Part shown: positions 1 through 64,000 of the stretch, piece after piece
Layout of the letters: every line of letters begins with the position of its first letter
Numbering within the stretch: the stretch's first letter is position 1
Source of the DNA: Candidatus Cloacimonadota bacterium
GTDB taxonomy: Bacteria > Cloacimonadota > Cloacimonadia > JGIOTU-2
Assembly (NCBI GenBank): GCA_049903315.1
Contig: JBNGBT010000007.1
Span: forward strand, 6,561 to 70,560
Reading direction: 5' to 3'
Length of the DNA stretch: 64,000 nucleotides
Made by a program: the position numbers and the translations under genes
Notes under the pieces: model-generated
Told to the model about the DNA's origin: nothing
Database searches by the model: none
Seen by the model: only the letters and a program-made list of their open reading frames with translations

Positions 1-1
1 G

Positions 2-448
2 ATTGCAGATTATGAATTCACGACCCTCGAGCCGTGTCTTGGTGTCGTTAAAGTGGATGATTACAAAACATTTGTTATTGCTGATATTCCAGGTATAATT
101 GAAGACGCTCACGAAGGCAAAGGACTCGGATTGCGCTTTCTTCAGCATATAGAACGCACCCGGGTACTGCTTATTCTGATTGATATTACATCAGAGAATA
201 TTCAAGATAAATATCATATTTTACAGAATGAGCTTCACTCTTATAATAAGGAACTCGATAAACGGCAGAAATTGGTCGTACTCAACAAAATTGATTTGCT
301 TGCTCCGGATAAAAAGAAAGATATAATAAAAGTTGCGAAAGATGAGCTGAATATGGTTTGTACATGTCCGATTCTTGCAATCTCAGCAGTCAGCGGCGAG
401 AATCTTGATAAACTGAAATTTGCGATCAAGGATATTTTGGAATTGTAA
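2..448 (+). CDS. obg: GTPase Obg/CgtA, C-terminal fragment (5' end outside window)
   Basis: Frame is open from position 2 (IADYEFTTLEPCLGVV...) and continues into the listed ORF 53-448; contains the NKID G4 motif and an Obg-like C-terminus; TAA stop at 446-448. Confidence 0.88.
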   Translation: MADYEFTTLEPCLGVVKVDDYKTFVIADIPGIIEDAHEGKGLGLRFLQHIERTRVLLILIDITSENIQDKYHILQNELHSYNKELDKRQKLVVLNKIDLLAPDKKKDIIKVAKDELNMVCTCPILAISAVSGENLDKLKFAIKDILEL

Positions 449-461
449 AGGATAGGGTGTC

Positions 462-1079
462 ATGCATCGTAATAGTCAAAGGAGAGTATATGGAGATCAA
501 ATTTATTTCATTACGAGTAGGGTAGAAGGTGAGTACAAATTTTTTAAACATCAAACTTTATGTGATGTTTGGATTCAAGAGTTGAGATTAACCAAAGATG
601 TTACACATATGAAATTATTTACTTTTTGTTTGAATTATGATCATTTTCATTTGTTAATAAAACCAGACATTACCGAAGCAAATTATTCGAAAATTATGCA
701 ATTTTTGAAACGCCATTCATCACGAAATATTAATATCATTTTGGGTTACAACAAACGATCAAACGAAGGCGATATTGGCCAATATCGCCTTCAAAATAAA
801 ATAAATAATGCGCATTATCGCCTTCGGAATGAATTGAAAAAAATCGATGAGTATGTTTTGAAATTGCGTGAATCGTTCAAACAAATATATGGAAAAAACC
901 ATGATATTCCCAAATTTAAATGGCAAAAATCATTTTTCGATCATGTGATACGAAATAAAAAAGATTTTGTAAAACATTTCAATTACACAATGTACAACTT
1001 TCTTAAACATGAATTGCCTGAAAAATGGAAATATACCGGACTTAGATATCATGATTTATTAGATGAATTCATTGAGTAA
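462..1079 (+). CDS. IS200/IS605-family Y1 (HUH) transposase, REP-associated tyrosine transposase (RAYT)-like
   Basis: HUH motif DHFHLLIKP and a C-terminal block WQKSFFDHVIRNKKDFVKHFNYTMYNFLKH resembling RAYT/IS200 TnpA; 205 aa; no tnpB partner and no obvious flanking GC-rich palindromes. Confidence 0.75.
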   Translation: MHRNSQRRVYGDQIYFITSRVEGEYKFFKHQTLCDVWIQELRLTKDVTHMKLFTFCLNYDHFHLLIKPDITEANYSKIMQFLKRHSSRNINIILGYNKRSNEGDIGQYRLQNKINNAHYRLRNELKKIDEYVLKLRESFKQIYGKNHDIPKFKWQKSFFDHVIRNKKDFVKHFNYTMYNFLKHELPEKWKYTGLRYHDLLDEFIE

Positions 1080-1153
1080 AATAGTTCTATGGCATAATTA
1101 TAAATAATGAATAACCATATAGAATTTATAGAGACATACAGCAAGGATACATT

Positions 1154-2260
1154 ATGAATAAATCGGAATATTATGATTGGCTTCGATTGGTGTCTGTAAA
1201 AGGTCTCGGACCAGAAACAATTCAGAAATTACTCACAAAATACTCGGCACCGGCACATATTTTTAATGCAACAAAGAACGAGCTGACAGAGCTTTCTTTT
1301 ATATCAGATAACCTCGCAGAACACATCCTCGAAAATCAAAAAGAAGAATTTATCGAGAACCAACTTACATTGATAGAAAAGTATAATGTCCACCTGCTTT
1401 CACTCCTTGATGATGAATATCCAAGATTACTCAAGTATAGCTACAATCCACCAGTTGTGCTCTATGTAAAGGGGAATATATTGCCTGAGGATGATCTGTG
1501 TTTTGCTGTGGTCGGTACGCGTAAACCAACACAATACGGTAAGATCGCAGTTCACAAGATCGTACCTAAGCTCTCTCTTGCAGGATTTACAATTGTGAGT
1601 GGACTTGCCTATGGAATCGATGCTGCAGCTCATCATGAAGCCCTGAATACAGGAGGGAGAACCATTGCTGTTTTCGGAACAGGATTAGATACTATCTATC
1701 CCACGGCAAATAGAAAACTGGCTGAAAGAATTCTTGAAAATGGAGCACTTATCTCAGAACTCCCTCTTGAAAGCAAAATTGAAGCTTGGAATTTTGCAAA
1801 CCGAAATCGTATAATCAGTGGGATGAGTAAAGGGACACTTGTAGTCGAAGGTGCTAAAACCAGTGGTGCACTTTTAACCGCCAAATATGCCCTTGAACAG
1901 AATCGAGATATTTATGCAATACCTGGTAATATTAACTCTCCTCAAAGTGAGGGTCCAAACTATCTTATCAAACTGGGTGCGAAAATCGTATGCAGTTCCG
2001 AAGATATACTCGAAGAATATCAACTTAAATTAAAGCTCGTTAACGAGAATTCATCTAAAGAGTCTAAGCCAAAAGTGGAACTTTCCGCAAGTGAGGAAAA
2101 GATTTATAAACTCCTCATTAAGAATGAGAAAAATCTCAGTCTGGATAAAATGGTCGAATTAGCTGAGCAAAGTCCTGCAGAACTTTCAAGTATTCTTCTT
2201 CAAATGGAGTTTAAGGGATTGGTAAAACGGGGAGCACAGAACAGGTACTGGCTTATATAA
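1154..2260 (+). CDS. dprA: DNA processing protein DprA (Smf)
   Basis: 368 aa; DprA Rossmann-like core (FAVVGTRKPTQYG, GLAYGIDAAAHH, EGAKTSGALLTAKYALEQNRDIYAIPG) and a C-terminal winged-helix-like tail. Confidence 0.9.
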   Translation: MNKSEYYDWLRLVSVKGLGPETIQKLLTKYSAPAHIFNATKNELTELSFISDNLAEHILENQKEEFIENQLTLIEKYNVHLLSLLDDEYPRLLKYSYNPPVVLYVKGNILPEDDLCFAVVGTRKPTQYGKIAVHKIVPKLSLAGFTIVSGLAYGIDAAAHHEALNTGGRTIAVFGTGLDTIYPTANRKLAERILENGALISELPLESKIEAWNFANRNRIISGMSKGTLVVEGAKTSGALLTAKYALEQNRDIYAIPGNINSPQSEGPNYLIKLGAKIVCSSEDILEEYQLKLKLVNENSSKESKPKVELSASEEKIYKLLIKNEKNLSLDKMVELAEQSPAELSSILLQMEFKGLVKRGAQNRYWLI

Positions 2261-2300
2261 AAAAGAGCTCTTTTAAGAATTGTTTGGGGAGGTAAATAAT

Positions 2301-2340
2301 AATATCCAATATCCAACAAGGAATATCCAATTACGAAGGA
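2301..2340. repeat. Intergenic ~40-nt element AATATCCAATATCCAA(C/A)AAGGAAT(A/T)ATC(C)AATT, copy 1
   Basis: Near-identical to 8104-8143 (tandem ATATCCA heptamers followed by GGAAT-ATCCAAT); both copies are intergenic. Confidence 0.4.
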
Positions 2341-2505
2341 GAAAGAAAAAAGCTCATAACCAAGATATCTTTTAATATTCGAGTATATTGTTTCAGAATA
2401 AGAAAAGAGAGCAATCTACAATGCTGGAGAGAAAATCCAATTGTGTGAAAAAAAATAATTACTTCTCATTCCTCAGGAAAGCTTTCGTGATTTTATCGTA
2501 CGTTA

Positions 2506-2547
2506 AGAAAAAAAAAGACCTTTGCAGCGTTATACCACAAAGGTCTT
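2506..2547 (-). terminator. Rho-independent terminator downstream of groES
   Basis: Perfect 10-bp inverted repeat AAGACCTTTG (2515-2524) / CAAAGGTCTT (2538-2547) with a 13-nt loop; on the minus strand the hairpin is followed by a U-run (plus-strand A-run 2508-2516). Confidence 0.6.
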
Positions 2548-2566
2548 AATAAATTAAATGAGTTAA

Positions 2567-2836
2567 CTATTTGATAATTCCTAAAATATCGGATCTTTGC
2601 ACAATAAGATATTTCTTGCCTTCAAGTTCTAACTCTGTGCCACCATATTTTGCATAGACTACCTTATCTCCCTCTTTGACGATTTTCTGAAGATCTTCGT
2701 CGTTTCCAACAGCAATGATCTTGCCGATTTGTGGTTTTTCTTTTGCAGTATCGGGGATGATAATGTTGCCGACTTTCTTCTCTTCAGATTCCAATGTCTC
2801 AAGAAGAACTCGATCATCAATAGGTTTAATTTTCAT
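2567..2836 (-). CDS. groES: Co-chaperonin GroES (10 kDa chaperonin)
   Basis: MKIKPIDDRVLL...GKIIAVG...VVYAKYGGTELE... typical GroES; ATG at 2836 preceded by GGAGG. The listed ORF (to 2860) extends upstream, but this ATG fits better. Confidence 0.92.
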   Translation of the reverse strand: MKIKPIDDRVLLETLESEEKKVGNIIIPDTAKEKPQIGKIIAVGNDEDLQKIVKEGDKVVYAKYGGTELELEGKKYLIVQRSDILGIIK

Positions 2837-2930
2837 TATACCTCCATGTTCTTTTTTCATTTTGATTTATAGAAAAATGTATGGTAGAGAGGAAGATGCG
2901 TCAAGAAATTTTTTGAAAGAATGCAAAATA

Positions 2931-2957
2931 TTAGCATTTAGTGCATCTGATTGCTAA
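2931..2957. promoter_or_regulatory. CIRCE-like inverted repeat (putative HrcA operator) upstream of groES
   Basis: TTAGCATTT-N9-GATTGCTAA against the CIRCE consensus TTAGCACTC-N9-GAGTGCTAA (15 of 18 arm positions); about 95 nt upstream of the groES start. Confidence 0.5.
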
Positions 2958-3137
2958 TATTATGAGTTTTGTACTTCAGTGATTTCTTATTTTATTATCA
3001 AATTGGTGACTATCTTTATTGATAAAAACCATATAAACGCTTTGATGTGCCCGTTCATTAAGGAGACTTTCGAAAAGATAAGCATAAATTCTTGACCAAA
3101 AACACTGCTCATTATTTAAGCAATCAAAAGGCAGTAT

Positions 3138-3821
3138 ATGAAATACAAGAAATTAATCATCATAGTCCTTCTTATATTGTTATTCCATTCACTATGTTAT
3201 GCAGTGACCTTGAAAGAAGTCTATGAATCAGCTTCATCATATGGTGGATATGATAAATATCTTGAATTGGAAACAGGAGTGACATATACGGGCGGTCTGC
3301 TTATAGGGAAGATATTTGACCCGATCACAGCCGAATTATCATCAGAAGAAGGGAAGGATGTGCGCATTGCAGGTAACGGTGCAATACTCGATCTGCTTGG
3401 TGAAGAGATTTGCATATCCTATTGCACAAATAAACTCGATATTGATAACTGCATTATAATCAATGGAAATATCCGGTATCGTGGCATCAATCTCCCACCT
3501 GATGAAATATATCCAACAGGATATGTGAAATACTGTACTTTTTACAAACCGCAAGATTATGGAATACGATTACAGGGAGCTGGTGGAAATATCACATTAG
3601 AGAGAAATATTTTTGTCGATGCAATCGATACAGGCTGGGATTTTCATTATCTTCATGGCACCGCTCTCGAATATTTGCCGACAGGTGCCAATATTTGCAT
3701 CAGTGTGTTTTATTCAACCTATGGTGTGCCAATCCTTCTTGATAATTGGTCATATCACTCCGATCCAATCATAAATGCTGACTCAACAAGGCATTTTGTC
3801 GCACTCTGCGAATATGGCTGA
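3138..3821 (+). CDS. Secreted beta-helix-like protein, N-terminal part (signal peptide); likely 5' half of a gene interrupted by an in-frame TGA
   Basis: Signal peptide MKYKKLIIIVLLILLFHSLCYA; no T9SS C-terminal domain; ends at TGA 3819-3821 in the same frame as the next ORF. Confidence 0.6.
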   Translation: MKYKKLIIIVLLILLFHSLCYAVTLKEVYESASSYGGYDKYLELETGVTYTGGLLIGKIFDPITAELSSEEGKDVRIAGNGAILDLLGEEICISYCTNKLDIDNCIIINGNIRYRGINLPPDEIYPTGYVKYCTFYKPQDYGIRLQGAGGNITLERNIFVDAIDTGWDFHYLHGTALEYLPTGANICISVFYSTYGVPILLDNWSYHSDPIINADSTRHFVALCEYG

Positions 3822-3833
3822 ACAATCCCACAG

Positions 3834-5285
3834 GTGGTCAGTTGGGCTGCTCCATATAACGTAATTGGCATCGATCCTCAACTCATCGATCCTGAAAATG
3901 GCGATTATCGAGTAACTCCCGGTTCGCCTTCTGAGGGTTACGGATGCCAGATATTTCCAATTGAAAGAGCACATTCTTATAAAAAACCTAACCCAATCAT
4001 TATTCCATATAAAAATATTGAGTACAACAACTCAATTGAAGTGTCAGGAATCATTGATGAACATACAACCTGGCAGGCAGACACAGTAAAGGTAATTGGA
4101 GACATCGAGATTGTGGAGCAGATAATTCTCACAATTGTAGCCGGCACAAAGGTTGAATTTCAGAACTTCTATTCTATTGACTGTAAGGGGTGTATTCGAG
4201 CGATAGGGGGAGATGATGAGCGAATTCTCTTTACCTCAGTTCATCCTGAACTCTTTGTCCCAGATTCATCATTAACTGGCGCATGGAATGGTATCAGGTT
4301 TCATAACACATCTGCACTAAATGAAAAATCGATCTTTGCGTATTGTGAGTTTGAATATTCAAAAGTGTTTGGAGATTCTATAAAAGGCGGCGTACTCTCA
4401 TTCTATAATTTTTCAAAAGCGCGTGTTGTGAATTGTTTATTTACACAGAATGTCGCAGACTACGGATCAGTAATTGGTCTTGATTATCAATCATCTCCTG
4501 AAATTATTGATTGTATTTTTACTAAGAACTATGCTTTCGTCGGTGGTTCACCAATCTATAGCGCGTACTCGTACCCTCGCTTGATTAATAACACAATGAT
4601 CGATAACTATGTACTGAATGAAGATATAAATTATAGAACCGGGGCAGTCCAATCTTTTATCTCAAAACCACAGATTACCAATAACATAATTAGGGATAAT
4701 GTGACGGATTATCTCGATCCGGGACAGCTTGCTGAGTGCAAGGATTATTATACAACTTTTAACAACATTGAATTCGGGCATGGGGGAGAGAGCAATATTG
4801 ATGAAGATCCCTTCTTTAGCTATTCAGGAGAATATCCCTATTCCTTGCTGCAGTTTTCCCCATGTATAAATGCCGGAACACCGGATACAACAGGTTTGTT
4901 TCTTCCTCTCTCAGATTTTGCTGGAAATGAGAGAATATATAATAGCAGGATCGATATCGGCGCATTCGAGTGGCAGGGCTATGCTGTTGATCCTGAAATT
5001 CCTGATGAAACACCATTTGCATGCTATCCCAATCCTTTCTCGAACTCGACAGCCCTTCAATTATCAACAACCACAGAGCACACAGAGCACATTGAGATTA
5101 AAATATTTAACATTAAGGGGCAGCTTGTCCGTAATCTCCCCCTCACATCTTCTCCTCTTCACTCCATCGAGGCTATGTGGGATGGGAAAGATGAGAAGGG
5201 GAAAGAAGTGTGTGACGGGATATATTTTATTAGATGTAAAGCCCACAATCAGTTTTTAACTCAGAAGATTTTAAAGATTTACTAA
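3834..5285 (+). CDS. Beta-helix-like protein, C-terminal part with T9SS C-terminal sorting domain; likely 3' half of the interrupted gene
   Basis: Same frame as 3138-3821; GTG start with no RBS and no signal peptide; C-terminus (YPNPFSN...IKIFNIKGQLV...GIYFIR) is a T9SS CTD; the PCINAGTPDTTGL...RIDIGAFEWQG module matches the paralog at 43629-45980. Confidence 0.62.
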   Translation: MVSWAAPYNVIGIDPQLIDPENGDYRVTPGSPSEGYGCQIFPIERAHSYKKPNPIIIPYKNIEYNNSIEVSGIIDEHTTWQADTVKVIGDIEIVEQIILTIVAGTKVEFQNFYSIDCKGCIRAIGGDDERILFTSVHPELFVPDSSLTGAWNGIRFHNTSALNEKSIFAYCEFEYSKVFGDSIKGGVLSFYNFSKARVVNCLFTQNVADYGSVIGLDYQSSPEIIDCIFTKNYAFVGGSPIYSAYSYPRLINNTMIDNYVLNEDINYRTGAVQSFISKPQITNNIIRDNVTDYLDPGQLAECKDYYTTFNNIEFGHGGESNIDEDPFFSYSGEYPYSLLQFSPCINAGTPDTTGLFLPLSDFAGNERIYNSRIDIGAFEWQGYAVDPEIPDETPFACYPNPFSNSTALQLSTTTEHTEHIEIKIFNIKGQLVRNLPLTSSPLHSIEAMWDGKDEKGKEVCDGIYFIRCKAHNQFLTQKILKIY

Positions 5286-5605
5286 GCAAAGTATCATTGG
5301 ATAAGTATCTTGTCACAAGTCGAAGAGCTTGTGATAAGTAATTTTCAGGTTTTACAACTTAAGACATACTCTCCACCTCGTCTCAATATACAACGCTACT
5401 AAGCAGCGGACAGGTCTCAAATTTTACTTTAGTATTTTAAATAAATTTGACAACAAAGGAAGGAAATTAATAAAAAGAATAAGAATTGAAGAGCATACTA
5501 TTTTTACTATTGAAATTGAGAGGAAATAGATGTGGAAACATGGAAAGATTTTATGAAAGAAACTAAAAGCAAAATCCACGCAATAGTGCGCAGATACCTA
5601 CAAAT

Positions 5606-6628
5606 TTGGTTGTATCATTGCAATATATATCCAATCATGCGTGGACTCAGACATTACGTGAAAAAAGTTTTTATAGGAGAATGATACAAAATATATCAAG
5701 GAGACATCATTTTGTTTCTGAATTTTACTTAAATGGATTTACAGAGATATTAAAAAAGAATAAAGTTCTGAATGTTTTTGATTTAGAAGAGAAAAAATAT
5801 TTTAAGACTTCTCCAGATAACGTTGCTGTAATTCGTGATTTTAATAAGTTAAGTGTTGAAAATACTGAACCTGATATCTTGGAAAAAATTATCTCAGAGC
5901 TGGAATCAAAAGTTGCTGAAGTAATAAAAAATATAAATCTAACTCACACTCTACCAAAAGGTGAAGATTTAGAAATTCTATACAATTTCATTGCATTATT
6001 CACTTGCAGGAATCCAATACAAAGAGAAATTATAAACAAATATATTTCCGATGTTTCCAACAAAATGTTAGATAATATTTATAGGTCTAAAGAAAACTGG
6101 GAAGCGTTTCATGATGAAATGAGAAAGAAAGGGCATGATGTTGATCCAAATGCAAATTACGATGACTTGAAAGCGATAGTCAAATCTGGAAAATCGAAAT
6201 GGAAAGCATCCAACAACCTAATGTTTAAACTTGATATGACAAGTATGAATGCAGTTATACATACTTTGCATTATCGAAAATGGAAATTAATTTCTAATGA
6301 TTCTAAGTTAACACCATTTATCAGTAGCGATAATCCTGTTTCACTTTATTGGACACATAATTTTAAAACTCAATATCCGCCAGGTTTTGCAATGCCTAAT
6401 ACAGAATTAATATTTCCTTTATCAAAATCCTTAGTTTTGTCAGGTACTTTTAATGATAATCCTCTAATTATTAATGCTAATCAAATGCAAGTTGCAATAA
6501 TAAATAGTAACATAATAAGTTCAGCAAATAGATTTATATTTAGCTCAAAAAAGGATTTTAAATATTTAAGTAAAAGTAATAAAATTTTATCAAGTTCTGA
6601 ATTACTAAGAAATCGCTCAAATAATTAG
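5606..6628 (+). CDS. DUF4238-like protein (hypothetical), on an AT-rich islet
   Basis: N-terminal motif RRHHFVSEFYLNGF resembles the DUF4238 signature (HH[YF][VI]PQFYL..F) and a later SSDNPV block. Start uncertain: TTG at 5606 or ATG at 5681. Very AT-rich, with ~300-bp non-coding flanks. Confidence 0.5.
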   Translation: MVVSLQYISNHAWTQTLREKSFYRRMIQNISRRHHFVSEFYLNGFTEILKKNKVLNVFDLEEKKYFKTSPDNVAVIRDFNKLSVENTEPDILEKIISELESKVAEVIKNINLTHTLPKGEDLEILYNFIALFTCRNPIQREIINKYISDVSNKMLDNIYRSKENWEAFHDEMRKKGHDVDPNANYDDLKAIVKSGKSKWKASNNLMFKLDMTSMNAVIHTLHYRKWKLISNDSKLTPFISSDNPVSLYWTHNFKTQYPPGFAMPNTELIFPLSKSLVLSGTFNDNPLIINANQMQVAIINSNIISSANRFIFSSKKDFKYLSKSNKILSSSELLRNRSNN

Positions 6629-6938
6629 AGAGAATTTATTGTATCGTAATAGTATCAAGAGTTTCTTTATAGTTATGCAGTATTATTCAAGATTTTTTCA
6701 CGTAACATGCGTGTCGTCAGTAAAGTTGATCAGTGTTTTTTGTCTGAACCTTCCGGTTCAGGGTTTAGCTGTGTGTTCAGGCTGAATCATTCTGATTCCG
6801 CCGCGCATGCCAAACATTAGCCTGCATTGCATACTGAGGAAATCAATTCTGAGAAGGTAACGGATATTGTTTTATAATAGCAACAATCAATAGGTGTATT
6901 GCTATCACACTGATCAAATCGTAATATGTTCTGAAATA

Positions 6939-8072
6939 CTACGGCAAAAACTGCAGAGGATCATACGCTCGTCCATCGAGACGCACTTCAAAATGCACAT
7001 GAGCGCCGGTAGTGTTGCCTGTCAATCCAACCTTCCCAATGATCTCACCCTTTTTAACTTTATCATCTTTATGAACAAGATTTTCCTGGTTATGTGCATA
7101 CACGGTCATAATGCTGTTGGCATGTTTGAGAATGATCACATTGCCGTAGCCGCGCTGTTTGCCGGAATAGGCAACTTCACCATCGAGGACAGCTTTAAGC
7201 GGAGTTCCTTCTGGACAGGCAATATCGAGTCCTTTATGGGGCTTTCCGTCACGTGTGCCGAACCCCGAAGTGATCTGTCCTGTACAGGGCCACATAATGC
7301 CGTATTTTTGGAATTCGGACTTCTTTATAACCGGTTTGGGAATAATATATTTTGAATTATCATCCTTTGACTGCGTTTCGAGATAGAGCTTCTGTCCCAC
7401 AAAAATATTACTTGAACTCAAACTATTATAGTTTTTCAATTCGTAAATAGAGAGACCGTAAGTCGAAGCAATTCTATAAAGTGTTTCACCCTTTTTTACT
7501 ACATGGTATTTGGGTTTTTTTATTTGCTTCGCTGGTTCTTTTAGGACTTCTGTTTTAGTTTGAGTTTGTGTGGGCTGCTCGATTTTTTCCGGCTCATATT
7601 CCTGAACTTGAGTTGACACAAGAGGAGTCTGTCCGGGTGTACCTTTCAAAAGTAATTTCTCTCCCGCTTTTATCGTATAAGACGTAAGTTGGTTCAATTC
7701 CATCAATTGCTCGATAGGAACATCATAAATCTTGGAAAGCCGGTATAATGTTTCACCTTTTTGTATCACATGATAACCGGAAGAGGGAATTTCTTTTTTT
7801 GTTACATAATATTGTTGTGGATGTTCTTTATTATGGAGGTATATTTTTTGCCCAATGAGAATTTTGTCTGAAGTAAGATTATTTATTCTTTTTAGCGCAT
7901 CGACAGTTGTACTGTATTTCTTTGCGATAGAATAGAGTGTGTCGCACTTTTTCACTATGTGGTAGTCATCGGACTCGGTAATATATTTTGGATTGGGAGA
8001 AAATCCCAGAAGAGAAAAGCACAATAATAGTATAATGAGTGTCGTTGGTTTGATCATAAATTGAATCCGCAT
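6939..8072 (-). CDS. LysM-domain M23 family metallopeptidase (murein hydrolase)
   Basis: Signal peptide; three LysM repeats (YH[IV]VKKG[DE]TLY...); C-terminal M23 motifs HKGLDIA, GYGNVIILKH, HVHFEVR. Confidence 0.88.
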   Translation of the reverse strand: MRIQFMIKPTTLIILLLCFSLLGFSPNPKYITESDDYHIVKKCDTLYSIAKKYSTTVDALKRINNLTSDKILIGQKIYLHNKEHPQQYYVTKKEIPSSGYHVIQKGETLYRLSKIYDVPIEQLMELNQLTSYTIKAGEKLLLKGTPGQTPLVSTQVQEYEPEKIEQPTQTQTKTEVLKEPAKQIKKPKYHVVKKGETLYRIASTYGLSIYELKNYNSLSSSNIFVGQKLYLETQSKDDNSKYIIPKPVIKKSEFQKYGIMWPCTGQITSGFGTRDGKPHKGLDIACPEGTPLKAVLDGEVAYSGKQRGYGNVIILKHANSIMTVYAHNQENLVHKDDKVKKGEIIGKVGLTGNTTGAHVHFEVRLDGRAYDPLQFLP

Positions 8073-8103
8073 ATTTAAACCTGAAGTTCCAATGTCCTCA
8101 AAG

Positions 8104-8143
8104 AATATCCAATATCCAAAACGGAATTATCAATTTCCAATGA
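8104..8143. repeat. Intergenic ~40-nt element, copy 2 (see 2301-2340)
   Basis: GAATATCCAATATCCAAAACGGAATTATCAATTTCCAATGAG; a partial inverted copy CATTGGATATTG lies at 8325-8336 in the same intergenic region. Confidence 0.4.
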
Positions 8144-8375
8144 GTAAATATTTTTGTGGGAGAGTTCAATTTTATTTTGTTTAATATGCATTTTTCTTTT
8201 ATGTAGTTTCTATGCTTTTAAAGATGATTGAGATCAATTCATCGTTCTCTTGTAATAAAAGGGTTAATTTTGTCTTATTATCTCTTCTCTTTTTTTCCTT
8301 CATAATTGGGCGTTCCTTGCTGGACATTGGATATTGTGTCCACTTGCCCATATAATTGAAGTTATAAAAAGAAGT

Positions 8376-8648
8376 TTAGTAAGTAATCTCAAATGAATCA
8401 TATTCAATTTGTTCCGGGTCTTCTTCAATCGTGATATCATCAATGCGTGCTGCAGGAGGTCCTAATTTAATTTTATCTAAGAAAATTTGCAGATTCGGCG
8501 AATCGCCTTGTGCTTCGATCTCTACATCGCCGTTATACAGATTCTTAGCATACCCATGTATGCCGAAGTGACGTGCATTATATGCAGCAAAATATCGAAA
8601 TGATACGCCTTGTACAACGCCTTTTACAATAATATGTAATTTTCTCAT
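8376..8648 (-). CDS. acyP: Acylphosphatase
   Basis: MRKLHIIVKGVVQGVSFRYFAAYNARHFGIHGYAKNLYNGDVEIEAQG... matches the acylphosphatase fold signature (VxGxVQGVxFR, GxxxN). ATG at 8648 lies 1 nt after the stop of the upstream gene; the listed ORF starts at a TTG further upstream. Confidence 0.85.
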   Translation of the reverse strand: MRKLHIIVKGVVQGVSFRYFAAYNARHFGIHGYAKNLYNGDVEIEAQGDSPNLQIFLDKIKLGPPAARIDDITIEEDPEQIEYDSFEITY

Positions 8649-8649
8649 A

Positions 8650-11556
8650 TTACTCAAAAACAATTATCTGAGGTCGAACGACACCAGCTCGGATCTGGGT
8701 GTGTCCGTTCATATATATTTTTTTATTCTGATATTCTTTAAAGAAATTTTCATAGACGGCATTCATTCTGAAATTGCCAAAACCTTCTGTCAATATTATC
8801 GGAAATGGTATGCTTTCGTTACCTGTGAGAGCAACACCGATCTCCTCTCCAAGAAATTCTACAAGGTCTTTATTATCTATTGATGGTGCGATAACACCTG
8901 CGACATCCTTCTCCGCACATGTTTTCAGGAAGTCATAGGAAATCTTATTGAAGCATATAAGAATTTTATCATGATACGTTGCTTTCTCATATAGAACAGG
9001 TTCATGAAAAATCTGCATATTGCTTGTTCTCTCACTCCCGAATCCTATAATTCCGTTGAGTCGGCTTCCAATATATTGTATGGTTGCGGATAGGTTTTCT
9101 TCCACATCAATTACTTTTCCGCACACATTTGCATAGATACGAAATGGCTCATTCTTGTATTGAATTGTAACTGTGCCCTTATCTGCATCAATGTTTGTAA
9201 TTACTCCGGATGTAGGAGCAGGTATCACATGACTGAAATCCTTTTCAAGACGCGATGCAAGTGGTTCGTATGTTTCTACAAAATCTCCCTCGCGTTTTTT
9301 GAGATATCCTTTGATATGCTTCGGATTTATTTTGAGTTCTTTTGCTATTTTGACCGTAAATGGCTTTGTAGAATAATCCTGGATTTCACGCAATATTATT
9401 GTTCCGGTCTCAAAGTTGATATGTTCGATCTTGCCACGGACAGGTGTTCGATACTCTCCGACTTTACCGGAAAATGCAGAGATCATACCTCGGTCGGAAA
9501 TCTCGATTATTTTTTGATTGAATTTTACCGATTCACCTTCCTTCACAAGCATGCTCTTTTCCATCAGTTCCGGATTGAGATCGAGATAGTCCATTGTGAA
9601 AAGCGAAAGCACGTAAATTTTGGGTGGAGCATATTTATTTTCACCGATGAGAGTATCAGGCGTCACTTCTTCATCTTTTGTAACAAAAATATTTCCTGAA
9701 TAGGGGAGTTCTCTTTTGATCGCATAGGTGCCGGTCTCAATTTTTTTATTTTCTATATATGATGAAAAACACTCCTCGAGAGCTATTGCGGGATTTCCCA
9801 AATCAAAAAGTTTCAACTCGCTATTGTATTGCTTGATGGAAGTATTATCACGAAAACGCGTATCAGCTAATATTGCCTGGTCAGTCTCAAACGTATATTC
9901 ATGATCATTATTTCCCAGAGAAAAGCCCTTTTCCAGATTAATAATAATTTTCTGAAGAGTATTATTTTCGTTTGGAAAATATTTTAATGAATTTGATAGT
10001 ATCGTATGAGATTCGCTTCCAATAATAATTTCCATTACTTTCTGACCGGCTTTCATCTTTTGGAAGATCGGGCGGATGCACATGCCGATTTTTTGATAAC
10101 ATTCTTTATGAAGAAGTTCGGATGCAAGTTCGCTATTCACTTCGCTTAATTTTCCTAAATGAGGTGAAATAAAATGATTGTCGCGCCAGATTTCGGTAAT
10201 TCCTTCTGGTTTGAGTCCATCGCAAATGGTAATTAAAGCATGTGTGCTCGATGGAGCATTTGAGAGCACTCCACCTGCACCTATCATGATGCCGATATCT
10301 TTCATATGAAAGGATCGTTGTTCCTGAAGTTTTTCCACATAGAAGCATTCCAGGAATTTATCAAAATCCGTATGTTTCAATCTGTCGAGGAATCCGATTT
10401 TCTGTGTATTAAAATGCATCTTCATATGATGCCTTATGGACATTTGTATCGCTTCGCGCGCAGTTGCGTGTTCAATAGCTGTTTGGGTATCATCTTGCGG
10501 GATGTAAAGAGGATAGAGCATTTTGTTTGAAATATAATTTCTTATATAGTGCTCATCCAGACTCTCGGGCAGCCATCTTTGAATCTTCTCAAAAGTAGCA
10601 TCTTTCATCACGTTTGAAATACTGTAACTCATCCCATAATTTGCACTTACTGTTCGATAATATTTGCCCATTATGTTTGAGAACACATCCGTTGTTGCAC
10701 CGCCAATATCCACTGAAATGATATTTTTCCCCATTTGTTTGCTTATCAGCCGAAGTGCATTTATAACTCCTGAAGGAGTTGGAATGATAGCGTCAGCAAC
10801 AACCTTTTTCAATGAGCCATAACCCGGTGCCTGCTCCATTACATTATCCATAAAGAGCTGATGTATTTTTTCCTGTGCTGGAGGAAGATTTTCATCCTGC
10901 AGGGTCGGGCGGATATTCGGCACTATGTAGAGTTGAAATTTCTCGGAAAAGAGGGATTGAATGAATGACTGGGCATCTTTGTTGCCGGCATATACAAGTG
11001 GGATTTCGGTTTTATCACCGAATTTTGGTTTTGGGTGTGCTAATGAAAGCAGCTCTCCCATGCGTACGATACTGCTGATATTTCCACCATCTGTTCCGCC
11101 GGAGAATAGAATAATATCAGGTCGCAGTAAGCGTATGAGCTGCATCTTCTCAACAGGAGTCCGGTTATCATTGATCGCAAAAGTATCGAGGATCACTCCG
11201 CCGGAGCCGTACGCAGCACGCTTTGCACTGCTTGCAGAATCAAAAAGTGTGAGACCAAAGACAAGTATCTGCAAGCCACCACCGGCGCTGCTCGTTGTTA
11301 AATAGAGAGTGTCTTTATTAAACCGAAGATTTTCTGAAGTAGAATCTTTATCCAAAAGTTGTATATCAGTGGCTTTTTCTATATTTTGTATGGAGTTGAA
11401 AATGCCGATTTTCACATCTTCTTGTGGACGTTCAACCGTTGTGCCGACATTTTGTAATGCAGTGAGTGTGTAGGACTCACTTCCTTTTTGAAAAAGGACC
11501 GCTTTGGTTGTTGTGCTACCAATATCTGTAATAAGAATATTTTTCTTAGTAATCAT
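8650..11556 (-). CDS. GlmL/MutL-family (hydantoinase-like ASKHA) ATPase fused to a C-terminal partner domain, 968 aa
   Basis: N-terminus ILITDIGSTTTKAV and a second phosphate motif VDIGGATTDVFS (ASKHA). Co-linear homology to the split pair 56503-58401 + 58411-59535 (STSSAGGGLQ, LRPDIILFSGGTDGG, IHQLFMDNVMEQAPGY, RTVSANYGMSYSISNV; C-terminal ILTEGFG, GHTQIRAGVVRPQII). Confidence 0.75.
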   Translation of the reverse strand: MITKKNILITDIGSTTTKAVLFQKGSESYTLTALQNVGTTVERPQEDVKIGIFNSIQNIEKATDIQLLDKDSTSENLRFNKDTLYLTTSSAGGGLQILVFGLTLFDSASSAKRAAYGSGGVILDTFAINDNRTPVEKMQLIRLLRPDIILFSGGTDGGNISSIVRMGELLSLAHPKPKFGDKTEIPLVYAGNKDAQSFIQSLFSEKFQLYIVPNIRPTLQDENLPPAQEKIHQLFMDNVMEQAPGYGSLKKVVADAIIPTPSGVINALRLISKQMGKNIISVDIGGATTDVFSNIMGKYYRTVSANYGMSYSISNVMKDATFEKIQRWLPESLDEHYIRNYISNKMLYPLYIPQDDTQTAIEHATAREAIQMSIRHHMKMHFNTQKIGFLDRLKHTDFDKFLECFYVEKLQEQRSFHMKDIGIMIGAGGVLSNAPSSTHALITICDGLKPEGITEIWRDNHFISPHLGKLSEVNSELASELLHKECYQKIGMCIRPIFQKMKAGQKVMEIIIGSESHTILSNSLKYFPNENNTLQKIIINLEKGFSLGNNDHEYTFETDQAILADTRFRDNTSIKQYNSELKLFDLGNPAIALEECFSSYIENKKIETGTYAIKRELPYSGNIFVTKDEEVTPDTLIGENKYAPPKIYVLSLFTMDYLDLNPELMEKSMLVKEGESVKFNQKIIEISDRGMISAFSGKVGEYRTPVRGKIEHINFETGTIILREIQDYSTKPFTVKIAKELKINPKHIKGYLKKREGDFVETYEPLASRLEKDFSHVIPAPTSGVITNIDADKGTVTIQYKNEPFRIYANVCGKVIDVEENLSATIQYIGSRLNGIIGFGSERTSNMQIFHEPVLYEKATYHDKILICFNKISYDFLKTCAEKDVAGVIAPSIDNKDLVEFLGEEIGVALTGNESIPFPIILTEGFGNFRMNAVYENFFKEYQNKKIYMNGHTQIRAGVVRPQIIVFE

Positions 11557-11595
11557 AGATATGATTTTTTTTAGGAGAAAAGGTTTGTAAAGTTT

Positions 11596-12585
11596 TTAAC
11601 CTTTGAGACCGCTCGTGATAAAGCTGGATATGATCTGCCTTTGTGCAAATAGGAAGAGAATAAGTAGTGGAGCAATGGAGAAAGTTGATGCCGACATGAG
11701 GAGGGCAGTGCTCGAGGACGCCTCCTGTGCGAAGTATGAAAGCCCGACCTGCAGCACACGCAGATTATCACTACTTGTCATTACAAGGGGCCACATGAAG
11801 CTGTTCCAACTCCCGATGAGTGAGAAAATAGCAGTCGTTGCAAGTATTGGTTTGGAGATGGGTAATATGATCCTCCAGAGGATGCCAAATTGAGAGCATC
11901 CATCAATAACTGCTGCATCAAAAAGGTCTTGAGGAATTGTCTTAAACTGTTGTCGCAGCAAGAAGATGCTGAATATATTTGCAATCCATGGCACAATAAG
12001 CGCTTGGTAGGTGTTTATCCAACCGAGTTTTGTAAGCAGGAAATATGAAGGAATGAGATAGATAGGCTGGGGAACCATCATCATACTGATGAACAGGTAA
12101 AAGATGAAATCCCGTCCTTTGAACTTCATACGGGCAAATGCGTATGCTGCAAGAGATGAGGTGATAAGCACACCGATAAGCACAGAAAATGATACAAAAA
12201 GTGTGTTGAGAATATACCTGCCAAAAGGCACTTTTGTAAATGCCTCTTTATAATTATCCCAATGCAATTTCAGTTTTTTGGATGATTTTATACTTTCAGC
12301 AGGAACTTTCACGTAAGATTCTTTGAAGGTTTTACCATCTTTATCATATATATTTATAACAACTTGATTTTCTTCTTCATCAACAATTTCACAAAGCTCT
12401 TTTTTCCCATCATGAGTATAATAATTTACAAAATCAATAGGAATGAATCCCACGCTGCCTTTATTTATTGCAGTTTGTGATTTCAGAGAAGTGGAAACCA
12501 TCCAAATAAACGGCACAACCATGATCAACCCACAGAGGATGAGCATGAAATAAGAGAACCCTTTGCCAAAATATTTTTTAAGCAT
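11596..12585 (-). CDS. ABC transporter permease (MalG/CUT1-like) with a large extracytoplasmic insert
   Basis: Multi-TM protein with a binding-protein-dependent permease EAA-type loop (DAAVIDGCSQFGILWRIILP); overlaps the upstream permease gene by 1 nt. Confidence 0.82.
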   Translation of the reverse strand: MLKKYFGKGFSYFMLILCGLIMVVPFIWMVSTSLKSQTAINKGSVGFIPIDFVNYYTHDGKKELCEIVDEEENQVVINIYDKDGKTFKESYVKVPAESIKSSKKLKLHWDNYKEAFTKVPFGRYILNTLFVSFSVLIGVLITSSLAAYAFARMKFKGRDFIFYLFISMMMVPQPIYLIPSYFLLTKLGWINTYQALIVPWIANIFSIFLLRQQFKTIPQDLFDAAVIDGCSQFGILWRIILPISKPILATTAIFSLIGSWNSFMWPLVMTSSDNLRVLQVGLSYFAQEASSSTALLMSASTFSIAPLLILFLFAQRQIISSFITSGLKG

Positions 12586-13526
12586 CAGTACTGAACCTTT
12601 TTCTCAAGCTGCTTTTGAAGCATGGTCAAACCAAGAATTATAACGAATAGAATAAGAGCTATTGCACTCGCATAGCTGAGATTCTGTGACTCGCCAAAGC
12701 CTATTTCAAAAATATAATACACGATCACTTTTGTTGTTCCCAGCGGTCCGCCGATTGGTGGTCCCGTCATTAAATATACCTGCGAGAAGACTTGAAAAGT
12801 TGTGATGGTCGTCATGAGTAGTACATAGAAAGTTGTAGGGGAAATAAGGGGGACAGTGATTTTAAAAAACTGTTTCCATTTGCTTGCACCATCGATATCA
12901 GCAGCTTCATAATATACTTCCGGAATATTCTGGAGTCCAGCAAGATAAATGATTGTATTATAGCCCAGACTTCTCCAGATACTTACAATTATGATCGCAA
13001 AAAGTGCGAGTGAAGGCCCACCTAATGCTTTTGGTATATTGATGCCCATTGCACCAAAAAGTAGGGTAAAAATTCCTCTTGGTTCGGAAAGCCAATCGAG
13101 TCCATGAATGCTAAAGAAACCAAGTACATGGTTCATCAATCCGCCGTGAGGTGAGAAGATCAGTTTCCAAAGAATTGAGATGGCAACGAGGGATGTGACT
13201 GTGGGGATGAAATATGTTGTTCTGAAGAGACCGGATAGTTTTTTTGTTCTGTTGAGAAGATTCGCAAAGAAAAGTGACAAAACAAGTGTTACGGGCACGA
13301 CAAAAATTACTAGGTAAAATGTATTGATCAGAGATTGCCAGAAACCGGGATCCTGGAAAAGTTTAATGTAGTTTTGGAAGCCGATAAATTTCTCTGGTCC
13401 GTGGATAGTCCATTTGAAAAAGCTAATAATGAAGGAGAGTAATATTGGTATGAAACGGAAAGCGAATACTACAAGAAATGCTGGTAAGATATACCCGAAA
13501 GGGAAATAGCTTTTTTTTGTTCTCAT
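12585..13526 (-). CDS. ABC transporter permease (MalF/CUT1-like)
   Basis: Six predicted TM segments; permease signature YEAADIDGASKWKQFFKITVPL. Confidence 0.85.
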   Translation of the reverse strand: MRTKKSYFPFGYILPAFLVVFAFRFIPILLSFIISFFKWTIHGPEKFIGFQNYIKLFQDPGFWQSLINTFYLVIFVVPVTLVLSLFFANLLNRTKKLSGLFRTTYFIPTVTSLVAISILWKLIFSPHGGLMNHVLGFFSIHGLDWLSEPRGIFTLLFGAMGINIPKALGGPSLALFAIIIVSIWRSLGYNTIIYLAGLQNIPEVYYEAADIDGASKWKQFFKITVPLISPTTFYVLLMTTITTFQVFSQVYLMTGPPIGGPLGTTKVIVYYIFEIGFGESQNLSYASAIALILFVIILGLTMLQKQLEKKVQY

Positions 13527-13544
13527 CAGCTCCTACTAAGAAAG

Positions 13545-13618
13545 TGGCTGGGGTGCAGGGATTCGAACCCCAATAGGCAGATCCAGAGTCTGCTGTCTTG
13601 CCATTAGACGACACCCCA
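13545..13618 (-). tRNA. tRNA-Gln (anticodon CUG)
   Basis: Reverse complement TGGGGTGTCGTCTAATGGCAAGACAGCAGACTCTGGATCTGCCTATTGGGGTTCGAATCCCTGCACCCCAGCCA; 7-bp acceptor with U1-A72, anticodon stem GCAGA/TCTGC, loop CTCTGGA, T-loop TTCGAAT, encoded CCA. Confidence 0.8.
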
Positions 13619-13630
13619 TGGTTAAAAAGT

Positions 13631-13705
13631 GGCTGGGTCGGGAGGATTCGAACCTCCGAATGCAGGGACCAAAACCCTGTGCCTTGCCGCTTGGCGACGA
13701 CCCAC
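13631..13705 (-). tRNA. tRNA-Gln (anticodon UUG)
   Basis: Reverse complement TGGGTCGTCGCCAAGCGGCAAGGCACAGGGTTTTGGTCCCTGCATTCGGAGGTTCGAATCCTCCCGACCCAGCCA; closely resembles bacterial tRNA-Gln; loop TTTTGGT gives anticodon TTG. Confidence 0.85.
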
Positions 13706-13717
13706 ATTTCTATAAAT

Positions 13718-13809
13718 GGCGGAGAGGCAGGGATTCGAACCCTGGGTAAGATGTTACTCCTACACACGCTTAGCAGGCGCGCACCTTAAGCCAACTCGGT
13801 CACCTCTCC
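13718..13809 (-). tRNA. tRNA-Ser (anticodon GCU)
   Basis: Reverse complement GGAGAGGTGACCGAGTTGGCTTAAGGTGCGCGCCTGCTAAGCGTG...GGTTCGAATCCCTGCCTCTCCGCCA; class II tRNA with a long variable arm; anticodon loop CTGCTAA. Confidence 0.85.
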
Positions 13810-13822
13810 AAAAAGAACAAAA

Positions 13823-13908
13823 TGGCGGAGGATGAGGGACTCGAACCCCCAAGGGCAGAGCCCGGCGGTTTTCAAGACCGCTGCCTTACCAATTAGGACT
13901 AATCCTCC
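13823..13908 (-). tRNA. tRNA-Ser (anticodon UGA)
   Basis: Reverse complement GGAGGATTAGTCCTAATTGGTAAGGCAGCGGTCTTGAAAACCGCCGGGCTCTGCCCTTGGGGGTTCGAGTCCCTCATCCTCCGCCA; anticodon stem GCGGT/ACCGC, loop CTTGAAA, long variable arm. Confidence 0.85.
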
Positions 13909-14045
13909 GTTCTATAATTCTCATATTTAGGGAATTAGGTTGATATAATCCGAAGGGCTCTTCTCAACTGTCAACATTTTCAAAAAAAATTGTATATTTC
14001 CGATTTTGTTGACATATCTGAGCATAAATCACTTTTTCTCACTCT

Positions 14046-14885
14046 ATGCAAAGAATAGGAATCTTCTATAATCCAACGTTATTTAAAAAAATTATTAAGC
14101 TGAAAGAACGCATTAAATTCCTTCAGAAAAATAAGTATTCTATCTCTTTATTAGAAAGCCAAAAGAGAGATGGATTGCAGGGAATAACCTATGTGAATAA
14201 ATTTACCAAAAAGAACATAGATCTGCTCATAGTACTTGGTGGTGATGGCACGATTCTCCTTGCTTCAAAATCAGTACTAAAGGAAGGTGTGCCCCTTCTT
14301 GGATTCAATCACGGTAAACTTGGTTTTTTGTCCGAGTGTGAAAAACATGAATTTGAACCAGTCTTTTCCAAGTTACAAGCAAAGTCGTATGAAATTGAGA
14401 AAAGAATGGTTCTTGAATGCATGTTTCCCTCGCATCCTGGCGCGGAATATTTTGCATTAAATGATTGCGTCCTCTATAAAGGGGAATATCCTAAAATGAT
14501 CACTTTCTCGATTTTCATGGATGATGAATATCTTTTTGATATCGAAGCGGACGGAATTATTGTTTCTACCCCAACTGGCTCAACAGGGTACAATATATCA
14601 GCAGGCGGCTCGATTGCTTTTCCTCACACAAATGTGCTTTTACTCACTCCGATTAATCCTCATGATCAGTTTATCAAACCCTTTATAATTTCTGCAGAAA
14701 AAAAGCTCACGATAAAATACATAAATGGTAATGAGAAAATATATGTTGCCCTCGATGGTGAAAATGTTGAAAAAATGAAGAAAGGTCAGGATGTCCAAAT
14801 TAAAAGGTCTGCATATTCATCAAAATTCATAAAATTACCAGATAAGACTTTTGCAAAAATCGTTAAGGAAAAATTCATAGACTAA
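14046..14885 (+). CDS. nadK: NAD kinase
   Basis: GGDGT motif (LIVLGGDGTILLA), NHGKLGFL, and DGIIVSTPTGSTGYNISAGG typical of NadK/PpnK. Confidence 0.9.
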   Translation: MQRIGIFYNPTLFKKIIKLKERIKFLQKNKYSISLLESQKRDGLQGITYVNKFTKKNIDLLIVLGGDGTILLASKSVLKEGVPLLGFNHGKLGFLSECEKHEFEPVFSKLQAKSYEIEKRMVLECMFPSHPGAEYFALNDCVLYKGEYPKMITFSIFMDDEYLFDIEADGIIVSTPTGSTGYNISAGGSIAFPHTNVLLLTPINPHDQFIKPFIISAEKKLTIKYINGNEKIYVALDGENVEKMKKGQDVQIKRSAYSSKFIKLPDKTFAKIVKEKFID

Positions 14886-15499
14886 TGTATACAAAAAAAG
14901 AAGGTTTTGCTAGTGCAGATTTTGACCCTAAAACAGTACTTTCTATTCCAAATATCGTAACTTTTATACGATTAGTCATTTTACCATTTGTTCTTGTCTC
15001 ACTAAATAAAGGGCAGAATATTCAGGCTTTCATCCTTATTTTATTAGCTGGCTTTACTGATGTGCTGGATGGTTTTCTGGCGAAGATATTGAATCAAGCG
15101 ACCACTATTGGCAAAATACTAGACCCGGTCATAGATAAGATATTTACTGTTACAGTATTGATATATCTCTATGCATATCGAGGTTATCCTTTCTGGGCAT
15201 TTTATTTGATCATAGCATTTGAAATATTAATTCTTTTTGGCGGTTATTGGATGATAATGAAACATCATCAAATACCGAGTTCAAGTTTATGCGGTAAAAT
15301 AGCTGTTGTGATAATCAGCCTGGCTATGTATATATACGTTGTTGATATTGACTCAATTAATTCCTTTTGCATTTTTGGTGTTAATATGAAAATTTTATTG
15401 GTACTATTAGGAGTAATCCTGTTGTTTTTTGCAACGATCAGGTATGCACAAATATCTAAAAGAGAAATTTTAAAAAATAATGAGAAAAAGGTGGATTGA
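14885..15499 (+). CDS. CDP-alcohol phosphatidyltransferase family protein (PgsA-like)
   Basis: Motif DVLDGFLAKILNQATTIGKILDPVIDK matches D-G-x2-A-[RK]-x8-G-x3-D-x3-D; multi-TM; start overlaps the nadK stop (TAATG). Confidence 0.75.
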   Translation: MYTKKEGFASADFDPKTVLSIPNIVTFIRLVILPFVLVSLNKGQNIQAFILILLAGFTDVLDGFLAKILNQATTIGKILDPVIDKIFTVTVLIYLYAYRGYPFWAFYLIIAFEILILFGGYWMIMKHHQIPSSSLCGKIAVVIISLAMYIYVVDIDSINSFCIFGVNMKILLVLLGVILLFFATIRYAQISKREILKNNEKKVD

Positions 15500-16428
15500 T
15501 GGCAGCTCTATACCTCTCCGGAAGAATCAAAAATATTATTATGATAGGTGTAGTTATTATTGCACTTATTATTGCTTTTAACAAATCAAAGATAGTCAAC
15601 TCATTTATTAAACCATCTGACATAATGGGACAGACACCAAAAAGAGCAGTAGAAATGTTCCAGAATTCAAAATATGACACAAAGATTGAATTGAAATATA
15701 CAACGAAAGATATGAATGAGATCAAACGCGCTGTAGATGATGTAATTGTTAGTAATGATCTCAATACAATATATTCAAAATCCTCGTCCAATAATGTGAC
15801 AAAACTCGTTGAAATTCCTAGAGAAGATTATAAAGAAATCATTACATCTTTGCGAGACCATGAGGAGTTGAAATCTGATGAACTTGTTCAATCCACAGAA
15901 TCAGCACCAATAGAATCTCTTAAGCAAAGAATCAATGATGAAGAGAAGGTTAAAGAGAAAATACTTTCTGACCTTGCGCAAGTACGTAGTGTATATGAGA
16001 CGGAAAGTCTTCAACAGAATCTCAAGAGACAGAATAATACCCTTGATTCATTGCGGCAATCATTAACCGCAAAACAACAGCAGATCAATAATGTTCTTGC
16101 TAAGATCGATATATCGCATTTTGTTTCTCGTGCAGATGTGACAGAGCATGCATTCAAATCCTTTCTTACGACGTTTGTAATCTCCTTACTCTTCATTTCT
16201 GTTGCACTGTTTGTAATATATTTTATCATTCTTCTTTTCACGAAACTCTTTTCTGTGCTTGGAATAAAAACCACTCATGGTCAGCCCTCAAGATATGGTT
16301 CTGGTTCCAGCTATGGCTACGGATATGATTATGGTTCAAGAAAAAAAATAAAGAGAAAATATATTAGAAAACCACGGAGTGACGAAGGAGAGAGTTCTGA
16401 GGAGAAAAAAGATAAAAACGAGAAATAA
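15499..16428 (+). CDS. Hypothetical membrane protein (N-terminal TM, coiled-coil region, second TM, Gly/Tyr-rich basic tail)
   Basis: ATG at 15499 overlaps the upstream TGA stop; no recognisable family; tail GSGSSYGYGYDYGSRKKIKRK. Confidence 0.45.
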   Translation: MAALYLSGRIKNIIMIGVVIIALIIAFNKSKIVNSFIKPSDIMGQTPKRAVEMFQNSKYDTKIELKYTTKDMNEIKRAVDDVIVSNDLNTIYSKSSSNNVTKLVEIPREDYKEIITSLRDHEELKSDELVQSTESAPIESLKQRINDEEKVKEKILSDLAQVRSVYETESLQQNLKRQNNTLDSLRQSLTAKQQQINNVLAKIDISHFVSRADVTEHAFKSFLTTFVISLLFISVALFVIYFIILLFTKLFSVLGIKTTHGQPSRYGSGSSYGYGYDYGSRKKIKRKYIRKPRSDEGESSEEKKDKNEK

Positions 16429-16436
16429 TTTGTGAT

Positions 16437-16667
16437 ATGATGATTTGGCTCGTTTTGCTTATCGTTGGACTTTTGCTTATATTTCTTGAGATTTTCTTTC
16501 ATAATCTTATCTTATTGAGTTTTGGAGTTGCAGCACTTTTCACAGGATTTATCAATATTTTGGGAATGCTAAATATTCCAATTTTAATATTAATTTATTG
16601 CCTATGTTCATTAATTAATCTATTTGTGTTGAAAAACCTTCTCAGAAGGTTGATAAGGAAGAGATAA
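16437..16667 (+). CDS. Hypothetical small membrane protein (76 aa, two TM helices)
   Basis: Open frame 9 nt after the previous stop; strongly hydrophobic; no family recognised. Confidence 0.35.
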   Translation: MMIWLVLLIVGLLLIFLEIFFHNLILLSFGVAALFTGFINILGMLNIPILILIYCLCSLINLFVLKNLLRRLIRKR

Positions 16668-16700
16668 TTCGGTGTTGCAAAGGTTGACAAATAAATACCT

Positions 16701-16729
16701 ATGACAATGTTCTTGGTCAAAATTATAAA
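16701..16729 (+). promoter_or_regulatory. Candidate sigma70-type promoter for rpsT
   Basis: ATGACA (16701-16706), 17-nt spacer, TATAAA (16724-16729); followed by RBS TAGGAG and the rpsT ATG at 16744. Confidence 0.3.
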
Positions 16730-16743
16730 TTTTAGGAGATTCA

Positions 16744-17004
16744 ATGCCAGATCATAAATCTTGTGAAAAAAGATTGCGCTCGGATAAAAAAAAGAAAGAG
16801 CGAAATCATTATGTGAAAAAGAGTATCAGCACGATCATAAAGAAGATAAAGAAGTCCACTGACAAAGCAGAGATGGCTACAATGCTGGTTCAAGCTCATT
16901 CTCTTATTGATAAAGCAGTTAAAAAGGGAGTTATACACAGGAATAATGCGGATAGAAAGAAATCAAGGTTAAATAAATTTGTAAAAAATTTTGAAGCTAA
17001 TTAG
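16744..17004 (+). CDS. rpsT: 30S ribosomal protein S20
   Basis: 86-aa basic protein with S20-like KS.EKR...KK....H.N...K block layout. Confidence 0.85.
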   Translation: MPDHKSCEKRLRSDKKKKERNHYVKKSISTIIKKIKKSTDKAEMATMLVQAHSLIDKAVKKGVIHRNNADRKKSRLNKFVKNFEAN

Positions 17005-17012
17005 CATCTACT

Positions 17013-20000
17013 TTGAATAAAAAAAGAAAATCTATTATCGTTCTACTGGTGGGTATATTTGTTACATGCCCCTTATTCGGGGACTCGCTAATATCAGTAC
17101 TACGATCCTCTTTAGATAATCTTACTATAGAATTTACACTACCAGAATATGAAATTCAATCGAAGAACGATTTTACCTACATAGAATGTCCTGAACTGAA
17201 ACGTGAGGAGATCGAAGGAAAGATTGATCTTCCGTACTACTCTTTTCTGGTGGGTGTTCCTACAAACGGAAATGCGCAGGCATCAATTGTCTCTTCAGTG
17301 GATAGTTATTTTGAATTAACTTCACCAGTTACTCCTTTCCCAAAATTTATCAAAGACGAACAAAAGGGCACATACTCTCTTGTGTATGATATCAAACAAG
17401 ATATTTATTCACTTGAAACTTCAAAGGAAATTCTGGATATATCAGAACCTTACTTATGGAGACAACAAACAGTTATCAAAGTAGTTCTGCACCCTTTTAT
17501 CGTTGAAAATGAAAAACTCAAAATCATAAAAAATCTCAAACTCTCATTCTCGCTTAGCGGCAATAAAGCATCAAGACCATTTTATGATAAGAATTTTGAA
17601 CAAGTTTTTCAAAATACAATAATCAATTTTGATATAGCACAACATTGGAGTTCGGATAGAGAACTGAAAAAACAGGATAATCCATTCTCACACGCAGATA
17701 GGTGGTTCAAAATACCTATCACTGAAAATGGGATTTGCAAACTAACCAAGCAAAAATTGTCTGATGCAGGAATTGATGTGGATAATCTCGATCCTGATGA
17801 GATCAAGGTATTTAATGGCGGAGGATATTCACAGAGCCGATCAGTCTATTCAACATTATATCCCTTTGAAGAAGTGCCAGTTTTCATAACTGAGAGCGGT
17901 TCTGATTATACAATATATTTTTATGTGAGAAATACAAATGGCATCGAATTGAACGACAATTACGAACAATATTTTAATCCTTATACAGGCGAGAATACCT
18001 ACTGGCTCACTTATAATACTGATCTTGCTTCACGCCCCAATTATCATAACCAATATTCAAGCGATCTCACAAAACGTGAAACATTCACTACATATAGTTA
18101 TTCACAACATTTTGAAGAAGATCATGTGCGATCTGATCCGCTTATGATTGAATGGTACTGGCAAAGCTTTACAGGGAGCGGATCGAGCACAAAGTATTTT
18201 GATTTTACAGTTTCAGAACTCAATACAAATGAACCTCAAGAATTAACGATTAATTTTAACTACCGTCCTTATACTTATTATATAAAAACCTATCTAAACG
18301 ACGTGTTACTTGATGATTATGTATGGACATCCTCACACGTGACTTATACTGGAAATTTTCTTCAAAATGGAACAAATACTCTCAAGGTTGTTGAAACCAC
18401 TTCCGGTTCCCAGACCTTATATTTTGATTATTATGAAATAGCATATACAAAGAATCTCAAGATGGAGAATAATTATCTTGCATTTTCACTTCCTCAGGAA
18501 AATGTGGAGTATACTGTTCATGTTTCTAATGTTGCAAACAATGAACTTCAGATATTCAAATTACGTGATTTTTATCAGGCTTCAAAGATCACAAATTATG
18601 ATATTTCAGGAACTTCTCTTTCATTCAATGCTCTTTCGGACACTGCCGGAACGCAATTCTGCATTGTCAGTAATGGTGGATATATTATTCCTGATGTAGT
18701 TGAAGAAAAATTAGAGCCGCTTGTATATTTGAATGGCACAGAAATTCGTTCATACCTGAGGGATGAAATAACTCTTGCTAATACTGAAGCAATAATTATT
18801 ACCCCTGAACAATTTTGGGATAATGCCAAAGAGCTTGCCGATGTACATTATGCAAATGATAATTTGAATGTGCTTGTCGTGAAAATAAATGATATATATG
18901 ATGAATTTGCATGGGGCTTGGTAGATGTAGTTGCTGTAAGATATTTCCTAAATTATGGATATGACTATTATGCTTCGATTCCAGACAGACAGTTATCTTA
19001 TGTAGCCCTAATGGGCGATGGAACAAATGATTTCCGAGGGTATGAGCAGGGCTCTGTAGAAAAAAATAAAATTCTTCCTTTTGTAGAAGGAACAACTGCA
19101 TCTGATGATTATTTTGTTTATTTTATTACAAAACTTAATCCTTCATTAATGATAGGTCGTTTTCCAGGTTATACTGACTCTCAAATGGAGATCATGGTCG
19201 ATAAGACTGTTGATTTTATTTCAAATCCCGAATTTGGATATTGGCGTAATCGCGTGATTCTATGTGCAGATGATTTTCTTAAACAGGGACAAAACACCGA
19301 AACAGGTCACACAACTCATGCAGAAAGTTGTTCGCGAAGAATTGAAGCCAATGTCGAACTTCTGAAAAACTATGGAATCCGGTACCCTCTTGATGAATTC
19401 CAGAACCGTCCGGAAGCTAATGAAGATTTAATAAAGATGATCAATAATGGAGCCGGAATATTTTATTACATTGGACATGGCGGTTATGATGTCATCGGGG
19501 ACGAAGAATATTTTCGAGCAAGCAGGGATATTACAAAACTCACAAACGGGAATAGACTCAACTTCTTTCTTGCAGCATCATGCGATATAGGTTTGTTTGA
19601 CTCCAATACAATTGAGTCGATGGCTGAGCGTATGATGTACAGCAAGGACAAGGGCTCGATTGCTGTATTTGCTTCTGCCCGAAAAGGTGGATACGGACCG
19701 TGTTCTGATGTTGTATCGCTTGTAGTAAATCACACAGGTGAAAGCATTACAATAGGTCAAGCAGTAATAGCTTCAAAAGGGGGAGGAGCATCGAAATCAT
19801 ATGAGAAATACTTGCTTTTCGGGGATCCGATGTTGAGAACAGCTCTCCCTGCAATAAGGGGTAATATTACAATTCCAGAAGAATTTGTCGACTCACTTCA
19901 AGCACGTCAAACAGCTTCTTTGCAAGGAGTTATCGACACAACAGGATTTTTATTTGATGAAGTATTCAATGTAGCGTATGACACTGACTATATCGTCAAA

Positions 20001-20918
20001 TATCCTTATGATTATCGCGATCCTAACACGGGAATCTGGGAAATCAGATATCTTGGTGTTGTTGAAAAGGGAAAAGCGATTTTTAAAGGACCCGTTTCAT
20101 TGCAGAATAATAATTTTGATTTTGGTTTCATTGTTCCTGATGATGTATATGGCGGAAATGAAGGGCAGGTGTTAAGTTATTCTATTGGCACATCTATTGA
20201 AAATGATGTGGATGTAGCGTTGAGGTATAATAAACGGAATAATCCCGATGATCATGAACTTATTATAAATGGGTATGCAGAATCCGAAAATGACGGACCA
20301 CCTCAGATCACTATGTGGTTGGATAATGATGCTTTTAAAAACGGAGATTACGTGTCATCATCACCTCTTGTATATATAGAAATTCTTGATAGCAACGGTG
20401 TAAATATCACTAATTATCCCGGTCATCGAATTTTATTAACAGTAGATAATGAGGATGAGTATAATATCACAGAATATTTTGTATATGATTTGGATTCTTT
20501 TATTCAAGGATCGATCGAATATCAGTTAGAGTCAATACCAACGGGCACCCACACTTTACGATTGGAGGTCTTTGATAACCTGAACGAAGTAGCATTTTAT
20601 GATGTTGAGTTTAAGATTAAAAGCCCTGATAATATTGATGTGCGGACTGTGTTGAATTATCCAAATCCTATGGATGACCATACATATTTCACTTTCTATC
20701 TTGATGGTGATGCTTCTGTTGACATTGAGATATTTACTGTGGCTGGCAGAAAGATTAAAACAATAGATGATTTAATACTTCGCACGGGTTATAATCAGGT
20801 GTTGTGGAATGGCAAAGATGAAGATGGAGATGTTCCCTCAAATGGCGTATATTTTTATAAATTGAAAGTCAATGGGAAGACGATTGATGAAATCTTTAAG
20901 ATCATTATTTTCCATTAA
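17013..20918 (+). CDS. Peptidase C25 (gingipain-like) family protein with T9SS C-terminal sorting domain, 1301 aa
   Basis: TTG start 8 nt after rpsT; signal peptide; candidate catalytic dyad context FYYIGHGGYD ... FFLAASCDIGLFD as in C25 peptidases; C-terminal T9SS CTD (YPNPMDD...IEIFTVAGRKI...GVYFYKL). Confidence 0.7.
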   Translation: MNKKRKSIIVLLVGIFVTCPLFGDSLISVLRSSLDNLTIEFTLPEYEIQSKNDFTYIECPELKREEIEGKIDLPYYSFLVGVPTNGNAQASIVSSVDSYFELTSPVTPFPKFIKDEQKGTYSLVYDIKQDIYSLETSKEILDISEPYLWRQQTVIKVVLHPFIVENEKLKIIKNLKLSFSLSGNKASRPFYDKNFEQVFQNTIINFDIAQHWSSDRELKKQDNPFSHADRWFKIPITENGICKLTKQKLSDAGIDVDNLDPDEIKVFNGGGYSQSRSVYSTLYPFEEVPVFITESGSDYTIYFYVRNTNGIELNDNYEQYFNPYTGENTYWLTYNTDLASRPNYHNQYSSDLTKRETFTTYSYSQHFEEDHVRSDPLMIEWYWQSFTGSGSSTKYFDFTVSELNTNEPQELTINFNYRPYTYYIKTYLNDVLLDDYVWTSSHVTYTGNFLQNGTNTLKVVETTSGSQTLYFDYYEIAYTKNLKMENNYLAFSLPQENVEYTVHVSNVANNELQIFKLRDFYQASKITNYDISGTSLSFNALSDTAGTQFCIVSNGGYIIPDVVEEKLEPLVYLNGTEIRSYLRDEITLANTEAIIITPEQFWDNAKELADVHYANDNLNVLVVKINDIYDEFAWGLVDVVAVRYFLNYGYDYYASIPDRQLSYVALMGDGTNDFRGYEQGSVEKNKILPFVEGTTASDDYFVYFITKLNPSLMIGRFPGYTDSQMEIMVDKTVDFISNPEFGYWRNRVILCADDFLKQGQNTETGHTTHAESCSRRIEANVELLKNYGIRYPLDEFQNRPEANEDLIKMINNGAGIFYYIGHGGYDVIGDEEYFRASRDITKLTNGNRLNFFLAASCDIGLFDSNTIESMAERMMYSKDKGSIAVFASARKGGYGPCSDVVSLVVNHTGESITIGQAVIASKGGGASKSYEKYLLFGDPMLRTALPAIRGNITIPEEFVDSLQARQTASLQGVIDTTGFLFDEVFNVAYDTDYIVKYPYDYRDPNTGIWEIRYLGVVEKGKAIFKGPVSLQNNNFDFGFIVPDDVYGGNEGQVLSYSIGTSIENDVDVALRYNKRNNPDDHELIINGYAESENDGPPQITMWLDNDAFKNGDYVSSSPLVYIEILDSNGVNITNYPGHRILLTVDNEDEYNITEYFVYDLDSFIQGSIEYQLESIPTGTHTLRLEVFDNLNEVAFYDVEFKIKSPDNIDVRTVLNYPNPMDDHTYFTFYLDGDASVDIEIFTVAGRKIKTIDDLILRTGYNQVLWNGKDEDGDVPSNGVYFYKLKVNGKTIDEIFKIIIFH

Positions 20919-21195
20919 TATATTTTGTTTATCTAATCTTTTAATAAATTTGACAAATAGGAATCTTATTTTCAATATTGGAAATGCTTATAAATAAATT
21001 AGTCTTTATATCTAAAAAAGATGAGGTTATGGTAAAAAAAGAAAATGCTATGTTAATGTCTAAGTTAGGCTTAAAACCAGTTTTATCTCATCACTTATTG
21101 GCTGGTTATACCCCCGAGGGGAACTTTATTCACTTCTATGCGAGGTTATTTATTATGTTAACGAAATCTGATTTATTAAAATCGGAGGAGACGGT

Positions 21196-24045
21196 ATGAA
21201 AAAACTTATTGGATTAACGATCGTGGCCTTGTTCATTACCTCACTTGCATTTGCAGTTAATTATACAAGTGGAGAAATGAGCAAAGGAACACCTTCAAAC
21301 TTTGAATTACACCCGAACTATACTCCTGGTGAACAGATTCACAGAGTTGCACCTAAAAATGTAGACCCTTATCGTGACGCTCCAGATCCAGAAGGTGTTC
21401 AACTTTTATATTGGGAGAACTTTGAAACCGAAGATGACATTTGGTATTACGCTAATCTTTCTTATTACTGGGTTATTCCTGTTGAAGCTTCTGAGTTCGG
21501 AACTCGTTTTACTGCCTATAGATCCGGCGACCTTGTAGGTGCATGGTTCTATTGGTATACTGGAAATGGTGGAGACGCTGATGTTCATGTCTATGCAGAT
21601 GATGGCACTGGATATCCTGGTGCTGGTTTAGGCAGTGTTTCAGTCACACCAGTTCTTAACGACTGGAACTATGTAGATCTTTCTGGTCTTGGAATTTCTG
21701 TTGATCCCTCTGCGGACTTCTTTATCACCTATAGTGTAGAAGCTGGTGATACTCTTAGTATTCTTTCAGATGATGGCGCGACTACAAATAATCGTGCACT
21801 TGAAGTACTTCCTACACTCAAAGATTGGACCTATATGGTTAACGATTGGGGTGCAGACTACGAATGGTGCCTTGAAGCAATCATCGAGCACGACACAGAC
21901 CCCTGGGTTCCTGAGATTGCAGGCAGATGGCAGTGGGTCGATACAGATTATAACAGCCCCACTCATTCATGGTGGATTGCTGATGATACAGCATATCAAG
22001 GATACAACTGGCTCAGCTCTGAACCCTTTACTATAGGTGACGACTATGCTTTGGTCCAGGTAGATTACGCATATAGAAGCAGCTTACCTGAAGCAGTGTA
22101 TTCAGATGAATATTGGTCATTCTACATTGGAAATACAGCCGATGGTATTGATTGGCATGCGTCAACCTATAATGCTTATAACGCTGGCACATCTTGGTAT
22201 GGCGGCGATGAAGTAACTCATGAATACGGTACAAGCGCAATTTATTATTTGTACACACCAGATATCGATCTTACCACTGCTTGTGAAGCTACATTAACCT
22301 GTATGCTTGATTATGATACAGAAGCACCAGGCGGAGAAGACCCACCATTCAACGGTTGGGATGTTGCAAATGTTCAGATATCAACAGATGGCTGGGCAAC
22401 TAAAGGATTCCTTGAAGATCCTTCAAATCCTTATAATGTAACTATTGCTTTTGCCGGTTGGGCAAACACTTCACTTCCTGCAGACACATTGAGCTATCCC
22501 GGTTGGGGTGGTCCAAGTCCTGCCGGCTGGTTCGCAGCTACTTTCGATCTTGCTGCATACCTTGGTGAAACAGTTCAGATCCGTTTTGCTCTTGCATCAG
22601 ATCCGTATACTGTAGCTCAGGGATTCTGGGTTGATAATCTTGATATTACCGCAGATGGCTCAGTCATATTCTCAGATTATGATGAGACCAACTTAATTCC
22701 TGCCCCTCCAGTTGTTGTTCTTGAAGAGCTCGAATACCTGGATACTTATACTGATGAAGATTGGTATGTTACTGATAAATATGACATTTCAATGTACGCT
22801 GGCGAGGAAGTAATTCTTAAGATGAAAGCTACCCTTGCAGACGATGCTGGTTCCGGAGAAGGTTTCTGGTTCGATGACATCCAGATAACCGGAGCCAATC
22901 TTCCTGTTCATGATATGGCAGCAATGTTCAATGTAATGCCGTATGGTGCGACCGAAGGATGGGATTATAGTCCCGGTATCGTTTATGGAAATTACGGAAC
23001 AACAATCGAAGGTCCACAGCTTAGAATGGATAACCTTGATTATGGTACAACTCCATTCGATTATTACAATAACAATCCTCCAGCTATTGGCTATGGTGAA
23101 TTTGATCTCGCATGGCTCACTCAACTGACAGCACTTCCTGGCGCTGGCTGGTATGATTTCTGTGGTTGGACAGAGGTTGGTGGCGATGAAGATCCCACAA
23201 ATGACTCTACCTATTTCTGGGGTGTCGAAGTATATCCCGCAGGATGGGCAGAATTCGGTAATAACTCCAGAGTATGGAGTGAAGACTTTTATACTTCTGG
23301 ATACTGTGGAAACTGGTTTGATATCTTCGATGGTGCTCGTATGACATCATTTGATATCTATTCAGTTTGGACTCAGGTTATTAACTATGGTTCGACTGGT
23401 GATGTCGATACATGGACAGTTGAGATATTCGAAGCTGTCGATGACCTTACTCCCGGAGCAAGCCTATACTACGGTTCATTTGATTGTACCGGTATTGACG
23501 GTGATGACTTTGGCTGGGTTGAATTCGTTCTTCCTACTCCATTACACATTACCGGTAATGTCATAGTTATGATCGGTGGTGTTTGGGTTGGCGGGTCTCC
23601 TGGTGTTGATGCCAGCTACTTCCCTGCATTTGATAGCATGGTCAGAAACTACCTGGGTGTCGGTGCATACTATGGACACAGTGTGTACGGTACAGAAGGC
23701 GATCCTGCAACTTGGGGACATTCCTCAGGTGACCGTTTCGTCAACATCTATGGTCGCGTAGATTATGCTACAGGTCCTGATGTTCCTGGTGATGTGAGTT
23801 ATCTCAACCAGAACGTGCCAAATCCTGTCACAAATAATGCTACTATTAGTTACCATATAAAGGGCTCTCCAATGAACAATGCAGAGATCAAGATATATAA
23901 CGTACTTGGTCAGCTTGTTGATACAGTCCAGGGCGAGAATGGTATCGCTACCTGGAATCCTGGTGATGCACCTAATGGTGTCTATTTCTACAAAGTATCA
24001 TCCGACGACTTCACTTCAGTGAAGAAAATGATCCTTATGAGATAA
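21196..24045 (+). CDS. T9SS-secreted surface protein, Trp/Tyr/Asp/Gly-rich, 949 aa
   Basis: Strong RBS GGAGGAG; signal peptide; repeated blocks ending FWVDNLDIT / FWFDDIQIT; C-terminal T9SS CTD (VPNPVTNNATISY...IKIYNVLGQLV...GVYFYKV); GC content and codon usage visibly differ from neighbours. Confidence 0.8.
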   Translation: MKKLIGLTIVALFITSLAFAVNYTSGEMSKGTPSNFELHPNYTPGEQIHRVAPKNVDPYRDAPDPEGVQLLYWENFETEDDIWYYANLSYYWVIPVEASEFGTRFTAYRSGDLVGAWFYWYTGNGGDADVHVYADDGTGYPGAGLGSVSVTPVLNDWNYVDLSGLGISVDPSADFFITYSVEAGDTLSILSDDGATTNNRALEVLPTLKDWTYMVNDWGADYEWCLEAIIEHDTDPWVPEIAGRWQWVDTDYNSPTHSWWIADDTAYQGYNWLSSEPFTIGDDYALVQVDYAYRSSLPEAVYSDEYWSFYIGNTADGIDWHASTYNAYNAGTSWYGGDEVTHEYGTSAIYYLYTPDIDLTTACEATLTCMLDYDTEAPGGEDPPFNGWDVANVQISTDGWATKGFLEDPSNPYNVTIAFAGWANTSLPADTLSYPGWGGPSPAGWFAATFDLAAYLGETVQIRFALASDPYTVAQGFWVDNLDITADGSVIFSDYDETNLIPAPPVVVLEELEYLDTYTDEDWYVTDKYDISMYAGEEVILKMKATLADDAGSGEGFWFDDIQITGANLPVHDMAAMFNVMPYGATEGWDYSPGIVYGNYGTTIEGPQLRMDNLDYGTTPFDYYNNNPPAIGYGEFDLAWLTQLTALPGAGWYDFCGWTEVGGDEDPTNDSTYFWGVEVYPAGWAEFGNNSRVWSEDFYTSGYCGNWFDIFDGARMTSFDIYSVWTQVINYGSTGDVDTWTVEIFEAVDDLTPGASLYYGSFDCTGIDGDDFGWVEFVLPTPLHITGNVIVMIGGVWVGGSPGVDASYFPAFDSMVRNYLGVGAYYGHSVYGTEGDPATWGHSSGDRFVNIYGRVDYATGPDVPGDVSYLNQNVPNPVTNNATISYHIKGSPMNNAEIKIYNVLGQLVDTVQGENGIATWNPGDAPNGVYFYKVSSDDFTSVKKMILMR

Positions 24046-24059
24046 TAGATTACAAATAT

Positions 24060-24097
24060 AGCCCTACTTCGTTTATTCGGAGTGGGGCTTTTTTTTT
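24060..24097 (+). terminator. Rho-independent terminator after the 949-aa gene
   Basis: AGCCCTACTTCG / CGGAGTGGGGCT stem (12 bp with two G-U pairs), 6-nt loop, then T8. Confidence 0.7.
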
Positions 24098-24106
24098 ATA
24101 AGATCC

Positions 24107-25975
24107 ATGGAAAAAACTCCCACTAATAATTCATATAAAATTCAACCTCTGATTTATTTAATTGCGCTTCTAATTTTAATTAATCCATTATTCATTTCTG
24201 TTCAAAAATATCTTATTTTCTCAACAAAAATATTAATACAGCAGATATTTATCATAACTATACTTTTCGTATATTTAATAGCAAAGGATTACAAAAAGCT
24301 CAAACTTTCTTTTCCGGTAATTATAATTTCTACCTATATATTGTATCTTTTTGTACGAACATTGTTACAACCGGTTTCAGCGTTTGGATTTCAGCAGTTG
24401 TATTATCTCTTCCCTTATACATTACTTTTTATTATAATATTGCAGCTTCATATCAACGATAATGAAAAGATATTCTTAAGTAATAGCTTCCTTTTAAGTT
24501 TCATTATTTCGATCGCATTTGGTGTATTTTTACAGAACAAGTATTCCACTTTTTCAAATTTTTCCCGACTGCAATTGTCATGGGCAAATGCAAACTATCT
24601 CGCAAGCTATCTACTCGTCACAATTGGATTTATTCTCTATACATGGAAAAGCACAAAAAAGAAATGGATTCATATCACAGCATTGATAAGTCTGATAGCC
24701 GCACTCGCATTTTTGTTCTGGACACAATCCAGAGGGGGAATGCTCAGTCTCATTTTAGTGCTTCTTATTGTATACATCATTTATGCGATAAAAAAACAAA
24801 AAAAATTACATATATTTATTTCATTTACAATTTTGATACTTTTACTATTAAGTTTTAACTATGTTTTCAGAACAATACGTCCTCAGACAATTACATTTCG
24901 TGAGCGTGTCTATAAGGCAAATGTAGAATATATTAAACATAACTGGTTATTTGGAAGCGGATTAGGCACATTCATAAATGAATTCCCCCGATATAGACTC
25001 AAGGATTATAAACTCCTTGGACAGGAGGACATCATTTCTCATGCCCATAATGAATTCGTTGAGATATGGGTGGAAACAGGTATTCTCGGGCTTGCTTTAT
25101 TTATTGCCTTCCTCTTTGCGTTAATAAGACAATATAAAAGAAAAATACATTCAAAGGATAAATATTTTATCTATGTTACTGCATTCTCTCTCGTACTTTT
25201 ATTGATACATAATTTATTCTCCATCACGATGCGGATTCCGCCAATTCTCATCTATTTTTTTATTCTTGCAGGTTTTCTCTCAGCTGATTATTCCAAAGAA
25301 ACAGAAAAGGAAACCTACTCCATATCTAAATATATTTTGTTAGTATTTATTTTTGGTTTGGTAATCTGTGCGGTTAACCAATATCGAACTATCCGGGGAC
25401 TTGATCATTTCTCTAAATCAGAGAGTTATTACGCATCAAAAGACAATAAGTTGCTCCCAAATGCAATTCTTGAAGCTGAAATCGCACAAAAATTTATTCC
25501 AAATAATACAGACTTGCTCTATCATCAAGGATTGCTCTATACAATAAGTGAGAATCATTCAAGTGCACTTCAAACATATAAAATGCTGGAGCGAATTTCT
25601 CCAAACTATCCGCAACTCCATTTCTGGAAAGGCTATTTACTCTCTCTTTCTGGTGCGTGGACACTCTCAGTGAAAGAATATAAAAAAGAAATAAGGTATA
25701 ACGAATACCCGAAGGTTTATTTCAATTTGGCAATTGCATACCATTATCTTGCCGATGAGAGTAATTCGATGATGAATTTCCTGATCTTTGCAGAAAAAAT
25801 CAAGCAGAAAACGGAACGGCATCTTATAAAAGATAAAGACAGGATTATGAAAGAAGAGGGTAGGAATCTGAAATTTGCACTTGATAATCTGGCTAAATAT
25901 TACGAAGGCAATCAATCTATGATTGACAGAATTGATTATTTGAGACAGTATTTTTTTGCTGAAAACAGTAATTAA
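24107..25975 (+). CDS. O-antigen ligase (Wzy_C)-like polytopic membrane protein fused to C-terminal TPR repeats
   Basis: About 10 TM helices with a Wzy_C-like block (SHAHNEFVEIWVETGILGLALFIAFLFALI); C-terminal ~230 aa TPR-like. Confidence 0.65.
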   Translation: MEKTPTNNSYKIQPLIYLIALLILINPLFISVQKYLIFSTKILIQQIFIITILFVYLIAKDYKKLKLSFPVIIISTYILYLFVRTLLQPVSAFGFQQLYYLFPYTLLFIIILQLHINDNEKIFLSNSFLLSFIISIAFGVFLQNKYSTFSNFSRLQLSWANANYLASYLLVTIGFILYTWKSTKKKWIHITALISLIAALAFLFWTQSRGGMLSLILVLLIVYIIYAIKKQKKLHIFISFTILILLLLSFNYVFRTIRPQTITFRERVYKANVEYIKHNWLFGSGLGTFINEFPRYRLKDYKLLGQEDIISHAHNEFVEIWVETGILGLALFIAFLFALIRQYKRKIHSKDKYFIYVTAFSLVLLLIHNLFSITMRIPPILIYFFILAGFLSADYSKETEKETYSISKYILLVFIFGLVICAVNQYRTIRGLDHFSKSESYYASKDNKLLPNAILEAEIAQKFIPNNTDLLYHQGLLYTISENHSSALQTYKMLERISPNYPQLHFWKGYLLSLSGAWTLSVKEYKKEIRYNEYPKVYFNLAIAYHYLADESNSMMNFLIFAEKIKQKTERHLIKDKDRIMKEEGRNLKFALDNLAKYYEGNQSMIDRIDYLRQYFFAENSN

Positions 25976-26051
25976 CGAAAAACTCTTTAATTTTCTTTAC
26001 TATCCTAGAGGTGCCCTTTTTAAATAGGTATTTTTAAGGAACTTAGAGATA

Positions 26052-27695
26052 ATGCATAAAAAGAAATATGAAGATCTTGTAAAGAAGTTAAGAGAGAAAT
26101 ATCCTGAGCGCCAGAAAGAATTTATTACAGGCTCCTCAGAAGAAGTACAACGTCTATATACACCAGAAGATACAAAAGAAATAGATTATGACAGGGATAT
26201 TGGATATCCCGGACTCTATCCTTTCACGCGCGGTGTCCAGCCAACAATGTACAGAGGAAGGTTGTGGACAATGCGCCAGTATGCTGGATTCGGTACAGCA
26301 GAAGAATCGAACCAACGATATAAATTTCTCCTCTCACAAGGTCAGACCGGTTTATCCATTGCTTTTGACCTTTGTACACAAATTGGGTATGATTCTGATG
26401 ATCCGATATGTGTTGGGGAAGTGGGGAAGGTAGGAGTGGCAATTGACTCTCTCGCAGATATGGAAATTCTTTTTGACGGTATCCCACTTGATAAAGTATC
26501 AACTTCTATGACCATCAACGCTCCTGCTGCGATCGTTCTTGCAATGTATATAGCTGTTGCAGAAAAACAAGGCGTCGCACTGGATCAATTAACAGGTACG
26601 ATCCAGAATGATATTCTCAAAGAATACATCGCTCGTGGCACCTATATATTTCCTATAAAACCTTCAATGAGGCTCATCACGAATATTTTTGAGTATTGCT
26701 CGAAACATGTGCCAAATTGGAACACGATCTCCGTATCTGGCTATCATATCAGAGAAGCTGGTTCAACTGCAGCAGAGGAAATTGCATTTACTCTTGCTGA
26801 TGGTATTGCATATGTACAGGCAGCTATAGATGCAGGATTGGAAGTTGATGACTTCGCTCCCCGAATCTCGTTCTTTTTCAATGCTCAGAACGATCTCTTT
26901 GAAGAGGTTGCTAAATTCCGTGCTGCAAGGCGGTTATGGGCGCAAATCATGAAAGACAGATTTCATTCGAATAATCCTAAATCTCAAATGTTACGCTTTC
27001 ATACACAAACAGGCGGCTCTACGCTTACTGCTCAACAATCCGACAATAATATCGTAAGGATCACGATTCAAGCTCTTGCAGCGGTTCTTGGAGGCACACA
27101 ATCCCTTCATACAAACTCACGGGACGAAGCACTCGCGCTTCCTACTGAGGAATCTGTTCGGATCGCACTTCGGACACAGCAAATACTTGGATTTGAAAGT
27201 GGTGTTACAAATACTATCGATCCACTCGCGGGTTCATATTTTGTAGAAAAAATGACTGAAGAAATCGAAAAAAAAGCAAAAAAACACATTCGGCGAATTG
27301 ATGAACTTGGTGGAATGGTTGAAGCTATTGAAAAGGGATATGTACAAAAACAAATCCAGGATAGCGCTTACAAGTATCAGAAGCAGATCGAGAAAAATGA
27401 ACGAATAATTGTCGGAGTTAATAAATTTACTACTGAAAAGGAATCACCAAAAAACTTACTTCGAGTTGATGAAAAAGTTGAACAACTACAAGTTAAAAAA
27501 TTGCACAAGATAAAAGCTCAAAGAGATGAGAAAAAAGTGCATGAAAATCTAGAAAAAATACGTAAAATTTCTCGAACTGAAGAGAACCTCATTCCGTCAA
27601 TTCTCGAAGCTGTGAAGACCTATGCCACTCTTGGTGAAATTTGTAATGTGTTACGTGAGGAATTTGGTGAATATAGCGAACAAATTGTTTTTTAA
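26052..27695 (+). CDS. Methylmalonyl-CoA mutase family, large (substrate-binding) subunit without B12 domain
   Basis: [56 protein letters not shown]; MCM-like Tyr and Arg positions appear retained (alignment by eye). Confidence 0.85.
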
Positions 27696-27710
27696 GAGAA
27701 TCGTAATAAT

Positions 27711-28106
27711 ATGAAAAAAATAAAAATATTAATTGCAAAACCTGGCCTTGATGGACATGACAGGGGAGCGAAATTTGTTTCTCAAGTCCTCAGGAATGCC
27801 GGTTATGAAGTCATATATACAGGCATTCGTCAAACACCAGAACAAATAGTCACTTCTGCGATACAAGAGGACGTAGATTTTCTTGGAATGAGTATCCTGT
27901 CCGGTGCACATAATGTGCTCTTCAAAAAAGTTATGGATATCCTCCGAAATGAAAATACGGATGATATAATTGTGTTTGCCGGGGGCGTTATACCTGAGGA
28001 TGATATACCGTATTTGAAATCGCTGGGTATCAAAGAAATTTTCACGCCCGGAACCTCTTCGAAAAAAATAATTGAATTTATTGAAAACAATGCATCAAAA
28101 GAGTAA
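27711..28106 (+). CDS. Cobalamin (B12)-binding small subunit of acyl-CoA mutase
   Basis: 131 aa; DxHxxG motif (LDGHDRGAKFV) and Rossmann-like B12-binding fold signature. Confidence 0.85.
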   Translation: MKKIKILIAKPGLDGHDRGAKFVSQVLRNAGYEVIYTGIRQTPEQIVTSAIQEDVDFLGMSILSGAHNVLFKKVMDILRNENTDDIIVFAGGVIPEDDIPYLKSLGIKEIFTPGTSSKKIIEFIENNASKE

Positions 28107-28124
28107 TAAATTATAGGAGATCTT

Positions 28125-29504
28125 ATGGTTAAATATCCTGTTGAACCGTTTAAAATAAAGATGGTCGAACCCATTAAAATATTGGATAGAGAACAAAGGA
28201 TCAAAAAGATCAAGCAGGCAAAATATAATCTTTTCAATCTAAAAGCTGAGGATATTTTTATCGATCTTCTTACCGACAGCGGAACTTCTGCTATGAGCGA
28301 CTCACAATGGGCTGGTATCATGCGGGGTGATGAATCCTATGCAGGAAGCAGGAGTTATTTGCATTTCGAGCGATCAGTCAAAAATATCTTCGGTTATGAA
28401 AATATCATTCCAACCCATCAGGGAAGAGCTGCAGAAGCAATTTTATTTTCGACTATTCTCAAGCCCGGTGATTATGTGCCAAGCAATATTCATTTTGATA
28501 CCACTGAGGGAAACATACGCAATAATGGTGGAATTCCAGTGGCGTGTGTGATTGATGAAGGATTGGATCCAGCAAGTATTTATCCATTCAAAGGAAATAT
28601 CGATCTTAATAAATTACAAAAGCTGGTAGATGAAGTTGGCGTTGAGAATATCCCAATTGCTATGATCACAATTACCAATAACAGTGGGGGTGGTCAGCCG
28701 GTTTCGTTGGAAAATATCAAACAGGTTTATCATTTTTGGAAAAAACTGAACGTCCCGTTCTTTATTGATGCGTGCCGTTATGCAGAGAATGCGTATTTCA
28801 TAAAGATGAGAGAAAAGGAATACGAAAATTCATCAATTGAAGAAATTGCAAAAGAAATATTTGCGCACGCTGATGGTGCGACTATGTCAGCAAAAAAGGA
28901 TGCATTGGTGAATATTGGCGGCTTTATCACATTGAAAGACAGTGAGCTTGCTCAAAGACTCATAAGCAAACTCATTATCACAGAAGGTTTTAAAACCTAT
29001 GGAGGATTATCCGGACGCGATCTCGAGGCTGTTGCAATCGGTTTACAGGAAGGATTGAACGAAGATTACTTGAGATATAGGATCGAGCAAACTGCATATC
29101 TCGGTGAAAGTCTATTGGAGAAGGGCATCCCAATTGTACGCCCTCCCGGGGGTCATGCGATTTATATCGACGCACTCTCTGTACTTCCAGATATCCCTCA
29201 GAAATATTTCCCTGCACAAGCCCTTGCTATAGCATTGTACATTGAAGGTGGAATACGCGGAGTTGAGATTGGCAGTATCATGTTTGCATATAATGATGAA
29301 AAAACTGGAGAAACCATCTATCCCAAACTAGAACTTGTGCGCCTTGCAATACCGCGCCGTGTATATACGAGAGCGCATCTCGATTGTGTTGTTAAAACTG
29401 TGAAGAAAGTCATGGATAACAGACATCACCTGAAGGGATTACGTATAACTTATCAACCAAAATTACTCAGACATTTTACTGTTGAGTTAGAAGAAATTTC
29501 ATAG
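28125..29504 (+). CDS. tnaA: Tryptophanase / tyrosine phenol-lyase family (PLP beta-eliminating lyase)
   Basis: 459 aa; PLP-lysine context GATMSAKKDALVNIGG matches the TnaA/TPL family; RBS AGGAG. Confidence 0.82.
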   Translation: MVKYPVEPFKIKMVEPIKILDREQRIKKIKQAKYNLFNLKAEDIFIDLLTDSGTSAMSDSQWAGIMRGDESYAGSRSYLHFERSVKNIFGYENIIPTHQGRAAEAILFSTILKPGDYVPSNIHFDTTEGNIRNNGGIPVACVIDEGLDPASIYPFKGNIDLNKLQKLVDEVGVENIPIAMITITNNSGGGQPVSLENIKQVYHFWKKLNVPFFIDACRYAENAYFIKMREKEYENSSIEEIAKEIFAHADGATMSAKKDALVNIGGFITLKDSELAQRLISKLIITEGFKTYGGLSGRDLEAVAIGLQEGLNEDYLRYRIEQTAYLGESLLEKGIPIVRPPGGHAIYIDALSVLPDIPQKYFPAQALAIALYIEGGIRGVEIGSIMFAYNDEKTGETIYPKLELVRLAIPRRVYTRAHLDCVVKTVKKVMDNRHHLKGLRITYQPKLLRHFTVELEEIS

Positions 29505-29512
29505 GACAAAAA

Positions 29513-30742
29513 ATGGGTAAAACAATTGTAGAAAAAATAATTCAGCTCCATTCTGAAGAAGAAGCCGTAGCTGGTAAGATAGTATGGATGAAACTCGATG
29601 TTCGTACTGCCCGTGATTTTGGCGGACCAAATGTGGTTAAAAATTTAGAAAAACACTATCCTGACGCAGAATTGCCGGACAAAGAAAACGTATTTTTTAC
29701 TTTCGATACTGTCGCACCTGCCAAAACAATTCCTTATGCAAATAATCAGCAAATTTGCCGTGAGTTTGCGAACAAGAACGGGCTCAAAGTTTATGATGTG
29801 GATGCAGGTATCGGCACACATATTCTTATGGAAAAAGGATTTGCACGACCCGGCAGAACTCTGGTCGGAACCGACAGCCATTTTAACATTCTTGGAGCAG
29901 TTAATGCTTTTGGACAAGGCATGGGTGATCAGGATATTGCATTCGGATTCAGTACAGGGAGAACATGGTTTGAAGTTCCGGAAACCATAAAAGTAAATCT
30001 TAAAGGCACATTCTCGTATCCTGCCACAGGGAAGGACCTTGTTCTCTACATTCTTAAAAGGATCGGCAGTAAAGGGGCACTTGGCAAATGTATTGAATAT
30101 TATGGTGAGTGCTTGCAGGATTTGACTTTTTCCGATTATATAACTTTGTGCAGCATGATGACTGAAATGGGTGGTATCGTTGCATTTCCCGAGCAAAATG
30201 CTCAAGTCAGTCAATGGCTGAAAGAACGAACAGGCGAAAATCTTCAATTCATTATTGCTGATAATGATGCTCAATATACTGAAGAAATTGAAATCGATGT
30301 TTCGGGATTACAACCTCAAATCGCATGCCCGCCAAAACCGGATAATGTTAAAGATGTTTCTGAACTTAAAGGATTAAAAGTCGGCTCAATTTTTGTGGGC
30401 TCTTGTACGAATGGTCGTATTGAGGATATGCGTTATCTTGCCGATATTCTGAAAGATAATCATGTTGCAGAAGGTATAATGCTTCGAGTCGTTCCTGCCA
30501 CACGAGAGGTTTATGGGCAAATGCTCAAAGAAGGTCTGATAGATATTCTTTTCAACGCCGGTGCTATTGTATCGAATCCGGGATGTGGCGGCTGTGCATC
30601 AGGACAGATTGGTATGACTGGTAAAGGTGAAGTTCAAATCTCTACATCAAATAGAAATTTCAAAGGCAAACAAGGTGATGGTGAAACCTATCTGGCAAGT
30701 CCTGTCACTGCAGCATTTGCCGCAATAAAAGGGGAGTTATAA
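29513..30742 (+). CDS. Aconitase-family hydro-lyase large subunit, archaeal-type LeuC/homoaconitase-like
   Basis: 409 aa; VGTDSHF, Fe-S cysteines in GSCTNGR and NPGCGGC, STSNRNFKGKQG; LeuC-like throughout. Confidence 0.85.
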   Translation: MGKTIVEKIIQLHSEEEAVAGKIVWMKLDVRTARDFGGPNVVKNLEKHYPDAELPDKENVFFTFDTVAPAKTIPYANNQQICREFANKNGLKVYDVDAGIGTHILMEKGFARPGRTLVGTDSHFNILGAVNAFGQGMGDQDIAFGFSTGRTWFEVPETIKVNLKGTFSYPATGKDLVLYILKRIGSKGALGKCIEYYGECLQDLTFSDYITLCSMMTEMGGIVAFPEQNAQVSQWLKERTGENLQFIIADNDAQYTEEIEIDVSGLQPQIACPPKPDNVKDVSELKGLKVGSIFVGSCTNGRIEDMRYLADILKDNHVAEGIMLRVVPATREVYGQMLKEGLIDILFNAGAIVSNPGCGGCASGQIGMTGKGEVQISTSNRNFKGKQGDGETYLASPVTAAFAAIKGEL

Positions 30743-30750
30743 ATAAACAT

Positions 30751-31977
30751 ATGAAGAACCTGTTTTTATTACTGCCACTGGTCATCGTTTTGTTTTCGTG
30801 CACACACAAAGACCAGGTTACCGAAATTGAAACTCCAGATCCCTACGATCATGTGTATGGAAAACTCAAAACCGGTAAATCACTTTATTCTATCCTTCTT
30901 GATAATGATATCTCCTATCAGGATGCATACAAAATCACAAAAGAGTTAAATACCCTTTATGATTTGAGATATTCACATCCAAATGATAGTTTTCATCTGA
31001 AGATTGATAGTCTCGGAGTTGTACAAATCATTGAATATTCTCCAAATAAAATTGATAAATATATTGTTGCCCGGGATTCGACTGATGAATTTGACGTATT
31101 TCAGGAGAAGCTTGTGCTTGAAAAAGATATCCTGTTACATACGACTATTCTGAAATCATCTCTCTATGAAACATTAGTTGATGGAGGATTAGATCCGCAA
31201 TTGGTTATGAAGTTCAGTGATATTTTTCAGTGGGATATTGATTTTTTTATTGATCCCCGCGAAGGTGACACCTGCTCTATAATATATGAAGCTTTCAGTC
31301 ATGATGGGGAAATCCTGAAATATGGAAATATTTTGGGAGCATCTTACCAAGGTAAACTCTTTGATCTCACTGCTTATTACTATGATAACGGCGGGAAAGA
31401 GCACGGATATTACGCCCGTGATGGTGAATCCTTCCAAAAAGCATTCCTGCGATCTCCATTAAATTACTCATACATCAGCTCATATTTTGGAATGCGGCTT
31501 CATCCGATAACAAAACAGGTATGGTTACACAGCGGTGTAGATTATGCTGCACCTCTTGGAACTCCTGTTGTCAGTTCCGCAGATGGAACAGTAATTCATA
31601 AAGGCTGGAAGGGTGGACATCCCACGCCAAAAGGAAACACCGGAGGTTATGGCAACACTGTGATGATCCGCCATACTAACGGTTTTAAAACACTCTATGG
31701 CCACTTGAATGCGTATGCCAGAAATCTCTACGTCGGCAAACGGGTGCTTCAGGGAGAAGTGATAGGGTATGTTGGCTCAACCGGTTGGTCCACAGGTCCA
31801 CACTTGCATTACACGATCTATCAGCATGATAGCCCAATTGATCCTCTCTCACTAAATAATGTTTCGGGTCCTCCCATCCCAAAAGAATATTTGGATGAAT
31901 TCATGGATTCTGTACATCATATTGACACACTCTTCAAAGAATCGAGAAAAACGTTTCTGCAATCAATTTTTGGATAA
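30751..31977 (+). CDS. M23 family metallopeptidase lipoprotein
   Basis: Lipobox LFSC; M23 motifs HSGVDYAAP, GYGNTVMIRH, HLHYTIY. Confidence 0.8.
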   Translation: MKNLFLLLPLVIVLFSCTHKDQVTEIETPDPYDHVYGKLKTGKSLYSILLDNDISYQDAYKITKELNTLYDLRYSHPNDSFHLKIDSLGVVQIIEYSPNKIDKYIVARDSTDEFDVFQEKLVLEKDILLHTTILKSSLYETLVDGGLDPQLVMKFSDIFQWDIDFFIDPREGDTCSIIYEAFSHDGEILKYGNILGASYQGKLFDLTAYYYDNGGKEHGYYARDGESFQKAFLRSPLNYSYISSYFGMRLHPITKQVWLHSGVDYAAPLGTPVVSSADGTVIHKGWKGGHPTPKGNTGGYGNTVMIRHTNGFKTLYGHLNAYARNLYVGKRVLQGEVIGYVGSTGWSTGPHLHYTIYQHDSPIDPLSLNNVSGPPIPKEYLDEFMDSVHHIDTLFKESRKTFLQSIFG

Positions 31978-32066
31978 AATGAACATGTTTGGAAAAATAG
32001 AGCATCTTAGGGATTTAATAAGCAAAAAATTTGACAGTTTATCAAGAGGAGCACGTTTTATCTATA

Positions 32067-32582
32067 ATGCAAAAGAATTGTAAAATAACTGGTAAGATTT
32101 GGCTCATTATTGACTATCAAAATACTCTTATTAATGACATTGACACTGATATGATATTTCATAATCAGTATCTTGCAATCACGGATATCAATAAAATGGG
32201 GCAATATACTTTTGATAATCTCGATGGTTGGAAAGATTTTTCACATAAAGCTCAGAAAGGTGATATCGTTGTAGTTGGGAAAAATTTTGGTGCAGGATCC
32301 TCACGGCAGCAAGCTGTAGATTGCTTTGCATCTCTTGGTATTCAAGCCATTCTCGCAGAATCCTTTGGAGCAATCTATAAAAGGAATGCTATTAACTCAG
32401 GATTACCAATCTTAACTATTACAGATATTGATCTTTCAAAACTATCACAACGGGAAGAGATCACTATTGACCTTAAAAAGGGAACTGTTTCAAATCCACA
32501 CATTCGGATTGAACCATTTTCTAAAGTACAACTTGATATTTATCAAGCAGGCAATTTGTTTGCTTTTGGCAAAAGAAATTAG
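32067..32582 (+). CDS. Aconitase-family hydro-lyase small subunit, archaeal-type LeuD-like
   Basis: KITGKIW N-terminus and GKNFGAGSSRQQAV ... AESFGAIYKRNAIN typical of short LeuD. ATG at 32067 preferred over the TTG at 32031 used by the listed ORF. Confidence 0.8.
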   Translation: MQKNCKITGKIWLIIDYQNTLINDIDTDMIFHNQYLAITDINKMGQYTFDNLDGWKDFSHKAQKGDIVVVGKNFGAGSSRQQAVDCFASLGIQAILAESFGAIYKRNAINSGLPILTITDIDLSKLSQREEITIDLKKGTVSNPHIRIEPFSKVQLDIYQAGNLFAFGKRN

Positions 32583-32617
32583 AGAAATAAAAAAACATAA
32601 AGAAAGGAGCAACAAAA

Positions 32618-35422
32618 GTGAAAGTTTGTAGTAAATTTGGACTATTACTTTTGATGTTCATGCTGCTACTGGTGAGTTCTGCATTTGGGATATTGCTTCC
32701 CAATAATGAACCTGTTGAAGGGCTGAGAGTTGAAGATGTTCCTCATGATGATGGTGGAGGGCTCATGCTGAGCTGGAAGCCTCTCCCAAAAGAAAAGCGC
32801 ATCATTGAATACCGTATTTACCGCGGCTATACTCCCGATAGTTTATTCTATATCGGAAAGATCCCGGTAGATGCCAAAACAGGTGTTGCAGCTGATACAA
32901 TGAGATATATTGATCAGGGTTGGACATTTTTTGTCGATGCAACCTCACATGCCAAGCTGAAACATGAAAAGGGGCAGAAAAAAGGAACAATAGGAGCAGA
33001 AGTGCTCTTTCGTACCGTTCCTCGTGACATGAAAATCTATGGTCCTATGATGGATCATTATCGCATGCTTGCCGTTATCCCTGATAAAGAATATGTTTAT
33101 CACACGAAGATGAGAGAGTTCACTGATATTGATACAACTGAGGATGGCACTATTGATACGACATCTACGATTCTTGCAGGAATGAAACTTGAGCAGGTCA
33201 AGTATATTCTTACTAAACTGACAGTTGGTAAAGACTATTATTATGCAATTCAAGCACTCAATATGAACCGTAGTGCATCACCTCTTTCTGAAATAGCAAC
33301 TGGACAAACGGTCGATGATCCTCCAGAAAAATTAAAAGAATTCTATGCAGTTGCTGTGACCGATAAGGAGCAGCTTCAGTTCGAATGGTCGTTGCCAGTA
33401 TTTACTTCCGACCAAAAACAATTTAATATTTACCTTTATGATGAATTCGATGATCAGCATCTTATATTTACCCGTCCGGATGCATATCCATACACTCCCC
33501 AGACCAATGCTATTGTTCCTTTCGATTCTATCGCAGCACGTTTTGAAGCATTTAATTCCGCAAATATGAAGTGGTATAAATTCAATATCGGAGAACAGGA
33601 TAGACAGGATCAGGAAACCCTTGCAAAAGATGAACCTATCCCAGCTGAAATCATCACTTCTTCTATGCTGCCCAAACCTCCTATTCATTTCACCGTAAAA
33701 GATCAGCCAAATGATAAAGGTGATCAATTGCAGGTTTTCTTTGGATATCCATATTATGGTCTTTCAAAATTATCCTATAATGATGCTTTTACAAAACTGA
33801 CGGTTAATTATTTCATTACTGAAAATTCCATGTACGAAGTAGACCGACTTATCCTTTCAATCAATGGAATAACGAAAACTGAATATGTGCTTGATAATAA
33901 ACTCGATTTCAAGGTCAATTGGGATTATAGTAAGCCAATGAAGATCACAGGAAGTTTTGTCTGTAAACATAAAGGACAAGCACCCTTACCGGAAGATTAT
34001 ACAATAACTCATACCTTTATTTTTGATCAGGAAATGCAGGTGGTCCTCGTTGACACTCCTCCTAATGAGCAGATGAAGGAATTTGAAGATTATTACTTCC
34101 AAGTTTACAAGATAAATCATACAAGTGATGTGTATAGATATGCAAAACAGATGTCTTTTAGAGAGCGGGAATATATAGATAAAGTGTCATATGAAACCGT
34201 TCAATTTCGTGGAAGACCCCGTTTCTCTCTCGAAGAAAAGCGACTTTATTTCAGTACATATTTAAGCATTGAAAATTATAAAGATCAGTATCCCTTCTAC
34301 ACTCAAGCGCTCTATCTCGATCAACTCAAACAACAGGATGAAGAAATTAAAGAAGAAATCGCAAAACTACAAGCAGAGTTAGAAACCGAAACTGATAAAG
34401 TAGAGATAGAGAAAATTGAAGATCGTATAGATCTTTTCACTGATTATCTTAATGAAAAACCAGCGATCGTCAAAGAAGCAAATCTCTTAAATACTGATAA
34501 AGAAAGAATGAAAATGCTCTATGATGTTCATTGCAAAAATATTCGTTCTTTCAAATATTATATCAGAAAGACTGACGGACGAGGGCACTTTATCGATACT
34601 CCTGTATATACAGATCCTAATGGCGAACAGTATATCTCTCCCAAACAGAATTGGTTCAACACTGATGAAATAATCACTTTCATTGCAGTGCTTTTATTTG
34701 GAGCGCTCGTGTACTTTATGATCAAAGCAGCGCGCAAAGGAAAGAGGTTATATATCAGACCTATCGCAGGTATTCAGGAGATTGATAATGCGATTGGACG
34801 AGCTACAGAAATGGGAAGACCAATCCTCTTCGTTCCAGGTTTAAGCGGCATCAGTGACGTGGCAACACTTGCAGGATTAGCGATTCTTAGCAAAGTTGCG
34901 AAGAAAGCTGCTGAATACGACACAAAAATACTCGTTCCATGCCGCGATTTCATCGTACTTCCTATTGCTCAGGAAACTGTAAAAGAAGCACACTATGAAG
35001 CTGGTCGTCCTGATACGTATGATAAAAACAGCGTATTCTTCATCACACAAGCACAGTTCGCTTTTGTAGCTGGTGTGAACGGCATAATGATTCGTGAAAA
35101 AACAGCAACGAACTTCTATATGGGAATGTTCTGGGCTGAATCTCTTCTTATGACAGAAACCGGAAGTATGACAGGTGCAATTCAGATTGCTGGAACTGAT
35201 GCAGTCAATCAGCTGCCTTTCTTCATCACAACATGTGACTATACTCTTATTGGCGAAGAACTCTATGCAGCAAGCGCTTATCTCTCAAATCAACCGCTGA
35301 TTCTTGGTACTCTCAAAGCTCAAGACTATATGAAACTGATTATTGTTCTTACCGTGATCCTTGGCACTATCCTCTCAACTGTTCACCTTACGTTCTTTAT
35401 GAACTGGTTCCCGACCAAATAG
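32618..35422 (+). CDS. Hypothetical large envelope protein (signal peptide, FN3-like region, C-terminal TM segments), 934 aa
   Basis: GTG start with RBS AAAGGAG; signal peptide; hydrophobic segments near the C-terminus; no family recognised. Confidence 0.55.
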   Translation: MKVCSKFGLLLLMFMLLLVSSAFGILLPNNEPVEGLRVEDVPHDDGGGLMLSWKPLPKEKRIIEYRIYRGYTPDSLFYIGKIPVDAKTGVAADTMRYIDQGWTFFVDATSHAKLKHEKGQKKGTIGAEVLFRTVPRDMKIYGPMMDHYRMLAVIPDKEYVYHTKMREFTDIDTTEDGTIDTTSTILAGMKLEQVKYILTKLTVGKDYYYAIQALNMNRSASPLSEIATGQTVDDPPEKLKEFYAVAVTDKEQLQFEWSLPVFTSDQKQFNIYLYDEFDDQHLIFTRPDAYPYTPQTNAIVPFDSIAARFEAFNSANMKWYKFNIGEQDRQDQETLAKDEPIPAEIITSSMLPKPPIHFTVKDQPNDKGDQLQVFFGYPYYGLSKLSYNDAFTKLTVNYFITENSMYEVDRLILSINGITKTEYVLDNKLDFKVNWDYSKPMKITGSFVCKHKGQAPLPEDYTITHTFIFDQEMQVVLVDTPPNEQMKEFEDYYFQVYKINHTSDVYRYAKQMSFREREYIDKVSYETVQFRGRPRFSLEEKRLYFSTYLSIENYKDQYPFYTQALYLDQLKQQDEEIKEEIAKLQAELETETDKVEIEKIEDRIDLFTDYLNEKPAIVKEANLLNTDKERMKMLYDVHCKNIRSFKYYIRKTDGRGHFIDTPVYTDPNGEQYISPKQNWFNTDEIITFIAVLLFGALVYFMIKAARKGKRLYIRPIAGIQEIDNAIGRATEMGRPILFVPGLSGISDVATLAGLAILSKVAKKAAEYDTKILVPCRDFIVLPIAQETVKEAHYEAGRPDTYDKNSVFFITQAQFAFVAGVNGIMIREKTATNFYMGMFWAESLLMTETGSMTGAIQIAGTDAVNQLPFFITTCDYTLIGEELYAASAYLSNQPLILGTLKAQDYMKLIIVLTVILGTILSTVHLTFFMNWFPTK

Positions 35423-35436
35423 AAAGGAGTATCATA

Positions 35437-36060
35437 ATGAAAAGACAAATACCTTTATTTATAGTTTTGATACTTGGTTTACTTTTCGTAGCTCATGTAT
35501 TTATTCCAAGCAAGCTCTCTTCTGACTACCTTGACTGGTTCATGAAATGGACGAAAGTCATTGGTCCTTTCGCAATCGTACTTGGTGTATTCAGTCTTGT
35601 ACTTGTACACTATAATAAAATAAAACGTAAAGCTCCAAACTGGGGATATAGTATTGTGACACTTGCAGCGTTGGTGATAACAACATCGGTTGGCTTCATC
35701 TGGGGTATCCAGGAGGGTACTCCATATATGTGGATTTTTGAAAACTTCAATGTTCCACTCGGGGCGACTATGTTCTCATTGCTGGCTTTTTATATAGCAT
35801 CTGCAGCATACAAAGCGTTCCGTGCTCGATCTGTCGAAGCAACTGTGCTGCTTATCGCAGCTATAATTGTCATGCTTGGTCGTGTTTCCATCGGACAGGC
35901 AATTACTCATTGGATTCCGGACATTACAGAATGGATCCTTAATGTTCCTAATCTCGCAGCTAAGCGCGGTATTGCGCTTGGTGTAGGACTTGGTATGACT
36001 GCAACGTCCCTTAAGATCATGCTTGGGATTGAGCGATCATATCTTGGTGGAAGGGATTAA
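35437..36060 (+). CDS. Hypothetical polytopic membrane protein (207 aa)
   Basis: RBS AAGGAG; about five TM helices; 14 nt after the previous gene. Confidence 0.5.
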   Translation: MKRQIPLFIVLILGLLFVAHVFIPSKLSSDYLDWFMKWTKVIGPFAIVLGVFSLVLVHYNKIKRKAPNWGYSIVTLAALVITTSVGFIWGIQEGTPYMWIFENFNVPLGATMFSLLAFYIASAAYKAFRARSVEATVLLIAAIIVMLGRVSIGQAITHWIPDITEWILNVPNLAAKRGIALGVGLGMTATSLKIMLGIERSYLGGRD

Positions 36061-36069
36061 GGGGGTATA

Positions 36070-37023
36070 ATGAAATTCGCAGATAGTATTCAAAAAGTAG
36101 ATAGAAGAATAATCTATGGAATCCTTGCCATTGCAGTCATTCTCCCTCTGGTTTTCCGTCTTGGATTAAAGACCTATACAACCACACCTGTTGAAGACTT
36201 ATATCGTCACATTGACGCTGCTGCCGGTAAAGATGACATGGCAATCCTTATGGATTTCACACATGACCCGGGCGTCCTTCCAGAGTTATATCCTATGGAC
36301 CTGGCAATCCTCAGACATTGTTTTCAAAGGAATATCAAAGTATTCACGATCTCATTCCTTCCGCAGGGAGCAGCAATTATTCAATTGGCACTTTCTGAAG
36401 TAAAAGAAGACTACCCGAACATTGAAGCTAATGTTGATTATTGCAACTTCGGTTTTAAGCCATGGAGTTTGAAACTTCCTATTATGCTTGGTATGGGTGA
36501 TGATATTGCAGAAGCGGTTGAAACAAACAGTGAGGGACTCTCGCTTGAGAATCTTCCTATTATGCAGAATCTGAAAAATTATGATAACATACAAGTTGTT
36601 GTAGAGATTTCAGGTTCTTCAATGGGGCAGTTCTGGGTTACGTATGCACGCGCAAAATTTGGTGTTGATGTTGCAGTTGGTCTTACAGCGGTTATGGCTG
36701 CAGACGTGTATCCTTTCCTGCAGACTGGTCAATTTGTTGGTAGTCTTGGCGGGTTGAAAGGTGCCGCAGAGTATGAGCAGCTTGTAGATATCTTTGCGAT
36801 GAATGGTACTGAGTTCAGCAAGAAAAATGCACGTAATATGGCGTGGGTCGAAGCACAATATGAAGAGTTGCCGGAATTAGCAAAACTCTATAAGTATAAT
36901 AAAGCTCGTATCGGCATGGATGCACAGGCAATTGTTCACGTTCTTATCATTCTCTTCATTATTCTTGGTAATATTGGCTACTTTCTTGATCGACGTGCAC
37001 AGAAAAAAAAGTTTGGTAAATAA
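36070..37023 (+). CDS. Hypothetical membrane-anchored protein (317 aa)
   Basis: N-terminal TM, large soluble domain, C-terminal TM; 9 nt after the previous gene. Confidence 0.5.
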   Translation: MKFADSIQKVDRRIIYGILAIAVILPLVFRLGLKTYTTTPVEDLYRHIDAAAGKDDMAILMDFTHDPGVLPELYPMDLAILRHCFQRNIKVFTISFLPQGAAIIQLALSEVKEDYPNIEANVDYCNFGFKPWSLKLPIMLGMGDDIAEAVETNSEGLSLENLPIMQNLKNYDNIQVVVEISGSSMGQFWVTYARAKFGVDVAVGLTAVMAADVYPFLQTGQFVGSLGGLKGAAEYEQLVDIFAMNGTEFSKKNARNMAWVEAQYEELPELAKLYKYNKARIGMDAQAIVHVLIILFIILGNIGYFLDRRAQKKKFGK

Positions 37024-37033
37024 GGAGTAAAAA

Positions 37034-37633
37034 ATGACTGAAACAATTGGAATCTGGATTGCTGCATTTTTGACACTCTGCATGTTTTCTTTCCTGTACA
37101 AGGATAATCCTTTCTACAAATTTGCAGAGCATCTCTTCGTAGGCGTTTCGATGGGTTATTATATTCCTTATACATTTTATAATGCCTTCATACCGTACGC
37201 ATACGAACCTTTGTTCCTAAAAAAGGAATACATTCTTATCATACCCTTTATCATTGGTATCATGTATTGGTTCAGGTTTTCTTCAAAATATAGCTGGATC
37301 AGCCGCTATCCCATTGCGTTTGGCATGGGTATAGTTGGTATGGGTGTTCCAATGGGTATGCATGCAAATGTGCTGGTACAAATGAGGACTATGATGCTCC
37401 CCCTCAATAATATCAACATCATATTGATTTTTGTCGGAACGATCAGCATCTTATTGTATTTCTTCTTCTCCAAAGCCCATAAAGGGGTGTACGGAAAGTT
37501 CACGTCCATTGGTATCTGGTTCATGATGGTCGGATTCGGAGCATCCTTCGGTTACACTGTGATGGCTCGTATCTCGCTACTCATTGGACGAGTGCAATTC
37601 CTTCTTGGTGATTGGTTAGGATTGATAAAGTAA
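37034..37633 (+). CDS. Hypothetical polytopic membrane protein (199 aa)
   Basis: RBS AAGGAG; about five TM helices; 10 nt after the previous gene. Confidence 0.5.
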   Translation: MTETIGIWIAAFLTLCMFSFLYKDNPFYKFAEHLFVGVSMGYYIPYTFYNAFIPYAYEPLFLKKEYILIIPFIIGIMYWFRFSSKYSWISRYPIAFGMGIVGMGVPMGMHANVLVQMRTMMLPLNNINIILIFVGTISILLYFFFSKAHKGVYGKFTSIGIWFMMVGFGASFGYTVMARISLLIGRVQFLLGDWLGLIK

Positions 37634-37704
37634 AAATTCTCATTATATAAAAGCACAAAGATTATGATAGGATGTCATGGCTTTGTGCTTTTTCTTCTTT
37701 GAAC

Positions 37705-38736
37705 ATGAAAAGAAAAATAATTCAAATCGGATTTCTCATAATACTTCTCGTCGTAATTTATGTGAGGATCTCACACGAGAAAAGCAAACCAATTAAGGAA
37801 ACGCGTTTTGCACTCGGTACTTTTGTAACCATAGATATTCAAGAAAGAAATAGGCATAACAATGCAATTATTGATTCCGCATTTACGCTTATTCAAACCT
37901 TAGAAAAGCAGTTCTCACTTACGTATCTTAGAAGTGAGACCAACAAAATAAATATTTGTAAAGATTCAATACACATCTCAGAAGATATGCAGGACTTGCT
38001 GCAAATTGCACACCAGACAAGCAAGGAGACCGAAGGTGCATTTGATGTGACAGTAGGCAAGATAATATACATGTATGATTTTGTTGATGAAATCATGCCC
38101 ACAGCCGAAGAGATAGATTCTGCTCTTTTTTTTGTTGGACATGAGAAAATTGTCTGTAACAATGATAATTTCATCAAGGATGATCCAGAAATTTTCATTG
38201 ATCTCGGAGGAATAGCAAAGGGATTTATCGTTGATAAAGCTATTCGATATATAATAGAAAATGGCATAAATTATGCGGCAATAAATGCAGGGGGCGACCT
38301 CTTTGTGTTGAGTAATCCAGAGACAGAAACCTGGAAGATTGGCATTCAACATCCCCGAAATCAATCAGCATTATTTGGTTCGATCGAAGTCAAAGATAGG
38401 GCTGTAGTAACTTCCGGAGATTATGAACAATTTTTTATAAAAGAGGGAAAGCGTATTCATCACATTATCGATCCCAAGACCGGACTTCCTTCCTATAATT
38501 CTGTGAGTGTTACTGTTATAGCACGAAATGCTACAATTGCAGATGCATTATGTACAGCACTTTTTGTGATAGGACCAAATCTGGGCATCAAACTTGTGGA
38601 TCAGAAAGTTGATATCGAAGCGCTTATTATTTTTGAACAAGATGGGGAACTTTGCTATGTTATTTCAGATAATTTTGACAAATTTAACTTCACTTTGTTA
38701 GACTCAACTGCACTTTTTATAAAGGATTTGCAATGA
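37705..38736 (+). CDS. apbE: FAD:protein FMN transferase (ApbE family), membrane-anchored
   Basis: GGIAKGFIVDKA, NAGGDLFVL, VVTSGDYEQFF, IADALCTALFV; N-terminal TM anchor; ATG at 37705 chosen over the longer listed ORF. Confidence 0.8.
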   Translation: MKRKIIQIGFLIILLVVIYVRISHEKSKPIKETRFALGTFVTIDIQERNRHNNAIIDSAFTLIQTLEKQFSLTYLRSETNKINICKDSIHISEDMQDLLQIAHQTSKETEGAFDVTVGKIIYMYDFVDEIMPTAEEIDSALFFVGHEKIVCNNDNFIKDDPEIFIDLGGIAKGFIVDKAIRYIIENGINYAAINAGGDLFVLSNPETETWKIGIQHPRNQSALFGSIEVKDRAVVTSGDYEQFFIKEGKRIHHIIDPKTGLPSYNSVSVTVIARNATIADALCTALFVIGPNLGIKLVDQKVDIEALIIFEQDGELCYVISDNFDKFNFTLLDSTALFIKDLQ

Positions 38737-39503
38737 AATTGAATGATATTCAAAACCAGAAAGACACAAGAAAAATTCCGATTAATAAAGTTGGCGTCAA
38801 AGGACTCAAATATCCTGTAGTGCTTCAGGACAAATCAAATGGCACCCAGAATTCCGTTGCTGATATCAATATGTATGTTGAACTTCCTCACGATTTCCGT
38901 GGTACTCATATGAGCAGGTTTATAGAGATACTTCACCATTATCATCAGGAAACGATCATTGATAATCTTGAAAAGCTGCTTCAAGAGATGAAAACGAAAC
39001 TTGATGCTGATGTTGCATATCTCGAAATGGAATTTCCTTATTTTATAAAAAAAGCAGCACCTGTGACAAAAGCAGAATCTCTTTCATCTTATCAATGCGG
39101 CTTCAAAGCAAGTCTGGGCAAAAAATTTATTTTTGAAATGTATGCAAAAGTGCCGGTCCTTTCTTTATGCCCTTGTTCGAAAGAAATCAGCACGAATAGC
39201 GCTCATAATCAGAGAGCATATGTGACGGTGAGTATTTTATACAAAGATTTTGTGTGGCTTGAAGAACTTATAGAGCTCATCGAAAAATCCGCAAGCTGTG
39301 AAGTGTATTCATTGTTGAAAAGACCAGATGAGAAATATGTCACAGAGAAAAGCTATGATAATCCAAAATTTGTCGAAGATATAGCGCGGGATATAGCTCT
39401 TGCGCTTAAGAAGGATGTACGAATTTCCAATTTTACCGTTGAAGCTGAAAGCATTGAGTCAATCCATAATCATAATGCTTTTGCTATGATCACAAACTCA
39501 TAA
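38733..39503 (+). CDS. folE2: GTP cyclohydrolase FolE2/MptA family
   Basis: Conserved PVLSLCPCSKEIS block and overall FolE2 layout; start overlaps the apbE stop (ATGA). Confidence 0.78.
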   Translation: MKLNDIQNQKDTRKIPINKVGVKGLKYPVVLQDKSNGTQNSVADINMYVELPHDFRGTHMSRFIEILHHYHQETIIDNLEKLLQEMKTKLDADVAYLEMEFPYFIKKAAPVTKAESLSSYQCGFKASLGKKFIFEMYAKVPVLSLCPCSKEISTNSAHNQRAYVTVSILYKDFVWLEELIELIEKSASCEVYSLLKRPDEKYVTEKSYDNPKFVEDIARDIALALKKDVRISNFTVEAESIESIHNHNAFAMITNS

Positions 39504-39512
39504 GGAAAAATT

Positions 39513-40277
39513 ATGATTAAAAGAGAAAAAATCGTAAAATTTTGTAATGAATATTTGAAGGTAGATACTTTTAAAGATTATTGTTATAATGGACTGCAGA
39601 TTGAGGGGAAAGAAGATATTTCTAAGATTGTGACCGGTGTGAGTCTTTCCAGACAGTTTATTGAAAAAGCAATTGAGGAAAAAGCTGATATGATAGTGGT
39701 CCATCACGGTTTATTTAAGAATCAGCTTGGCGATCCACCTCGAATAATCGGCATTTTTAAGAATAGAATTAAATTACTGATGCAACACGACATAAACCTC
39801 TGTGGCTATCATCTCCCCCTTGATGCGCATCCTGAAATAGGTAATAATATCAGTCTTGCGCGACTTTTAAAACTCATAAACCTCGAACATCTGATTTCCC
39901 CATATTATGGTGAGATTGGATATATTGGAGACATGAAGGTTGAAATGAAATTCATTGATTTTATCTCATATGTTAATAAAATGCTTCATACACAATCATT
40001 TATCATTGCGGCAGGTCATGAATGGGTAAAAAAGGTTGGCATCATATCCGGTGGAAGTGCTATTGAATATTCTGAAGCATTTGCACAAGGCGCAGATACA
40101 TTCATTACTGGAGAAATAAAAGAGAATATCGTGCGTGAAGTTGAAGAAACAGGAATGAATTTTATTAATGCAGGACACTATAATACCGAAAAACTCGGCA
40201 TACAAAACCTGGGGAAACTTGTGTCAGAGAAGTTCAACATTCAGATGAAATTCATTGATATTCCATGTGAGGTATAA
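39513..40277 (+). CDS. Nif3 family dinuclear metal-centre protein (YqfO/YbgI-like)
   Basis: MIVVHHGLFK, HLPLDAHPEIGNN, INAGHYNTE conserved His clusters of the NIF3 family. Confidence 0.8.
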   Translation: MIKREKIVKFCNEYLKVDTFKDYCYNGLQIEGKEDISKIVTGVSLSRQFIEKAIEEKADMIVVHHGLFKNQLGDPPRIIGIFKNRIKLLMQHDINLCGYHLPLDAHPEIGNNISLARLLKLINLEHLISPYYGEIGYIGDMKVEMKFIDFISYVNKMLHTQSFIIAAGHEWVKKVGIISGGSAIEYSEAFAQGADTFITGEIKENIVREVEETGMNFINAGHYNTEKLGIQNLGKLVSEKFNIQMKFIDIPCEV

Positions 40278-40346
40278 TTTTTGACACATTATTGACAGAA
40301 AAATTTTCTATTTATAAATGTTGATTATTCACATTTAGGAGATACA

Positions 40347-41618
40347 ATGATTGGCGGTCCTTCAAAGAAAAAGGTCATGGAAGAGCTCGAGCAGAAGAAT
40401 AAGCGTATTCGAGAACTCGAAATAATGGAGAGTAAATATCAACAAACACGTGAGAATTTGCTCCAAATTGCTCGAAATCTTAATCAAAGAATCAGTGAAG
40501 TCAAATGTCTTTATAATATAACAAGTCTCGTAGAAAAACCGAACATCACAATTGAAGGTGTTTTAAAGGGAACAATCGAACAAGTACCAAAAGCATGGCA
40601 ATTTCCAGAAATAACTTGTGCAAAAGTTACTTGGGGTGAAAAGGAATTTCAAACCGAGAATTACCATACACCGATTTCTTATCTCAAAGCTGAAATTAAA
40701 GTTTACGGAGAATCCGTCGCAACAATCGAGGTTGGTTATCTTGAGAAGAAACCGACGAGTTTTGAAGGTCCCTTTACAAAAGATGAGAGGGAACTCCTCA
40801 ACTCTATTGCAAAGCAGCTTGGTCGGATCATCGAACAAAAACAAGCCGAACAGGGTTTGATCAGATTGCAGAAAGCAATACAAACCATGCGCCTTGGAGT
40901 TACTATTACTGATCAGGATAGAAATATTGTCTATACGAATCCTGCAGATGCAAAGATGCATGGATATACTGTTGAGGAATTGATTGGAAAGGATGTGCGC
41001 CTTTTCTCTCCAAAGGAAAACATCTCTCCTGTAGATGAAATCGATAAGTGGAAAGGAATGACGCGGGAAAGCGTCAATTTACGTAAAGATGGTTCTTCTT
41101 TCCCGGTAAGGCTTGTCTCTGATGTAGTGAAAGATAATGAAGGTGAGACTGTTGGATTTGTAACAATCTCAGAAGATCTCACTGAGCGTATGAGTGCAGA
41201 ACATGCAAAAAAAGCTTTCGAAACTATGCGCCTTGGTGTCACCCTTACAGATACCGACAGAAGAATTATATACACAAATCCCGCAGACGCACTTATGCAT
41301 GGATACGAAGTCGCTGAACTCCTTGGCAAGGACGTGCGGCTATTTTCCCCGCCTGATCTTCATAAATACACCACAAAGGGTGAAATCACTAAATGGAAGG
41401 GCAAAGTTCGTGAGAGTATAAATATCCGCAAGGATGGCACATTATTCGCAGTACGCCTTATTACTGATGTTGTGAAAAATATGCGGGGAGAAACCATTGC
41501 TTTTGTCACAATATCTGAAGATATTTCTGACAGGGTAACAATACACGAGGTTGATCCTGAATCTGAAAGTAAAGAAAAGATCGATTTCGGAGAAACAGGA
41601 CATCCATTAAAAAGTTAA
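40347..41618 (+). CDS. Tandem PAS-domain protein with N-terminal coiled coil and no recognisable output domain
   Basis: Two ~65%-identical PAS-like repeats (MRLGVT[IL]TD.DR.I[VI]YTNPADA.MHGY.V.EL[IL]GKDVRLFSP ... KWKG..RES[VI]N[LI]RKDG..F.VRL..DVVK...GET..FVTISED). Confidence 0.7.
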   Translation: MIGGPSKKKVMEELEQKNKRIRELEIMESKYQQTRENLLQIARNLNQRISEVKCLYNITSLVEKPNITIEGVLKGTIEQVPKAWQFPEITCAKVTWGEKEFQTENYHTPISYLKAEIKVYGESVATIEVGYLEKKPTSFEGPFTKDERELLNSIAKQLGRIIEQKQAEQGLIRLQKAIQTMRLGVTITDQDRNIVYTNPADAKMHGYTVEELIGKDVRLFSPKENISPVDEIDKWKGMTRESVNLRKDGSSFPVRLVSDVVKDNEGETVGFVTISEDLTERMSAEHAKKAFETMRLGVTLTDTDRRIIYTNPADALMHGYEVAELLGKDVRLFSPPDLHKYTTKGEITKWKGKVRESINIRKDGTLFAVRLITDVVKNMRGETIAFVTISEDISDRVTIHEVDPESESKEKIDFGETGHPLKS

Positions 41619-41643
41619 AGATATTCCTATTTATATATTAAAT

Positions 41644-41674
41644 GAACCTCTCAGCCTGAGAGGTTCTTTTTTTT
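41644..41674. terminator. Bidirectional rho-independent terminator between convergent genes
   Basis: GAACCTCTCAG / CTGAGAGGTTC inverted repeat followed by T8 on the plus strand; lies just past the stop of the minus-strand gene. Confidence 0.6.
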
Positions 41675-42470
41675 ATTCAATAATTTCTAAAAGGGAAGCT
41701 TTGTAGTGTAAATTTTCATCACCGGACAACCATTTATCCAACCCATGATACAATGCTTTTTTCCATGAACCATGCATCGGATTTGGTAAAATGATGAATT
41801 TTCGTCCCCATTCTGTACGAAGTGAATCTGTAATATTTTTTCGTTCATCAATGGATTCATTATAATAATCACCAAGAAAATCAACACAATTATCACCTAT
41901 AAATAGAATGACAACATAATCTTCACTTACCTTGTCGCGTCTCTGTTGTTTAGTATCATCTGAGTCCCGCATAAGTAGGTGATTATTATCAGCTTGGGGA
42001 AGTTCCAGATCTACAATCTGCTGAAGTGTGATGTCAGTAGAATTATCCCTTCTGTTCGTTACATAGAAAATACTGTAACCTTCTTTATCAAGATACTCTA
42101 AGAACTCACCCGCTCCCGGAATGAGTGTTGCGTCACCGGACGCAATCCATTCATAGAATTCCTTAGGATATTCTTGCTCTCTTATCACACCGGTAGCATT
42201 ATATTTTGCATTGAATAAGACCGTCTCATCTAGATCAATAATGACAGCACGTGGTTTAGGCCATTCTTTCATCAGATCAATATGGATTCTGTCATATGCG
42301 ACATTGAATGCCTGGTAACACAGCGCTCGGTATTCGGATGACGTTTGCTGCCACAATGCAGCAGTGAGACTTTCTTTCTCATTGAAACCATCATCTTCTG
42401 CAATGACAAATGAGGGAAATGAGCATAATATGATAAAAGTTATAATACCAAAAATTAAATATTTTTTCAT
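41673..42470 (-). CDS. HAD-superfamily class B acid phosphatase / 5'-nucleotidase, lipoprotein e(P4)-like
   Basis: Signal peptide; DxDET motif (VIIDLDETVLFN); FYVTNRRD; IGDNCVDF. Confidence 0.72.
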   Translation of the reverse strand: MKKYLIFGIITFIILCSFPSFVIAEDDGFNEKESLTAALWQQTSSEYRALCYQAFNVAYDRIHIDLMKEWPKPRAVIIDLDETVLFNAKYNATGVIREQEYPKEFYEWIASGDATLIPGAGEFLEYLDKEGYSIFYVTNRRDNSTDITLQQIVDLELPQADNNHLLMRDSDDTKQQRRDKVSEDYVVILFIGDNCVDFLGDYYNESIDERKNITDSLRTEWGRKFIILPNPMHGSWKKALYHGLDKWLSGDENLHYKASLLEIIE

Positions 42471-42484
42471 GATTATCCTTATTT

Positions 42485-43429
42485 TTAAAACCATTTCCGT
42501 TTTATAAAAATTATCACACCCACCAATGCAAGCAATACCGATGCTACCATTAAGATCGCAAATGCGTGTGCAGATCGGGCAAAAGGAAGGGCAATATTCA
42601 TTCCATAAATGCTTGATATGAGAGTGGGAAGCATGAGTATAATTGTGACTGAAGTAAGGAACTTCATTACTTTATTCAGGTTATTGGAAATCATCGAAGC
42701 AAATGCATCCATGGTACTTCGCAGAATATTTGCATGGATCGAGGTCATTTCCAGCGCCTGCTTATTATCAATGATCATATCTTCGAGAAGATCAGCATCT
42801 TCTTCAAATTTGGTGAAAGTACCTACGCGTGACAGCTTCTCCATGACAGATTCGTTTGATCTTAAAGATGTGGCAAAATACACCAAACTTTTCTGCAAGT
42901 CCAGCAGATCCATGAGGCGTTCATTATTCATTGAATCCTCGAGTTGATCTTCAATAGCATTGGATATTTTGTTGATTCTTTTGAGATAGTTTAAATAAAC
43001 CGTTGCAGTTCGCGACAAGATCTGAAGTATCAAGCGGTTTCTCTTCGCAATGGAAAAATTTTTCACCCTTCCTTTGACAAAGTTTTGAAGTACATCATCA
43101 TCCTTTGAAGAAACTGTAATGATGCATTTTTCCGTGAGTATTATCCCTAAAGGAAAGGTAATAAATTGGATCGCAGCTTCTTCATCATCCTGGAAATAGG
43201 GGGTCTGGATAATAAGCAGTCTTTTTCCATCTTCAAGCTCCATACGGGGACTCTCATTTTCGTCGAGAGGATCTTCGATGAAATCTTTAGGAATATCAAA
43301 AGTTGTAGTTATCATCTCGATCTCTTCCTGTGTAGGGGAGACAAGATATACCCAGATATTTTCTTCGAGAAGATCGTACTGTTCTTTCTCAGTAAATTTT
43401 CCATCTACAGTTTTAAATACTTTTATCAT
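42485..43429 (-). CDS. corA: CorA-family magnesium/cobalt transporter
   Basis: YGMN signature (ISSIYGMNIALPF) before two C-terminal TM helices. Confidence 0.85.
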   Translation of the reverse strand: MIKVFKTVDGKFTEKEQYDLLEENIWVYLVSPTQEEIEMITTTFDIPKDFIEDPLDENESPRMELEDGKRLLIIQTPYFQDDEEAAIQFITFPLGIILTEKCIITVSSKDDDVLQNFVKGRVKNFSIAKRNRLILQILSRTATVYLNYLKRINKISNAIEDQLEDSMNNERLMDLLDLQKSLVYFATSLRSNESVMEKLSRVGTFTKFEEDADLLEDMIIDNKQALEMTSIHANILRSTMDAFASMISNNLNKVMKFLTSVTIILMLPTLISSIYGMNIALPFARSAHAFAILMVASVLLALVGVIIFIKRKWF

Positions 43430-43628
43430 ATTGACCTACCAAAACCTAGGTTATGAAGAAATCAGAATGAGTGGTTTTCGTTGTCAAGGAAATGAAAGAT
43501 GGCACACCGTTAACTATTAATACTGAGCCAATTTAAACCACCGAGAACACAGAGAATCACAGAGAAAGTCTAATGAAAAACATTTTCAATCCTCTTGCTT
43601 TCATTTCCTCTCCTTGCCAAAGAGAGGT

Positions 43629-45980
43629 TTATGGTGAGGTTAGTTTCACTATCTTCCTCACAACCGCAGTATCTTCAAACTCAAGTGAACAAAAATACAC
43701 TCCTGGTGCAGTGATGTTCCCATCCATATCCTTGCCATACCACACTATTTCATTTATTGCCCAGAAATGCTCATCTGGTCCGTAAAACCTTCGTACAAGC
43801 TGTCCTCGAGAATTGTAGATTGAAACCTGGTATTCTCTCACTCTGTCATAATCCAATGATGTAAAAGAAATTGTTGTTTGATCTTTGAAAGGATTTGGGG
43901 TGTTCTTAAAGAAATACAGGTTATTTACCACATTCGTATCTGGATCTACACTGTATCCCTGCCATTCCAGAGCTCCCATGTCGATTCTTCCTCCATAAAT
44001 ACGAGGATTTCCTGCAACATCCACCCAGGGAAGATGCAATCCGGTTGTATCCGGTGTGCCTGCATCGATACAGGGAGAAGTGCTCGATAAATAATAAGGA
44101 TAATCTCCCGTACCTGTAAACTGTGGATAATCATCGATATTTCCGTCCAGCCAGTTTACGATATTAGCATTGTGCTCATTCCAAACACCATCTTCTCCAT
44201 TTTTAATATCATTGTATTGAAGATTGAGTGTTGATATGATCCCATAATTGGATAAATCCCACACAAATATCTCAGCAGGTGTATTGTCGTTCCACATAAT
44301 ATTATTAGATATCTCGACATTTCCTCCTACAGTTAAAGCTGCTCTTTGTGCCTCATTCCCAGAAAAAGTATTATTGGTGATGAAAACATCTCCCATTGGA
44401 TCGGTCGATGAACACGACATAATAGACACCGACGGTGTTGAATTATTAGAAATAACTGAATTTCTTACTTCTAATGTAGGATTGCAGAATTGGTCATAAC
44501 TGAGTATAAACAAAGTAATATCTGCATTATTATTACTATTATTATCGAAAATACAATTTTTTATTTTTCCATATTCATGTGCATTTATCTTTAAGATAAA
44601 TGAAAAAACACCATGCGAATAGTTATTCGAAAAAACACAATTTTCTATCTTCGCATTATATTTCCAATGTAATATACTATTTACCCAATTGGTTTGAATA
44701 TTATTAAACAACAAATTTTTATATAATACTGAATCAGAGTAATTTATATAAAAAATGCTTCCATTTTCGCATATTATATCATTAAACTTTAAATTCTCAA
44801 ACTTATAATTTTTATTTTTTCCCTTTGAGGAATAAATTACATTATTGATAGTACATTCTGCCCAAAAAGTAAAATTTATAATACTTATATTTTTTTTCAT
44901 ATTTGTAGAAAAGACCGTTGTCGAAAAAAAATCATCGTCATGTATAATCTTCGTATCGATATTCTCACCAATGAGTGATGTATTGCTTTTCATAGATATC
45001 GGAAATAACTGGTCATTAATAATTTTTGAATAAATCCCTTCTGCCACATGAACCACCTTCGGACTTAAGCTGTCATTTGCAATTCGATAGGTCGCCAATG
45101 CAATAGTTTTTAAAGGATCATCTGGTGACAATCCGCTGTTATTGTCATCACCGTCTGGGGCAACATACAAATCGTGGTTTATCTCTTCCATCCATACGTT
45201 TTGAATATCAAATAAAAATTCACCCGAATATCCATAATTACAAATGTATTCTGCAAAATATCCATCTGGATTAAATACAGTAAATGTATCTACAAAAACA
45301 TGCACTTTACATGAATCATACGCATACATATCCTGTCCTAAACCAGCATGATTATTATAGAAATTGCATAAGTTATTAGGATCAAAAATAGGTTTAGCAG
45401 AAAAATCAAATATTCCCCCCCCAACGTTTGCATAATTTTGCCTCATTGTTACGCCAGATAAATAGATTGGAAATATGTTGTGAGGAACACCGCCAGCAAA
45501 TATCCCACCTCCTTCACATGCAATATTTTCTTTTATTATACAATTAATTACATTCAGTTCAGTATCATCCGCATACCAATTTGATACCAGTATACCCCCT
45601 CCTCTTGAGAAATATATTGGCCATACTGTTCCTTTACCATTAGTAATAGTAAATCCTTGTATTACTGCATTCTCATTGTTTAATACTGTTACACAACTCC
45701 CTGATCGGTCTCCATCGATTATTGTCGAATCAATAAATACCTTATTTCTAGTTGTGAGTTCTAAACTCGCTAATGTAATACTATGCCCGTTAAAATTTAC
45801 ATTCTCGATATATCTCCCGGGATATACTAAAACAACATCTCCATCTACAGAATTGTCTATTCCATCCTGAATAGTTAAATAATCCCCTGTACCGTCAATA
45901 TCGACGGTTATTGTATCTGAATATATATCTGAGAGTATAAGAATTATAAGTAATATTTGTAGTAATATTATTTTTTTCAT
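43629..45980 (-). CDS. Right-handed beta-helix repeat protein with T9SS C-terminal sorting domain, 783 aa
   Basis: Signal peptide; many NxxGGGI-type beta-helix repeats; PCIDAGTPDTTGLHLP...RIDMGALEWQG; C-terminal CTD (TPNPFKDQTTISF...GVYFCSL). Confidence 0.75.
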   Translation of the reverse strand: MKKIILLQILLIILILSDIYSDTITVDIDGTGDYLTIQDGIDNSVDGDVVLVYPGRYIENVNFNGHSITLASLELTTRNKVFIDSTIIDGDRSGSCVTVLNNENAVIQGFTITNGKGTVWPIYFSRGGGILVSNWYADDTELNVINCIIKENIACEGGGIFAGGVPHNIFPIYLSGVTMRQNYANVGGGIFDFSAKPIFDPNNLCNFYNNHAGLGQDMYAYDSCKVHVFVDTFTVFNPDGYFAEYICNYGYSGEFLFDIQNVWMEEINHDLYVAPDGDDNNSGLSPDDPLKTIALATYRIANDSLSPKVVHVAEGIYSKIINDQLFPISMKSNTSLIGENIDTKIIHDDDFFSTTVFSTNMKKNISIINFTFWAECTINNVIYSSKGKNKNYKFENLKFNDIICENGSIFYINYSDSVLYKNLLFNNIQTNWVNSILHWKYNAKIENCVFSNNYSHGVFSFILKINAHEYGKIKNCIFDNNSNNNADITLFILSYDQFCNPTLEVRNSVISNNSTPSVSIMSCSSTDPMGDVFITNNTFSGNEAQRAALTVGGNVEISNNIMWNDNTPAEIFVWDLSNYGIISTLNLQYNDIKNGEDGVWNEHNANIVNWLDGNIDDYPQFTGTGDYPYYLSSTSPCIDAGTPDTTGLHLPWVDVAGNPRIYGGRIDMGALEWQGYSVDPDTNVVNNLYFFKNTPNPFKDQTTISFTSLDYDRVREYQVSIYNSRGQLVRRFYGPDEHFWAINEIVWYGKDMDGNITAPGVYFCSLEFEDTAVVRKIVKLTSP

Positions 45981-46037
45981 TACGATCCTTTTTTATAAAG
46001 GGTGCACCACACAAGTGATGCACCCTCACTGTTTGTG

Positions 46038-48785
46038 CTATCTCATCAACAGCAGCTTTTTAACAATATCTTTTTCGGAAGTAGATAATTTGTAGAAATA
46101 TACTCCATTTGGTACGAGTTTTCCCTGTTCGTCTGTTCCATTCCATGTAACTGAATGAATTCCGCTTGATTGCTCGCCATCCTTAAGTGAGGTAACGTAT
46201 TGACCTTTACAGTTATAGATCGATAGATTAATCTTGACCTGATCCGGTAATGAATACTTTATCGTAACGTTATTACATACGGGATTGGGAAAATTCATAA
46301 TTTTGTAATCAGGGGGAGTAAATGAATGTTCTCCATTTGTAAGAGAAACCATATAATAATCTTTTACTCCGTCTATATGAACAGTTCCTTGATGTAACTC
46401 CATTGAGACCGGATCGTAGGTGTAGTAATCCACTACTTTTATATTTCCTGCTTTACCACCATAATACATTTCGAATGTCATATCTCCTGAAGTGCCGTCA
46501 TTCATGTATGCACGGATATCCATCTCATCATTGGTTACAATTTCCGCTCCCTTGCATACATCATCTATATATACCGCTACTTCAAGAGGTAGCTCTTCAG
46601 GATCGAGTTCAACGTAGATGGGTATATAGTCCGCTTTCTCTTCAAAATCGAAATTCTGTGCTTTTCCTCTCTCTTCAGGAGGTTCGCCTCCACCCGTATA
46701 ACTCCATACAAAATCTTCATCTTCAAAGCATTTTACTACAACACAATCTCCATAATTCAGAACTCTTCTATCTTGAGGTCTCACCCAGGGGCTTTCCGGT
46801 TCAGGTTCTTCTCTCTGGTATGTCCAATTTTGCGTCTGTATGAAGTACATATTATCTATTGAGTTCTCAAAAGCGTCATTGACATCCTGTGTTTCGTCGA
46901 TGAAATACCCGATCCAATTTTCGAGATTGTCTGCCACTAAAGGTATTTCAGTATCAGGATCTGCCAGAAATCCGGGCACATCGATCGTGACTGGCTCTTC
47001 ATTCAGCATCTTGAATTTGTAACCCTGTCTGCTGGTGAAAATATGTTCTTTATTTTCCCAATCTCCCTGATAATAATAAATCATATTTAAATCCTCAGGA
47101 TCTCCAACGGTTCGCCAAAAACAGGTATCAAGATTTGTTTGAGCAGGATTTATTATATCATACAATAAATATTGAGCCATATCCCCAACATAATCTTTTG
47201 CATCGGTCAGTGTGTCGAGTACAGGATAACACATCCACCGCCATTCATAGCCATATATTGGCAGATCCCAATCATTCCATTGGTGTGTAATTGCAGGAAG
47301 AGCGCCCATGTCAGAGGGGGTTCCATCGGTATCGTTGTATAAGGAATCAGGATTGCCGGTATCTATGCACGGAGAAAAACCGTTCACATCCCATTTCAAT
47401 GAATAGTCACTACTGTCTGGTTTGTTGAATTTAGGATTCACTTCTAGACATCCATCACCTTCAATAACTCCAGAATAGTTATTAGAATCATTTCCATGGG
47501 AATTACAATATATTACTTCAATTTGCGTTTCACTTACAATTCCCGTTTCATTATTAGCTACAATATTATTAAAGATAATATCATTATTATTCCCAGAAGT
47601 TGAGCAAATATAAATTCCAGATTCATTTTCATTATTCACTATTGTGTTGTTTATTACTTCAATATCAGTAACATTATAACCTAAACAAATAGCACCACCA
47701 TCATCTCCTGAACCATCCATAATAATATTATTACTAATTACTACTTCATCGCATTCTACTCCAATGGCACTTGCATAAGAAAAAGTAGATGATCCGGCTC
47801 CCATTGTATTACCAATAAATTCATTTCCTATTATTTCTGCTCCTTCATACCATCTAATTGTTACAGCTCCACCAGTTTCCGATGAGTTATCTTCAAATAG
47901 ATTGCTGTGAATGTATCCACCATCTAATATTGCTCCGCTATAACCTCCCCAATCTATTTCATCATCTACTGCAGTAGATGAACATCGTCTTACTGTGTTA
48001 CACTCGATTGACGAACCACCGTATATTCCAGCACCTCCCCAACCTTCTGTTTCACAATCTTCTATAGTATTTTCATACACAATGGCTTGAACTGCATATA
48101 TCCCCCCACCTTCATTGGCAGAACAATCAGAAATTGTATTATAGCTTATGGTCATATCCTCATGTGTAGCCCAAATACCGCCACCTTTCCCAAAGTAATT
48201 ATTTTGGGTTGATGTGCAATGCTCGATAGTGTTGTGTGAAATTAATCCGGGGGAATCGATTGATATACCTCCTCCATTGCGATATTGTTCAGTACAATAA
48301 CAACTATCAATATCATTATATGTGATAAGACAGTAATCGCAGTCATTGATAAATATACCGTGACTATTACAGTTTTTTATTACATTATTATAAATCAATA
48401 AACCTGAACTTTCTGTACATAATATTCCAATATTAAAGTTATTTAAAGTAAAACCAATTATCTTATCCTGAGGATATTCAGTCTCAGCTTCATCTAGATC
48501 AAAAGCAGTTTCGGTTCCGGTACCTTGTATTATACAACTATCAGCTCCATTCTGAGATGTAACTGTAATATTTTTCTCTGTTCCATCCCAGTATAGGTTT
48601 ATGTTATTAGCACCAGTATATATTCCGTCCTTAACAAGAACGATGTCACCATCATCTGCTGCATTTATACCAGCTTGTATTGTGAGATAATCTCCACCGC
48701 CATTGCAATCTACTACTATTGTATCAGTAAATCCTAATGCTGATATTAACAGTATAAATACTGCTATCACAATTATTTTTTTCAT
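46038..48785 (-). CDS. Right-handed beta-helix repeat protein with T9SS C-terminal sorting domain, ~915 aa
   Basis: ATG at 48785 preceded by AGGAGA; signal peptide; beta-helix repeats; C-terminal CTD (FPNPVCNNVTIKY...GVYFYKL). Confidence 0.75.
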   Translation of the reverse strand: MKKIIVIAVFILLISALGFTDTIVVDCNGGGDYLTIQAGINAADDGDIVLVKDGIYTGANNINLYWDGTEKNITVTSQNGADSCIIQGTGTETAFDLDEAETEYPQDKIIGFTLNNFNIGILCTESSGLLIYNNVIKNCNSHGIFINDCDYCLITYNDIDSCYCTEQYRNGGGISIDSPGLISHNTIEHCTSTQNNYFGKGGGIWATHEDMTISYNTISDCSANEGGGIYAVQAIVYENTIEDCETEGWGGAGIYGGSSIECNTVRRCSSTAVDDEIDWGGYSGAILDGGYIHSNLFEDNSSETGGAVTIRWYEGAEIIGNEFIGNTMGAGSSTFSYASAIGVECDEVVISNNIIMDGSGDDGGAICLGYNVTDIEVINNTIVNNENESGIYICSTSGNNNDIIFNNIVANNETGIVSETQIEVIYCNSHGNDSNNYSGVIEGDGCLEVNPKFNKPDSSDYSLKWDVNGFSPCIDTGNPDSLYNDTDGTPSDMGALPAITHQWNDWDLPIYGYEWRWMCYPVLDTLTDAKDYVGDMAQYLLYDIINPAQTNLDTCFWRTVGDPEDLNMIYYYQGDWENKEHIFTSRQGYKFKMLNEEPVTIDVPGFLADPDTEIPLVADNLENWIGYFIDETQDVNDAFENSIDNMYFIQTQNWTYQREEPEPESPWVRPQDRRVLNYGDCVVVKCFEDEDFVWSYTGGGEPPEERGKAQNFDFEEKADYIPIYVELDPEELPLEVAVYIDDVCKGAEIVTNDEMDIRAYMNDGTSGDMTFEMYYGGKAGNIKVVDYYTYDPVSMELHQGTVHIDGVKDYYMVSLTNGEHSFTPPDYKIMNFPNPVCNNVTIKYSLPDQVKINLSIYNCKGQYVTSLKDGEQSSGIHSVTWNGTDEQGKLVPNGVYFYKLSTSEKDIVKKLLLMR

Positions 48786-49053
48786 TATTCTCCTTATTTT
48801 CTGTGAACACATTAACTCTCAAAAGAGAAGCCCATAATTATTATCCCTAACATCATAATCAGCCCAGTCTGCGAAAGCAACTCTCATATTCCGATAACCT
48901 CACTATTCCCGGGAAACGGAATAGTAAGGTAGGAATTAAGGAATTTATTTTTCCCGAGAATTGATAATGTTGTATTTGTGTTGTATTTTGCCTTATTAAA
49001 ATATGCCAAATTGTAGTAACTTGCATAATATATGTCAGTTACTAAATTCAAAT

Positions 49054-49063
49054 GGGGGGGGGG
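49054..49063. repeat. G10 homopolymer tract in the divergent intergenic region
   Basis: Ten consecutive G in an otherwise AT-rich intergenic region between the 46038-48785 gene (minus) and purL (plus). Confidence 0.9.
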
Positions 49064-49261
49064 TAAGTCCTCCCAAAATATTCTTCCAATTTTCTTTCGT
49101 TGCCATCATATTTTTTCCTTTGGATTGAATTGTTGAAAATAATTTATAGGTGTCAAATTTTTTGGAAAAATTCACTTCTCATCAGTTTTCTTGACGAGTA
49201 AAAGGCTACTAAATTTTTAGTGAATATAGCGTTTTATGCTAATAATAGCTGCTGAGGATAC

Positions 49262-51484
49262 ATGAATCTGGAAATCACAGATAAACTCGTAAAAGAACAT
49301 GGTCTTTCAAAAGAAGAGCACACACGCATCCTATCGATTTTAGGACGAGATCCCACAATAACTGAACTCGGAATTTTCTCTGTTATGTGGTCTGAACACG
49401 CCAGTTACAAGAATTCAATTCTACAACTGAAAACTCTTCCGCGATCCGGTGAGTGTCTTCTTAAAGATGCAGGTGAAGAGAATGCCGGTGTGGTCGATAT
49501 TGGAGACGGGCTTGCCGTTGCGTTCAAGATCGAGAGTCATAATCATCCTTCTGCACTGGAGCCATACCAGGGTGCAGCAACGGGAGTTGGAGGTATTCTC
49601 AGGGATGTTTTTACCATGGGTGCGCGTCCAATTGCATCGTTGAATTCACTTCGCTTCGGTTCGCTGGATAATCCTCATGTAAAGCATCTTCTCAAAGGTG
49701 TGGTAAAAGGTATTGCAGATTATGGCAACTGCATGGGCATTCCAACGGTTGCCGGAGAAATTTATTTCGACGACAGCTATGAAGGAAATCCGCTTGTAAA
49801 TGCGATGACAGTCGGGACTATCAAGCATGAACATATTGCGACAGCTGCTGCGTACGGTGTGGGAAATTACGTCCTGTATGTCGGATCATCAACAGGAAGA
49901 GACGGCATTCATGGCGCAACGTTTGCATCGGTCGAACTGACTGAGGAATCTGCAGAAAAGCGAACTTCCGTGCAGGTAGGGGATCCGTTCATGGAAAAAC
50001 TTCTCCTCGAAGCCACCCTCGATGTGATCAAGCAAAACCTCGTTGTGGGCATACAGGATATGGGAGCTGCCGGATTGACCTGTTCGTCATCGGAAATGGC
50101 TGCCAAAGCAGGAACCGGAGTGGATATCGATGTCTCACTCGTGCCCAAAAGAGAAAAGGGAATGACACCTTATGAGATCATGCTCTCGGAATCACAGGAG
50201 CGCATGCTGTTGGTTATCGAACCTCAAAACTTCAAGAAAGTTCAAGAAATATATGAGAAATGGGATCTGCATGTCGTGAAGATCGGCGAAGTGACTGAGA
50301 ATGGAAATCTGCGTGTGCGCGAAAATGGCATTATTGTTGCTGATATACCAGCCCAAACACTTGTACTCGGTGGTGAAGCTCCGGTTTATAACCGAGAAGT
50401 GCAATATCCATCATATCTGGATTCTCTCCATTCCTTTGATCAAGCAAAAATCAAGGAACCATCGGATTATAACGAAGTTTTAAAACGACTTATTTCATCA
50501 CCGAATATTGCAAGCAAAAATTATGTTTACACACAGTACGATCATATGGTGAGGATAAATTCAGTGATCGAACCTGGTTCAGATGCGGCAGTTGTAAGAA
50601 TAAAAGTTACAAACAAAGCACTTGCAATGACCACAGATTGCAATGGAAAATATTGTTATCTCGATCCTTATGAAGGAACAAAGGGAGCTGTTGCAGAAGC
50701 AGCACGGAATATTGTATGCTCAGGTGGAAAACCTCTTGCCATTACGAATTGCCTGAATTTTGGAAACCCCTATAAAAAGGATGTTTATTGGTATTTTTCA
50801 GAATGTATCCGCGGCATGGGGGATGCATGCAGATTTTTCAAAACGCCGGTAACAGGTGGTAATGTCAGTTTCTACAATGAAACTGTGAAGAGCGCCGTGT
50901 ATCCAACACCGGTTATTGGCATGATCGGACTTCTTGATGATGTAAAATACGCGACATCTCAATATTTTAAGGATACGGGAGATGTGATCTTTCTCTTGGG
51001 AAAATCCTGTGATATTATTAGCGGATCAGAATATCTGGAAGTTGAGCATCATATGATCGTCGGACATGCACCTAAAGTAGATTTCGAATTGGAACAAAAA
51101 ATCCAGGATATTTGTTATGAAGCTATTCGAGAAGGAATCGTAAAATCTGCGCATGATTGTTCTGAAGGTGGACTTGCAGTTGCTTTAGCCGAATCCTGTT
51201 TTAATCCGGATGGATTACTTGGAGCTCATATCAATATGGAATTCGTGAATCGCACCGATTTCGGACTTTTTGGCGAATCTCACTCGCGAATTATCGTGTC
51301 TGTCGAAGAAAAAGATATTCCTTCCTTTGTTCGAATAATTAAAAAACATGATGCTCCTTATAAACTCCTAGGAAAAGTTACTGATAAGAAATTTCAAATA
51401 AATGACCTTATATCGTCTGATACCAATGAGTTATATGAGCTATGGCACAATGCCATTCGACTAAAAATGGAGTCAGTTACATGA
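49262..51484 (+). CDS. purL: Phosphoribosylformylglycinamidine synthase subunit PurL
   Basis: 740 aa; AIR-synthase-related tandem domains ([35 protein letters not shown]); TGA stop. Confidence 0.93.
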
Positions 51485-52320
51485 TACCTTTTCCGGAAAT
51501 AAATCCATCACTCGCAACCATTCCCGAATTCTCGGTTTGGTCTCTTACCATCGGACCTTTCGAAATACGATGGTATGCGCTTATGTACCTAATTTCATTT
51601 GCTATTGGCTATTTCCTTTTGAGAAAACTCTACAAGAAACGGGATATTCACATCAAAAGAACTGATTTTGAAAACCTTTTTTTCTACCTTATGCTCGGAG
51701 TCATTATTGGAGGCAGACTTGGTTATATGCTTTTCTACAATTTCCAGGAAATATTTCGACATCCTCTTGAAATCTTTGCTGTGTGGCATGGGGGGATGTC
51801 ATTCCATGGAGGATTGATCGCAGCAATAATTTTCGGGTACTTATTTTGCAGAAAATATCATTATGATTTTTATAAATTAGCTGATCCAACCGTCGTAGTC
51901 GCACCGATCGGGCTTGCGCTTGGAAGACTTGGAAATTTCATCAATGGAGAGCTTTACGGAAGAGCGACCAGTCTTCCGTGGGGTATGCTTTTCCCCGGAG
52001 AAGAGGTTCCGCGACATCCTTCTCAACTCTATGAATTATCCCTTGAAGGCATTTTACTTTTCATCATATTATTTATATTGATTAAAAAGAATGTACGAAA
52101 AGGATTTGTATTCTGGAGCTTCATCTTTTTGTATGGATTATTTAGATTCCTGGTGGAATTTGTTCGCGAACCGGATGCACACCTCGGGCATCTCATTGGC
52201 TTCATGACAATGGGGCAGATTCTGAGTTCACTCATGATGATCGCGGGAATAATCGGCTATATCTCTATTTTTAGGAAAAAACAGGTGCCTGTTATACAAG
52301 AGGATCAAAACAATGAATAA
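51481..52320 (+). CDS. lgt: Prolipoprotein diacylglyceryl transferase
   Basis: [35 protein letters not shown]; start overlaps the purL stop (ATGA). Confidence 0.88.
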
Positions 52321-53017
52321 AGTCATTACAGGAGTAGCTGTTATATTTTTTCTTGTTGGCTGCAGTTCCGTGAAATCAGGCAGATACAGCACATTTGAAA
52401 TTCAAAATAAGATCATTGAAAACCTGAATTATTTAAAGGAATGCAAAGCTGAAGGTTTAGCAAATATCAACTATGAGGGTTTTGAAATAAAGACAAATTT
52501 CCTATTGCGGAAAAAGGATTCAAATGTGAGAGTAGATGTCTTCTCAGGTGGTATTTTAGGTCTTTCACCAGCTCCCAAAGCCCAGATCGTTCTTCAGAAT
52601 AATTTCGTGAATGTGTTTATTCCTGACCAGAAACGGCTTACCATAACCCGCTTAATTCCAGTAGATTCGCTTCTTAATGTGCAAAGCATTGCTGCCAGTC
52701 ATGATGTCGTTGAGAATTTCGGATATTACATGACCTCCCCTTTCAATGGAGTGTATTACATCTTTGATAAAAAATTTCATCTTGAAGTTGTGCAGATTCG
52801 TGAAATTCGTATCCAGTTCTCAAACTATAAAAAAAATCTTCCATATCACATCACAGTGCTTCAGGATAAAATCGAAATAATCTCGCTTGAGATTGATAAA
52901 TGGGATTTTTCTCATTATCCGGATAGCATCTTTGATTTCGAAGTGCCTAAAGATGTTCAGATCGAAGCAAATGAGATCGATCTGACTATACCGATAGAAG
53001 TAATAGAAGACGAATAG
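52313..53017 (+). CDS. Hypothetical lipoprotein
   Basis: Lipobox LVGCSS; no family recognised with confidence. Confidence 0.45.
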   Translation: MNKVITGVAVIFFLVGCSSVKSGRYSTFEIQNKIIENLNYLKECKAEGLANINYEGFEIKTNFLLRKKDSNVRVDVFSGGILGLSPAPKAQIVLQNNFVNVFIPDQKRLTITRLIPVDSLLNVQSIAASHDVVENFGYYMTSPFNGVYYIFDKKFHLEVVQIREIRIQFSNYKKNLPYHITVLQDKIEIISLEIDKWDFSHYPDSIFDFEVPKDVQIEANEIDLTIPIEVIEDE

Positions 53018-53024
53018 AGGATCT

Positions 53025-54320
53025 ATGATTTCACGATATACATTACCGGAAATGACTCAATTGTGGAGTCTTGAAAACAAGTTTCAAACCTGGCTGAATG
53101 TCGAGATCGCAGCTGCTGAAGCCATGAACAAACTGGGATTAGTTCCCGAAACTGATCTGAAAAACATTCAACAGAAAGCACGGTTCAAGGTTTCTGAAAT
53201 TAACGAAATTGAGAATGAAGTTCATCATGATGTCATTGCCTTTCTGACAAATGTGGCTGAGTATGTAGGTCCTTCCGCACGCTATATTCATCTTGGCATG
53301 ACATCTTCAGACGTAATCGATACAGCAAATTCACTCTTGATGAAACAAGCAGGAGAAATAATACTGGCCTCAATCAAATCTTGTATGAATGTGCTCAAAC
53401 AGAGCGCTTATAAGTATAAAGATACCCTCTGCATAGGGCGTTCACACGGCATCCATGCTGAGCCAACAACTTTCGGACTGAAATTTGCACTGTGGTATGA
53501 TGAAATGCACAGAAATCTGATTCGCTGGGAAAGAGCAATTGAAACAATTTCAGTTGGGCAAATTTCGGGTGCTGTTGGTAATTATGCCCACCTTTCTATG
53601 GAAGTGGAAACGTATGTATGTAAAAAACTTGGACTGAAACCGGTAAATATTTCCACACAAGTCATACAAAGAGACCGTTATTCTGAATATTTGTCATCTA
53701 TAGCAATCATAGGAAGCACACTCGAGAAGATCGCACTTGAAATACGGCATCTCCAGCGTACTGAGGTGCATGAAGTAGAGGAAAATTTCTCAAAAGGACA
53801 AAAAGGTTCTTCTGCAATGCCGCATAAGAAAAATCCGATAATTGCTGAACGTATCTGCGGTCTTGCACGTATTCTGCGAAGTAATGCAATGACGGCTTTC
53901 GAGAATAATGCACTCTGGCATGAACGTGATATCAGCCATTCCTCTGCTGAAAGAATAATAATTCCTGACTCAACTTCGCTGATTCATTACTTACTATTTA
54001 AAACAATTGCGCTTATTGAAAATCTTGTAGTGTTTCCCGAAAAGATGGCTGAAAATATAGAACTCACACATGGATTGATTTATAGTCAGTCGGTGCTCCT
54101 TGCACTTGCTCAAAAAGGTATCTCGCGAGAAAAAGCTTATGAAATCGTGCAGAAAGCTGCAATGGAATGCTGGAAGACAAATGAAGATTTTAAAGATATT
54201 TTGATGAGAAATAATGAATTTAACTCCTCTATGAGCAAAGATGAGATTAACTCAATATTCAGTATGGATAAATTTTCCGATAATGTCGATGCGATATTTT
54301 CCAGAGTATTTGATATGTAG
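53025..54320 (+). CDS. purB: Adenylosuccinate lyase
   Basis: Fumarate-lyase signature GSSAMPHKKNP and overall PurB layout. Confidence 0.92.
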   Translation: MISRYTLPEMTQLWSLENKFQTWLNVEIAAAEAMNKLGLVPETDLKNIQQKARFKVSEINEIENEVHHDVIAFLTNVAEYVGPSARYIHLGMTSSDVIDTANSLLMKQAGEIILASIKSCMNVLKQSAYKYKDTLCIGRSHGIHAEPTTFGLKFALWYDEMHRNLIRWERAIETISVGQISGAVGNYAHLSMEVETYVCKKLGLKPVNISTQVIQRDRYSEYLSSIAIIGSTLEKIALEIRHLQRTEVHEVEENFSKGQKGSSAMPHKKNPIIAERICGLARILRSNAMTAFENNALWHERDISHSSAERIIIPDSTSLIHYLLFKTIALIENLVVFPEKMAENIELTHGLIYSQSVLLALAQKGISREKAYEIVQKAAMECWKTNEDFKDILMRNNEFNSSMSKDEINSIFSMDKFSDNVDAIFSRVFDM

Positions 54321-54453
54321 GAGAAATATTATGAATTATGAAATAAATAAAAAATTAATAAATCCAATTTTCCGAGATTTTCGCCTGCCTCGGCGTAATG
54401 CAATGGAGACGGGTGTTTTTCGTGGTTAAATTTATTAATATGTAGGAGTAAAT

Positions 54454-54702
54454 GTGCGAAAAGCAACCATATATGTCACACTAAAACCGGAAGTGCTCGA
54501 TCCGCAGGGTAAGGTTATTATGAATGCCCTGCATACACTTGGATATAATAATGTTACTGAAGTTCGTGCAAGTAAAATGTTCGAATTGACAGTAAAAACT
54601 AAAAAAGGTGCTGACATCGCAAAAGAAATTGATGAGATCTGCGATAAAGTCCTGGCAAATCCAAATATTGAGACTTATCGATACGATATACATGACGAAT
54701 AA
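54454..54702 (+). CDS. purS: Phosphoribosylformylglycinamidine synthase subunit PurS
   Basis: 82 aa, PurS-like (VTLKPEVLDPQGKVI); GTG start preceded by TAGGAG. Confidence 0.85.
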   Translation: MRKATIYVTLKPEVLDPQGKVIMNALHTLGYNNVTEVRASKMFELTVKTKKGADIAKEIDEICDKVLANPNIETYRYDIHDE

Positions 54703-54739
54703 TGTAACTCAATCGAAATCGGCAATTTAGAGTTAAAAT

Positions 54740-55432
54740 ATGAAGTATAATATAATTATTTTCCCCGGCTCAAACTGCGACTATGATGCATATTTTGTGA
54801 CGAAAAATCTTATGAGCGATGAAGTGGAATATGTCTGGCATAAGAACACAGCCCTCAAAAATCCGGACTGCATAATCATACCCGGTGGATTTTCTTATGG
54901 AGATTATCTTCGCGCCGGTGCCATTGCAAAGTTCAGTCCTATTATGAAAGAAGTTATATCCTTTGCAAAAAAAGGTGGTTTGGTTATCGGTATTTGTAAT
55001 GGATTCCAAGTTTTAACAGAGACGCAACTACTACCGGGAGCACTCCTACAAAACAAATCACTTCTTTTTATTTGTAAACATCAATTTGTACAAGTAATGA
55101 ATACCTCAACACCTTTTACGAATGCAATGAAAGTAGATACCATTCTGGATATTCCCATTGCTCATAATGAAGGAAATTATTTTATTGATCCAGACGGGCT
55201 GAAATCATTGCAGGATAACCAGCAAATCGTGTTCCAGTACTGCAACAAAAAAGGTGATGTAAATGATACTTCAAATCCCAATGGTTCTCTTCTTAATATT
55301 GCAGGCATAGTGAATAGGAAAGGCAATGTCCTCGGTATGATGCCGCATCCCGAACGCACCTCCGATCCGATTTGCGGTGTTACAGATGGTCAGCAGATTT
55401 TCCTCTCTATTAAGAAATTTATTGAGAAATGA
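54740..55432 (+). CDS. purQ: Phosphoribosylformylglycinamidine synthase subunit PurQ (glutaminase)
   Basis: GFSYGDYLRAG, catalytic Cys in ICNGFQVL, HPER. Confidence 0.9.
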   Translation: MKYNIIIFPGSNCDYDAYFVTKNLMSDEVEYVWHKNTALKNPDCIIIPGGFSYGDYLRAGAIAKFSPIMKEVISFAKKGGLVIGICNGFQVLTETQLLPGALLQNKSLLFICKHQFVQVMNTSTPFTNAMKVDTILDIPIAHNEGNYFIDPDGLKSLQDNQQIVFQYCNKKGDVNDTSNPNGSLLNIAGIVNRKGNVLGMMPHPERTSDPICGVTDGQQIFLSIKKFIEK

Positions 55433-56124
55433 ACATACTGAACTCTCTATCCAATCTTTTCTTTCCCAATCAATGTTTTTCCTGTAATAAACGAATCGAG
55501 AATTCATCTTTGCTCTGCGAACAATGCCTGGAAGATCTCATTCAGATGCCAAATAACACATGCACTTTCTGTAATAATGATACAATACATAGTCTCATTT
55601 GCGAAGAATGCAAAAAGGAATATCCTTTTGATGAAGTGGTGTGTGCGTATACATTTAACCTGCCTATCCAACGAATGATACATCATTTCAAATATAATGA
55701 ATTCAAAAAGATTGGAGCGTATCTTGGAGCTGAGCTTGCCGAACTTATTTCATCTTATTCATTCATAACTGAGACGGATTATATCATCCCTGTTCCACTT
55801 CATAAAACAAAGAGAAGATTCCGCGGATTCAATCAAGCTGAAATAATAGCAAAAGCATTATCTGTGAAATTGGATATCCCTATTTTAAAAAATGTGCTGA
55901 GTAGAAAAAAATTTACACAAACACAAACACAATTAAAAAAACATGAACGTGAGAAAAATGTTGCGAACGCATTTCATGTAAAAAATATTGGCACTATTAA
56001 AAATAAATCTCTTTTATTAGTTGACGATGTTTTGACAACTGGATCAACTATGAAATCAATCGCACTTTTATTAAAGAAAAATTTTGCGAAGCATATTTAC
56101 GTATGCACATTAGCGAGAGCGTAA
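55429..56124 (+). CDS. comF: ComF-family phosphoribosyltransferase-domain protein
   Basis: N-terminal Cys clusters (CFSC...CEQC, CTFC...CEEC) plus PRTase motif LLVDDVLTTGSTM; overlaps the purQ stop. Confidence 0.8.
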   Translation: MNILNSLSNLFFPNQCFSCNKRIENSSLLCEQCLEDLIQMPNNTCTFCNNDTIHSLICEECKKEYPFDEVVCAYTFNLPIQRMIHHFKYNEFKKIGAYLGAELAELISSYSFITETDYIIPVPLHKTKRRFRGFNQAEIIAKALSVKLDIPILKNVLSRKKFTQTQTQLKKHEREKNVANAFHVKNIGTIKNKSLLLVDDVLTTGSTMKSIALLLKKNFAKHIYVCTLARA

Positions 56125-56127
56125 AGC

Positions 56128-56490
56128 ATGGCAGATGTTATAGTAGAAGTTTCAAAAGATGATGCCCATGAATTAATGGACAGAACGGCAAAATTCATTG
56201 CTGAAAGACGCATGGGTTCTGCTGCGATTTTATTAATAGAATCACTAAAGCCGTTGAATTTTATTGCGAGCCAGATCCTCTATATGATCGCTCCTTTTGC
56301 AGAGCTCATATTTAAGCCGGAAGAATATCAAAAATTTGCATGTTCCCTTGAAAATAGAGATAATGTAAAATATCTTATCAATAAGATTGACGAAGAGGAT
56401 GCAAATTTCCATAGAGAGTTGAAAGCTGAAAAGAAAAAAGCAAAAGAATTGAAAAAGAAGAAAAAATTATTAAAAAATAAAGTGAAATAA
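56128..56490 (+). CDS. Hypothetical protein (120 aa, Lys-rich tail)
   Basis: Tightly packed between comF and the GlmL-like gene; no family recognised. Confidence 0.4.
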   Translation: MADVIVEVSKDDAHELMDRTAKFIAERRMGSAAILLIESLKPLNFIASQILYMIAPFAELIFKPEEYQKFACSLENRDNVKYLINKIDEEDANFHRELKAEKKKAKELKKKKKLLKNKVK

Positions 56491-56502
56491 ATCGGAGGAA
56501 AT

Positions 56503-58401
56503 ATGGCAAAAGAGCTACGTTCAATATTGGCTACCGACTGTGGTAGCACAACAACGAAAGCCATATTAATTAAGAAAATCGATGATGTATATCGTTTGAT
56601 CGTACGAGGTGAAGCACCAACAACAGTGGAAGCTCCCTTTGATGATGTGACAAAAGGTGTTCTGAATGCGGTCGAAGAAGTTCAGGACCTCGTTCATATT
56701 CGAGGAGAAAAAGATAGGTCTATCATCAAAGATGAAACAATAGAAGTACCTCAGGATGGCGATAAAGGTGTTGATGCATATGTGTCTACGAGCAGCGCCG
56801 GTGGGGGACTTCAAATGATGGTTGCCGGCGTCGTAAAAAGCATGACTGGTGAAAGTGCAGAACGTGCAGCACTCGGTGCAGGAGCTATTGTTATGGATGT
56901 GCTTGCAAGCAATGACAAGCGCCTTCCTCACCAAAGGATCGAAAGAATACGGCATCTGCGTCCCGATATGATACTTCTGTCAGGAGGTATCGATGGGGGA
57001 ACGACCAAGCATGTGGTCGAACTCGCAGAGATTATTGCTGCTGCAGATCCCAAACCCCGTCTTGGATCAGAATACAAATTACCAGTCATCTATGCGGGAA
57101 ACAAGGACGCTCGTGATGCAGTGAAAGAGACACTGGGGAGCAAGGTCGATCTTATCATAACAGATAATATCCGACCTGTGCTTGAAAGAGAAAATCTCGG
57201 ACCTGCGCGTGATAAAATACACGATCTTTTTATGGAGCATGTGATGGCTCAAGCGCCAGGATACAAAAAGCTTATGGCTTGGGCGAGGGCAGAAACAGAA
57301 AACGGAAAAATCGAAGAAGTGCCTATCATGCCTACACCTGGAGCTGTCGGAAACATCATGCAGACAATTGCGCGGCTGGAAAACATCGAGGTCGTGGGTG
57401 TGGATATCGGCGGAGCTACAACTGATGTCTTTTCGGTGTTCTCTGAGGATAAAGTATTCAACAGAACAGTAAGTGCAAACCTGGGAATGAGTTATAGTAT
57501 TTCAAACGTGCTCGCTTCGACAGGTATAAAAAATATTTTACGCTGGGTGCCTTTCGATATTCCGGAAACTCAACTGCGTAATATGATCAAAAATAAAATG
57601 ATCAGGCCTACCACGATTCCTTTCCTTGCAGAAGAACTTATGCTGGAACAGGCAATCGCAAAAGAAGCGCTTCGTCTTGCTTTTGAACAGCATAAAGAAT
57701 TTGCCGTTACTCTGAAAGGCACACAGAGAGAAAGAGAAATTTCTGAAGCATTCTCGCAATCAACATCAGGTGAAACAATTGTAAATATGATGACTCTTGA
57801 TATATTGGTTGGCAGCGGTGGTGTACTTTCTCACGCACCTCGAAGAAACCAGTCTGCGATGATGATGATCGATGCATTTCTTCCCGAAGGCATCACACGC
57901 CTTGCGGTTGATAGTATATTCATGATGCCGCAGCTTGGTGTACTGTCAACGATCAGTGAAAAGGCAGCACAAGAAGTATTTGAAAGAGATTGTCTTATCC
58001 ATCTAGGAACCTGCATCGCGCCAAAAGGTAAGTATAAACAAGGTAAAACAGCGCTTAATGCGAGGATCGAACTGCCAAATGGAGAGATCTACGAAGAGAG
58101 TATCCCGTTTGGAGAGATCGTCAGATTGAATCTTGGTGTTGGTGAAAATGCAAAAGCAATTTTAAAACCATCAAGTGGATGCGATCTTGGTACAGGGAAG
58201 AATACTGAAGTTGAAACTACGATTTCTGGTGGTGTTGTTGGTATTATTATTGATACTCGCGGAAGAGAATTGTATTTTGATGAAAAGCTGAACAAAGAAA
58301 CAATGAGCGCTCATATTCCATCGGATAATGCAGCACGAGTCGAATCGTTGAAAAAGTGGATGAAAGCTCTCGAAGTCTATCCCCAAGAATGGTTATCATA
58401 G
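56503..58401 (+). CDS. GlmL/MutL-family (hydantoinase-like ASKHA) ATPase, 632 aa
   Basis: RBS GGAGG; ILATDCGSTTTKAI and VDIGGATTDVFS phosphate motifs; paralog of the N-terminal two-thirds of 8650-11556. Confidence 0.75.
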   Translation: MAKELRSILATDCGSTTTKAILIKKIDDVYRLIVRGEAPTTVEAPFDDVTKGVLNAVEEVQDLVHIRGEKDRSIIKDETIEVPQDGDKGVDAYVSTSSAGGGLQMMVAGVVKSMTGESAERAALGAGAIVMDVLASNDKRLPHQRIERIRHLRPDMILLSGGIDGGTTKHVVELAEIIAAADPKPRLGSEYKLPVIYAGNKDARDAVKETLGSKVDLIITDNIRPVLERENLGPARDKIHDLFMEHVMAQAPGYKKLMAWARAETENGKIEEVPIMPTPGAVGNIMQTIARLENIEVVGVDIGGATTDVFSVFSEDKVFNRTVSANLGMSYSISNVLASTGIKNILRWVPFDIPETQLRNMIKNKMIRPTTIPFLAEELMLEQAIAKEALRLAFEQHKEFAVTLKGTQREREISEAFSQSTSGETIVNMMTLDILVGSGGVLSHAPRRNQSAMMMIDAFLPEGITRLAVDSIFMMPQLGVLSTISEKAAQEVFERDCLIHLGTCIAPKGKYKQGKTALNARIELPNGEIYEESIPFGEIVRLNLGVGENAKAILKPSSGCDLGTGKNTEVETTISGGVVGIIIDTRGRELYFDEKLNKETMSAHIPSDNAARVESLKKWMKALEVYPQEWLS

Positions 58402-58410
58402 GAGGTTCAC

Positions 58411-59535
58411 ATGGCACAAGCATATACTCCCGGATTGACAATAACAAAAAGTATTATTCTGAGAAAAGATAGAATCCTTCCTCTCAAAGGTGAAGTTGTG
58501 GTAAAAGTAGGGGACAAGGTCACTGCAGATGACAATGTCGCAAAAACCGATTTACCAGGTGACGTTATCGCAATCAATATCGGCAATAAACTCGGAGTCC
58601 CGCCCTCTGATGTTTTGTCAAAAATGCAGAAAAAAGAAGGTGAAAAAATAAAAAAAGATGAACCTCTCGCAATGAGCCAGAGTATGTTCGGTCTTTTTAA
58701 ATCTATTGTGAAATCACCGATTACCGGCACAGTCGAGAATATTTCGAGTATCACAGGACAAGTTCTTCTTCGAGAACCTCCGGTCCCAATAACCGTGAAA
58801 GCATTTATTGATGGCGTCGTCAGCAAGGTTTATGAAAATGAAGGCGTCCAGATAGAGAATAAATCTGCCTATATACAGGGAATCTTCGGCATTGGTGGTG
58901 AGATTACTGGTGAAATCAAAGTTCTTGTTGATGGACCAGATGCCGAACTCCTGCCTGAACAGATTGATAATTCATGTAAGGATAAGATCATAGTGGGCGG
59001 TTCTATGGTGCGCCTGCCGGCTATTAAGAAAGCAATTCAAGTTAATGCAAAAGGCATTGTTATAGGCGGTATTGATGACCAGGATCTTAAAGACCTGCTT
59101 GGCTATGATATCGGTGTTGCAATAACCGGACATGAGGAGATTGGGTTGACTCTCGTTCTCACAGAAGGTTTTGGCCCAATTAAAATGGCTGCAAAAACGT
59201 ATGAAATATTAAAAGAATTCGAGGGTTATAAGACTTCCATGCACGGCAAAACCCAGATCAGAGCCGGTGTGATGAGACCAGAGATAATTATTCCAATTCC
59301 ATTTAAAGAAGAAGAGTTGAAAGCCAAAGAGAAAGAAATCTCAGGACTGAAAATTGGTAGTATAATTCGAATTATCCGAGAACCTCATTTCGGAGAGATC
59401 TGTGAAGTGACGGCACTTCCCGAAGAACTTGTTGTAGTTGAATCTGAAACAAAAGTGCGTGTACTCAAGGCAAAAATGGACGATGGCATTGAAGTTACAG
59501 TTCCACGTGCAAATGTTGAAGCTATTGAAGATTAA
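58411..59535 (+). CDS. Partner protein of the GlmL-like ATPase (homologous to the C-terminal third of the 968-aa fusion)
   Basis: RBS GGAGG; shares VLTEGFG and GKTQIRAGVMRPEII with the C-terminus of 8650-11556. Confidence 0.65.
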   Translation: MAQAYTPGLTITKSIILRKDRILPLKGEVVVKVGDKVTADDNVAKTDLPGDVIAINIGNKLGVPPSDVLSKMQKKEGEKIKKDEPLAMSQSMFGLFKSIVKSPITGTVENISSITGQVLLREPPVPITVKAFIDGVVSKVYENEGVQIENKSAYIQGIFGIGGEITGEIKVLVDGPDAELLPEQIDNSCKDKIIVGGSMVRLPAIKKAIQVNAKGIVIGGIDDQDLKDLLGYDIGVAITGHEEIGLTLVLTEGFGPIKMAAKTYEILKEFEGYKTSMHGKTQIRAGVMRPEIIIPIPFKEEELKAKEKEISGLKIGSIIRIIREPHFGEICEVTALPEELVVVESETKVRVLKAKMDDGIEVTVPRANVEAIED

Positions 59536-59556
59536 TTGATATTAGTATAAAATATT

Positions 59557-59584
59557 AAAGGGCACCGTCGAGTGCCCTTTTTTA
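59557..59584. terminator. Rho-independent terminator between convergent genes
   Basis: AAAGGGCAC-CGTCGA-GTGCCCTTT hairpin followed by a T-run. Confidence 0.65.
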
Positions 59585-59602
59585 TTACTTGAAATTGTTT
59601 AA

Positions 59603-60946
59603 CTAAAACTCTGTTCCGCTTGAGAAATTAAAATTACTGATTTTCATTGCAGGAACAAGGAAACCACCGCCAAAGAAAGCACCTGCGATCTCAGCAGTAT
59701 CTCCAATCTCTTCTATATTTGAGAAAATATTAATAACACTATCCGTAAAACGCATGTTCTTCAGAGGTTTAGTTATCTTGCCATTCTCTACCATAAAGAA
59801 TCCGTCTCGCGTCATACCAGTTACTAACAATGCAATAGGATCGATAATATTTGAATAGTGGAAATGAGTGACCAGCACACCTTTTTCGGTATTCTTGATC
59901 ATTTTTTCGACCGAACTCTTTCCTGTTTCAAACCTCATTGCAAAAGGATATGCTGCTTGTGTGGGTAGTGGGATTGCATGTCCGTTATTCTCGACACCTG
60001 TCTCTTTTGCAATCCACCTATTCGTTGCAAAACCTTTAGGAATACCTTTGTGAATGAGCGTCATTGGCTTCACGGGCATTCCCTCAAAATCAAAGGGCTG
60101 CGAGCCGATAATAGGACTATAGGGATCTTCAAAAACATTGAGTTTTTCTGAAAACACTTTTTTATTCAATCCATCTTTGAGGAAAGATGTTCCTTCGATA
60201 TAGTCCATGCCGTTGAATCCTCTCCACAGAAGGAAAAGAACAAATTCAGCTACTGCTGCCGGCTCCATTATGACAGTATATTTTCCGGGCTTCAAATTCT
60301 CAGGATATTTGCTCTTCAGCGCTTTTTCGACCGCTATATTTCCCGCTTTTTCCACATCGATCTGACGAACATCCTTTTTGATGATCTCATGCCAACCGGA
60401 AGCAGCGCCATCCATTGCGGTAATACTAAATTCTGCGTTCGTAGAGATATCATAAGCAAAAAGTCCTTTGCTGTTTGCAAGTGCAATCTCAGAGGTTGAG
60501 TTTGAAAATATTCCTGCTCCCTCAAGATTGTTTTTCTTGCATATATTGACTGCTTTTGTAATACTTTCTGCACGCTGCTGTGGTGAAAATTCATCAGTAG
60601 ATTTGCAGAAATTATCAACCTTTTGATATTTCTGCTGTTTCGGAAGTGGAAGAAGTTTATCATTATCTCTTTGCATTCTTGTCGCATCAATAGCCGCTTG
60701 AAGTGTTTGTTTAAGGGAATCATCATCTAATTTATTCGTGGTCGCAGTTGCAGTTTTTTTACCTATGATCGTTCGTATCCTGATATGATAGGATGTATCG
60801 CTTACATTTTGATGTATATAATTATCAGCATATCTTGTAAGCGCACTTTTATTTTTAAAGATCATGACCTCAGTTTCAACTTCTCGGGAAAGAGAACAAA
60901 TTTTCTGGGCTAATTCCCGCATCTCTGCGATATTATTCTGTCTCAT
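59603..60946 (-). CDS. TldD/PmbA family metallopeptidase-like protein
   Basis: 447 aa with a PmbA/TldD-like N-terminal region (RYADNYIHQN...IRIRTIIGKK...ATTN); family call by overall resemblance. Confidence 0.7.
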   Translation of the reverse strand: MRQNNIAEMRELAQKICSLSREVETEVMIFKNKSALTRYADNYIHQNVSDTSYHIRIRTIIGKKTATATTNKLDDDSLKQTLQAAIDATRMQRDNDKLLPLPKQQKYQKVDNFCKSTDEFSPQQRAESITKAVNICKKNNLEGAGIFSNSTSEIALANSKGLFAYDISTNAEFSITAMDGAASGWHEIIKKDVRQIDVEKAGNIAVEKALKSKYPENLKPGKYTVIMEPAAVAEFVLFLLWRGFNGMDYIEGTSFLKDGLNKKVFSEKLNVFEDPYSPIIGSQPFDFEGMPVKPMTLIHKGIPKGFATNRWIAKETGVENNGHAIPLPTQAAYPFAMRFETGKSSVEKMIKNTEKGVLVTHFHYSNIIDPIALLVTGMTRDGFFMVENGKITKPLKNMRFTDSVINIFSNIEEIGDTAEIAGAFFGGGFLVPAMKISNFNFSSGTEF

Positions 60947-61089
60947 ATGAACTCCTGAATTTATTAATCGAATGTTTTTTCATCGCAGCTTATGTTTGTG
61001 TCAAGACTTTCATGTCTCACCACGATTTTGTTGACACAGAGTGATGTGCCTATGATAAATATTCAAGAATATTTAAAAAGAGGTTTCAA

Positions 61090-62358
61090 ATGCCAGTAAC
61101 TGTCGTCCTGGGGGCAATATGGGGAGATGAGGCAAAGGCAAAGATAGTCGATGCGCTTGCAGAAAACATGGATGCAATTGTGCGCTTCCAGGGTGGATGC
61201 AATGCAGGTCATACAGTCGTTCACGGCGATATAACATATAAATTTCACATAATCCCCGTTGGTATCCTTGATCCGGATATGATATGTATTATTGGAAATG
61301 GCGTTGTGATAAATCTTGAAAGATTATTAGAAGAAATTCAGAATATTGAGTCAAAAGGGATTCATCTTGCTGAAAGATTTTTCATAAGTTCGCAGGCGCA
61401 CCTCACACTCCCTGTTCAGACCTATCTCGATGAGCTGGGTGAAAAACTGAGCGGAAAACAAGCAATCGGAACGACGAAATCAGGTATTGGACCAACCTAT
61501 TCTGATAAAGCTGCACGGCTTGGACTGCGCATGAGTGATTTGCTCGACAAGGAATACCTTGCCTACAGATTATCAAATCTTATCAATAATAAAAGAGACA
61601 TACTCGGTTCATGGCTCGAGAATATCAGCTTGGAAGATTCTGTTGATATGCTATATGAGGTTGGAATTCAGCTCAAACCTTATATCAGCAACACTCCGTA
61701 TATGATCAACAATATGATCAAAGAAAATAAAAATATTCTTTTCGAGGGTGCTCAGGGAACACTCCTTGATATTGATTTCGGGACATATCCATTCGTCACA
61801 TCTTCAAACTCAACCATTGGCGGAGCTTTGACTGGTGCCGGTATTAATCCAAGAAGTATTAATAAAATAATTGGCGTTATGAAGGCATATTTTACCCGTG
61901 TAGGAAACGGACCTTTCCCAACTGAACTGCATGATAAGATTGGGGAATACATTCGTGAAAAAGGGCATGAATACGGCACGACGACCGGGCGTCCGCGCAG
62001 ATGCGGGTGGTTTGATGCAGTTGCCGCAAGTTTCTCTGTAATGCTCAATGGTTTTGACGAAATTGCACTTACTTTACTTGATGTCTATTCCGGCTTAGAT
62101 ACGATCGAGATCTGCACAAGTTATACATTAGATGGTCTCAAGCTCGAGGAATATCCCGTTGAAACACGGCTATTACAAAAGGTTCAACCCACATATATTT
62201 CTCTTCCAGGGTGGAAAGAAGATATTTCATCAGTGAAAATATTTGAAGAACTACCTGAAAATGCCCGGAATTTTGTCCAGACTATAGAAGAACTGCTCGG
62301 TATTCCAATTAAGATCATTTCTGTTGGTGCAAAACGCAGCCAGACAATCTTTAGATAA
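61090..62358 (+). CDS. purA: Adenylosuccinate synthetase
   Basis: GGCNAGHT, GTTKSGIGP, FEGAQGTLLDIDFGTYPFVTSSN, TTGRPRRCGWFD; P-loop reads GDEAKAK instead of the canonical GDEGKGK. Confidence 0.9.
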   Translation: MPVTVVLGAIWGDEAKAKIVDALAENMDAIVRFQGGCNAGHTVVHGDITYKFHIIPVGILDPDMICIIGNGVVINLERLLEEIQNIESKGIHLAERFFISSQAHLTLPVQTYLDELGEKLSGKQAIGTTKSGIGPTYSDKAARLGLRMSDLLDKEYLAYRLSNLINNKRDILGSWLENISLEDSVDMLYEVGIQLKPYISNTPYMINNMIKENKNILFEGAQGTLLDIDFGTYPFVTSSNSTIGGALTGAGINPRSINKIIGVMKAYFTRVGNGPFPTELHDKIGEYIREKGHEYGTTTGRPRRCGWFDAVAASFSVMLNGFDEIALTLLDVYSGLDTIEICTSYTLDGLKLEEYPVETRLLQKVQPTYISLPGWKEDISSVKIFEELPENARNFVQTIEELLGIPIKIISVGAKRSQTIFR

Positions 62359-62366
62359 AACAGTGC

Positions 62367-63008
62367 ATGAGTATCATCTGTCAAAACCTCACCTTTAGTT
62401 ACTCAAAGAAAACATCCAATCCTCGACTTATTGAAAATTTCGATTTAGAGTTGAAAAAACAAGATACACTATGTCTTTACGGCGGAACCGGTTCAGGAAA
62501 AACAACTCTATTCAATTTATTCTTTAGAATATTAGAACCAGTAAAAGGAAAAATTCTCATTGATACTATGTCATTGCATAAAGAAAAAAAACTATCCGAC
62601 AAAGTTGCATTTCTGTTTCAGGATTCGGAAAGACAATTTGTTTTCCCGTCGATAAAAGATGAATATGATTTTTTAACAAATCAAAATGAGAATATAAATA
62701 TCACACAAAATATCAGAGAGTTATGCGAAATATTCAATGTAAAAATTGGAGATCTTTTTAATAATGATATATATGAACTCTCTATGGGTGAACTCCGATT
62801 GCTTCAGATCATTTTTTCCTTTTCTGCGAATACAGAATATTTGATTGTTGATGAACCTGGAGATCATCTCGAGGATAAACTTCGCAATAAATTATTCGAT
62901 CTCATAAAATCAACCAACAATAAAGGAATACTGATCCTTACCAAATATCCGGATTTGTATGATGCTGTTGCTAATACGAGTATTCCTATTAATTCAAGAC
63001 ATACATGA
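62367..63008 (+). CDS. ABC-type ATPase-like protein (short, degenerate motifs)
   Basis: Walker A GGTGSGKTT, signature-like LSMGELRLL, Walker B LIVDEP; only 213 aa and no clear H-loop. Confidence 0.55.
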   Translation: MSIICQNLTFSYSKKTSNPRLIENFDLELKKQDTLCLYGGTGSGKTTLFNLFFRILEPVKGKILIDTMSLHKEKKLSDKVAFLFQDSERQFVFPSIKDEYDFLTNQNENINITQNIRELCEIFNVKIGDLFNNDIYELSMGELRLLQIIFSFSANTEYLIVDEPGDHLEDKLRNKLFDLIKSTNNKGILILTKYPDLYDAVANTSIPINSRHT

Positions 63009-63016
63009 GGTTTGTT

Positions 63017-64000
63017 ATGAAAAAACTACTTATATTATTAATGATACTTTTTTTGAGTTCAGTGCTTAATGCAGGTGTACAGGAAGAATTTGATTTCGCA
63101 AAAAAGATGTATGATGATACTCTTTACGAAGAAGCAATAGGAAAATTCCAGAATATTATTCAGAAATATCCGGCTTCAACTCTTGCAGAGGAAGCTCAAT
63201 TTTATTTAGGTAATTCCTATATGGAGCTCGAGCAATATGTGAATGCATCCTTTACTTATAAACGTCTTCTGGATGATTATCCTGAGACAACACTCTACCC
63301 ACAAACTGTTTTCAAGCTCGCAGAAAGTCTTTTTGAAAGTAAAAATTATTTTGAAGCAGCACAGTATTACCAGGACCTGATTTATAACTATCCTCAAAGT
63401 CCTTTTGCACTGCAATCTCTTAACAAGATCATTACTGCATTGAAAAATGCCGGTATGTATAATGAAGCGATTCTCATATCAATGGATATCGTAGAAAGCT
63501 TTACAGGCAAAGCCCAGATCCCGACTATCTTGCTCTCACTCGCATCTGTGTATCAACTCCATAATATGCCGGTCGAATATGAACAAACCCTTCTGGAAAT
63601 TGTTGAAATGTATCCTCAATCTGATGAAAAATGGGAAGCAATACAGGAATTATCACAGTATTATTACAATAATGAAATGCCCGATCAAGCCCTACAATTA
63701 CTCAAAAATGGGCTTACTGATACTATTCCTCGAGAATTTGAACAATCGCTGCTATTACTCTATGCAGAACTCCTTGAGCGGAGCGGGGAAAAGCATAAAT
63801 CTCTGGAACAATATATGGAATTTTATCGAAAATTCGACACATACCCACAACGGAATAAAATCGCTTATAAGATTGCTTCTCTCCAATTTGCACTTGAAGA
63901 ATATAAGAATACAATCCTCACCTGCAATGAATTTGAGCAAAATTTCCCTATGGACGAGGTTACTCCGCAAATCCAATACCTGCTTGCATTTGCACAATAT
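63017..64000 (+). CDS. TPR-repeat protein with signal peptide (3' end outside window)
   Basis: ATG at 63017; open to the window end (328 codons); signal peptide MKKLLILLMILFLSSVLNA; repeated TPR-like helices. Confidence 0.6.
   Translation, partial: MKKLLILLMILFLSSVLNAGVQEEFDFAKKMYDDTLYEEAIGKFQNIIQKYPASTLAEEAQFYLGNSYMELEQYVNASFTYKRLLDDYPETTLYPQTVFKLAESLFESKNYFEAAQYYQDLIYNYPQSPFALQSLNKIITALKNAGMYNEAILISMDIVESFTGKAQIPTILLSLASVYQLHNMPVEYEQTLLEIVEMYPQSDEKWEAIQELSQYYYNNEMPDQALQLLKNGLTDTIPREFEQSLLLLYAELLERSGEKHKSLEQYMEFYRKFDTYPQRNKIAYKIASLQFALEEYKNTILTCNEFEQNFPMDEVTPQIQYLLAFAQY

What the first reader, a model, noticed from the sequence alone, without database searches (positions are those of the whole stretch)
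5286..6900. AT-rich single-gene islet with a DUF4238-like protein
A lone gene between ~300-bp non-coding flanks, noticeably more AT-rich than the neighbouring genes. The protein carries an HHF-x3-FYLxGF motif near the N-terminus and an SSDNPV block that I recognise as DUF4238-like. Composition and isolation suggest horizontal acquisition; a role in defence is a possibility I cannot verify from sequence alone.
Basis: partly seen in the sequence, partly recalled or inferred. Interest (0 to 1): 0.5.

Follow-up and report, generated by a model that had tools for sequence, protein, structure and literature searches.

The report
DUF4238 phage-defence gene in variable hotspot
The AT-rich lone gene is a real, intact DUF4238 protein, a relative of a single-gene anti-phage system shown to work in E. 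coli, and it sits in a slot where related Cloacimonadota genomes carry restriction-modification and other defence genes instead; it is a new member of a known but mechanistically unsolved family.

Summary
A 315-aa ORF (5681-6628, +) lies between 395-nt and 310-nt gene-free flanks and has the lowest GC (0.273) and GC3 (0.194) of 43 ORFs in the window. It matches Pfam DUF4238 end to end (E 3.7e-40) and PADLOC DUF4238-Pers (E 1.3e-53). It is 31% identical over its full length to the P2-prophage DUF4238 protein whose family member blocks T7 in E. coli.

The host is a Candidatus Cloacimonadota bacterium. No other species-level relative whose sequence reaches this slot has the gene there. The slot between a conserved ~200-nt element (5446-5653) and the 3' end of a LysM/M23 peptidase gene instead holds Type I, II or III restriction-modification, SoFic, RhuM-like or unknown genes. 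An 83%-identical copy sits in a distant Cloacimonadota lineage beside two integrases and a Type IIG enzyme.

Horizontal acquisition and a defence role are therefore well supported, but neither was tested by experiment. The mechanism is unknown. A very confident model (pLDDT 95.5) has no relative among solved structures. Invariant His/Glu/Arg/Asp residues suggest an enzyme.

Verdict: a new member of a known kind, of moderate to low interest. The side finding is a cassette-like hotspot structure.

The parts
5309..5338 (+). Terminator-like hairpin after the upstream T9SS-tail protein gene (3834-5285)
   Evidence: The terminator scan gives a 12-pair stem followed by TAATTTT. It is single-copy in the window. 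Stretches of 28-33 nt similar to window 5292-5324 lie next to the LysM gene end in L012 and L016.
5446..5653 (+). Conserved hotspot element (left border of the variable slot). It starts with TTGACA (5447-5452), then N18, then TAAAAA, and ends in ...GACATTA
   Evidence: 81-87% nt identity with L012, L015 and 11 metagenome contigs. nhmmer finds one full copy per locus and one in the window. The first cargo gene follows on the same strand in all 8 variants. It is not a structured RNA: RNAalifold gives -9.4 kcal/mol and the single-sequence z-score is -0.35. There is no Rfam hit. The promoter reading is inference.
5553..5684 (+). Short ORF (43 codons, MKETKSKIHAIV...) inside the element. Its TGA (5682-5684) overlaps the DUF4238 ATG (5681-5683)
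   Evidence: The ORF is open in 8 of 8 element variants (31-46 codons), while the other two frames carry stops. There is no third-position excess (variable sites 14/11/14 by codon position; 51 synonymous against 260 non-synonymous differences), so coding is unproven. It has no PHROG or NCBIfam hit.
5636..5650 (+). Left copy of an imperfect 15-nt direct repeat, CATGCGTGGACTCAG (right copy at 6706-6720, CATGCGTGTCGTCAG)
   Evidence: the repeat finder family D6, 80% identity. Both copies lie just outside the inverted-repeat arms. The statistical support is weak taken alone; by my own estimate roughly 10% by chance without the positional constraint.
5649..6715 (+). DUF4238 cassette: the DNA shared with the copy in a distant Cloacimonadota genome (L006, GCA_053986275.1)
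   Evidence: blastn gives 85.0% identity over 1067 nt, and the similarity stops at these ends. The gene has GC 0.27-0.29 in all four contexts, while the flanks vary from 0.28 to 0.38.
5654..5666 (+). Left arm of a 13-nt perfect inverted repeat, TTACGTGAAAAAA, 14 nt upstream of the ATG. AGGAG follows at 5675-5679
   Evidence: The inverted-repeat score is 13 against a shuffle maximum of 12 (0 of 200 shuffles reach it). The repeat is kept in L006. In L056 both arms are changed together (TTATGTGAAATTT / AAAATTCACATAA). It is absent in L057 and in the E. coli phage versions.
5681..6628 (+). DUF4238 protein gene (315 aa), candidate single-gene anti-phage defence
   Evidence: Family: Pfam PF14022 E 3.7e-40; PADLOC PDLC03000 E 1.3e-53; PHROG 29785 E 1.2e-50. 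Homology: 31% identity, E 1e-58, to the phage pro483 / P2-hotspot protein. Residues: all family-conserved residues are present (H9 H10 Y16 E68 E75 R110 S216 D217 P219 P246). Selection: dN/dS is 0.16. Structure: AF2 pLDDT 95.5.
6693..6705 (+). Right arm of the inverted repeat, TTTTTTCACGTAA, 64 nt after the stop codon
6696..6826 (+). GC-richer 3' module (GC 0.47) with two local hairpins (6744-6761 and 6780-6802), ending in AACATTAG
   Evidence: It aligns with the spacer after the first cargo gene of L069, L067 and L010. The DNA fold z-score is -2.3 to -3.0 in the window, but the L069 counterpart is not significantly structured. The terminator scan flags 6744-6768. Its role is unknown.
6829..6938 (-). 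Conserved 3' flank of the LysM/M23 gene (right border of the variable slot)
   Evidence: 80-82% identity with L015 and L066.
6939..8072 (-). LysM x3 + M23 peptidase gene, the conserved right anchor of the hotspot
   Evidence: Pfam LysM 8.2e-42 and Peptidase_M23 6.9e-34. It is 88-94% identical in L010, L011, L012, L015 and L016. dN/dS is 0.05.

Best explanation
Window 5681-6628 encodes an intact, horizontally acquired member of the DUF4238 family, working as a stand-alone anti-phage defence protein.

What is shown:
- Family membership is established.
- The gene was gained at this slot. The slot is a variable hotspot in a Candidatus Cloacimonadota chromosome. It is bounded on the left by a conserved ~200-nt element (5446-5653) and on the right by the 3' end of a LysM/M23 peptidase gene. 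Other species carry restriction-modification, SoFic, RhuM-like or unknown cargo there.
- An 83%-identical cassette occurs in a distant lineage next to integrases and a Type IIG enzyme.
- The protein is under purifying selection and keeps every family-conserved residue.

What is inferred:
- The gene is transcribed from the promoter-like start of the element.
- Its translation is coupled to the short upstream ORF through the ATGA overlap.
- The protein is a self-contained sensor and effector whose invariant His9-His10, Glu68, Arg110 and Asp217 form a hydrolytic, probably metal-dependent, active site.
- On phage infection it is activated and stops phage replication, possibly at the cost of the cell (abortive infection), as its E. 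coli relative does against T7.

Rough probabilities: defence function about 0.7; enzymatic effector about 0.4; substrate unknown.
For: Family membership:
- Pfam full-length hit and PADLOC DUF4238-Pers hit.
- 31% identity, E 1e-58, over residues 4-309 to the phage pro483 protein. That protein lies between the replication nickase and the portal gene of a P2-like phage. It shares at least its first ~66 residues with the pFR101 insert, which gave strong T7 resistance.
- The conserved residues are kept.
- dN/dS is 0.16.

Acquisition:
- The gene is absent from the slot in L010, L011, L012, L015, L016 and L017, although the right-hand synteny is conserved.
- It has the lowest GC of 43 ORFs.
- The cassette 5649-6715 is 85% identical in L006. 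L006's ClpB is 77% identical to that of L034. L034's MutL-like protein is only 51% identical to the window's.

Hotspot cargo in relatives:
- L012: Type III R-M.
- L016: Type III restriction enzyme plus a PDC-S05 fragment.
- L060, L064, L070: SoFic plus Type I R-M.
- L062: RhuM / PDC-S05.
- L063: Type II R-M.

Neighbours of close homologues:
- L006: Type IIG R-M.
- L056: AbiEi/AbiEii.

Mobile-element carriage:
- 24 plasmid records, 16 of them predicted conjugative.
- P2-like phages of E. coli and Stenotrophomonas.
Against: - No experiment exists on this protein or on any Cloacimonadota phage.
- Identity to the validated protein is only 31%. The family is huge (30,764 clusters at 50% identity), so not every member need be a defence gene.
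- Three of the eight hotspot variants carry no recognised defence genes: a 755-aa unknown, a 1108-aa T9SS-like protein, and the MacB-like permease that comes first in L060.
- The promoter and translational coupling are read from sequence only. AGGAG lies only 1 nt from the ATG.
Confidence: 0.7

Rival explanations
1. The gene is the passenger, or the selfish payload such as an addiction toxin, of a small mobile cassette bounded by 13-nt inverted repeats. It persists because the cassette moves or is hard to lose, not because it protects against phage.
For: The perfect 13-nt inverted repeat sits at the ends of the DNA shared with L006. Both arms changed together in L056. An imperfect direct repeat lies just outside the arms. 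The overlap with an upstream short ORF resembles toxin-antitoxin operon layout. L006 lies next to two tyrosine recombinases.
Against: No transposase or recombinase lies near the cassette in the window: BLASTP of the two L006 integrases against window ORFs found nothing. The IS200-like ORF lies 4.6 kb away and is unrelated to the one in L060. The inverted repeat is absent from the 62%-identical L057 copy and from the E. coli versions. The E. coli relative protects as a single gene. The two readings are not exclusive.
Confidence: 0.15
2. It is an ordinary lineage-specific housekeeping or accessory enzyme of unknown role that happens to be AT-rich. Its placement among defence genes is coincidental.
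For: The family has no assigned biochemical function (Pfam DUF; PHROG 'unknown'; no NCBIfam model). Some hotspot variants hold non-defence cargo such as ABC-type permeases and a T9SS-like protein.
Against: The gene is absent from the syntenic slot in every other species sampled. The same cassette occurs in a distant lineage. There is a strong match to a defence-system model and to a validated protein. Five of the eight variants defined by the left-border element, plus L016 (identified through its LysM/M23 anchor), hold recognised defence systems.
Confidence: 0.1
3. It is a decaying remnant, a pseudogene or non-expressed relic of a past insertion.
For: The Shine-Dalgarno spacing is poor: AGGAG lies 1 nt before the ATG. 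No independent promoter lies within the cassette; the scan finds no more promoter-like sites than shuffled sequence does.
Against: The reading frame is full length and matches the Pfam profile 1-281/281. All conserved residues are intact. dN/dS is 0.16 against L006. The locus is identical in a genome assembly (GCA_964530025.1, L086) and in contigs from five sequencing runs (L001-L005), although these are one clone and say little.
Confidence: 0.05

Closest known systems
DUF4238 single-gene anti-phage system of E. coli P2-like prophage hotspots (Rousset et al. 2022, PMC9122126; PADLOC 'DUF4238-Pers')
   Same: Same Pfam family and same PADLOC model. The size is the same (315 against 309 aa) and both are single-domain. 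Identity is 31% over the full length. The conserved HH...YL..F, E, R.P and SDNP residues are identical. Both are a single gene in a variable slot flanked by conserved genes.
   Different: The host is a Candidatus Cloacimonadota chromosome, not an enterobacterial P2 prophage, and no phage genes flank the gene. Activity is untested. It has its own leader element, overlapping short ORF and 13-nt inverted repeats, which the E. coli versions lack.
Chromosomal defence hotspots and defence islands bounded by conserved core genes (for example the P2/P4 hotspots of PMC9122126 and the Pseudomonas genomic-island hotspots of PMC12629846)
   Same: The borders are fixed: the conserved element on one side and the LysM/M23 3' end on the other. 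Between them lie mutually exclusive cargoes: DUF4238, Type I, II and III R-M, SoFic, and RhuM/PDC-S05.
   Different: The left border is a ~200-nt non-genic element, not a protein gene. The first cargo gene always follows it on the same strand at a near-constant distance. Half-copies of the element precede further cargo genes in two variants. The lineage is uncultivated, and none of the DUF4238 papers I retrieved describes such a hotspot in it; I did not search the literature for it specifically.
Integron gene-cassette arrays
   Same: They share a conserved upstream platform with a promoter-like start, promoterless single-gene cargo in one orientation, and a short shared junction core (ACATTA) at the end of the platform and of the 3' module.
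   Different: No integrase lies next to the platform. The 3' module does not fold into one long attC-like hairpin, and its counterpart in L069 is not significantly structured. The core is not GTTRRRY. I do not file the locus as an integron.

Membership tests
Pfam PF14022 (DUF4238) | Whole-protein score above the gathering threshold, with the profile matched end to end | tested here: met
   138.5 bits against a cut-off of 27; E 3.7e-40; profile positions 1-281 of 281.
Pfam PF14022 (DUF4238) | Family-conserved residues: HH near the N-terminus, Y-L-x2-F, an invariant Glu, R-x-P, S-D-x-P and a late Pro | tested here: met
   H9, H10, Y16, L17, F20, E68, E75, R110, P112, S216, D217, P219 and P246 are all present. 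In 257 aligned family members these positions are 81-100% conserved.
Pfam PF14022 (DUF4238) | Stand-alone protein of about 280-340 aa | tested here: met
   315 aa. Nearly all of the top 150 representatives are 290-340 aa (range 260-408). The longer members examined have no added Pfam domain.
DUF4238 anti-phage defence system (PADLOC / DefenseFinder, Rousset 2022) | Match to the system's protein model | tested here: met
   PDLC03000 DUF4238-Pers, E 1.3e-53, 180.5 bits, profile positions 3-303 of 309.
DUF4238 anti-phage defence system (PADLOC / DefenseFinder, Rousset 2022) | Full-length homology to the experimentally validated protein | tested here: met
   31% identity, E 1e-58, residues 4-309 aligned to pro483 gp11. 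The pro483 N-terminus equals that encoded by the pFR101 insert from E. coli TA007. Only the first ~66 residues of the validated sequence could be read.
DUF4238 anti-phage defence system (PADLOC / DefenseFinder, Rousset 2022) | Protects cells against phage when expressed alone | not testable with these tools
   This needs cloning and phage challenge. It is known only for the E. coli member, against T7.
DUF4238 anti-phage defence system (PADLOC / DefenseFinder, Rousset 2022) | Located in a variable or mobile region together with, or alternating with, other defence systems | tested here: met
   The same slot holds Type I, II or III R-M, SoFic or RhuM/PDC-S05 in relatives. Close homologues lie beside Type IIG R-M and AbiE.
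Integron gene cassette | Adjacent integron integrase (intI) reading away from the array | tested here: not met
   The genes on either side are a T9SS-tail protein and a LysM/M23 peptidase. Two tyrosine-recombinase queries found nothing among the window ORFs. This is a BLASTP test of limited sensitivity.
Integron gene cassette | attC site: one imperfect hairpin of about 60-140 nt with RYYYAAC / GTTRRRY ends, 3' of the cargo | tested here: not met
   The 3' module folds into two short local hairpins only. The L069 counterpart has z = +1.1. The junction core is ACATTA.
Rfam RNA families / tRNA-linked island | Known RNA gene or tRNA at the island border | tested here: not met
   No Rfam match with E <= 1 in 4800-8400. 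The nearest tRNA is at 13545.

The most novel reading that the evidence does not exclude
The slot is not a passive recombination hotspot but a cassette-exchange platform that has not been described. It would consist of three things. First, a conserved ~200-nt leader (promoter-like start, short ORF, terminal ACATTA core) at which unrelated single genes or operons are joined in one orientation. Second, repeat copies of the leader's 5' half, or a 3' module ending in the same core, between successive cassettes. Third, a DUF4238 cassette marked by co-varying 13-nt inverted repeats that has moved between distant Cloacimonadota lineages. Together these would imply a site-specific mechanism whose recombinase is not encoded nearby.
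Probability: 0.15. Interest if true: 0.6.

Novelty: new member of a known kind. Interest (0 to 1): 0.35.

Why it matters
For the gene itself, this extends a validated but mechanistically opaque single-gene defence family into an uncultivated phylum. It also gives a very confident structural model with no solved relative and a short list of invariant residues to mutate (H9, H10, E68, R110, D217).

For the locus, it defines a defence hotspot with sharp, recognisable borders in Cloacimonadota. That hotspot can be mined in metagenomes for new systems: the 755-aa, 420-aa, 319-aa Clp-like and 410-aa proteins in the same slot are candidates.

None of this changes current understanding of phage defence. 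Its value is as a lead and as a catalogue entry.

Tried and rejected
- Known RNA or tRNA in the flanks: none found.
- The conserved 5' element as a structured RNA: rejected. The consensus energy is weak at -9.4 kcal/mol, the z-score is -0.35, and only 3 pairs show double changes.
- The short ORF as a clearly selected peptide: unresolved. It is open in 8 of 8 variants, but there is no third-position bias.
- att-type long direct repeats flanking the islet: none found beyond a 15-nt imperfect pair.
- Sequence search of PDB with a 117-member profile: nothing.
- The AlphaFold database libraries were not available.
- Domain fusions in longer family members: none informative. One Mur-ligase 'fusion' holds only a 68-residue DUF4238 fragment.
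- Link between the IS200-like ORFs of the window and of L060: none.
- The hairpin at 5309-5338 as a genome-wide REP: it is single-copy in the window.
- The 3' module as an attC-like hairpin: not supported.
- Within-species presence or absence: not informative. All six contigs carrying the identical protein are 100% identical to the window.
- Codon-preference score as an acquisition test: not discriminating in this AT-biased genome.
Full report
**1. What is in the sequence**

Between a T9SS-tail protein gene ending at 5285 (+) and a LysM x3/M23 peptidase gene ending at 6939 (-) there is one substantial ORF. The mechanical ORF is 5606..6628. The ATG at 5681 gives 315 aa, which is exactly the public protein P0001.

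The gene has GC 0.273 and GC3 0.194, the lowest of 43 ORFs in the window (mean 0.376, sd 0.038, z = -2.7). A sliding window shows 0.26-0.32 inside against 0.36-0.45 in the neighbouring genes. A codon-preference score is not atypical (z = +1.4), because the genome as a whole prefers AT-ending codons. No Rfam family (E <= 1) and no tRNA lies in the flanks.

**2. Family**

- Pfam PF14022 (DUF4238) matches from profile position 1 to 281 of 281: E 3.7e-40, 138.5 bits against a cut-off of 27.
- The PADLOC defence model PDLC03000 'DUF4238-Pers' matches with E 1.3e-53.
- PHROG 29785 (unknown function) matches with E 1.2e-50. NCBIfam has no model.
- A profile of 117 relatives finds 30,764 clusters (50% identity) at E <= 1e-3 and 20,192 at E <= 1e-10. 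Nearly all are stand-alone proteins of 290-335 aa. Longer members carry no extra Pfam domain.
- Across 257 aligned members the conserved polar residues are H9 (93%), H10 (100%), Y16 (95%), E68 (100%), E75 (81%), R110 (95%), S216 (82%) and D217 (98%), plus P112, P219 and P246. All are present here.

**3. Link to an experimentally shown function**

Rousset et al. 2022 (PMC9122126) report that a single DUF4238 protein from a P2-prophage hotspot 'provides strong resistance against T7' and that its molecular function is unknown. The construct is pFR101, from E. coli TA007.

The only phage record in the collection with a relative is the P2-like Escherichia phage pro483. There the gene sits between the replication nickase and the portal gene. 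Its N-terminus is the same as that encoded by the pFR101 insert. The window protein aligns to it over residues 4-309 with 31% identity, E 1e-58.

Relatives also occur on 24 plasmid records, 16 of them predicted conjugative. One occurs in the P2-like Stenotrophomonas phage Smp131, found by fold comparison (E 5e-10, TM 0.56). None of the 18 papers in the library that mention DUF4238 has it in the title or abstract. In the three I checked I found no mechanism.

**4. Host and synteny**

The neighbouring 968-aa MutL-like protein retrieves 47 loci, nearly all titled Candidatus Cloacimonadota. The best are 82-91% identical. In these loci the block NAD kinase - two ABC permeases - MutL-like - acylphosphatase - LysM/M23 is conserved. 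None has DUF4238 after LysM/M23, and what follows differs in each.

A genome assembly (GCA_964530025.1, L086) and contigs from five sequencing runs (L001-L005) carry the identical protein. All are 100% identical to the window, so they are one clone and say nothing about within-species variation.

**5. The slot is a defence hotspot with defined borders**

blastn shows that window 5403-5630, inside the '5' non-coding flank', is 81-87% identical to DNA in L012 and L015, on the far side of their inserts. A scan of metagenome contigs with its 31-nt core returned 11 further loci. An nhmmer model finds one full copy per locus and only one in the 64-kb window.

The element starts with TTGACA (5447-5452) and ends in ...GGAC..ACATTA. 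Nothing is conserved to its left or right. In all 8 distinct variants the first cargo gene lies on the same strand, beginning 115-130 nt after the core (237 nt in one variant).

| Variant | Cargo |
|---|---|
| Window | DUF4238 |
| L012 | Clp-fold protease-like 319 aa, Type III Mod, 420 aa unknown, Type III Res (9e-177 and 3.6e-127) |
| L060, L064, L070 | MacB/FtsX-like permease, SoFic (5.8e-47), Type I HsdM/S/R (1e-160, 3.3e-86, 1.8e-62) with an IS200-like gene |
| L062, L068 | RhuM / PDC-S05 (6.8e-140) and a cold-shock-domain protein |
| L063 | Type II methylase (1.9e-76) and restriction enzyme (2.2e-38) |
| L015, L061, L065, L066 | 755-aa unknown |
| L067, L069 (the L010 type) | 1108-aa T9SS-like protein and 203-aa unknown |

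L016, reached from the LysM side, has a PDC-S05 fragment and a Type III restriction enzyme.

The right anchor, LysM/M23, is seen in the window, L012, L015/L066 and L069. A more distant relative (L017, 65% MutL-like identity) has a compact LysM - thioredoxin/TPR - Cpn10 - DprA arrangement without the element.

**6. Evidence of transfer**

The DNA shared with L006 (GCA_053986275.1) is window 5649-6715, 85% identical. It stops within about 10 nt of the features described in section 8. In L006 the gene lies after two tyrosine recombinases and an S41 peptidase, and before a Type IIG restriction-methyltransferase (5.7e-146).

L006's ClpB is 77% identical to that of L034. L034 is a Cloacimonadota genome whose MutL-like protein is only 51% identical to the window's. 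The two hosts therefore appear distantly related, while their DUF4238 proteins are 83% identical. This comparison rests on one marker and an intermediate genome.

Synonymous divergence points the same way. dS is 0.56 for DUF4238 (window against L006), against 1.0-1.2 for LysM/M23 between the window and its nearest species. The gene has GC 0.27-0.29 in four contexts whose flanks range from 0.28 to 0.38. The 63%-identical copy (L056) follows AbiEi/AbiEii, and the 62% copy (L057) lies near a caspase-like protein.

**7. Is the gene functional, and how might it work?**

dN/dS is 0.16 against L006. That is purifying selection, but about three times more relaxed than for LysM/M23 at 0.05.

The invariant H10, E68 and D217, together with H9 and R110, come from all three parts of the chain. 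This pattern is what one expects of a catalytic, possibly metal-binding, site. That is inference: the tools do not return coordinates, so clustering in 3D could not be checked.

My working mechanism is a constitutively made, single-chain sensor-effector hydrolase that is activated by a phage cue and halts replication. I put defence at about 0.7 and the enzymatic effector at about 0.4.

**8. Fine structure of the islet (partly followed up)**

- The element contains a short ORF (5553-5684; MKETKSKIHAIV...). It is open in all 8 variants (31-46 codons), but substitutions show no third-position bias. The first 12 codons are almost invariant at the DNA level. Its TGA overlaps the DUF4238 ATG.
- The element is not a convincingly structured RNA.
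- Half-copies of its 5' part precede further cargo genes in L062 and in L067/L069.
- A perfect 13-nt inverted repeat brackets the gene: TTACGTGAAAAAA at 5654-5666 and TTTTTTCACGTAA at 6693-6705. None of 200 shuffles reaches its score. It is kept in L006. In L056 both arms are changed together. It is absent in L057 and in the E. coli versions.
- Just outside the arms lies an imperfect 15-nt direct repeat at 5636-5650 and 6706-6720.
- The GC-richer 3' module (6696-6826) resembles the spacer after the first cargo gene in L069, L067 and L010. Like the element, it ends in AACATTA. It forms two local hairpins, not one attC-like hairpin.

These features hint at cassette-type exchange but do not prove it. 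Plain homologous recombination between conserved borders explains most of the data.

**9. Verdict**

This is a new member of a known, experimentally validated but mechanistically unsolved defence family, placed in a newly delineated Cloacimonadota defence hotspot. Interest is 0.35.

Noticed in passing
window 5446-5653 (also L012 21671-21858, L015 18049-18234, L060-L070): A ~200-nt conserved non-genic element marks the left border of the variable slot. It starts with TTGACA-N18-TAAAAA, contains a 31-46 codon ORF that is open in all 8 variants, and ends in ACATTA. The first cargo gene always follows on the same strand. Half-copies precede further cargo genes in L062 and in L067/L069.
   Followed up: partly
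window 5654-5666 and 6693-6705; L006, L056: A perfect 13-nt inverted repeat brackets the DUF4238 gene at the ends of the DNA shared with a distant genome. In the 63%-identical copy (L056) both arms carry matching changes. An imperfect 15-nt direct repeat (5636-5650 / 6706-6720) lies just outside the arms.
   Followed up: partly
window 6696-6826; L069 7436-7570, L010 7568-7631: A GC-richer (0.47) intergenic module with two hairpins resembles the spacer after an unrelated first cargo gene in other genomes. It ends in the same ACATTA core as the 5' element.
   Followed up: partly
L015 15004-15611 versus window 6829-7436: Candidatus Celaenobacter antarcticus carries a second ~600-nt copy (86.5% identity) of the 3' end of the LysM/M23 gene inside its hotspot. 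Together with the real gene end, it brackets a MarR plus two ABC-like genes. This looks like the footprint of an insertion that duplicated its target.
   Followed up: no
L012 17357-18619 (-), L012 20668-21627 (-), L015 15737-18004 (-), L011 14357-15589 (-): Four proteins occupy the same hotspot slot and could be untested defence candidates. They are a 420-aa protein with no hits, lying between the Type III Mod and Res genes. A 319-aa protein is weakly similar to SDH-family Clp-fold proteases. A 755-aa protein has no hits. A 410-aa protein has a weak PDC-S69 hit.
   Followed up: partly
window 462-1079 (+): A 205-aa ORF with a weak IS200-like Y1 transposase hit (E 2.5e-06) and low GC (0.286) lies directly upstream of DprA. 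It is present in the conspecific contigs. It might be a REP-associated (RAYT-like) or decayed transposase. It is unrelated to the IS200-like gene inside the Type I R-M of L060.
   Followed up: partly
window 5292-5338; L016 4332-4364, L012 14431-14458: The terminator-like hairpin after the T9SS gene has 28-33 nt near-identical counterparts. In L012 and L016 these lie on the other side of the hotspot, next to the LysM gene end.
   Followed up: no
window 2301-2349; L009 7368-7418, L010 4780-4813, L023 7525-7568: A short (34-51 nt) sequence downstream of DprA recurs at 82-91% identity in intergenic DNA next to the MutL-like/acylphosphatase genes of other Cloacimonadota. It may be a small dispersed repeat.
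   Followed up: no
window 8650-11556 (-): A 968-aa protein combines a Pfam 'MutL' (PF13941, glutamate-mutase-associated type) domain with hydantoinase-like and weak biotin/lipoyl-like matches. It is highly conserved across Cloacimonadota and served well as a synteny anchor.
   Followed up: no
window 13545-13908 (-): A tight cluster of four tRNA genes: Gln-CTG, Gln-TTG, Ser-GCT and Ser-TGA.
   Followed up: no

What the first reader, a model, noticed from the sequence alone, without database searches (positions are those of the whole stretch)
8376..11556. Fused 968-aa GlmL/MutL-type ASKHA ATPase with partner domain, coupled to acylphosphatase
The 968-aa protein is co-linear with two separate genes at 56503-59535 (632 + 374 aa), a Rosetta-stone relationship indicating that the two modules work together. 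GlmL/MutL is known as the accessory gene of B12 glutamate mutase, but neither locus has glmE/glmS. Here the gene sits 1 nt from an acylphosphatase gene and 39 nt downstream of two ABC permease genes on the same strand. This suggests an uncharacterised ATP-dependent function present in two copies.
Basis: partly seen in the sequence, partly recalled or inferred. Interest (0 to 1): 0.62.

Follow-up and report, generated by a model that had tools for sequence, protein, structure and literature searches.

The report
ATPase of an undescribed membrane system
The 968-residue protein is a real fusion of a GlmL/MutL-type ATPase with a partner module, but it appears to be the cytoplasmic ATPase of a widespread, never-described multi-protein membrane system rather than a vitamin-B12 enzyme helper or an acylphosphatase-linked enzyme.

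Summary
ORF 8650-11556(-) joins a Pfam MutL (PF13941) ASKHA ATPase to a C-terminal module homologous to the 374-aa ORF at 58411-59535. Its N-terminal part is 39% identical to the 632-aa ORF at 56503-58401.

The acylphosphatase and ABC-permease neighbours occur only in the closest relatives (1 and 2 of 80 loci). The proteins fall below NCBIfam's GlmL cut-offs, and no B12 mutase lies next to any of 160 related loci.

What recurs is different:
- In 45 split-form loci from at least ten phyla, the order is small helical protein, ATPase, partner. In 32 of these, four membrane-protein genes lie within about 8 kb, usually directly downstream: Fn3-DUF6754, a polytopic protein, a TM-periplasmic-TM protein, and a second polytopic protein.
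- This window carries that cassette at 32618-37633 and the small protein at 56128-56490.
- In locus L163 a fused ATPase sits directly upstream of a cassette.
- Cassettes are often tandemly multiplied.

The partner folds as a barrel-sandwich hybrid, a swivelling β/β/α domain and a KOW-like barrel. It has no invariant His, Cys or Lys.

I found no name or paper for the system. Best reading: an ATP-driven conformational module that energises a membrane cassette. Its function is unproven.

The parts
8650..11556 (-). Fused 968-aa protein: GlmL/MutL-family ASKHA ATPase joined to the partner module, 'fused clade'. The stop codon is included.
   Evidence: ORF. Pfam MutL E 3.4e-100. AlphaFold2 model pLDDT 84.6, pTM 0.82. 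27 of the 80 best genome loci are fused forms of 906-1058 aa. Fused forms make their own clade in a neighbour-joining tree of the ATPase part.
10066..11556 (-). ATPase domain (aa 1 to about 497): ASKHA fold of the hydantoinase/GlmL branch. An alpha/beta insert at about aa 82-210 looks flavodoxin-like (my inference).
9757..10065 (-). Beta-rich middle domain (aa about 498-600). It corresponds to the C-terminal ~130 residues of the 632-aa split protein.
   Evidence: Secondary structure of the model: six strands at 505-564, pLDDT 85-93. The boundaries are my estimate.
8653..9756 (-). Partner module (aa about 601-968): barrel-sandwich-hybrid lobes with an extra ~85-aa insert, then a swivelling beta/beta/alpha domain. 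There is no KOW-like tail.
56128..56490 (+). Small helical protein (120 aa, 'orf120' family): conserved first gene of the split operon. It has a moderately hydrophobic helical core and a Lys-rich tail.
   Evidence: Homologues occur in 41 of 45 split loci, usually immediately upstream of the ATPase gene, and in none of the 27 fused loci. Alignment A8 shows the conserved core ...RRM..PAI.FLES.KPL.F.GSQ.... No Pfam or NCBIfam family.
56503..58401 (+). Split-form ATPase (632 aa), MutL-family, 'type B'.
   Evidence: Pfam MutL E 1.5e-125. 39% identical to the fused protein. Clusters with split-B ATPases of Nitrospirota, Latescibacterota and Planctomycetota.
58411..59535 (+). Split-form partner (374 aa): barrel-sandwich hybrid, swivelling beta/beta/alpha domain and KOW-like barrel.
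32618..35422 (+). Membrane cassette gene 1 (934 aa): signal peptide, ~650-aa extracellular region with Fn3-like parts, a TM helix, a ~190-aa cytoplasmic DUF6754 core, and a second TM helix.
   Evidence: Pfam DUF6754 E 2.8e-120 at residues 675-931. tblastn from operon-linked homologues down to E 3e-95. Hydropathy. The N-terminal part of homologues matches Fn3 (titin E 8e-28).
35437..36060 (+). Membrane cassette gene 2 (207 aa), polytopic with about 6 TM helices ('c218').
   Evidence: Homologues in 31 of 80 genome loci, always after DUF6754. Hydropathy. No family match.
36070..37023 (+). Membrane cassette gene 3 (317 aa): TM helix, ~255-aa periplasmic domain, TM helix ('c280').
   Evidence: Homologues in 27 of 80 loci. 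Hydropathy, with basic residues at both termini. No Pfam or PDB-sequence match.
37034..37633 (+). Membrane cassette gene 4 (199 aa), polytopic with about 5-6 TM helices ('c244').
   Evidence: Homologues in 28 of 80 loci. Hydropathy. Not homologous to c218 (hhalign probability 1%).

Best explanation
The 968-aa protein is the single-chain form of a two-protein cytoplasmic ATPase module. One part is an ASKHA ATPase of the GlmL/hydantoinase branch. The other is a partner built from barrel-sandwich-hybrid lobes and a swivelling beta/beta/alpha domain.

The module belongs to a conserved, so far undescribed multi-protein system. Its other parts are:
- a small helical protein (here 56128-56490);
- a second, split copy of the ATPase and partner (56503-59535);
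- a four-gene membrane cassette (here 32618-37633): an Fn3-DUF6754 bitopic protein with a cytoplasmic domain, two polytopic proteins, and a protein with a periplasmic domain held by two TM helices.

Proposed working, by step:
1. Shown: the ATPase keeps all nucleotide-binding motifs.
2. Shown, from a model: the partner packs on it as one compact body.
3. Inferred: ATP binding and hydrolysis move the swivelling domain, as in diol-dehydratase reactivase DdrA and PEP-utilising enzymes.
4. Inferred: this movement passes to the cytoplasmic face of the membrane cassette, with the DUF6754 cytoplasmic domain as the probable dock and the small helical protein as adaptor for the split form.
5. Inferred: it powers a transport or translocation step across the cytoplasmic membrane.
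6. Inferred from cassette multiplicity: one ATPase set serves several paralogous cassettes, as shared energising modules do in ECF or TonB-type systems.

It is not a glutamate-mutase accessory protein, and the acylphosphatase and permease neighbours are local accidents of gene order.
For: - Fusion and co-linearity.
- Invariant ASKHA motifs in 50 fused homologues.
- Compact high-confidence model, pTM 0.82.
- Partner folds, including a swivelling domain similar to 5hv1, Enzyme I, RraA and DdrA.
- Gene order [orf120][ATPase][partner][DUF6754][c218][c280][c244]. 32 of 45 split loci have DUF6754 within 8 kb, and 27 have at least 3 cassette genes. The phyla include Nitrospirota, Latescibacterota, Planctomycetota, Acidobacteriota, WOR-3, Eisenbacteria, Dormiibacterota and Bacillota.
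- Bacillota clusters L031 and L064 hold the cassette and two ATPase/partner pairs in one array.
- In L163 a fused ATPase is directly followed by a DUF6754-208-360-198 aa cassette. In L026 a fused gene lies 6 kb from cassette genes.
- Reverse search from DUF6754: the cassette order is invariant and tandem cassettes are common. The ATPase pair is the only recurrent non-cassette neighbour.
- All parts are present in this 64-kb window.
- No defence-system match.
Against: - No experiment and no coordinates of a complex: docking, the adaptor role and transport are all inferences.
- In this window the three loci are 21-24 kb apart, not one operon.
- Only 2 of about 33 fused-form loci examined lie near a cassette.
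- From the DUF6754 side, only 11 of 80 loci (4 of 17 with full 10-kb flanks) have the ATPase nearby.
- The membrane proteins match no known transporter family.
- The closest solved relatives of the ATPase are enzymes acting on small molecules, not motors.
- The invariant partner motifs have no assigned role.
Confidence: 0.5

Rival explanations
1. Metabolic enzyme coupled to uptake or export. The ASKHA domain is an ATP-dependent kinase, hydrolase or carboxylase of the hydantoinase/acetone-carboxylase type acting on a small molecule. The partner is a carrier or lid domain. The membrane cassette merely delivers or removes the substrate (a 'trap by phosphorylation' logic).
For: - The closest solved structures are N-methylhydantoinase, acetophenone carboxylase, acetone carboxylase and caprolactamase.
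- There is a weak Pfam Hydantoinase_A match (33 bits against a cut-off of 22.9).
- The barrel-sandwich-hybrid and swivelling domains are classic carrier or phosphotransfer modules.
Against: - No HyuB-like catalytic partner or other enzyme gene recurs in 160 loci.
- The partner has no invariant His, Cys or Lys that could carry phosphate, biotin or lipoate.
- The partner is 43-60% identical across phyla, and cassettes multiply without extra enzyme genes.
Confidence: 0.2
2. Scaffold or assembly ATPase. The ASKHA protein acts like FtsA, PilM or GspL as a nucleotide-dependent platform that organises an envelope-spanning complex, for example for surface display or cell-envelope biogenesis, rather than driving transport cycles.
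For: - A small helical, partly hydrophobic protein precedes the ATPase gene, recalling the PilM-PilN and FtsA membrane tethers.
- An extracellular Fn3 domain sits on the DUF6754 protein.
Against: - FtsA and PilM similarity is generic for ASKHA folds; hydantoinase-type enzymes score better.
- Tandem triplication of cassettes fits substrate-specific modules better than a single structural machine.
Confidence: 0.13
3. B12 or radical-enzyme reactivase, as GlmL is presumed to be. It might here serve the methylmalonyl-CoA-type mutase encoded at 26052-28106.
For: - Membership of Pfam MutL.
- A B12 mutase is in the window.
Against: - No mutase gene in any of 160 related loci.
- The mutase is 14.5 kb from the fused gene, on the other strand.
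- GlmL equivalog and family cut-offs are not reached.
- The conserved neighbours are membrane proteins.
- The flavodoxin-like similarity is generic: CheY, flavodoxins and GTPases score the same.
Confidence: 0.07
4. One reading: a function coupled to the adjacent acylphosphatase, for example through an acyl-phosphate intermediate, and to the upstream sugar-type ABC permeases.
For: - A 1-nt spacer to the acylphosphatase gene and 39 nt from the permease genes, all on one strand.
- In split-form partners, a nearly invariant Asp in GGIDDxDL lies near where I estimate the phosphohistidine would sit, judged by eye against the PEP-utilising motif as I recall it and not by a structural alignment.
Against: - The acylphosphatase is adjacent in only one other locus (L013) and the permeases in two (L001, L013). 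All are close relatives.
- That Asp is not conserved in fused forms.
- No ABC ATPase or binding-protein gene accompanies the permeases in the stretch examined.
Confidence: 0.03

Closest known systems
GlmL/MutL of Clostridium glutamate mutase operons (Pfam PF13941; NCBIfam NF040745, TIGR01319)
   Same: Same Pfam family over the whole ~450-residue ATPase domain, with the same ASKHA motifs.
   Different: It scores far below the GlmL equivalog and family cut-offs. It has an extra ~100-130-residue beta-rich C-terminal domain and an obligatory partner protein or module. There are no glmS/glmE neighbours; the neighbours are membrane proteins.
Hydantoinase/oxoprolinase-type ATP-dependent hydrolases and carboxylases (N-methylhydantoinase, acetone and acetophenone carboxylase, caprolactamase)
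   Same: These are the closest solved folds for the ATPase part (Foldseek E 5e-10 to 3e-06). They are the same ASKHA branch; the acetophenone carboxylase structure paper is PMC5214803 (listed).
   Different: Sequence identity is 8-11% and TM-scores are low for the whole chain. No HyuB-like or alpha-subunit-like catalytic partner was found. The partner here (barrel-sandwich hybrid plus swivelling domain plus KOW) is unrelated to their subunits.
Diol/glycerol dehydratase reactivase large subunit DdrA (PDB 2d0o)
   Different: In DdrA the swivelling domain is inserted in the ATPase chain. There are no DdrB or dehydratase genes here. The targets here are presumably membrane proteins.
Phosphohistidine (swivelling) domain of PEP-utilising enzymes (rifampin phosphotransferase 5hv1, PTS Enzyme I 2wqd)
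   Different: There is no invariant histidine anywhere in the partner, so phosphohistidine chemistry is not supported.
NqrA/RnfC N-terminal domain and biotinyl/lipoyl carriers (barrel-sandwich hybrids)
   Different: It has no flavin, NADH or Fe-S domains of RnfC, and no invariant lysine for biotin or lipoate. The membrane proteins are not Rnf/Nqr subunits by Pfam.

Membership tests
Pfam MutL (PF13941) | Full-length match above the gathering score (27 bits) | tested here: met
   336.4 bits, residues 7-486 on profile 1-450 of 450 (fused). 419.9 bits for the 632-aa protein.
GlmL sensu stricto (methylaspartate mutase accessory protein, NCBIfam NF040745 equivalog; TIGR01319 glmL_fam) | Score above the curated cut-offs (475 bits equivalog; 204 bits family) | tested here: not met
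   214.5 and 214.4 bits for the equivalog. 152.6 and 164.4 bits for TIGR01319.
GlmL sensu stricto | Gene located between or next to glmS and glmE (glutamate mutase subunits) | tested here: not met
   No such genes at either locus. No B12 mutase in 160 related loci. The window's only B12 mutase is an acyl-CoA mutase 14.5 kb away.
ASKHA ATPase superfamily | Phosphate-1 (DxGxT), phosphate-2 (DxGGxT) and adenosine (GG) motifs, plus the two-lobe fold | tested here: met
Hydantoinase/oxoprolinase A (HyuA-type enzymes) | Full Hydantoinase_A domain and a HyuB-type partner subunit | tested here: not met
   Only a 54-residue stretch matches PF01968 (33.4 bits). No HyuB-like gene among recurrent neighbours.
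PEP-utilising enzyme mobile domain | Swivelling beta/beta/alpha fold | tested here: met
PEP-utilising enzyme mobile domain | Conserved catalytic histidine that carries the phosphoryl group | tested here: not met
   No invariant or nearly invariant His in 24 partners from many phyla or in 50 fused proteins' partner region.
Biotinyl/lipoyl carrier domains | Modified lysine at the tip of the hairpin | tested here: not met
Diol dehydratase reactivase (DdrAB) | ASKHA plus swivelling domain in the large subunit, a DdrB small subunit, and adjacency to a B12 dehydratase | tested here: not met
Rnf/Nqr complexes | RnfC/NqrA with flavin/NADH (Complex1_51K), SLBB and Fe-S domains, and RnfA/D/E/G-type membrane subunits | tested here: not met
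   Only the N-terminal barrel-sandwich hybrid matches. The membrane proteins give no Rnf/Nqr Pfam hit.
Known anti-phage defence systems (PADLOC) | Match to any PADLOC model | tested here: not met
   0 families for all eight components.
Proposed new system (ATPase + partner + orf120 + DUF6754 cassette) | Conserved co-location of the ATPase/partner with the four-gene cassette | tested here: met
   32 of 45 split loci. L163 and L026 for fused forms. All parts are present in the window.
Proposed new system | Physical interaction and ATP-coupled function | not testable with these tools

The most novel reading that the evidence does not exclude
This gene encodes the motor of a previously undescribed, phylum-spanning class of membrane transport or translocation machine. 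The machine is powered by an ASKHA-fold (GlmL/hydantoinase-branch) ATPase with a swivelling-domain partner, not by a P-loop (ABC, AAA+) ATPase. One ATPase set energises several interchangeable four-protein membrane cassettes that carry extracellular Fn3 domains. If so, most proteins that databases label 'glutamate mutase L' would be mis-named.
Probability: 0.33. Interest if true: 0.88.

Novelty: categorically new. Interest (0 to 1): 0.72.

Why it matters
The partner family has 3,735 clusters at 50% identity. Relatives of the ATPase/partner occur in at least 594 species-level genomes from about fourteen phyla, including Nitrospirota, Planctomycetota, Acidobacteriota and many candidate phyla. 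The partner is 43-60% identical across phyla, which is close to housekeeping-level conservation. Even so, every component is annotated 'hypothetical', 'KOW domain-containing', 'DUF6754' or, misleadingly, 'glutamate mutase L'.

I know of no membrane machine energised by an ASKHA ATPase of this branch. Establishing one would add a new energy-coupling principle. It would also give the first functional handle on the GlmL family, whose role has been unclear since the 1990s. Finally, it would correct a systematic annotation error that suggests glutamate fermentation where there is none.

Tried and rejected
- **Acylphosphatase and ABC-permease coupling.** Rejected after the neighbourhood survey.
- **purS-purQ-comF linkage of the split locus.** Seen only within Cloacimonadota (L033, L034, L038), so it is lineage-specific.
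- **ApbE, FolE2 and NIF3 downstream of the cassette.** I looked at these because ApbE flavinylates Rnf/Nqr subunits and the partner has an RnfC/NqrA-like domain. They occur in 0 of 80 loci, so I rejected the link.
- **B12 reactivase for the window's acyl-CoA mutase.** No mutase in 160 loci.
- **Phosphohistidine or biotin/lipoyl carrier chemistry.** No invariant His, Cys or Lys.
- **Anti-phage defence.** No PADLOC hit.
- **Sequence-profile searches of the PDB.** For the partner, DUF6754 and c280 they gave nothing beyond Fn3.
- **Pfam and NCBIfam for c218, c280, c244, orf120 and c180.** Nothing found.
- **Homology within the cassette.** c218 vs c244 and DUF6754 vs c280 show none.
- **Literature searches.** PF13941, DUF6754, TIGR01319, PF20539, GlmL with ASKHA, and related terms found no description.
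- **Tool limits.** The afdb50 fold library was unavailable.
- **Promoter and terminator scan around the fused gene.** Not above shuffled expectation.
Full report
**1.

The minus-strand ORF 8650-11556 encodes 968 residues. The plus-strand ORFs 56503-58401 and 58411-59535 encode 632 and 374 residues.

- Pfam places residues 7-486 of the long protein and 8-497 of the 632-aa protein in family MutL, PF13941 (E 3e-100 and 1.5e-125).
- The two ATPase parts are 39% identical (E 2e-120).
- Residues 727-966 of the long protein align with residues 47-294 of the 374-aa protein (31% identity, E 4e-36).
- A multiple alignment carries the correspondence back to about residue 600.

The downstream ORF is an acylphosphatase (PF00708, E 1.6e-26). 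Its ATG lies one base after the stop codon. Two UgpA/UgpE-like permease genes lie 39 nt upstream.

Near-identical database proteins come from Candidatus Cloacimonadota.

**2. What the proteins are**

*ATPase part.*
- The ASKHA nucleotide motifs are invariant in 50 fused homologues.
- An AlphaFold2 model is confident and compact (pLDDT 84.6, pTM 0.82).
- Its best solved relatives are hydantoinase-branch enzymes: N-methylhydantoinase, acetophenone and acetone carboxylase, and caprolactamase. Hsp70, FtsA and PilM follow.
- NCBIfam's curated GlmL models are not reached: 214 bits against 475, and 153 and 164 bits against 204. So this is a MutL-family member but not GlmL proper.

*Partner.* I modelled the 374-aa protein (pLDDT 87.9). 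It has three domains:
- a C-terminal KOW/SH3-like barrel (NusG, Spt5).

Across phyla it is 43-60% identical. The invariant motifs are QGIFGIGGE, GVAITGxE, TEGFG and TQIRAGVxRPE. There is no invariant His, Cys or Lys. This argues against phosphohistidine or biotin/lipoyl chemistry.

The fused protein lacks the KOW barrel. It carries an extra ~85-residue barrel-sandwich-hybrid insert, which it shares with 'long' (451-483 aa) split partners of Bacillota.

**3. Surroundings elsewhere**

A scan of one genome per species found at least 594 relatives. I analysed the best 80 loci by calling ORFs, running BLAST and clustering.

- 27 loci are fused forms (906-1058 aa), mostly Cloacimonadota and Fermentibacteria.
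- 45 loci are split pairs, from Nitrospirota, Latescibacterota, Planctomycetota, Acidobacteriota, WOR-3, Eisenbacteria, Dormiibacterota, Marinimicrobia, Armatimonadota, Bacillota and Cloacimonadota.
- 8 loci have an ATPase with no partner detected (truncated contigs or solitary genes).

The acylphosphatase is adjacent in one other locus, the permeases in two, and the pur genes only within Cloacimonadota.

Two other things recur:
- A homologue of the unannotated 120-aa ORF at 56128-56490 occurs in 41 of 45 split loci, normally immediately upstream of the ATPase gene. It occurs next to none of the fused genes.
- Four membrane-protein genes in fixed order occur in 32 of 45 split loci (27 with at least three of the four). 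They are a DUF6754 protein (PF20539, E 4e-112), a ~218-aa polytopic protein, a ~280-aa protein and a ~244-aa polytopic protein.

In Bacillota loci L031 and L064 one array holds the cassette, an ATPase with a long partner, the small protein, and an ATPase with a short partner.

**4. The same cassette is in this window**

tblastn with the operon-linked proteins hits 34526-37630, with E-values down to 3e-95. The ORFs are:
- 32618-35422 (934 aa; DUF6754 E 2.8e-120 at residues 675-931);
- 35437-36060;
- 36070-37023;
- 37034-37633.

Hydropathy and charge distribution suggest the following:
- The first protein has a signal peptide and a large extracellular region, which is Fn3-like in homologues. Then come one TM helix, a ~190-residue cytoplasmic core and a final TM helix.
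- The second and fourth proteins have about six TM helices each.
- The third protein has a ~255-residue periplasmic domain between two TM helices.

So this genome has the whole set, dispersed over three loci within 64 kb.

**5. Reverse test**

Starting from DUF6754 in metagenome contigs:
- The four-gene order is invariant.
- Two or three cassettes often stand in tandem, for example in L102, L114, L121, L123, L125, L135, L136, L138 and L157.
- The ATPase pair is adjacent in 11 of 80 loci, or 4 of 17 with full 10-kb flanks.
- No other gene family recurs next to the cassette.

For fused forms, look-ups of six proteins from multi-megabase contigs showed mostly unrelated contexts. In L163, however, the fused gene is directly followed by DUF6754 (957 aa) and genes of 208, 360 and 198 aa. 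In L026 cassette genes lie 6 kb upstream.

In a neighbour-joining tree of the ATPase parts, fused forms make a clade of their own, separate from the two split clades.

**6. How it most likely works**

*Shown:*
- a competent-looking nucleotide site;
- a partner that packs onto the ATPase;
- a swivelling domain of the kind that transmits nucleotide- or phosphoryl-dependent movements in DdrA and PEP-utilising enzymes (that role is established knowledge for those families);
- conserved genomic linkage to a membrane cassette with about 16 TM helices, a cytoplasmic domain and extracellular or periplasmic domains;
- multiplication of cassettes without multiplication of ATPases.

*Inferred:* the ATPase/partner is a shared energising or conformational-switch module. 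It docks on the cytoplasmic face of the cassette and drives a transport or translocation step. The small helical protein would serve as adaptor for the split form.

I put about 0.8 on 'these genes form one system' and about 0.4 on 'it powers transport'. The combined statement gets 0.5.

**7. Rivals**

- *A hydantoinase-like soluble enzyme whose substrate the cassette carries (0.2).* The fold neighbours support it. The absence of any recurrent catalytic partner, and of carrier residues, weakens it.
- *An FtsA/PilM-like scaffold (0.13).*
- *A B12-enzyme reactivase (0.07).* The window does hold a split methylmalonyl-CoA-type mutase at 26052-28106. No mutase occurs in 160 related loci.
- *The acylphosphatase/permease reading (0.03).*
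- *Defence system.* Excluded as far as PADLOC goes.

**8. Comparison with what is known, and novelty**

No curated family names the partner, the small protein or three of the four membrane proteins. DUF6754 is by definition uncharacterised. Sources call the proteins 'hypothetical', 'KOW domain-containing' or 'glutamate mutase L'.

Nine of the ten allowed full-text searches found no description. That library omits most subscription journals, so an existing description cannot be excluded.

The gene itself is a new member of a known Pfam family. The system it belongs to matches no described kind, so I rate it categorically new. Its function is unproven.

The family is large: 3,735 clusters at 50% identity for the partner, including short, long and fused forms.

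Noticed in passing
window 26052-27695(+) and 27711-28106(+): A split methylmalonyl-CoA-type B12 mutase: catalytic subunit PF01642 (E 1e-236) and a separate 131-aa B12-binding subunit TIGR00640 (E 5e-47). A beta-eliminating lyase gene follows at 28125-29504. No MeaB-like gene was seen next to it.
   Followed up: partly
window 3834-5285, 21196-24045, 43629-45980(-), 46038-48812(-), 17013-20918: A cluster of large secreted proteins with T9SS-type C-terminal sorting domains (Por_Secre_tail, FlgD_ig). It includes a 1301-aa C25 (gingipain-like) peptidase and an InhA-like MAM-domain protein.
   Followed up: no
window 29513-30742, 30751-31977, 32031-32582: Genes for an aconitase-family large subunit and small subunit (LeuC/LeuD-like) are separated by an M23 peptidase gene. 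This small-subunit gene lies 36 nt upstream of the DUF6754 gene.
   Followed up: no
window 49262-62358: Purine genes (purL, purB, purS, purQ, purA) are interleaved with lgt, an unknown 234-aa ORF, a ComF-like phosphoribosyltransferase, the orf120/ATPase/partner trio and pmbA. The purS-purQ-comF-orf120 order recurs in Cloacimonadota loci L033, L034 and L038.
   Followed up: partly
proteins P0138, P0144, P0208, P0231 (fused forms of 1024-1058 aa); loci L002-L009: Longer fused variants carry an N-terminal CxxC...CxxC zinc ribbon (PF12674) plus a helical segment ahead of the ATPase domain. It might replace the missing small helical protein.
   Followed up: partly
L162 7348-8004, L163 7412-8008, L164 7429-8004: A TetR-family regulator gene overlaps the start of the fused ATPase gene in three long-read metagenome chromosomes. 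This hints at ligand-controlled expression.
   Followed up: no
L102, L114, L121, L123, L125, L135, L136, L138, L157 (metagenome contigs): Three tandem copies of the four-gene membrane cassette. Cloacimonadota-like contigs (L088, L092-L096, L099-L101) instead have one cassette followed by a second large DUF6754 gene. The window has neither.
   Followed up: partly
L048, L055, L059 (Armatimonadota), L054, L066, L072: MutL-family ATPase genes of about 600 aa with no detectable partner gene beside them. In L066 and L072 the small helical protein is still upstream. This may be a further variant, or the partner may be very divergent.
   Followed up: partly
L025 and L065 (same chromosome, CP062796.1, Candidatus Fermentithermobacillus carboniphilus): One genome carries three ATPase/partner pairs: two in tandem at 1.61 Mb and a third (605 + 480 aa) at 1.20 Mb.
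   Followed up: no
window 37672-40277: ApbE (flavin transferase), FolE2-type GTP cyclohydrolase and NIF3-family genes directly follow the cassette. None is a conserved neighbour (0 of 80 loci).
   Followed up: yes
window 462-1079, 1154-2260: An IS200-like transposase fragment lies next to dprA.
   Followed up: no

What the first reader, a model, noticed from the sequence alone, without database searches (positions are those of the whole stretch)
11596..13526. ABC permease pair with no ATPase or binding-protein gene nearby
Two CUT1-type permease genes overlap by 1 nt, but the expected ATPase and solute-binding protein genes are absent; tRNAs lie upstream and the GlmL-like fusion downstream. The 11596-12585 permease carries a ~100-aa extracytoplasmic insert.
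Basis: seen in the sequence. Interest (0 to 1): 0.22.

Follow-up and report, generated by a model that had tools for sequence, protein, structure and literature searches.

The report
Sugar-type ABC permease pair, partners elsewhere
These are the two membrane subunits of an ordinary sugar-type ABC importer in a Cloacimonadota bacterium, and in this whole phylum the ATPase and binding-protein genes sit elsewhere in the genome, so their absence here is normal.

Summary
On the minus strand, 12585-13526 (313 aa, UgpA/MalF/SugA-like) and 11596-12585 (329 aa, UgpE/MalG/SugB-like) are two BPD_transp_1 permeases. They overlap by one base (TGATG). Four tRNA genes lie 18 nt upstream, and a 968-aa GlmL/MutL-family fusion lies 40 nt downstream.

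No binding protein or importer-type ATPase is encoded in the window or 10 kb beyond either end.

This is not peculiar to the locus:
- The pair is conserved (58-97% identity) in 80 further Cloacimonadota species-level genomes.
- It is always a stand-alone two-gene unit with changing neighbours.
- It is under strong purifying selection (dN/dS about 0.03).
- Both ATPase-docking EAA motifs are intact.

A published analysis of ten Cloacimonadota genomes, including a sister species at 93% identity, lists the matching ATPase and binding protein on other contigs. In relatives outside the phylum the operon is permease-permease-binding protein, again without an ATPase.

The "insert" is really about 50 extra residues inside a 97-residue periplasmic loop. 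It is predicted to form a small SH3-like beta-barrel. That loop varies from under 50 to 575 residues among relatives.

Verdict: an ordinary CUT1 transporter core with unlinked partners. Interest is low. The partners in this particular genome were not located directly.

The parts
13945..13974 (-). Promoter-like site (TTGACA-18-GATTAT) upstream of the tRNA cluster. It is the only such site ahead of the co-directional tRNA-permease block.
   Evidence: consensus scan only; function is inferred
13545..13908 (-). tRNA cluster Ser(tga)-Ser(gct)-Gln(ttg)-Gln(ctg). It is co-directional with the permease genes and ends 18 nt before them.
   Evidence: The same layout occurs in 10 related species. No terminator-like site lies between the tRNAs and permease 1.
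12585..13526 (-). Permease 1, 313 aa, the UgpA/MalF/SugA-like membrane subunit of a CUT1 type I ABC importer.
   Evidence: Orthologue lies directly upstream of permease 2 in 83 of 84 loci. dN/dS 0.025-0.034.
12849..12908 (-). EAA coupling-helix motif of permease 1 (residues 207-226, EAADIDGASKWKQFFKITVP).
   Evidence: E207, A208, D212, G213 and A214 are invariant in 78 orthologues.
11596..12585 (-). Permease 2, 329 aa, the UgpE/MalG/SugB-like membrane subunit. It overlaps permease 1 by 1 nt.
   Evidence: dN/dS 0.019-0.033.
12271..12438 (-). Extra segment in the periplasmic TM1-TM2 loop of permease 2 (residues ~50-105), predicted to form a five-stranded SH3-like small beta-barrel.
   Evidence: The segment is variable in sequence but present in all 27 aligned orthologues.
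11860..11919 (-). EAA coupling-helix motif of permease 2 (residues 223-242, DAAVIDGCSQFGILWRIILP).
   Evidence: D223, A224, A225, I227, D228, G229, C230, L236 and P242 are invariant in 27 orthologues.
8650..11556 (-). Context only: a co-directional 968-aa GlmL/MutL-family fusion 40 nt downstream. It neighbours the pair only in the closest clade.
8376..8663 (-). Context only: the acylphosphatase gene that ends the co-directional block.
   Evidence: In L019 and L022 it follows permease 2 directly.

Best explanation
The two genes encode the heterodimeric membrane core of one CUT1-family (TC 3.A.1.1) type I ABC importer for a sugar, oligosaccharide or polyol-phosphate.

Proposed mechanism:
- Permease 1 (MalF/UgpA/SugA-like) and permease 2 (MalG/UgpE/SugB-like) form the translocation pathway.
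- A dimer of a MalK/MsiK/MsmX-type ATPase, encoded elsewhere in the genome, docks on their EAA coupling helices and supplies the energy.
- A periplasmic SBP_bac_1/8-type binding protein, also encoded elsewhere, delivers the substrate.
- The ~50-residue SH3-like beta-barrel in the first periplasmic loop of permease 2 is an accessory element on the face where the binding protein docks. It is not a substitute for the binding protein.
- In this clade the pair appears to be transcribed together with the upstream tRNA-Ser/Gln cluster and the downstream GlmL-like fusion and acylphosphatase genes.

Shown here: family, topology, conserved motifs, purifying selection, phylum-wide stand-alone layout, and out-group operon layout.

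Inferred: the identity and location of the ATPase and binding protein in this genome, the substrate, the role of the loop domain, and co-transcription.
For: Family and fold:
- PF00528 in both proteins.
- Best NCBIfam hits are UgpA/MalF and UgpE/MalG.
- Best solved-structure hits by sequence are SugB, AlgM2 and MalG, and by fold SugB, MalG and AlgM2.

Dependence on an ABC ATPase: the EAA-x3-G-x9-I-x-LP motifs are intact and nearly invariant in both subunits.

The genes are functional:
- dN/dS is 0.02-0.03 against four relatives.
- Orthologues at 58-97% identity occur in 80 species-level Cloacimonadota genomes.

Unlinked partners are the norm:
- In 84 distinct loci the two genes stay together.
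- No MalK-type ATPase lies within 10 kb of any of them.
- No third gene family accompanies them in more than 22 loci (Pfam tables).

Partners exist elsewhere in the phylum. Williams et al. 2021 (PMC8542988), Table S3, lists these permease orthologues for ten Cloacimonadota genomes. One is Ca. Celaenobacter antarcticus on contig Ga0208771_1000422, the contig of L018, which is 93% identical. The same table lists a ~364-aa ATPase and a ~430-aa binding protein on different contigs.

Ancestral layout: the nearest out-of-phylum relatives have permease-permease-SBP_bac_1/8 operons and no ATPase within 10 kb. These are Riflebacteria L097, Spirochaetota L098, and unassigned L099 and L101, at 40-52% identity; L097 and L098 carry a loop insert of the same size.

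Precedent: the B. subtilis multitask ATPase MsmX energises several sugar ABC operons that lack an ATPase gene (PMC5730181).
Against: - The ATPase and binding protein of this particular genome were not located. The tools reach only 10 kb beyond known proteins.
- In the published table a binding protein is listed for only 5 of 10 genomes. Two of the genomes without one are 91-97% complete.
- A profile of out-group binding proteins returned no hit labelled Cloacimonadota among its best 120.
- The scores to every named equivalog (UgpAE, MalFG) are far below the cut-offs, so the substrate is unknown.
Confidence: 0.8

Rival explanations
1. The pair works without a dedicated binding protein or with an unconventional partner. 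The SH3-like loop domain of permease 2, or some non-canonical periplasmic protein, would take over substrate capture. This would explain why no binding-protein gene is ever linked in this phylum.
For: - No binding-protein gene lies next to the pair in any of 84 Cloacimonadota loci, although out-group operons carry one.
- A binding protein is listed for only 5 of 10 published genomes.
- The loop domain is conserved in presence across the phylum.
Against: - A ~55-residue beta-barrel is far smaller than any ABC binding domain. It is poorly conserved in sequence: 41% mean column identity, with 3 invariant and 4 near-invariant (>=90%) columns.
- The same insert occurs in Riflebacteria and Spirochaetota homologues that do have an adjacent binding protein.
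- Five published genomes do list a binding protein.
- Incomplete metagenome-assembled genomes explain the gaps more simply.
Confidence: 0.07
2. The pair is functionally tied to the downstream GlmL/MutL-family fusion and acylphosphatase. For example, it could import the substrate of a pathway that these proteins serve.
For: - The genes are co-directional with 40-nt spacing and no terminator between them.
- The order permease-permease-fusion is kept in nine related loci: L015-L018, L020, L021 and L023-L025.
Against: - The fusion is absent next to the pair in all loci below ~73% identity, and in L019 and L022. The exception is a partial 41% match directly downstream of the pair at the contig end of L057.
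- Neighbours elsewhere are unrelated: TMEM260-like, VTT domain, His_Phos_1, transposases.
- A split paralogue of the fusion lies 44 kb away in the same window with no transporter nearby.
Confidence: 0.08
3. The pair is a decaying remnant of an operon that lost its ATPase and binding-protein genes.
For: Only the absence of partner genes in the window.
Against: - dN/dS is 0.02-0.03.
- Reading frames are full length in nearly all of 84 species.
- Functional motifs are invariant.
Confidence: 0.02

Closest known systems
LpqY-SugABC trehalose importer of mycobacteria (PDB 7cad, 8hpm, 8ja7)
   Same: It is the best solved-structure match by both sequence and fold for permease 2: SugB, E 3e-21, about 24% identity. 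It shares the type I importer membrane fold, six TM helices and the EAA motif.
   Different: SugB is 274-278 aa and has no ~50-aa beta-barrel in the TM1-TM2 loop. In mycobacteria all four genes lie in one operon. The substrate here is unknown.
E. coli MalFGK2-MalE and UgpAEC-UgpB (CUT1 archetypes)
   Same: They share the family, the pairing of a MalF/UgpA-like with a MalG/UgpE-like subunit, and the EAA motifs.
   Different: Scores are far below the NCBIfam equivalog cut-offs (125 versus 335 bits for UgpA, 120 versus 297 for UgpE). Permease 1 lacks the large P2 loop of MalF. The extra domain sits in the P1 loop of the MalG-like subunit instead. The partner genes are unlinked.
MsmX- or MsiK-dependent sugar importers of Bacillus and Streptomyces (e.g. 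AraNPQ, YesOPQ)
   Same: The operons lack an ATPase gene and are energised by a shared ATPase encoded elsewhere (PMC5730181; MsiK from general knowledge).
   Different: Those operons keep their binding-protein gene. In Cloacimonadota the binding-protein gene is unlinked as well.
'Multiple sugar ABC transporter' of Ace Lake Cloacimonadota (Williams et al. 2021, PMC8542988, Table S3)
   Same: These are direct orthologues. L018 (Ca. Celaenobacter antarcticus, 93% identity), L031 (Ca. Tenebribacter mawsonii) and L044 (Ca. Zophobacter franzmannii) are the very contigs listed there. Permeases, ATPase and binding protein are on separate contigs.
   Different: None in kind. That paper gives only a gene table. 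It does not describe the loop domain, the tRNA linkage or phylum-wide conservation.

Membership tests
Type I ABC importer membrane subunit (BPD_transp_1, PF00528) | Pfam PF00528 domain above the gathering score | tested here: met
   61.9 and 60.2 bits against a cut-off of 26.4.
Type I ABC importer membrane subunit (BPD_transp_1, PF00528) | EAA-x3-G-x9-I-x-LP coupling-helix motif in the cytoplasmic loop | tested here: met
   Permease 1 has EAADIDGASKWKQFFKITVP and permease 2 has DAAVIDGCSQFGILWRIILP. The core residues are invariant in 78 and 27 orthologues respectively.
Type I ABC importer membrane subunit (BPD_transp_1, PF00528) | Six TM helices with the N-terminus inside the cell | tested here: met
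   Permease 2 shows six hydropathy peaks and a basic N-terminus (3 K/R in 12 residues). The AlphaFold2 helices agree and the fold matches MalG and SugB. Permease 1 shows five peaks at the chosen threshold, with the sixth below it.
CUT1 family (TC 3.A.1.1) | Closest characterised relatives are CUT1 subunits, and the genes occur as an adjacent MalF-like plus MalG-like pair | tested here: met
   UgpA/GlcT/MalF and UgpE/MalG/GlcU are the top NCBIfam hits. SugB, AlgM2 and MalG are the top PDB hits. The genes overlap by 1 nt.
CUT1 family (TC 3.A.1.1) | Cognate SBP_bac_1/8 binding protein | not testable with these tools
   Absent from the window plus 10 kb on each side. Present directly downstream in out-group operons. 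Listed on other contigs in 5 of 10 published Cloacimonadota genomes. The rest of this genome could not be read.
CUT1 family (TC 3.A.1.1) | MalK/MsiK-type ATPase partner | not testable with these tools
   None in the window or in 84 related loci. Listed on other contigs in 9 of 10 published genomes.
UgpAE sn-glycerol-3-phosphate permease (NCBIfam equivalogs NF007852, NF008210) | Score at or above the equivalog cut-off | tested here: not met
   125.5 versus 335 bits and 120.4 versus 297 bits. The pair should not be named UgpAE.

The most novel reading that the evidence does not exclude
Cloacimonadota keep a single, strongly conserved CUT1 permease pair that has lost any dedicated binding protein. 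It would work with only a shared ATPase. The SH3-like loop domain of the MalG-like subunit, or another periplasmic factor, would take part in substrate capture. In the Celaenobacter-like clade its expression would be hard-wired to a tRNA operon. This would be a binding-protein-independent type I importer fixed across a phylum.
Probability: 0.05. Interest if true: 0.5.

Novelty: already known. Interest (0 to 1): 0.12.

Why it matters
It matters little beyond annotation. The result shows that a "missing" ATPase and binding protein next to CUT1 permeases is the normal gene layout in Cloacimonadota. In the wider subfamily only the ATPase is missing. Such pairs should therefore not be scored as incomplete or degenerate transporters in metabolic reconstructions.

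Three descriptive points may be useful to transporter specialists:
- The tight, conserved linkage to a tRNA cluster.
- The small beta-barrel in the first periplasmic loop.
- The very wide size range of that loop among relatives.

Tried and rejected
- Looked for any ABC ATPase in the window by motif and by Pfam and NCBIfam. Only a 213-aa ECF/exporter-like protein lies 49 kb away. I rejected it as the partner: no MalK-type C-terminal domain, a degenerate signature motif, and different best hits.
- Extended the view 10 kb past both window ends. Only exporter-type fused ABC genes turned up.
- Looked for a conserved third partner gene around 84 orthologous loci by all-against-all clustering. None was found. 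A 363-aa ATPase in L066 proved to be a GlnQ-type amino-acid system next to a fused binding-protein/permease gene.
- Tried to reach the Cloacimonadota binding protein with a profile of two out-group binding proteins and by inspecting ten lower-ranked hits. These hits were unnamed or belonged to other lineages with permease-permease-binding-protein operons. None was attributable to Cloacimonadota.
- Pfam finds no known domain in the 100-575-aa loop inserts of larger relatives. The idea that these inserts are embedded binding proteins therefore has no support.

Full report
**What is there**

The finding lies on the minus strand.
- ORF 12585..13526 encodes a 313-aa protein and ORF 11596..12585 a 329-aa protein.
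- The stop of the first and the start of the second share one base (cagtacTGATGctt).
- Each protein has a single BPD_transp_1 domain (PF00528; 61.9 and 60.2 bits, cut-off 26.4).
- The best NCBIfam hits are UgpA/GlcT/MalF for the first and UgpE/MalG/GlcU for the second. This makes a MalF-like plus MalG-like pair of the CUT1 family. The scores are far below any equivalog cut-off, so no substrate name is justified.
- By sequence the closest solved structures to permease 2 are SugB, AlgM2 and MalG. An AlphaFold2 model (mean pLDDT 71) matches the same chains by fold.

**Surroundings**

- Four tRNA genes (Ser-tga, Ser-gct, Gln-ttg, Gln-ctg) lie at 13545-13908 on the same strand.
- The last tRNA ends 18 nt before the permease-1 ATG, and that spacer holds an AGGAG ribosome-binding site.
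- A promoter-like site (TTGACA-18-GATTAT) sits just upstream of the tRNAs at 13974-13945. No terminator-like site separates the tRNAs from the permease.
- Forty bases downstream of permease 2 starts a 968-aa MutL/GlmL-family protein, followed by an acylphosphatase gene.
- The window comes from contig CAZGZB010000001.1 (784 kb) of assembly GCA_964530025.1. Close homologues are labelled Cloacimonadota or Cloacimonetes.

**Are partner genes really absent?**

- No LSGGQ-type signature occurs in any frame of the 64 kb.
- The one ABC_tran protein (62367-63008, 213 aa) is 49 kb away. It resembles ECF-type and exporter ATPases, not MalK/MsiK.
- None of the larger ORFs hits SBP_bac_1 or SBP_bac_8.
- tblastn with two cognate out-group binding proteins finds nothing in the window.
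- Gene tables for 10 kb beyond each end of the window add only two fused exporter-type ABC genes.
- The absence therefore holds over 82.5 kb of the contig.

**Is this a local oddity?**

No.
- A scan of one genome per species found 546 loci encoding relatives of permease 2. The best 80 are at 58-97% identity. All but four carry a Cloacimonadota/Cloacimonetes label; three are labelled 'uncultured bacterium' (L039, L072, L087) and one Armatimonadota (L052).
- Across 84 distinct loci, permease 1 lies directly upstream of permease 2 in 83.
- Only six ABC ATPases of any kind occur within 10 kb of the pair. None is MalK-like: they are exporters, a Znu-like protein and one GlnQ-type.
- No other gene family accompanies the pair in more than 22 loci.
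- Pfam-annotated neighbourhoods of four divergent genomes show quite different neighbours and no binding protein or ATPase.

**Are the genes functional?**

- dN/dS against four relatives is 0.019-0.034, with dS of 0.6-1.7.
- The EAA-x3-G-x9-I-x-LP coupling-helix motifs are intact in both subunits. Their core residues are invariant in 78 and 27 orthologues respectively.
- These helices are where the ABC ATPase docks in MalFGK2-type importers (established knowledge of the family). An ATPase partner is therefore expected.

**Where are the partners?**

I could not read the rest of this genome. Three lines of evidence bear on the question.

First, published gene tables. Williams et al. 2021 (PMC8542988) tabulate, for ten Cloacimonadota genomes, a "multiple sugar ABC transporter".
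- Its permeases are these orthologues. For Ca. Celaenobacter antarcticus they are genes 17 and 18 of contig Ga0208771_1000422, the contig of locus L018, which is 93% identical.
- Its ~1.1-kb ATPase gene and ~1.29-kb binding-protein gene are on other contigs.
- The ATPase is listed for 9 of 10 genomes and the binding protein for 5 of 10 (completeness values).

Second, the nearest relatives outside the phylum.
- They are at 40-52% identity.
- They sit in permease-permease-binding-protein operons (SBP_bac_1/SBP_bac_8, 390-451 aa) with no ATPase within 10 kb.
- The examples are Riflebacteria L097, Spirochaetota L098, and two unassigned lineages L099 and L101.
- An unlinked ATPase is therefore the rule for the whole subfamily. 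Cloacimonadota have additionally separated the binding-protein gene.

Third, precedent. ATPase-less sugar ABC operons served by a shared ATPase are well documented, for example MsmX in B. subtilis (PMC5730181).

**The insert**

- Hydropathy places TM1 at residues 13-31 and TM2 at 129-147. The loop between them is 97 residues, highly charged, and follows a basic cytoplasmic N-terminus. It is therefore periplasmic, as in MalG.
- Alignment to SugB shows that only residues ~50-105 are extra. The offsets to UgpE and MalG (47 and 40 residues) agree.
- AlphaFold2 predicts five beta-strands there, both in the whole protein and in the isolated segment (pLDDT 80-90 in the core).
- The segment is present in all 27 aligned orthologues but varies in sequence, and three orthologues have further insertions in it.
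- It also occurs in the Riflebacteria and Spirochaetota homologues that have an adjacent binding protein. It therefore does not replace the binding protein.
- Among the 150 best representative relatives the TM1-TM2 gap ranges from 8 to 575 residues: 49 below 50, 28 at 50-99, and 64 at 100 or more. The large inserts have no Pfam match.
- The loop is thus an insertion hot-spot in this subfamily, and the Cloacimonadota version is a modest one.

**Clade-specific layout**

- The tRNA cluster directly upstream and co-directional is conserved in ten related species (L016-L025), with tRNA-to-permease gaps of roughly 18-180 nt. It is absent in more distant Cloacimonadota.
- The GlmL-like fusion follows the pair in nine loci of this same clade. 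In L019 and L022 the acylphosphatase follows the pair directly. Outside the clade the only trace is a partial 41% match at the contig end of L057.
- This argues for operon neighbourhood rather than a functional tie with the transporter.

**Conclusion**

This is an ordinary CUT1 transporter membrane core. Its partner genes are unlinked, which is normal for its phylum and, for the ATPase, for its whole subfamily. It is already catalogued in the literature for sister species.

One point stays open: whether every genome with the pair has a CUT1 binding protein. The published table lists one in only half of the genomes, and my profile search did not surface a Cloacimonadota binding protein. That leaves a small probability for a binding-protein-independent mode.

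Noticed in passing
window 8650-11556 (-), 56503-58401 (+), 58411-59535 (+): The 968-aa MutL/GlmL-family protein downstream of the permeases is a fusion of two genes that also occur split elsewhere in the window. One is a 632-aa GlmL-like protein (39% identity over 515 aa). The other is a 374-aa protein of unknown family (31% identity over the C-terminal 248 aa), with only a sub-threshold Biotin_lipoyl hit.
   Followed up: partly
window 13545-13974 (-); L016-L025: A Ser-Ser-Gln-Gln tRNA cluster ends 18 nt before the permease-1 start codon, with no terminator between them. The same co-directional layout is kept in ten related species. This suggests a tRNA-mRNA co-transcript.
   Followed up: partly
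P0126-P0270 (relatives of permease 2): MalG-like permeases of this subfamily carry periplasmic TM1-TM2 inserts of up to about 575 aa. In 13 of the representatives above 650 aa the gap is 410-575 aa. Named members of two such clusters (P0130, P0142) are labelled Thermotogota. The ten scanned had no Pfam match in the insert.
   Followed up: partly
L010, L026, L027, L028, L037: In several Cloacimonadales genomes roughly 0.7-0.9 kb separates permease 1 from permease 2. In L010 (the same contig as L027) the gene table shows a 220-aa His_Phos_1 (histidine phosphatase) gene filling this gap. The other loci were not annotated.
   Followed up: no
P0108, P0111: Two orthologues of permease 2 are named 'ribokinase' in NCBI records of Cloacimonadota and Cloacimonas genomes. 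This looks like a misannotation.
   Followed up: no
window 62367-63008 (+) and L095 10639-18129: A 213-aa ABC ATPase without a canonical LSGGQ signature is followed by a 1201-aa TPR protein and two fused exporter-type ABC genes just beyond the window end.
   Followed up: no
window 26052-27695, 28125-29504, 29513-30742: Methylmalonyl-CoA mutase, beta-eliminating lyase and aconitase-family genes lie together, in a genome with two GlmL-like (mutase-reactivase-type) genes. This fits an amino-acid or organic-acid fermenting lifestyle.
   Followed up: no

What the first reader, a model, noticed from the sequence alone, without database searches (positions are those of the whole stretch)
24107..25975. 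Wzy_C (O-antigen ligase-like)-TPR fusion immediately downstream of the surface protein
Wzy_C-domain proteins include protein O-oligosaccharyltransferases (PglL/PilO type) as well as WaaL ligases. A polytopic Wzy_C protein with a C-terminal TPR domain, starting 10 nt after the surface-protein terminator, could glycosylate or attach that protein or other T9SS cargo.
Basis: inference. Interest (0 to 1): 0.4.

Follow-up and report, generated by a model that had tools for sequence, protein, structure and literature searches.

The report
Glycan transferase wired to surface-protein gene
A membrane enzyme of the O-antigen-ligase/protein-glycosylase superfamily, carrying an extra protein-binding (TPR) domain on its outer face, is always encoded directly after one major secreted surface-protein gene in Cloacimonadota bacteria, so it probably decorates or helps anchor that protein, but sequence alone cannot say which.

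Summary
ORF 24107-25975 (+) encodes a 622-aa protein with a Wzy_C domain (82.5 bits against a cut-off of 31.7) and a TPR domain that passes Pfam's cut-off when scanned alone. Its best structural match is the WaaL ligase 7TPG, and the Arg/Arg/His catalytic set is conserved. A 13th membrane helix places the TPR domain in the periplasm.

In every Cloacimonadota locus with upstream sequence, the gene follows an acidic ~950-aa T9SS cargo gene with a MAM domain. The two are separated by a conserved terminator, and porU usually lies upstream. The pair survives a rearrangement that removed both other neighbours. However, the cargo body has been swapped among at least three types without any matching change in the enzyme.

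The Wzy_C-TM13-TPR build itself is widespread in other phyla, next to pilin genes, polysaccharide genes or housekeeping genes, and never next to T9SS cargo there.

My best reading (0.42) is a periplasmic protein O-oligosaccharyltransferase acting on this and perhaps other T9SS cargo. The close rival (0.33) is a WaaL-type ligase making the LPS anchor used by PorU. The acceptor remains undecided. I rate it a new variant of a known kind, of moderate interest.

The parts
24107..25975 (+). Gene for a 622-aa Wzy_C-TM13-TPR enzyme (stop codon included)
   Evidence: ORF. Pfam Wzy_C 82.5 bits. Orthologs at 38-90% identity. AF2 model pLDDT 84.5, pTM 0.83. dN/dS 0.14-0.16.
24689..25105 (+). Wzy_C domain (aa 195-333), spanning TM7-TM10 and the catalytic loop
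   Evidence: Foldseek top hit is WaaL 7tpg_B, E 1.8e-5, TM-score (target) 0.50.
24869..25069 (+). Large periplasmic loop (aa 255-321) with invariant R258, R265, R267, H312, H314, N315, E316
   Evidence: Invariant columns in 21 orthologs. R209, R265, H314, N315, E316 and E323 are nearly invariant across the wider family. HAHNEFVE aligns with HAHNDIVE of C. metallidurans WaaL. These correspond to E. coli WaaL R215/R288/H338 and PglL R224/R298/H349 as listed in PMC3643930; that residue mapping is an inference from motif and spacing.
25319..25375 (+). Extra 13th transmembrane helix (aa 405-423), continued as a stalk helix to aa 443
   Evidence: Hydropathy and K/R-rich cytoplasmic loops. AF2 helix 408-443 with pLDDT 78-94. 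The 413-aa WaaL chain ends about 14 residues after the position aligned to aa 393.
25376..25972 (+). C-terminal TPR domain (aa 424-622), predicted periplasmic
   Evidence: TPR_11 at 30.2 bits passes the gathering score. Profile hits to consensus TPR and OGT. Foldseek hits to OGT, MamA and CTPR. Four helices follow the periplasmic catalytic loop, so the chain returns to the periplasm (inference).
24060..24097 (+). Intrinsic terminator between the cargo and enzyme genes; the enzyme ATG lies 9 nt after the T-run
   Evidence: The equivalent hairpin is conserved in L001, L005, L006, L010, L011 and L012.
21196..24045 (+). Partner gene: a 949-aa acidic T9SS cargo with MAM domains, the putative substrate or co-functioning surface protein
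   Evidence: InhA-like_MAM 4.9e-16 and Por_Secre_tail 6.6e-10. TIGR04183. Net charge -109 with K+R 3.1%. Present upstream of the enzyme gene in every locus with upstream sequence.
23818..24033 (+). Type A T9SS C-terminal sorting domain of the cargo (aa 875-946)
   Evidence: It is 91% identical to the CTD of L015, although the protein bodies are only 21% identical.
17013..20918 (+). porU (T9SS sortase), two genes upstream and part of the usual syntenic block
   Evidence: NCBIfam NF033707 at 533.9 bits against a cut-off of 420. Adjacent in most loci but not in L005.

Best explanation
The gene encodes an inner-membrane enzyme of the Wzy_C (WaaL/PglL) superfamily. Enzymes of this kind take a pre-assembled glycan from undecaprenyl-pyrophosphate at the periplasmic face and transfer it to an acceptor.

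Shown here: the fold, the conserved Arg/Arg/His catalytic set, and an added 13th helix carrying a C-terminal TPR domain. The periplasmic location of that domain is inferred from topology.

Inferred: the acceptor is protein. I think the enzyme works as an O-oligosaccharyltransferase that glycosylates the highly expressed MAM-domain T9SS cargo encoded just upstream, and probably other periplasmic T9SS cargo, before export through the T9SS. The TPR domain would hold the polypeptide near the active-site cleft, as the C-terminal periplasmic domain of PglS/PglL is proposed to do. The enzyme would be expressed at a low level by read-through of the cargo gene's terminator. Because the cargo body is swapped without any change in the enzyme, recognition must rest on a generic feature, such as a short sequon, an unfolded segment or the conserved CTD, and not on the body of one particular cargo.
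For: Catalytic module:
- Wzy_C scores above threshold.
- WaaL 7TPG is the best hit both by structure and by sequence among solved structures.
- R209, R265, H314, N315 and E316 are invariant or nearly invariant.

Architecture:
- The core is followed by an extra TM helix and a periplasmic domain that the solved WaaL lacks.
- Characterised O-OTases share this build. PglS has a C-terminal periplasmic domain forming a cleft (PMC12800693). PglL's C-terminal domain is periplasmic (PMC12645811). The S-layer OTase WsfB has Wzy_C plus a C-terminal TPR (PMC2943079).
- TfpW is a polytopic transferase with a periplasmic C-terminal TPR, encoded directly downstream of its pilin substrate (bioRxiv 10.1101/2020.04.19.049825).

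Genetic coupling:
- A cargo gene lies directly upstream in all loci with upstream sequence.
- The pair is retained in L005 after loss of both other neighbours.
- The terminator is conserved, and in the window, L001, L010, L011 and L012 the T-run is followed by only 6-9 nt before the ATG, too short for a promoter. In L005 and L006 the gap after the hairpin is longer (about 20-30 nt).
- OTase genes placed next to their target genes are an established pattern (PMC3643930, PMC12645811).

Other points:
- Relatives in other phyla sit directly after prepilin genes: L030, preceded by a kinase and sigma54 regulator, plus L035, L040 and L052.
- There are no LPS-core or O-antigen genes within -24 kb or +38 kb of the gene.
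Against: - No acceptor has been shown.
- PglL_A and Wzy_C_2 are absent even at E<=10.
- The enzyme and its TPR domain do not co-vary with cargo type: 90% against 35%, 91% against 37%, and conversely 49% against 79%.
- The mutase gene downstream is almost as syntenic as the cargo gene, so part of the adjacency may be plain conserved gene order.
- The wider Wzy_C-TPR family also sits beside Wzz-like PCP genes, GT2 genes, mlaEFD or housekeeping genes. TPR therefore does not by itself imply a protein acceptor.
- The cargo shows no clear sequon enrichment or Ser/Thr-rich linker.
- I could not check whether the genome holds a separate WaaL.
Confidence: 0.42

Rival explanations
1. WaaL-type ligase for the T9SS anchor. 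The enzyme would ligate an Und-PP-linked polysaccharide to lipid A-core, or to another lipid anchor. This would make the LPS form, analogous to A-LPS, onto which PorU transfers type A CTD cargo. In this reading porU, the major cargo gene and the ligase gene form an attachment module, and the TPR domain contacts other envelope proteins and not the acceptor.
For: - WaaL is the closest solved structure.
- porU lies two genes upstream in most loci.
- In Bacteroidota, T9SS cargo is covalently anchored to LPS through a linking sugar, and that pathway varies between species (PMC11969387).
- The enzyme is indifferent to cargo type, as expected if it serves all cargo.
- It is single-copy per genome in the GTDB scan.
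- In L008 the ortholog heads a cluster for modified amino sugars: epimerase, CapK-like ligase, GT2, acetyltransferase, WbqC and DegT.
- One distant relative overlaps mlaE.
Against: - There is no WaaL equivalog hit. The best NCBIfam hit is a 'putative O-glycosylation ligase' model, far below its cut-off.
- The extra TM13 and TPR domain are absent from the solved WaaL.
- In L005 the pair stays together without porU.
- The window holds no LPS genes.
- Transcriptional dependence on one cargo gene is odd for a housekeeping LPS enzyme.
Confidence: 0.33
2. Polysaccharide polymerase or exopolysaccharide-assembly enzyme. In this reading it is a Wzy-like enzyme whose TPR domain scaffolds periplasmic export partners, and its position next to the cargo gene has no functional meaning.
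For: - Weak NCBIfam hits to an oligosaccharide repeat-unit polymerase and to TuaE.
- In the wider family, some members are flanked by GNVR/AAA_31 co-polymerase genes, GT2 genes, ABC-2 genes or a second Wzy_C gene.
- TPR scaffolds are known in polysaccharide export (cited in PMC2943079).
Against: - No Wzx, Wzz, OPX or glycosyltransferase genes lie near the gene in the window or in most Cloacimonadota loci.
- The pair persists through rearrangement.
- The HAHNE ligase/OTase-type motif and the WaaL-like structure fit transfer at least as well as polymerisation.
Confidence: 0.12
3. Inherited gene order only. The enzyme has some unrelated envelope role, and its adjacency to the cargo gene reflects slow genome rearrangement within a narrow clade.
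For: The whole block from rpsT through porU, the cargo gene, the enzyme gene, the mutase, tryptophanase and aconitase-family genes to M23 is syntenic in most loci, and it includes clearly unrelated metabolic genes.
Against: - L005 lost both flanks yet kept the pair.
- L010 and L011 lost the mutase gene but kept the pair.
- The terminator-to-ATG spacing is conserved.
- Cargo cassettes were replaced precisely between porU and the enzyme gene.
Confidence: 0.1

Closest known systems
WaaL O-antigen ligase (Cupriavidus metallidurans, PDB 7TPG/7TPJ; E. coli WaaL)
   Same: It shares the Wzy_C fold. It is the best structural hit (E 1.8e-5, TM-score on target 0.50) and the best sequence hit among solved structures. 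The HAHN(E/D) motif is shared, and the Arg/Arg/His set is conserved.
   Different: Sequence identity is only 13%. The present protein adds a 13th TM helix and a roughly 200-aa periplasmic TPR domain. It is not in an LPS locus, and it matches no WaaL equivalog model.
PglL / PglS O-oligosaccharyltransferases (Neisseria, Acinetobacter)
   Same: They have a WaaL-like core plus a C-terminal periplasmic domain next to the active site (PMC12800693, PMC12645811). PglS, TfpO and TfpM genes lie next to their substrate genes (PMC3643930, PMC12645811).
   Different: The PglL_A and Wzy_C_2 domains are not detectable here. The C-terminal domain is a TPR array. The neighbouring gene is a T9SS cargo and not a pilin.
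WsfB, the S-layer protein tyrosine O-OTase of Paenibacillus alvei
   Same: It is described as Wzy_C plus a C-terminal TPR motif acting on the major surface-layer protein (PMC2943079; bioRxiv 10.1101/2020.05.20.105809).
   Different: It is Gram-positive, and its gene lies inside the S-layer glycan biosynthesis cluster. I could not test the sequence relationship because no WsfB sequence was available.
TfpW of Pseudomonas aeruginosa
   Same: It is a 646-aa polytopic transferase with a periplasmic C-terminal TPR domain, encoded immediately downstream of its substrate gene pilA (bioRxiv 10.1101/2020.04.19.049825). The gene layout and domain logic are the same.
   Different: Its catalytic fold is different (ArnT/Emb-like GT-C and not Wzy_C), and it uses a different donor (D-Araf).
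Porphyromonas gingivalis WaaL and the A-LPS pathway for T9SS cargo anchoring
   Same: A Wzy_C-family ligase is functionally required for surface attachment of type A CTD cargo by PorU. That requirement is from my own knowledge of the P. gingivalis literature. The LPS-linking-sugar chemistry is described in PMC11969387.
   Different: Here the gene is physically coupled to porU and to a cargo gene, and it carries a TPR domain. No LPS involvement has been shown.

Membership tests
Wzy_C superfamily (PF04932; WaaL/PglL/Wzy-like GT-C enzymes) | Match to the Wzy_C HMM above the curated threshold | tested here: met
   82.5 bits against 31.7.
Wzy_C superfamily (PF04932; WaaL/PglL/Wzy-like GT-C enzymes) | Polytopic membrane protein with a large periplasmic loop carrying conserved Arg/Arg/His | tested here: met
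   13 predicted TM helices. R209, R265 and H314 are invariant or nearly invariant. The motif aligns to WaaL.
Wzy_C superfamily (PF04932; WaaL/PglL/Wzy-like GT-C enzymes) | WaaL-like three-dimensional fold | tested here: met
   Foldseek top hit is 7tpg_B, probability 1.00, E 1.8e-5.
WaaL lipid A-core O-antigen ligase | Match to a curated WaaL equivalog model | tested here: not met
   No WaaL model among the NCBIfam hits. All five hits fall far below their cut-offs.
WaaL lipid A-core O-antigen ligase | Core-only architecture without a C-terminal periplasmic domain | tested here: not met
   TM13 plus the TPR domain (aa 405-622) extend beyond the end of the 413-aa WaaL chain.
WaaL lipid A-core O-antigen ligase | Location in or near LPS core or O-antigen gene clusters | tested here: inconclusive
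   None in the 64-kb window or in most ortholog loci. L008 has an amino-sugar cluster downstream.
WaaL lipid A-core O-antigen ligase | Transfers O-antigen to lipid A-core | not testable with these tools
   This needs complementation of a waaL mutant or an LPS analysis.
PglL/PglS-class O-OTase | PglL_A (PF15864) and Wzy_C_2 (PF11846) domains | tested here: not met
   No hit even at E<=10. TfpO and TfpM OTases also lack these domains (PMC12645811).
PglL/PglS-class O-OTase | C-terminal periplasmic domain after a 13th TM helix | tested here: met
   though the domain here is a TPR array. Compared with PMC12800693.
PglL/PglS-class O-OTase | Transfers Und-PP-glycan to Ser/Thr of a protein | not testable with these tools
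   This needs a glycosylation assay or glycoproteomics.
Substrate-adjacent OTases (TfpO/PilO, PglS, TfpM, TfpW) | Gene immediately downstream of, and co-oriented with, the substrate structural gene | tested here: met
   61-nt spacer and the same strand in the window. The arrangement is conserved in all informative loci. The neighbour is a T9SS cargo and not a pilin.
WsfB-type S-layer O-OTase | Wzy_C plus a C-terminal TPR | tested here: met
   The WsfB architecture is as described in PMC2943079.
WsfB-type S-layer O-OTase | Sequence orthology to WsfB, and location in an S-layer glycan cluster | not tested
   No WsfB sequence was available, and the window contains no glycan cluster.
Wzy O-antigen/EPS polymerase | Associated Wzx flippase, Wzz/PCP and glycosyltransferase genes | tested here: not met
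   Absent from the window and from the Cloacimonadota loci. Present beside some distant relatives.

The most novel reading that the evidence does not exclude
The Wzy_C-TM13-TPR family, which has full-length members in Bacteroidota MAGs (P0085) as well as in Cloacimonadota, could be the protein O-oligosaccharyltransferase of the FCB-group general O-glycosylation system. That enzyme was still reported as unidentified in 2022 (PMC8729774). In this reading the TPR domain would capture T9SS-bound or periplasmic proteins, possibly through the conserved CTD. Cloacimonadota would then show the link openly by hard-wiring the gene to their major T9SS surface protein.
Probability: 0.1. Interest if true: 0.8.

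Novelty: new variant of a known kind. Interest (0 to 1): 0.4.

Why it matters
T9SS surface proteins in Bacteroidota carry two kinds of glycan: internal O-glycans and a C-terminal LPS anchor. As of the 2022 paper I read, the O-glycan transferase had not been identified. Outside Bacteroidota the anchoring chemistry is unknown.

This locus gives one concrete candidate enzyme with a defined partner protein in a sister phylum. Both readings, protein O-OTase and anchor ligase, can be tested in E. coli glyco-engineering strains. An OTase with a TPR substrate-capture domain could also be useful for bioconjugate production.

The swappable cargo cassette between two conserved genes marks this protein as a diversifying surface antigen of an abundant and poorly characterised anaerobic-digester and sediment phylum.

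Tried and rejected
1. Cargo structure. The AF2 model of the 949-aa protein, built from 12 sequences, had pLDDT 50.5 and pTM 0.35. I did not use it for a fold search.
2. Bacteroidota sequon D[ST][AILVMT]. The cargo has 0.2-0.8 per 100 aa, no different from other secreted proteins in the window. This was uninformative.
3. Co-variation of the enzyme or its TPR domain with cargo type. The result was negative, so I rejected the idea of a TPR tailored to this cargo body.
4. Horizontal-transfer signal. The gene's low GC (0.319) comes from codon positions 1 and 2. Its GC3 of 0.31 equals that of the neighbours, so I rejected this.
5. Reciprocal test. Distant cargo homologs in Electryonea and Marinimicrobia have no Wzy_C-TPR neighbour. 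The pairing is specific to Cloacimonadota.
6. Literature. I found no paper on T9SS glycosylation in Cloacimonadota or on this protein.
7. The broad alignment A3 was too diverse to seed a collection scan, so I used the narrower A4.
8. A second Wzy_C gene in the same genome. I could not search for one, because the tools fetch only about 10 kb around a match.
9. Promoter scan. No sigma70-like site lies between 23471 and the ATG on the + strand. The promoter type of this phylum is unknown, so this is weak evidence.
Full report
**Observation.** The window is from a member of Candidatus Cloacimonadota. All close homologs and all 16 GTDB loci carry that label. ORF 24107-25975 (+) is intact and encodes 622 aa. 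Pfam assigns Wzy_C at residues 195-333 (E 3.5e-23, 82.5 bits against 31.7). TPR_11 scores 26.3 bits on the whole protein against a gathering score of 26.8. Scanned on the C-terminal 211 residues alone it scores 30.2 bits and passes. A profile of 21 orthologs matches consensus TPR proteins, SPINDLY and OGT over residues 445-573.

The upstream gene (21196-24045) has InhA-like MAM domains and a type A T9SS sorting domain. A 12-pair hairpin at 24060-24089 followed by a T-run separates the two genes. The enzyme's ATG lies 9 nt after the T-run. The description is therefore correct.

**Anatomy of the protein.** Hydropathy and the positive-inside pattern give 13 membrane helices. K/R-rich loops at 60-66, 182-188, 229-235 and 341-354 face the cytoplasm, and the large loop at 255-321 faces the periplasm. 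The AlphaFold2 model is confident (pLDDT 84.5, pTM 0.83). It shows four helices after that loop: 316-346, 353-371, 378-392 and 408-443. The chain therefore returns to the periplasm, where nine further helices (447-617) form the TPR array.

The best match among solved structures is the WaaL ligase 7TPG, by Foldseek (E 1.8e-5, TM-score on target 0.50), by profile search (E 5.9e-7) and by phmmer. HAHNEFVE (312-319) aligns with HAHNDIVE of WaaL. That 413-residue chain ends about 14 residues after the position aligned with residue 393. TM13 and the TPR domain are therefore additions to the WaaL core.

R209, R258, R265, R267, H312, H314, N315 and E316 are invariant in the orthologs. R209, R265, H314, N315, E316 and E323 stay invariant or nearly invariant across relatives only about 20% identical. 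These correspond to the Arg/Arg/His set needed in E. coli WaaL and conserved in PglL (PMC3643930); the residue-by-residue mapping is my inference from motif and spacing. The gene is under purifying selection (dN/dS 0.14-0.16). Its low GC reflects amino-acid composition, because its GC3 equals that of the neighbours.

**Gene context in the window.** The gene order is rpsT, porU (NF033707, 533.9 bits against 420), the MAM cargo gene, the enzyme gene, then methylmalonyl-CoA mutase subunits, tryptophanase, an aconitase-family large subunit, an M23 peptidase and the small subunit. No glycosyltransferase, sugar-nucleotide, LPS-core, Wzx or Wzz gene occurs anywhere in the 64 kb. Three other T9SS cargo genes are present (3834-5285 on +, 43629-45980 and 46038-48812 on -). 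None has a Wzy_C partner.

**Conservation of the pairing.** I fetched 25 Cloacimonadota loci. Every locus with upstream sequence has a MAM/CTD cargo gene directly upstream of the enzyme gene. Most keep the whole block from porU through the cargo and enzyme genes to the mutase.

The informative exceptions are these:
- **L005** (enzyme 38% identical): an RND efflux operon lies upstream and tldD downstream, with neither porU nor the mutase, yet the pair is kept.
- **L010 and L011**: the mutase gene is lost but the pair is kept.
- **L008**: the contig ends 23 nt upstream of the gene. Downstream lies a cluster for modified amino sugars, with an epimerase, a CapK-like ligase, a GT2, an acetyltransferase, WbqC and DegT.

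The terminator hairpin is conserved in the window, L001, L005, L006, L010, L011 and L012. In the window, L001, L010, L011 and L012 the ATG follows the T-run within 6-9 nt, which leaves no room for a promoter after the terminator. In L005 and L006 the gap after the hairpin is longer, about 20-30 nt. Expression by read-through, or from a promoter inside the 3' end of the cargo gene, is an inference.

From the cargo side, the family is essentially confined to Cloacimonadota. Its distant homologs in Electryonea and Marinimicrobia have no such neighbour.

**A result that constrains the mechanism.** Cargo and enzyme have different histories:

| Locus pair | Enzyme identity | TPR identity | Cargo identity |
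|---|---|---|---|
| L011 vs L014 | 90% | 92% | 35% |
| L018 vs L019 | 91% | 84% | 37% |
| L011 vs L019 | 49% | 52% | 79% |

L015 carries a third body type, 21% identical to the window's, joined to a CTD that is 91% identical. The type B replacement brought its own CTD and terminator. The cargo slot is thus a recombination hot spot between two conserved genes. The enzyme does not track the cargo body.

All cargo types share an extreme composition: net charge about -90 to -116, K+R about 3-5%, and high Trp, Tyr, Gly and Asp. When the cargo is of the same type, the enzyme is the fastest-evolving gene of the block. Between the window and L001 the identities are enzyme 46%, porU 62%, cargo 77% and mutase 83%.

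**How special is the architecture?** It is not special. An exhaustive profile search found 269 cluster representatives at E<=1e-30. More than a hundred of them, 550-750 aa long, match profile positions of about 16-565 in one collinear stretch. Named members come from Auribacterota, Zixibacteria and Bacteroidota MAGs and are annotated as 'O-antigen ligase/TPR'. The window protein aligns with the Auribacterota member at 27% identity over 439 residues, through the TPR region.

Contexts in the wider family are mixed:
- **L030:** histidine kinase, sigma54 regulator, prepilin (MNMKRTKKGFTLIELLVV...), then the enzyme gene. This is the pilS-pilR-pilA-OTase layout. One caveat is that such pseudopilins can be highly paralogous.
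- **L031 and the Bacteroidota locus L033:** housekeeping genes.
- **L032:** the gene overlaps mlaE.
- **L009:** two GT2 genes follow.

I also took a census of 57 distinct full-length relatives from metagenomes. Among close co-directional upstream neighbours, prepilins account for 3 of 30, VanZ for 3 of 30 and Wzz-like GNVR/AAA_31 proteins for 2 of 30. Among downstream neighbours, GT2 accounts for 4 of 29, a second Wzy_C gene for 4 of 29 and ABC-2 permeases for 2 of 29. No T9SS sorting domain appears among the frequent families. The family is therefore functionally heterogeneous, or at least serves several pathways, and the cargo pairing is a Cloacimonadota feature.

**Interpretation.** It is shown that this is a Wzy_C-superfamily enzyme with an intact catalytic set. 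Its added TPR domain is predicted, from topology, to lie in the periplasm. Its gene is stably placed behind the terminator of a major T9SS cargo gene. The acceptor is not shown.

I favour a protein O-oligosaccharyltransferase (0.42), for three reasons:
- Characterised enzymes with a WaaL-like core plus a C-terminal periplasmic domain are protein OTases: PglL, PglS and WsfB (PMC12800693, PMC12645811, PMC2943079).
- A gene placed just downstream of a structural surface-protein gene is the hallmark of TfpO, PglS, TfpM and TfpW (PMC3643930, PMC12645811, bioRxiv 10.1101/2020.04.19.049825).
- The pair survives loss of porU.

The lack of co-variation means that recognition would have to be generic, through a short sequon, an unfolded segment or the CTD.

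The close rival (0.33) is a WaaL-type ligase that builds the LPS form to which PorU attaches cargo (PMC11969387). It is favoured by the proximity of porU, by indifference to cargo type and by single-copy status. It is weakened by the extra domain, by the lack of any WaaL model hit and by the L005 arrangement. A polymerase role (0.12) and mere inherited adjacency (0.10) remain possible.

**Membership.** The protein is a member of the Wzy_C superfamily; all its defining features were tested and met. It is not a demonstrable member of the WaaL equivalogs or of the PglL/PglS class, because PglL_A and Wzy_C_2 are absent. It resembles WsfB and TfpW in architecture and gene layout only.

**Verdict.** The fusion itself is common. 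What is new is its fixed coupling to a swappable T9SS surface-protein cassette next to porU in Cloacimonadota. I rate it a new variant of a known kind, with interest 0.4.

Noticed in passing
window 21196-24045; loci L011, L015, L019, L006, L007: The cargo gene between porU and the enzyme gene is a replacement hot spot with at least three body types. L015 combines a foreign body (21% identity) with a lineage-typical CTD (91% identity), so the breakpoint lies at the body/CTD junction. Type B brought its own CTD and terminator. This looks like diversification of a surface antigen or phage receptor.
   Followed up: partly
window 21196-24045: The cargo protein is extremely acidic and poor in Lys and Arg (net charge -109, K+R 3.1%) and rich in Trp (4.2%), Tyr, Gly and Asp. 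It has no HEXXH motif despite its InhA-like MAM domains. The AF2 model is all-beta but of low confidence (pLDDT 50.5).
   Followed up: partly
L030 7262-9902; L035, L040, L052: In Auribacterota and other uncultured lineages, a full-length Wzy_C-TPR relative lies directly downstream of a prepilin-type gene. In L030 that gene is preceded by a histidine kinase and a sigma54 response regulator. These are candidate pilin O-OTases carrying a TPR domain.
   Followed up: partly
L008 2207-11850: In one Cloacimonadota ortholog locus the enzyme gene heads a sugar-modification cluster: epimerase/dehydratase, MaoC dehydratase, HpcH lyase, CapK-like ligase, LPG_synthase_TM, GT2, hexapeptide transferase, WbqC and DegT. 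This could be the source of the donor glycan.
   Followed up: no
L003 9973-10001; L007 3014-3046: The start codons called for the orthologs P0029 and P0023 fall inside or beside the conserved terminator hairpin. P0029's 629-aa form has an N-terminal extension that the other orthologs lack, and P0023's 536-aa form is truncated relative to the ~620-aa orthologs. These are probably mis-called starts.
   Followed up: partly
window 3834-5285 (+), 43629-45980 (-), 46038-48812 (-): Three further T9SS type A CTD cargo genes lie in the window. One has a beta-helix/NosD-like domain, and 3138-3821 just upstream of the first has a weak beta-helix hit. None is paired with a glycan enzyme.
   Followed up: no
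window 29513-32582: The genes for the large and small subunits of an aconitase/isopropylmalate-dehydratase-family enzyme are split by an M23 peptidase gene (30751-31977). This arrangement is conserved across Cloacimonadota loci.
   Followed up: no
window 8650-11556 (-) and 56503-59535 (+): There are two paralogous 'MutL protein' (PF13941) genes. One is fused to a weak biotin/lipoyl-like region and the other is followed by a gene with such a region. Their function is unknown.
   Followed up: no
window 13545-13908 (-); 462-1079 (+): A tRNA cluster (Gln-CTG, Gln-TTG, Ser-GCT, Ser-TGA) and an IS200-like Y1 transposase gene are present.
   Followed up: no
window 32618-35422: A 934-aa protein with a C-terminal DUF6754 domain (E 2.8e-120) is followed by two conserved ORFs that have no Pfam family. 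It is syntenic in all long Cloacimonadota loci.
   Followed up: no
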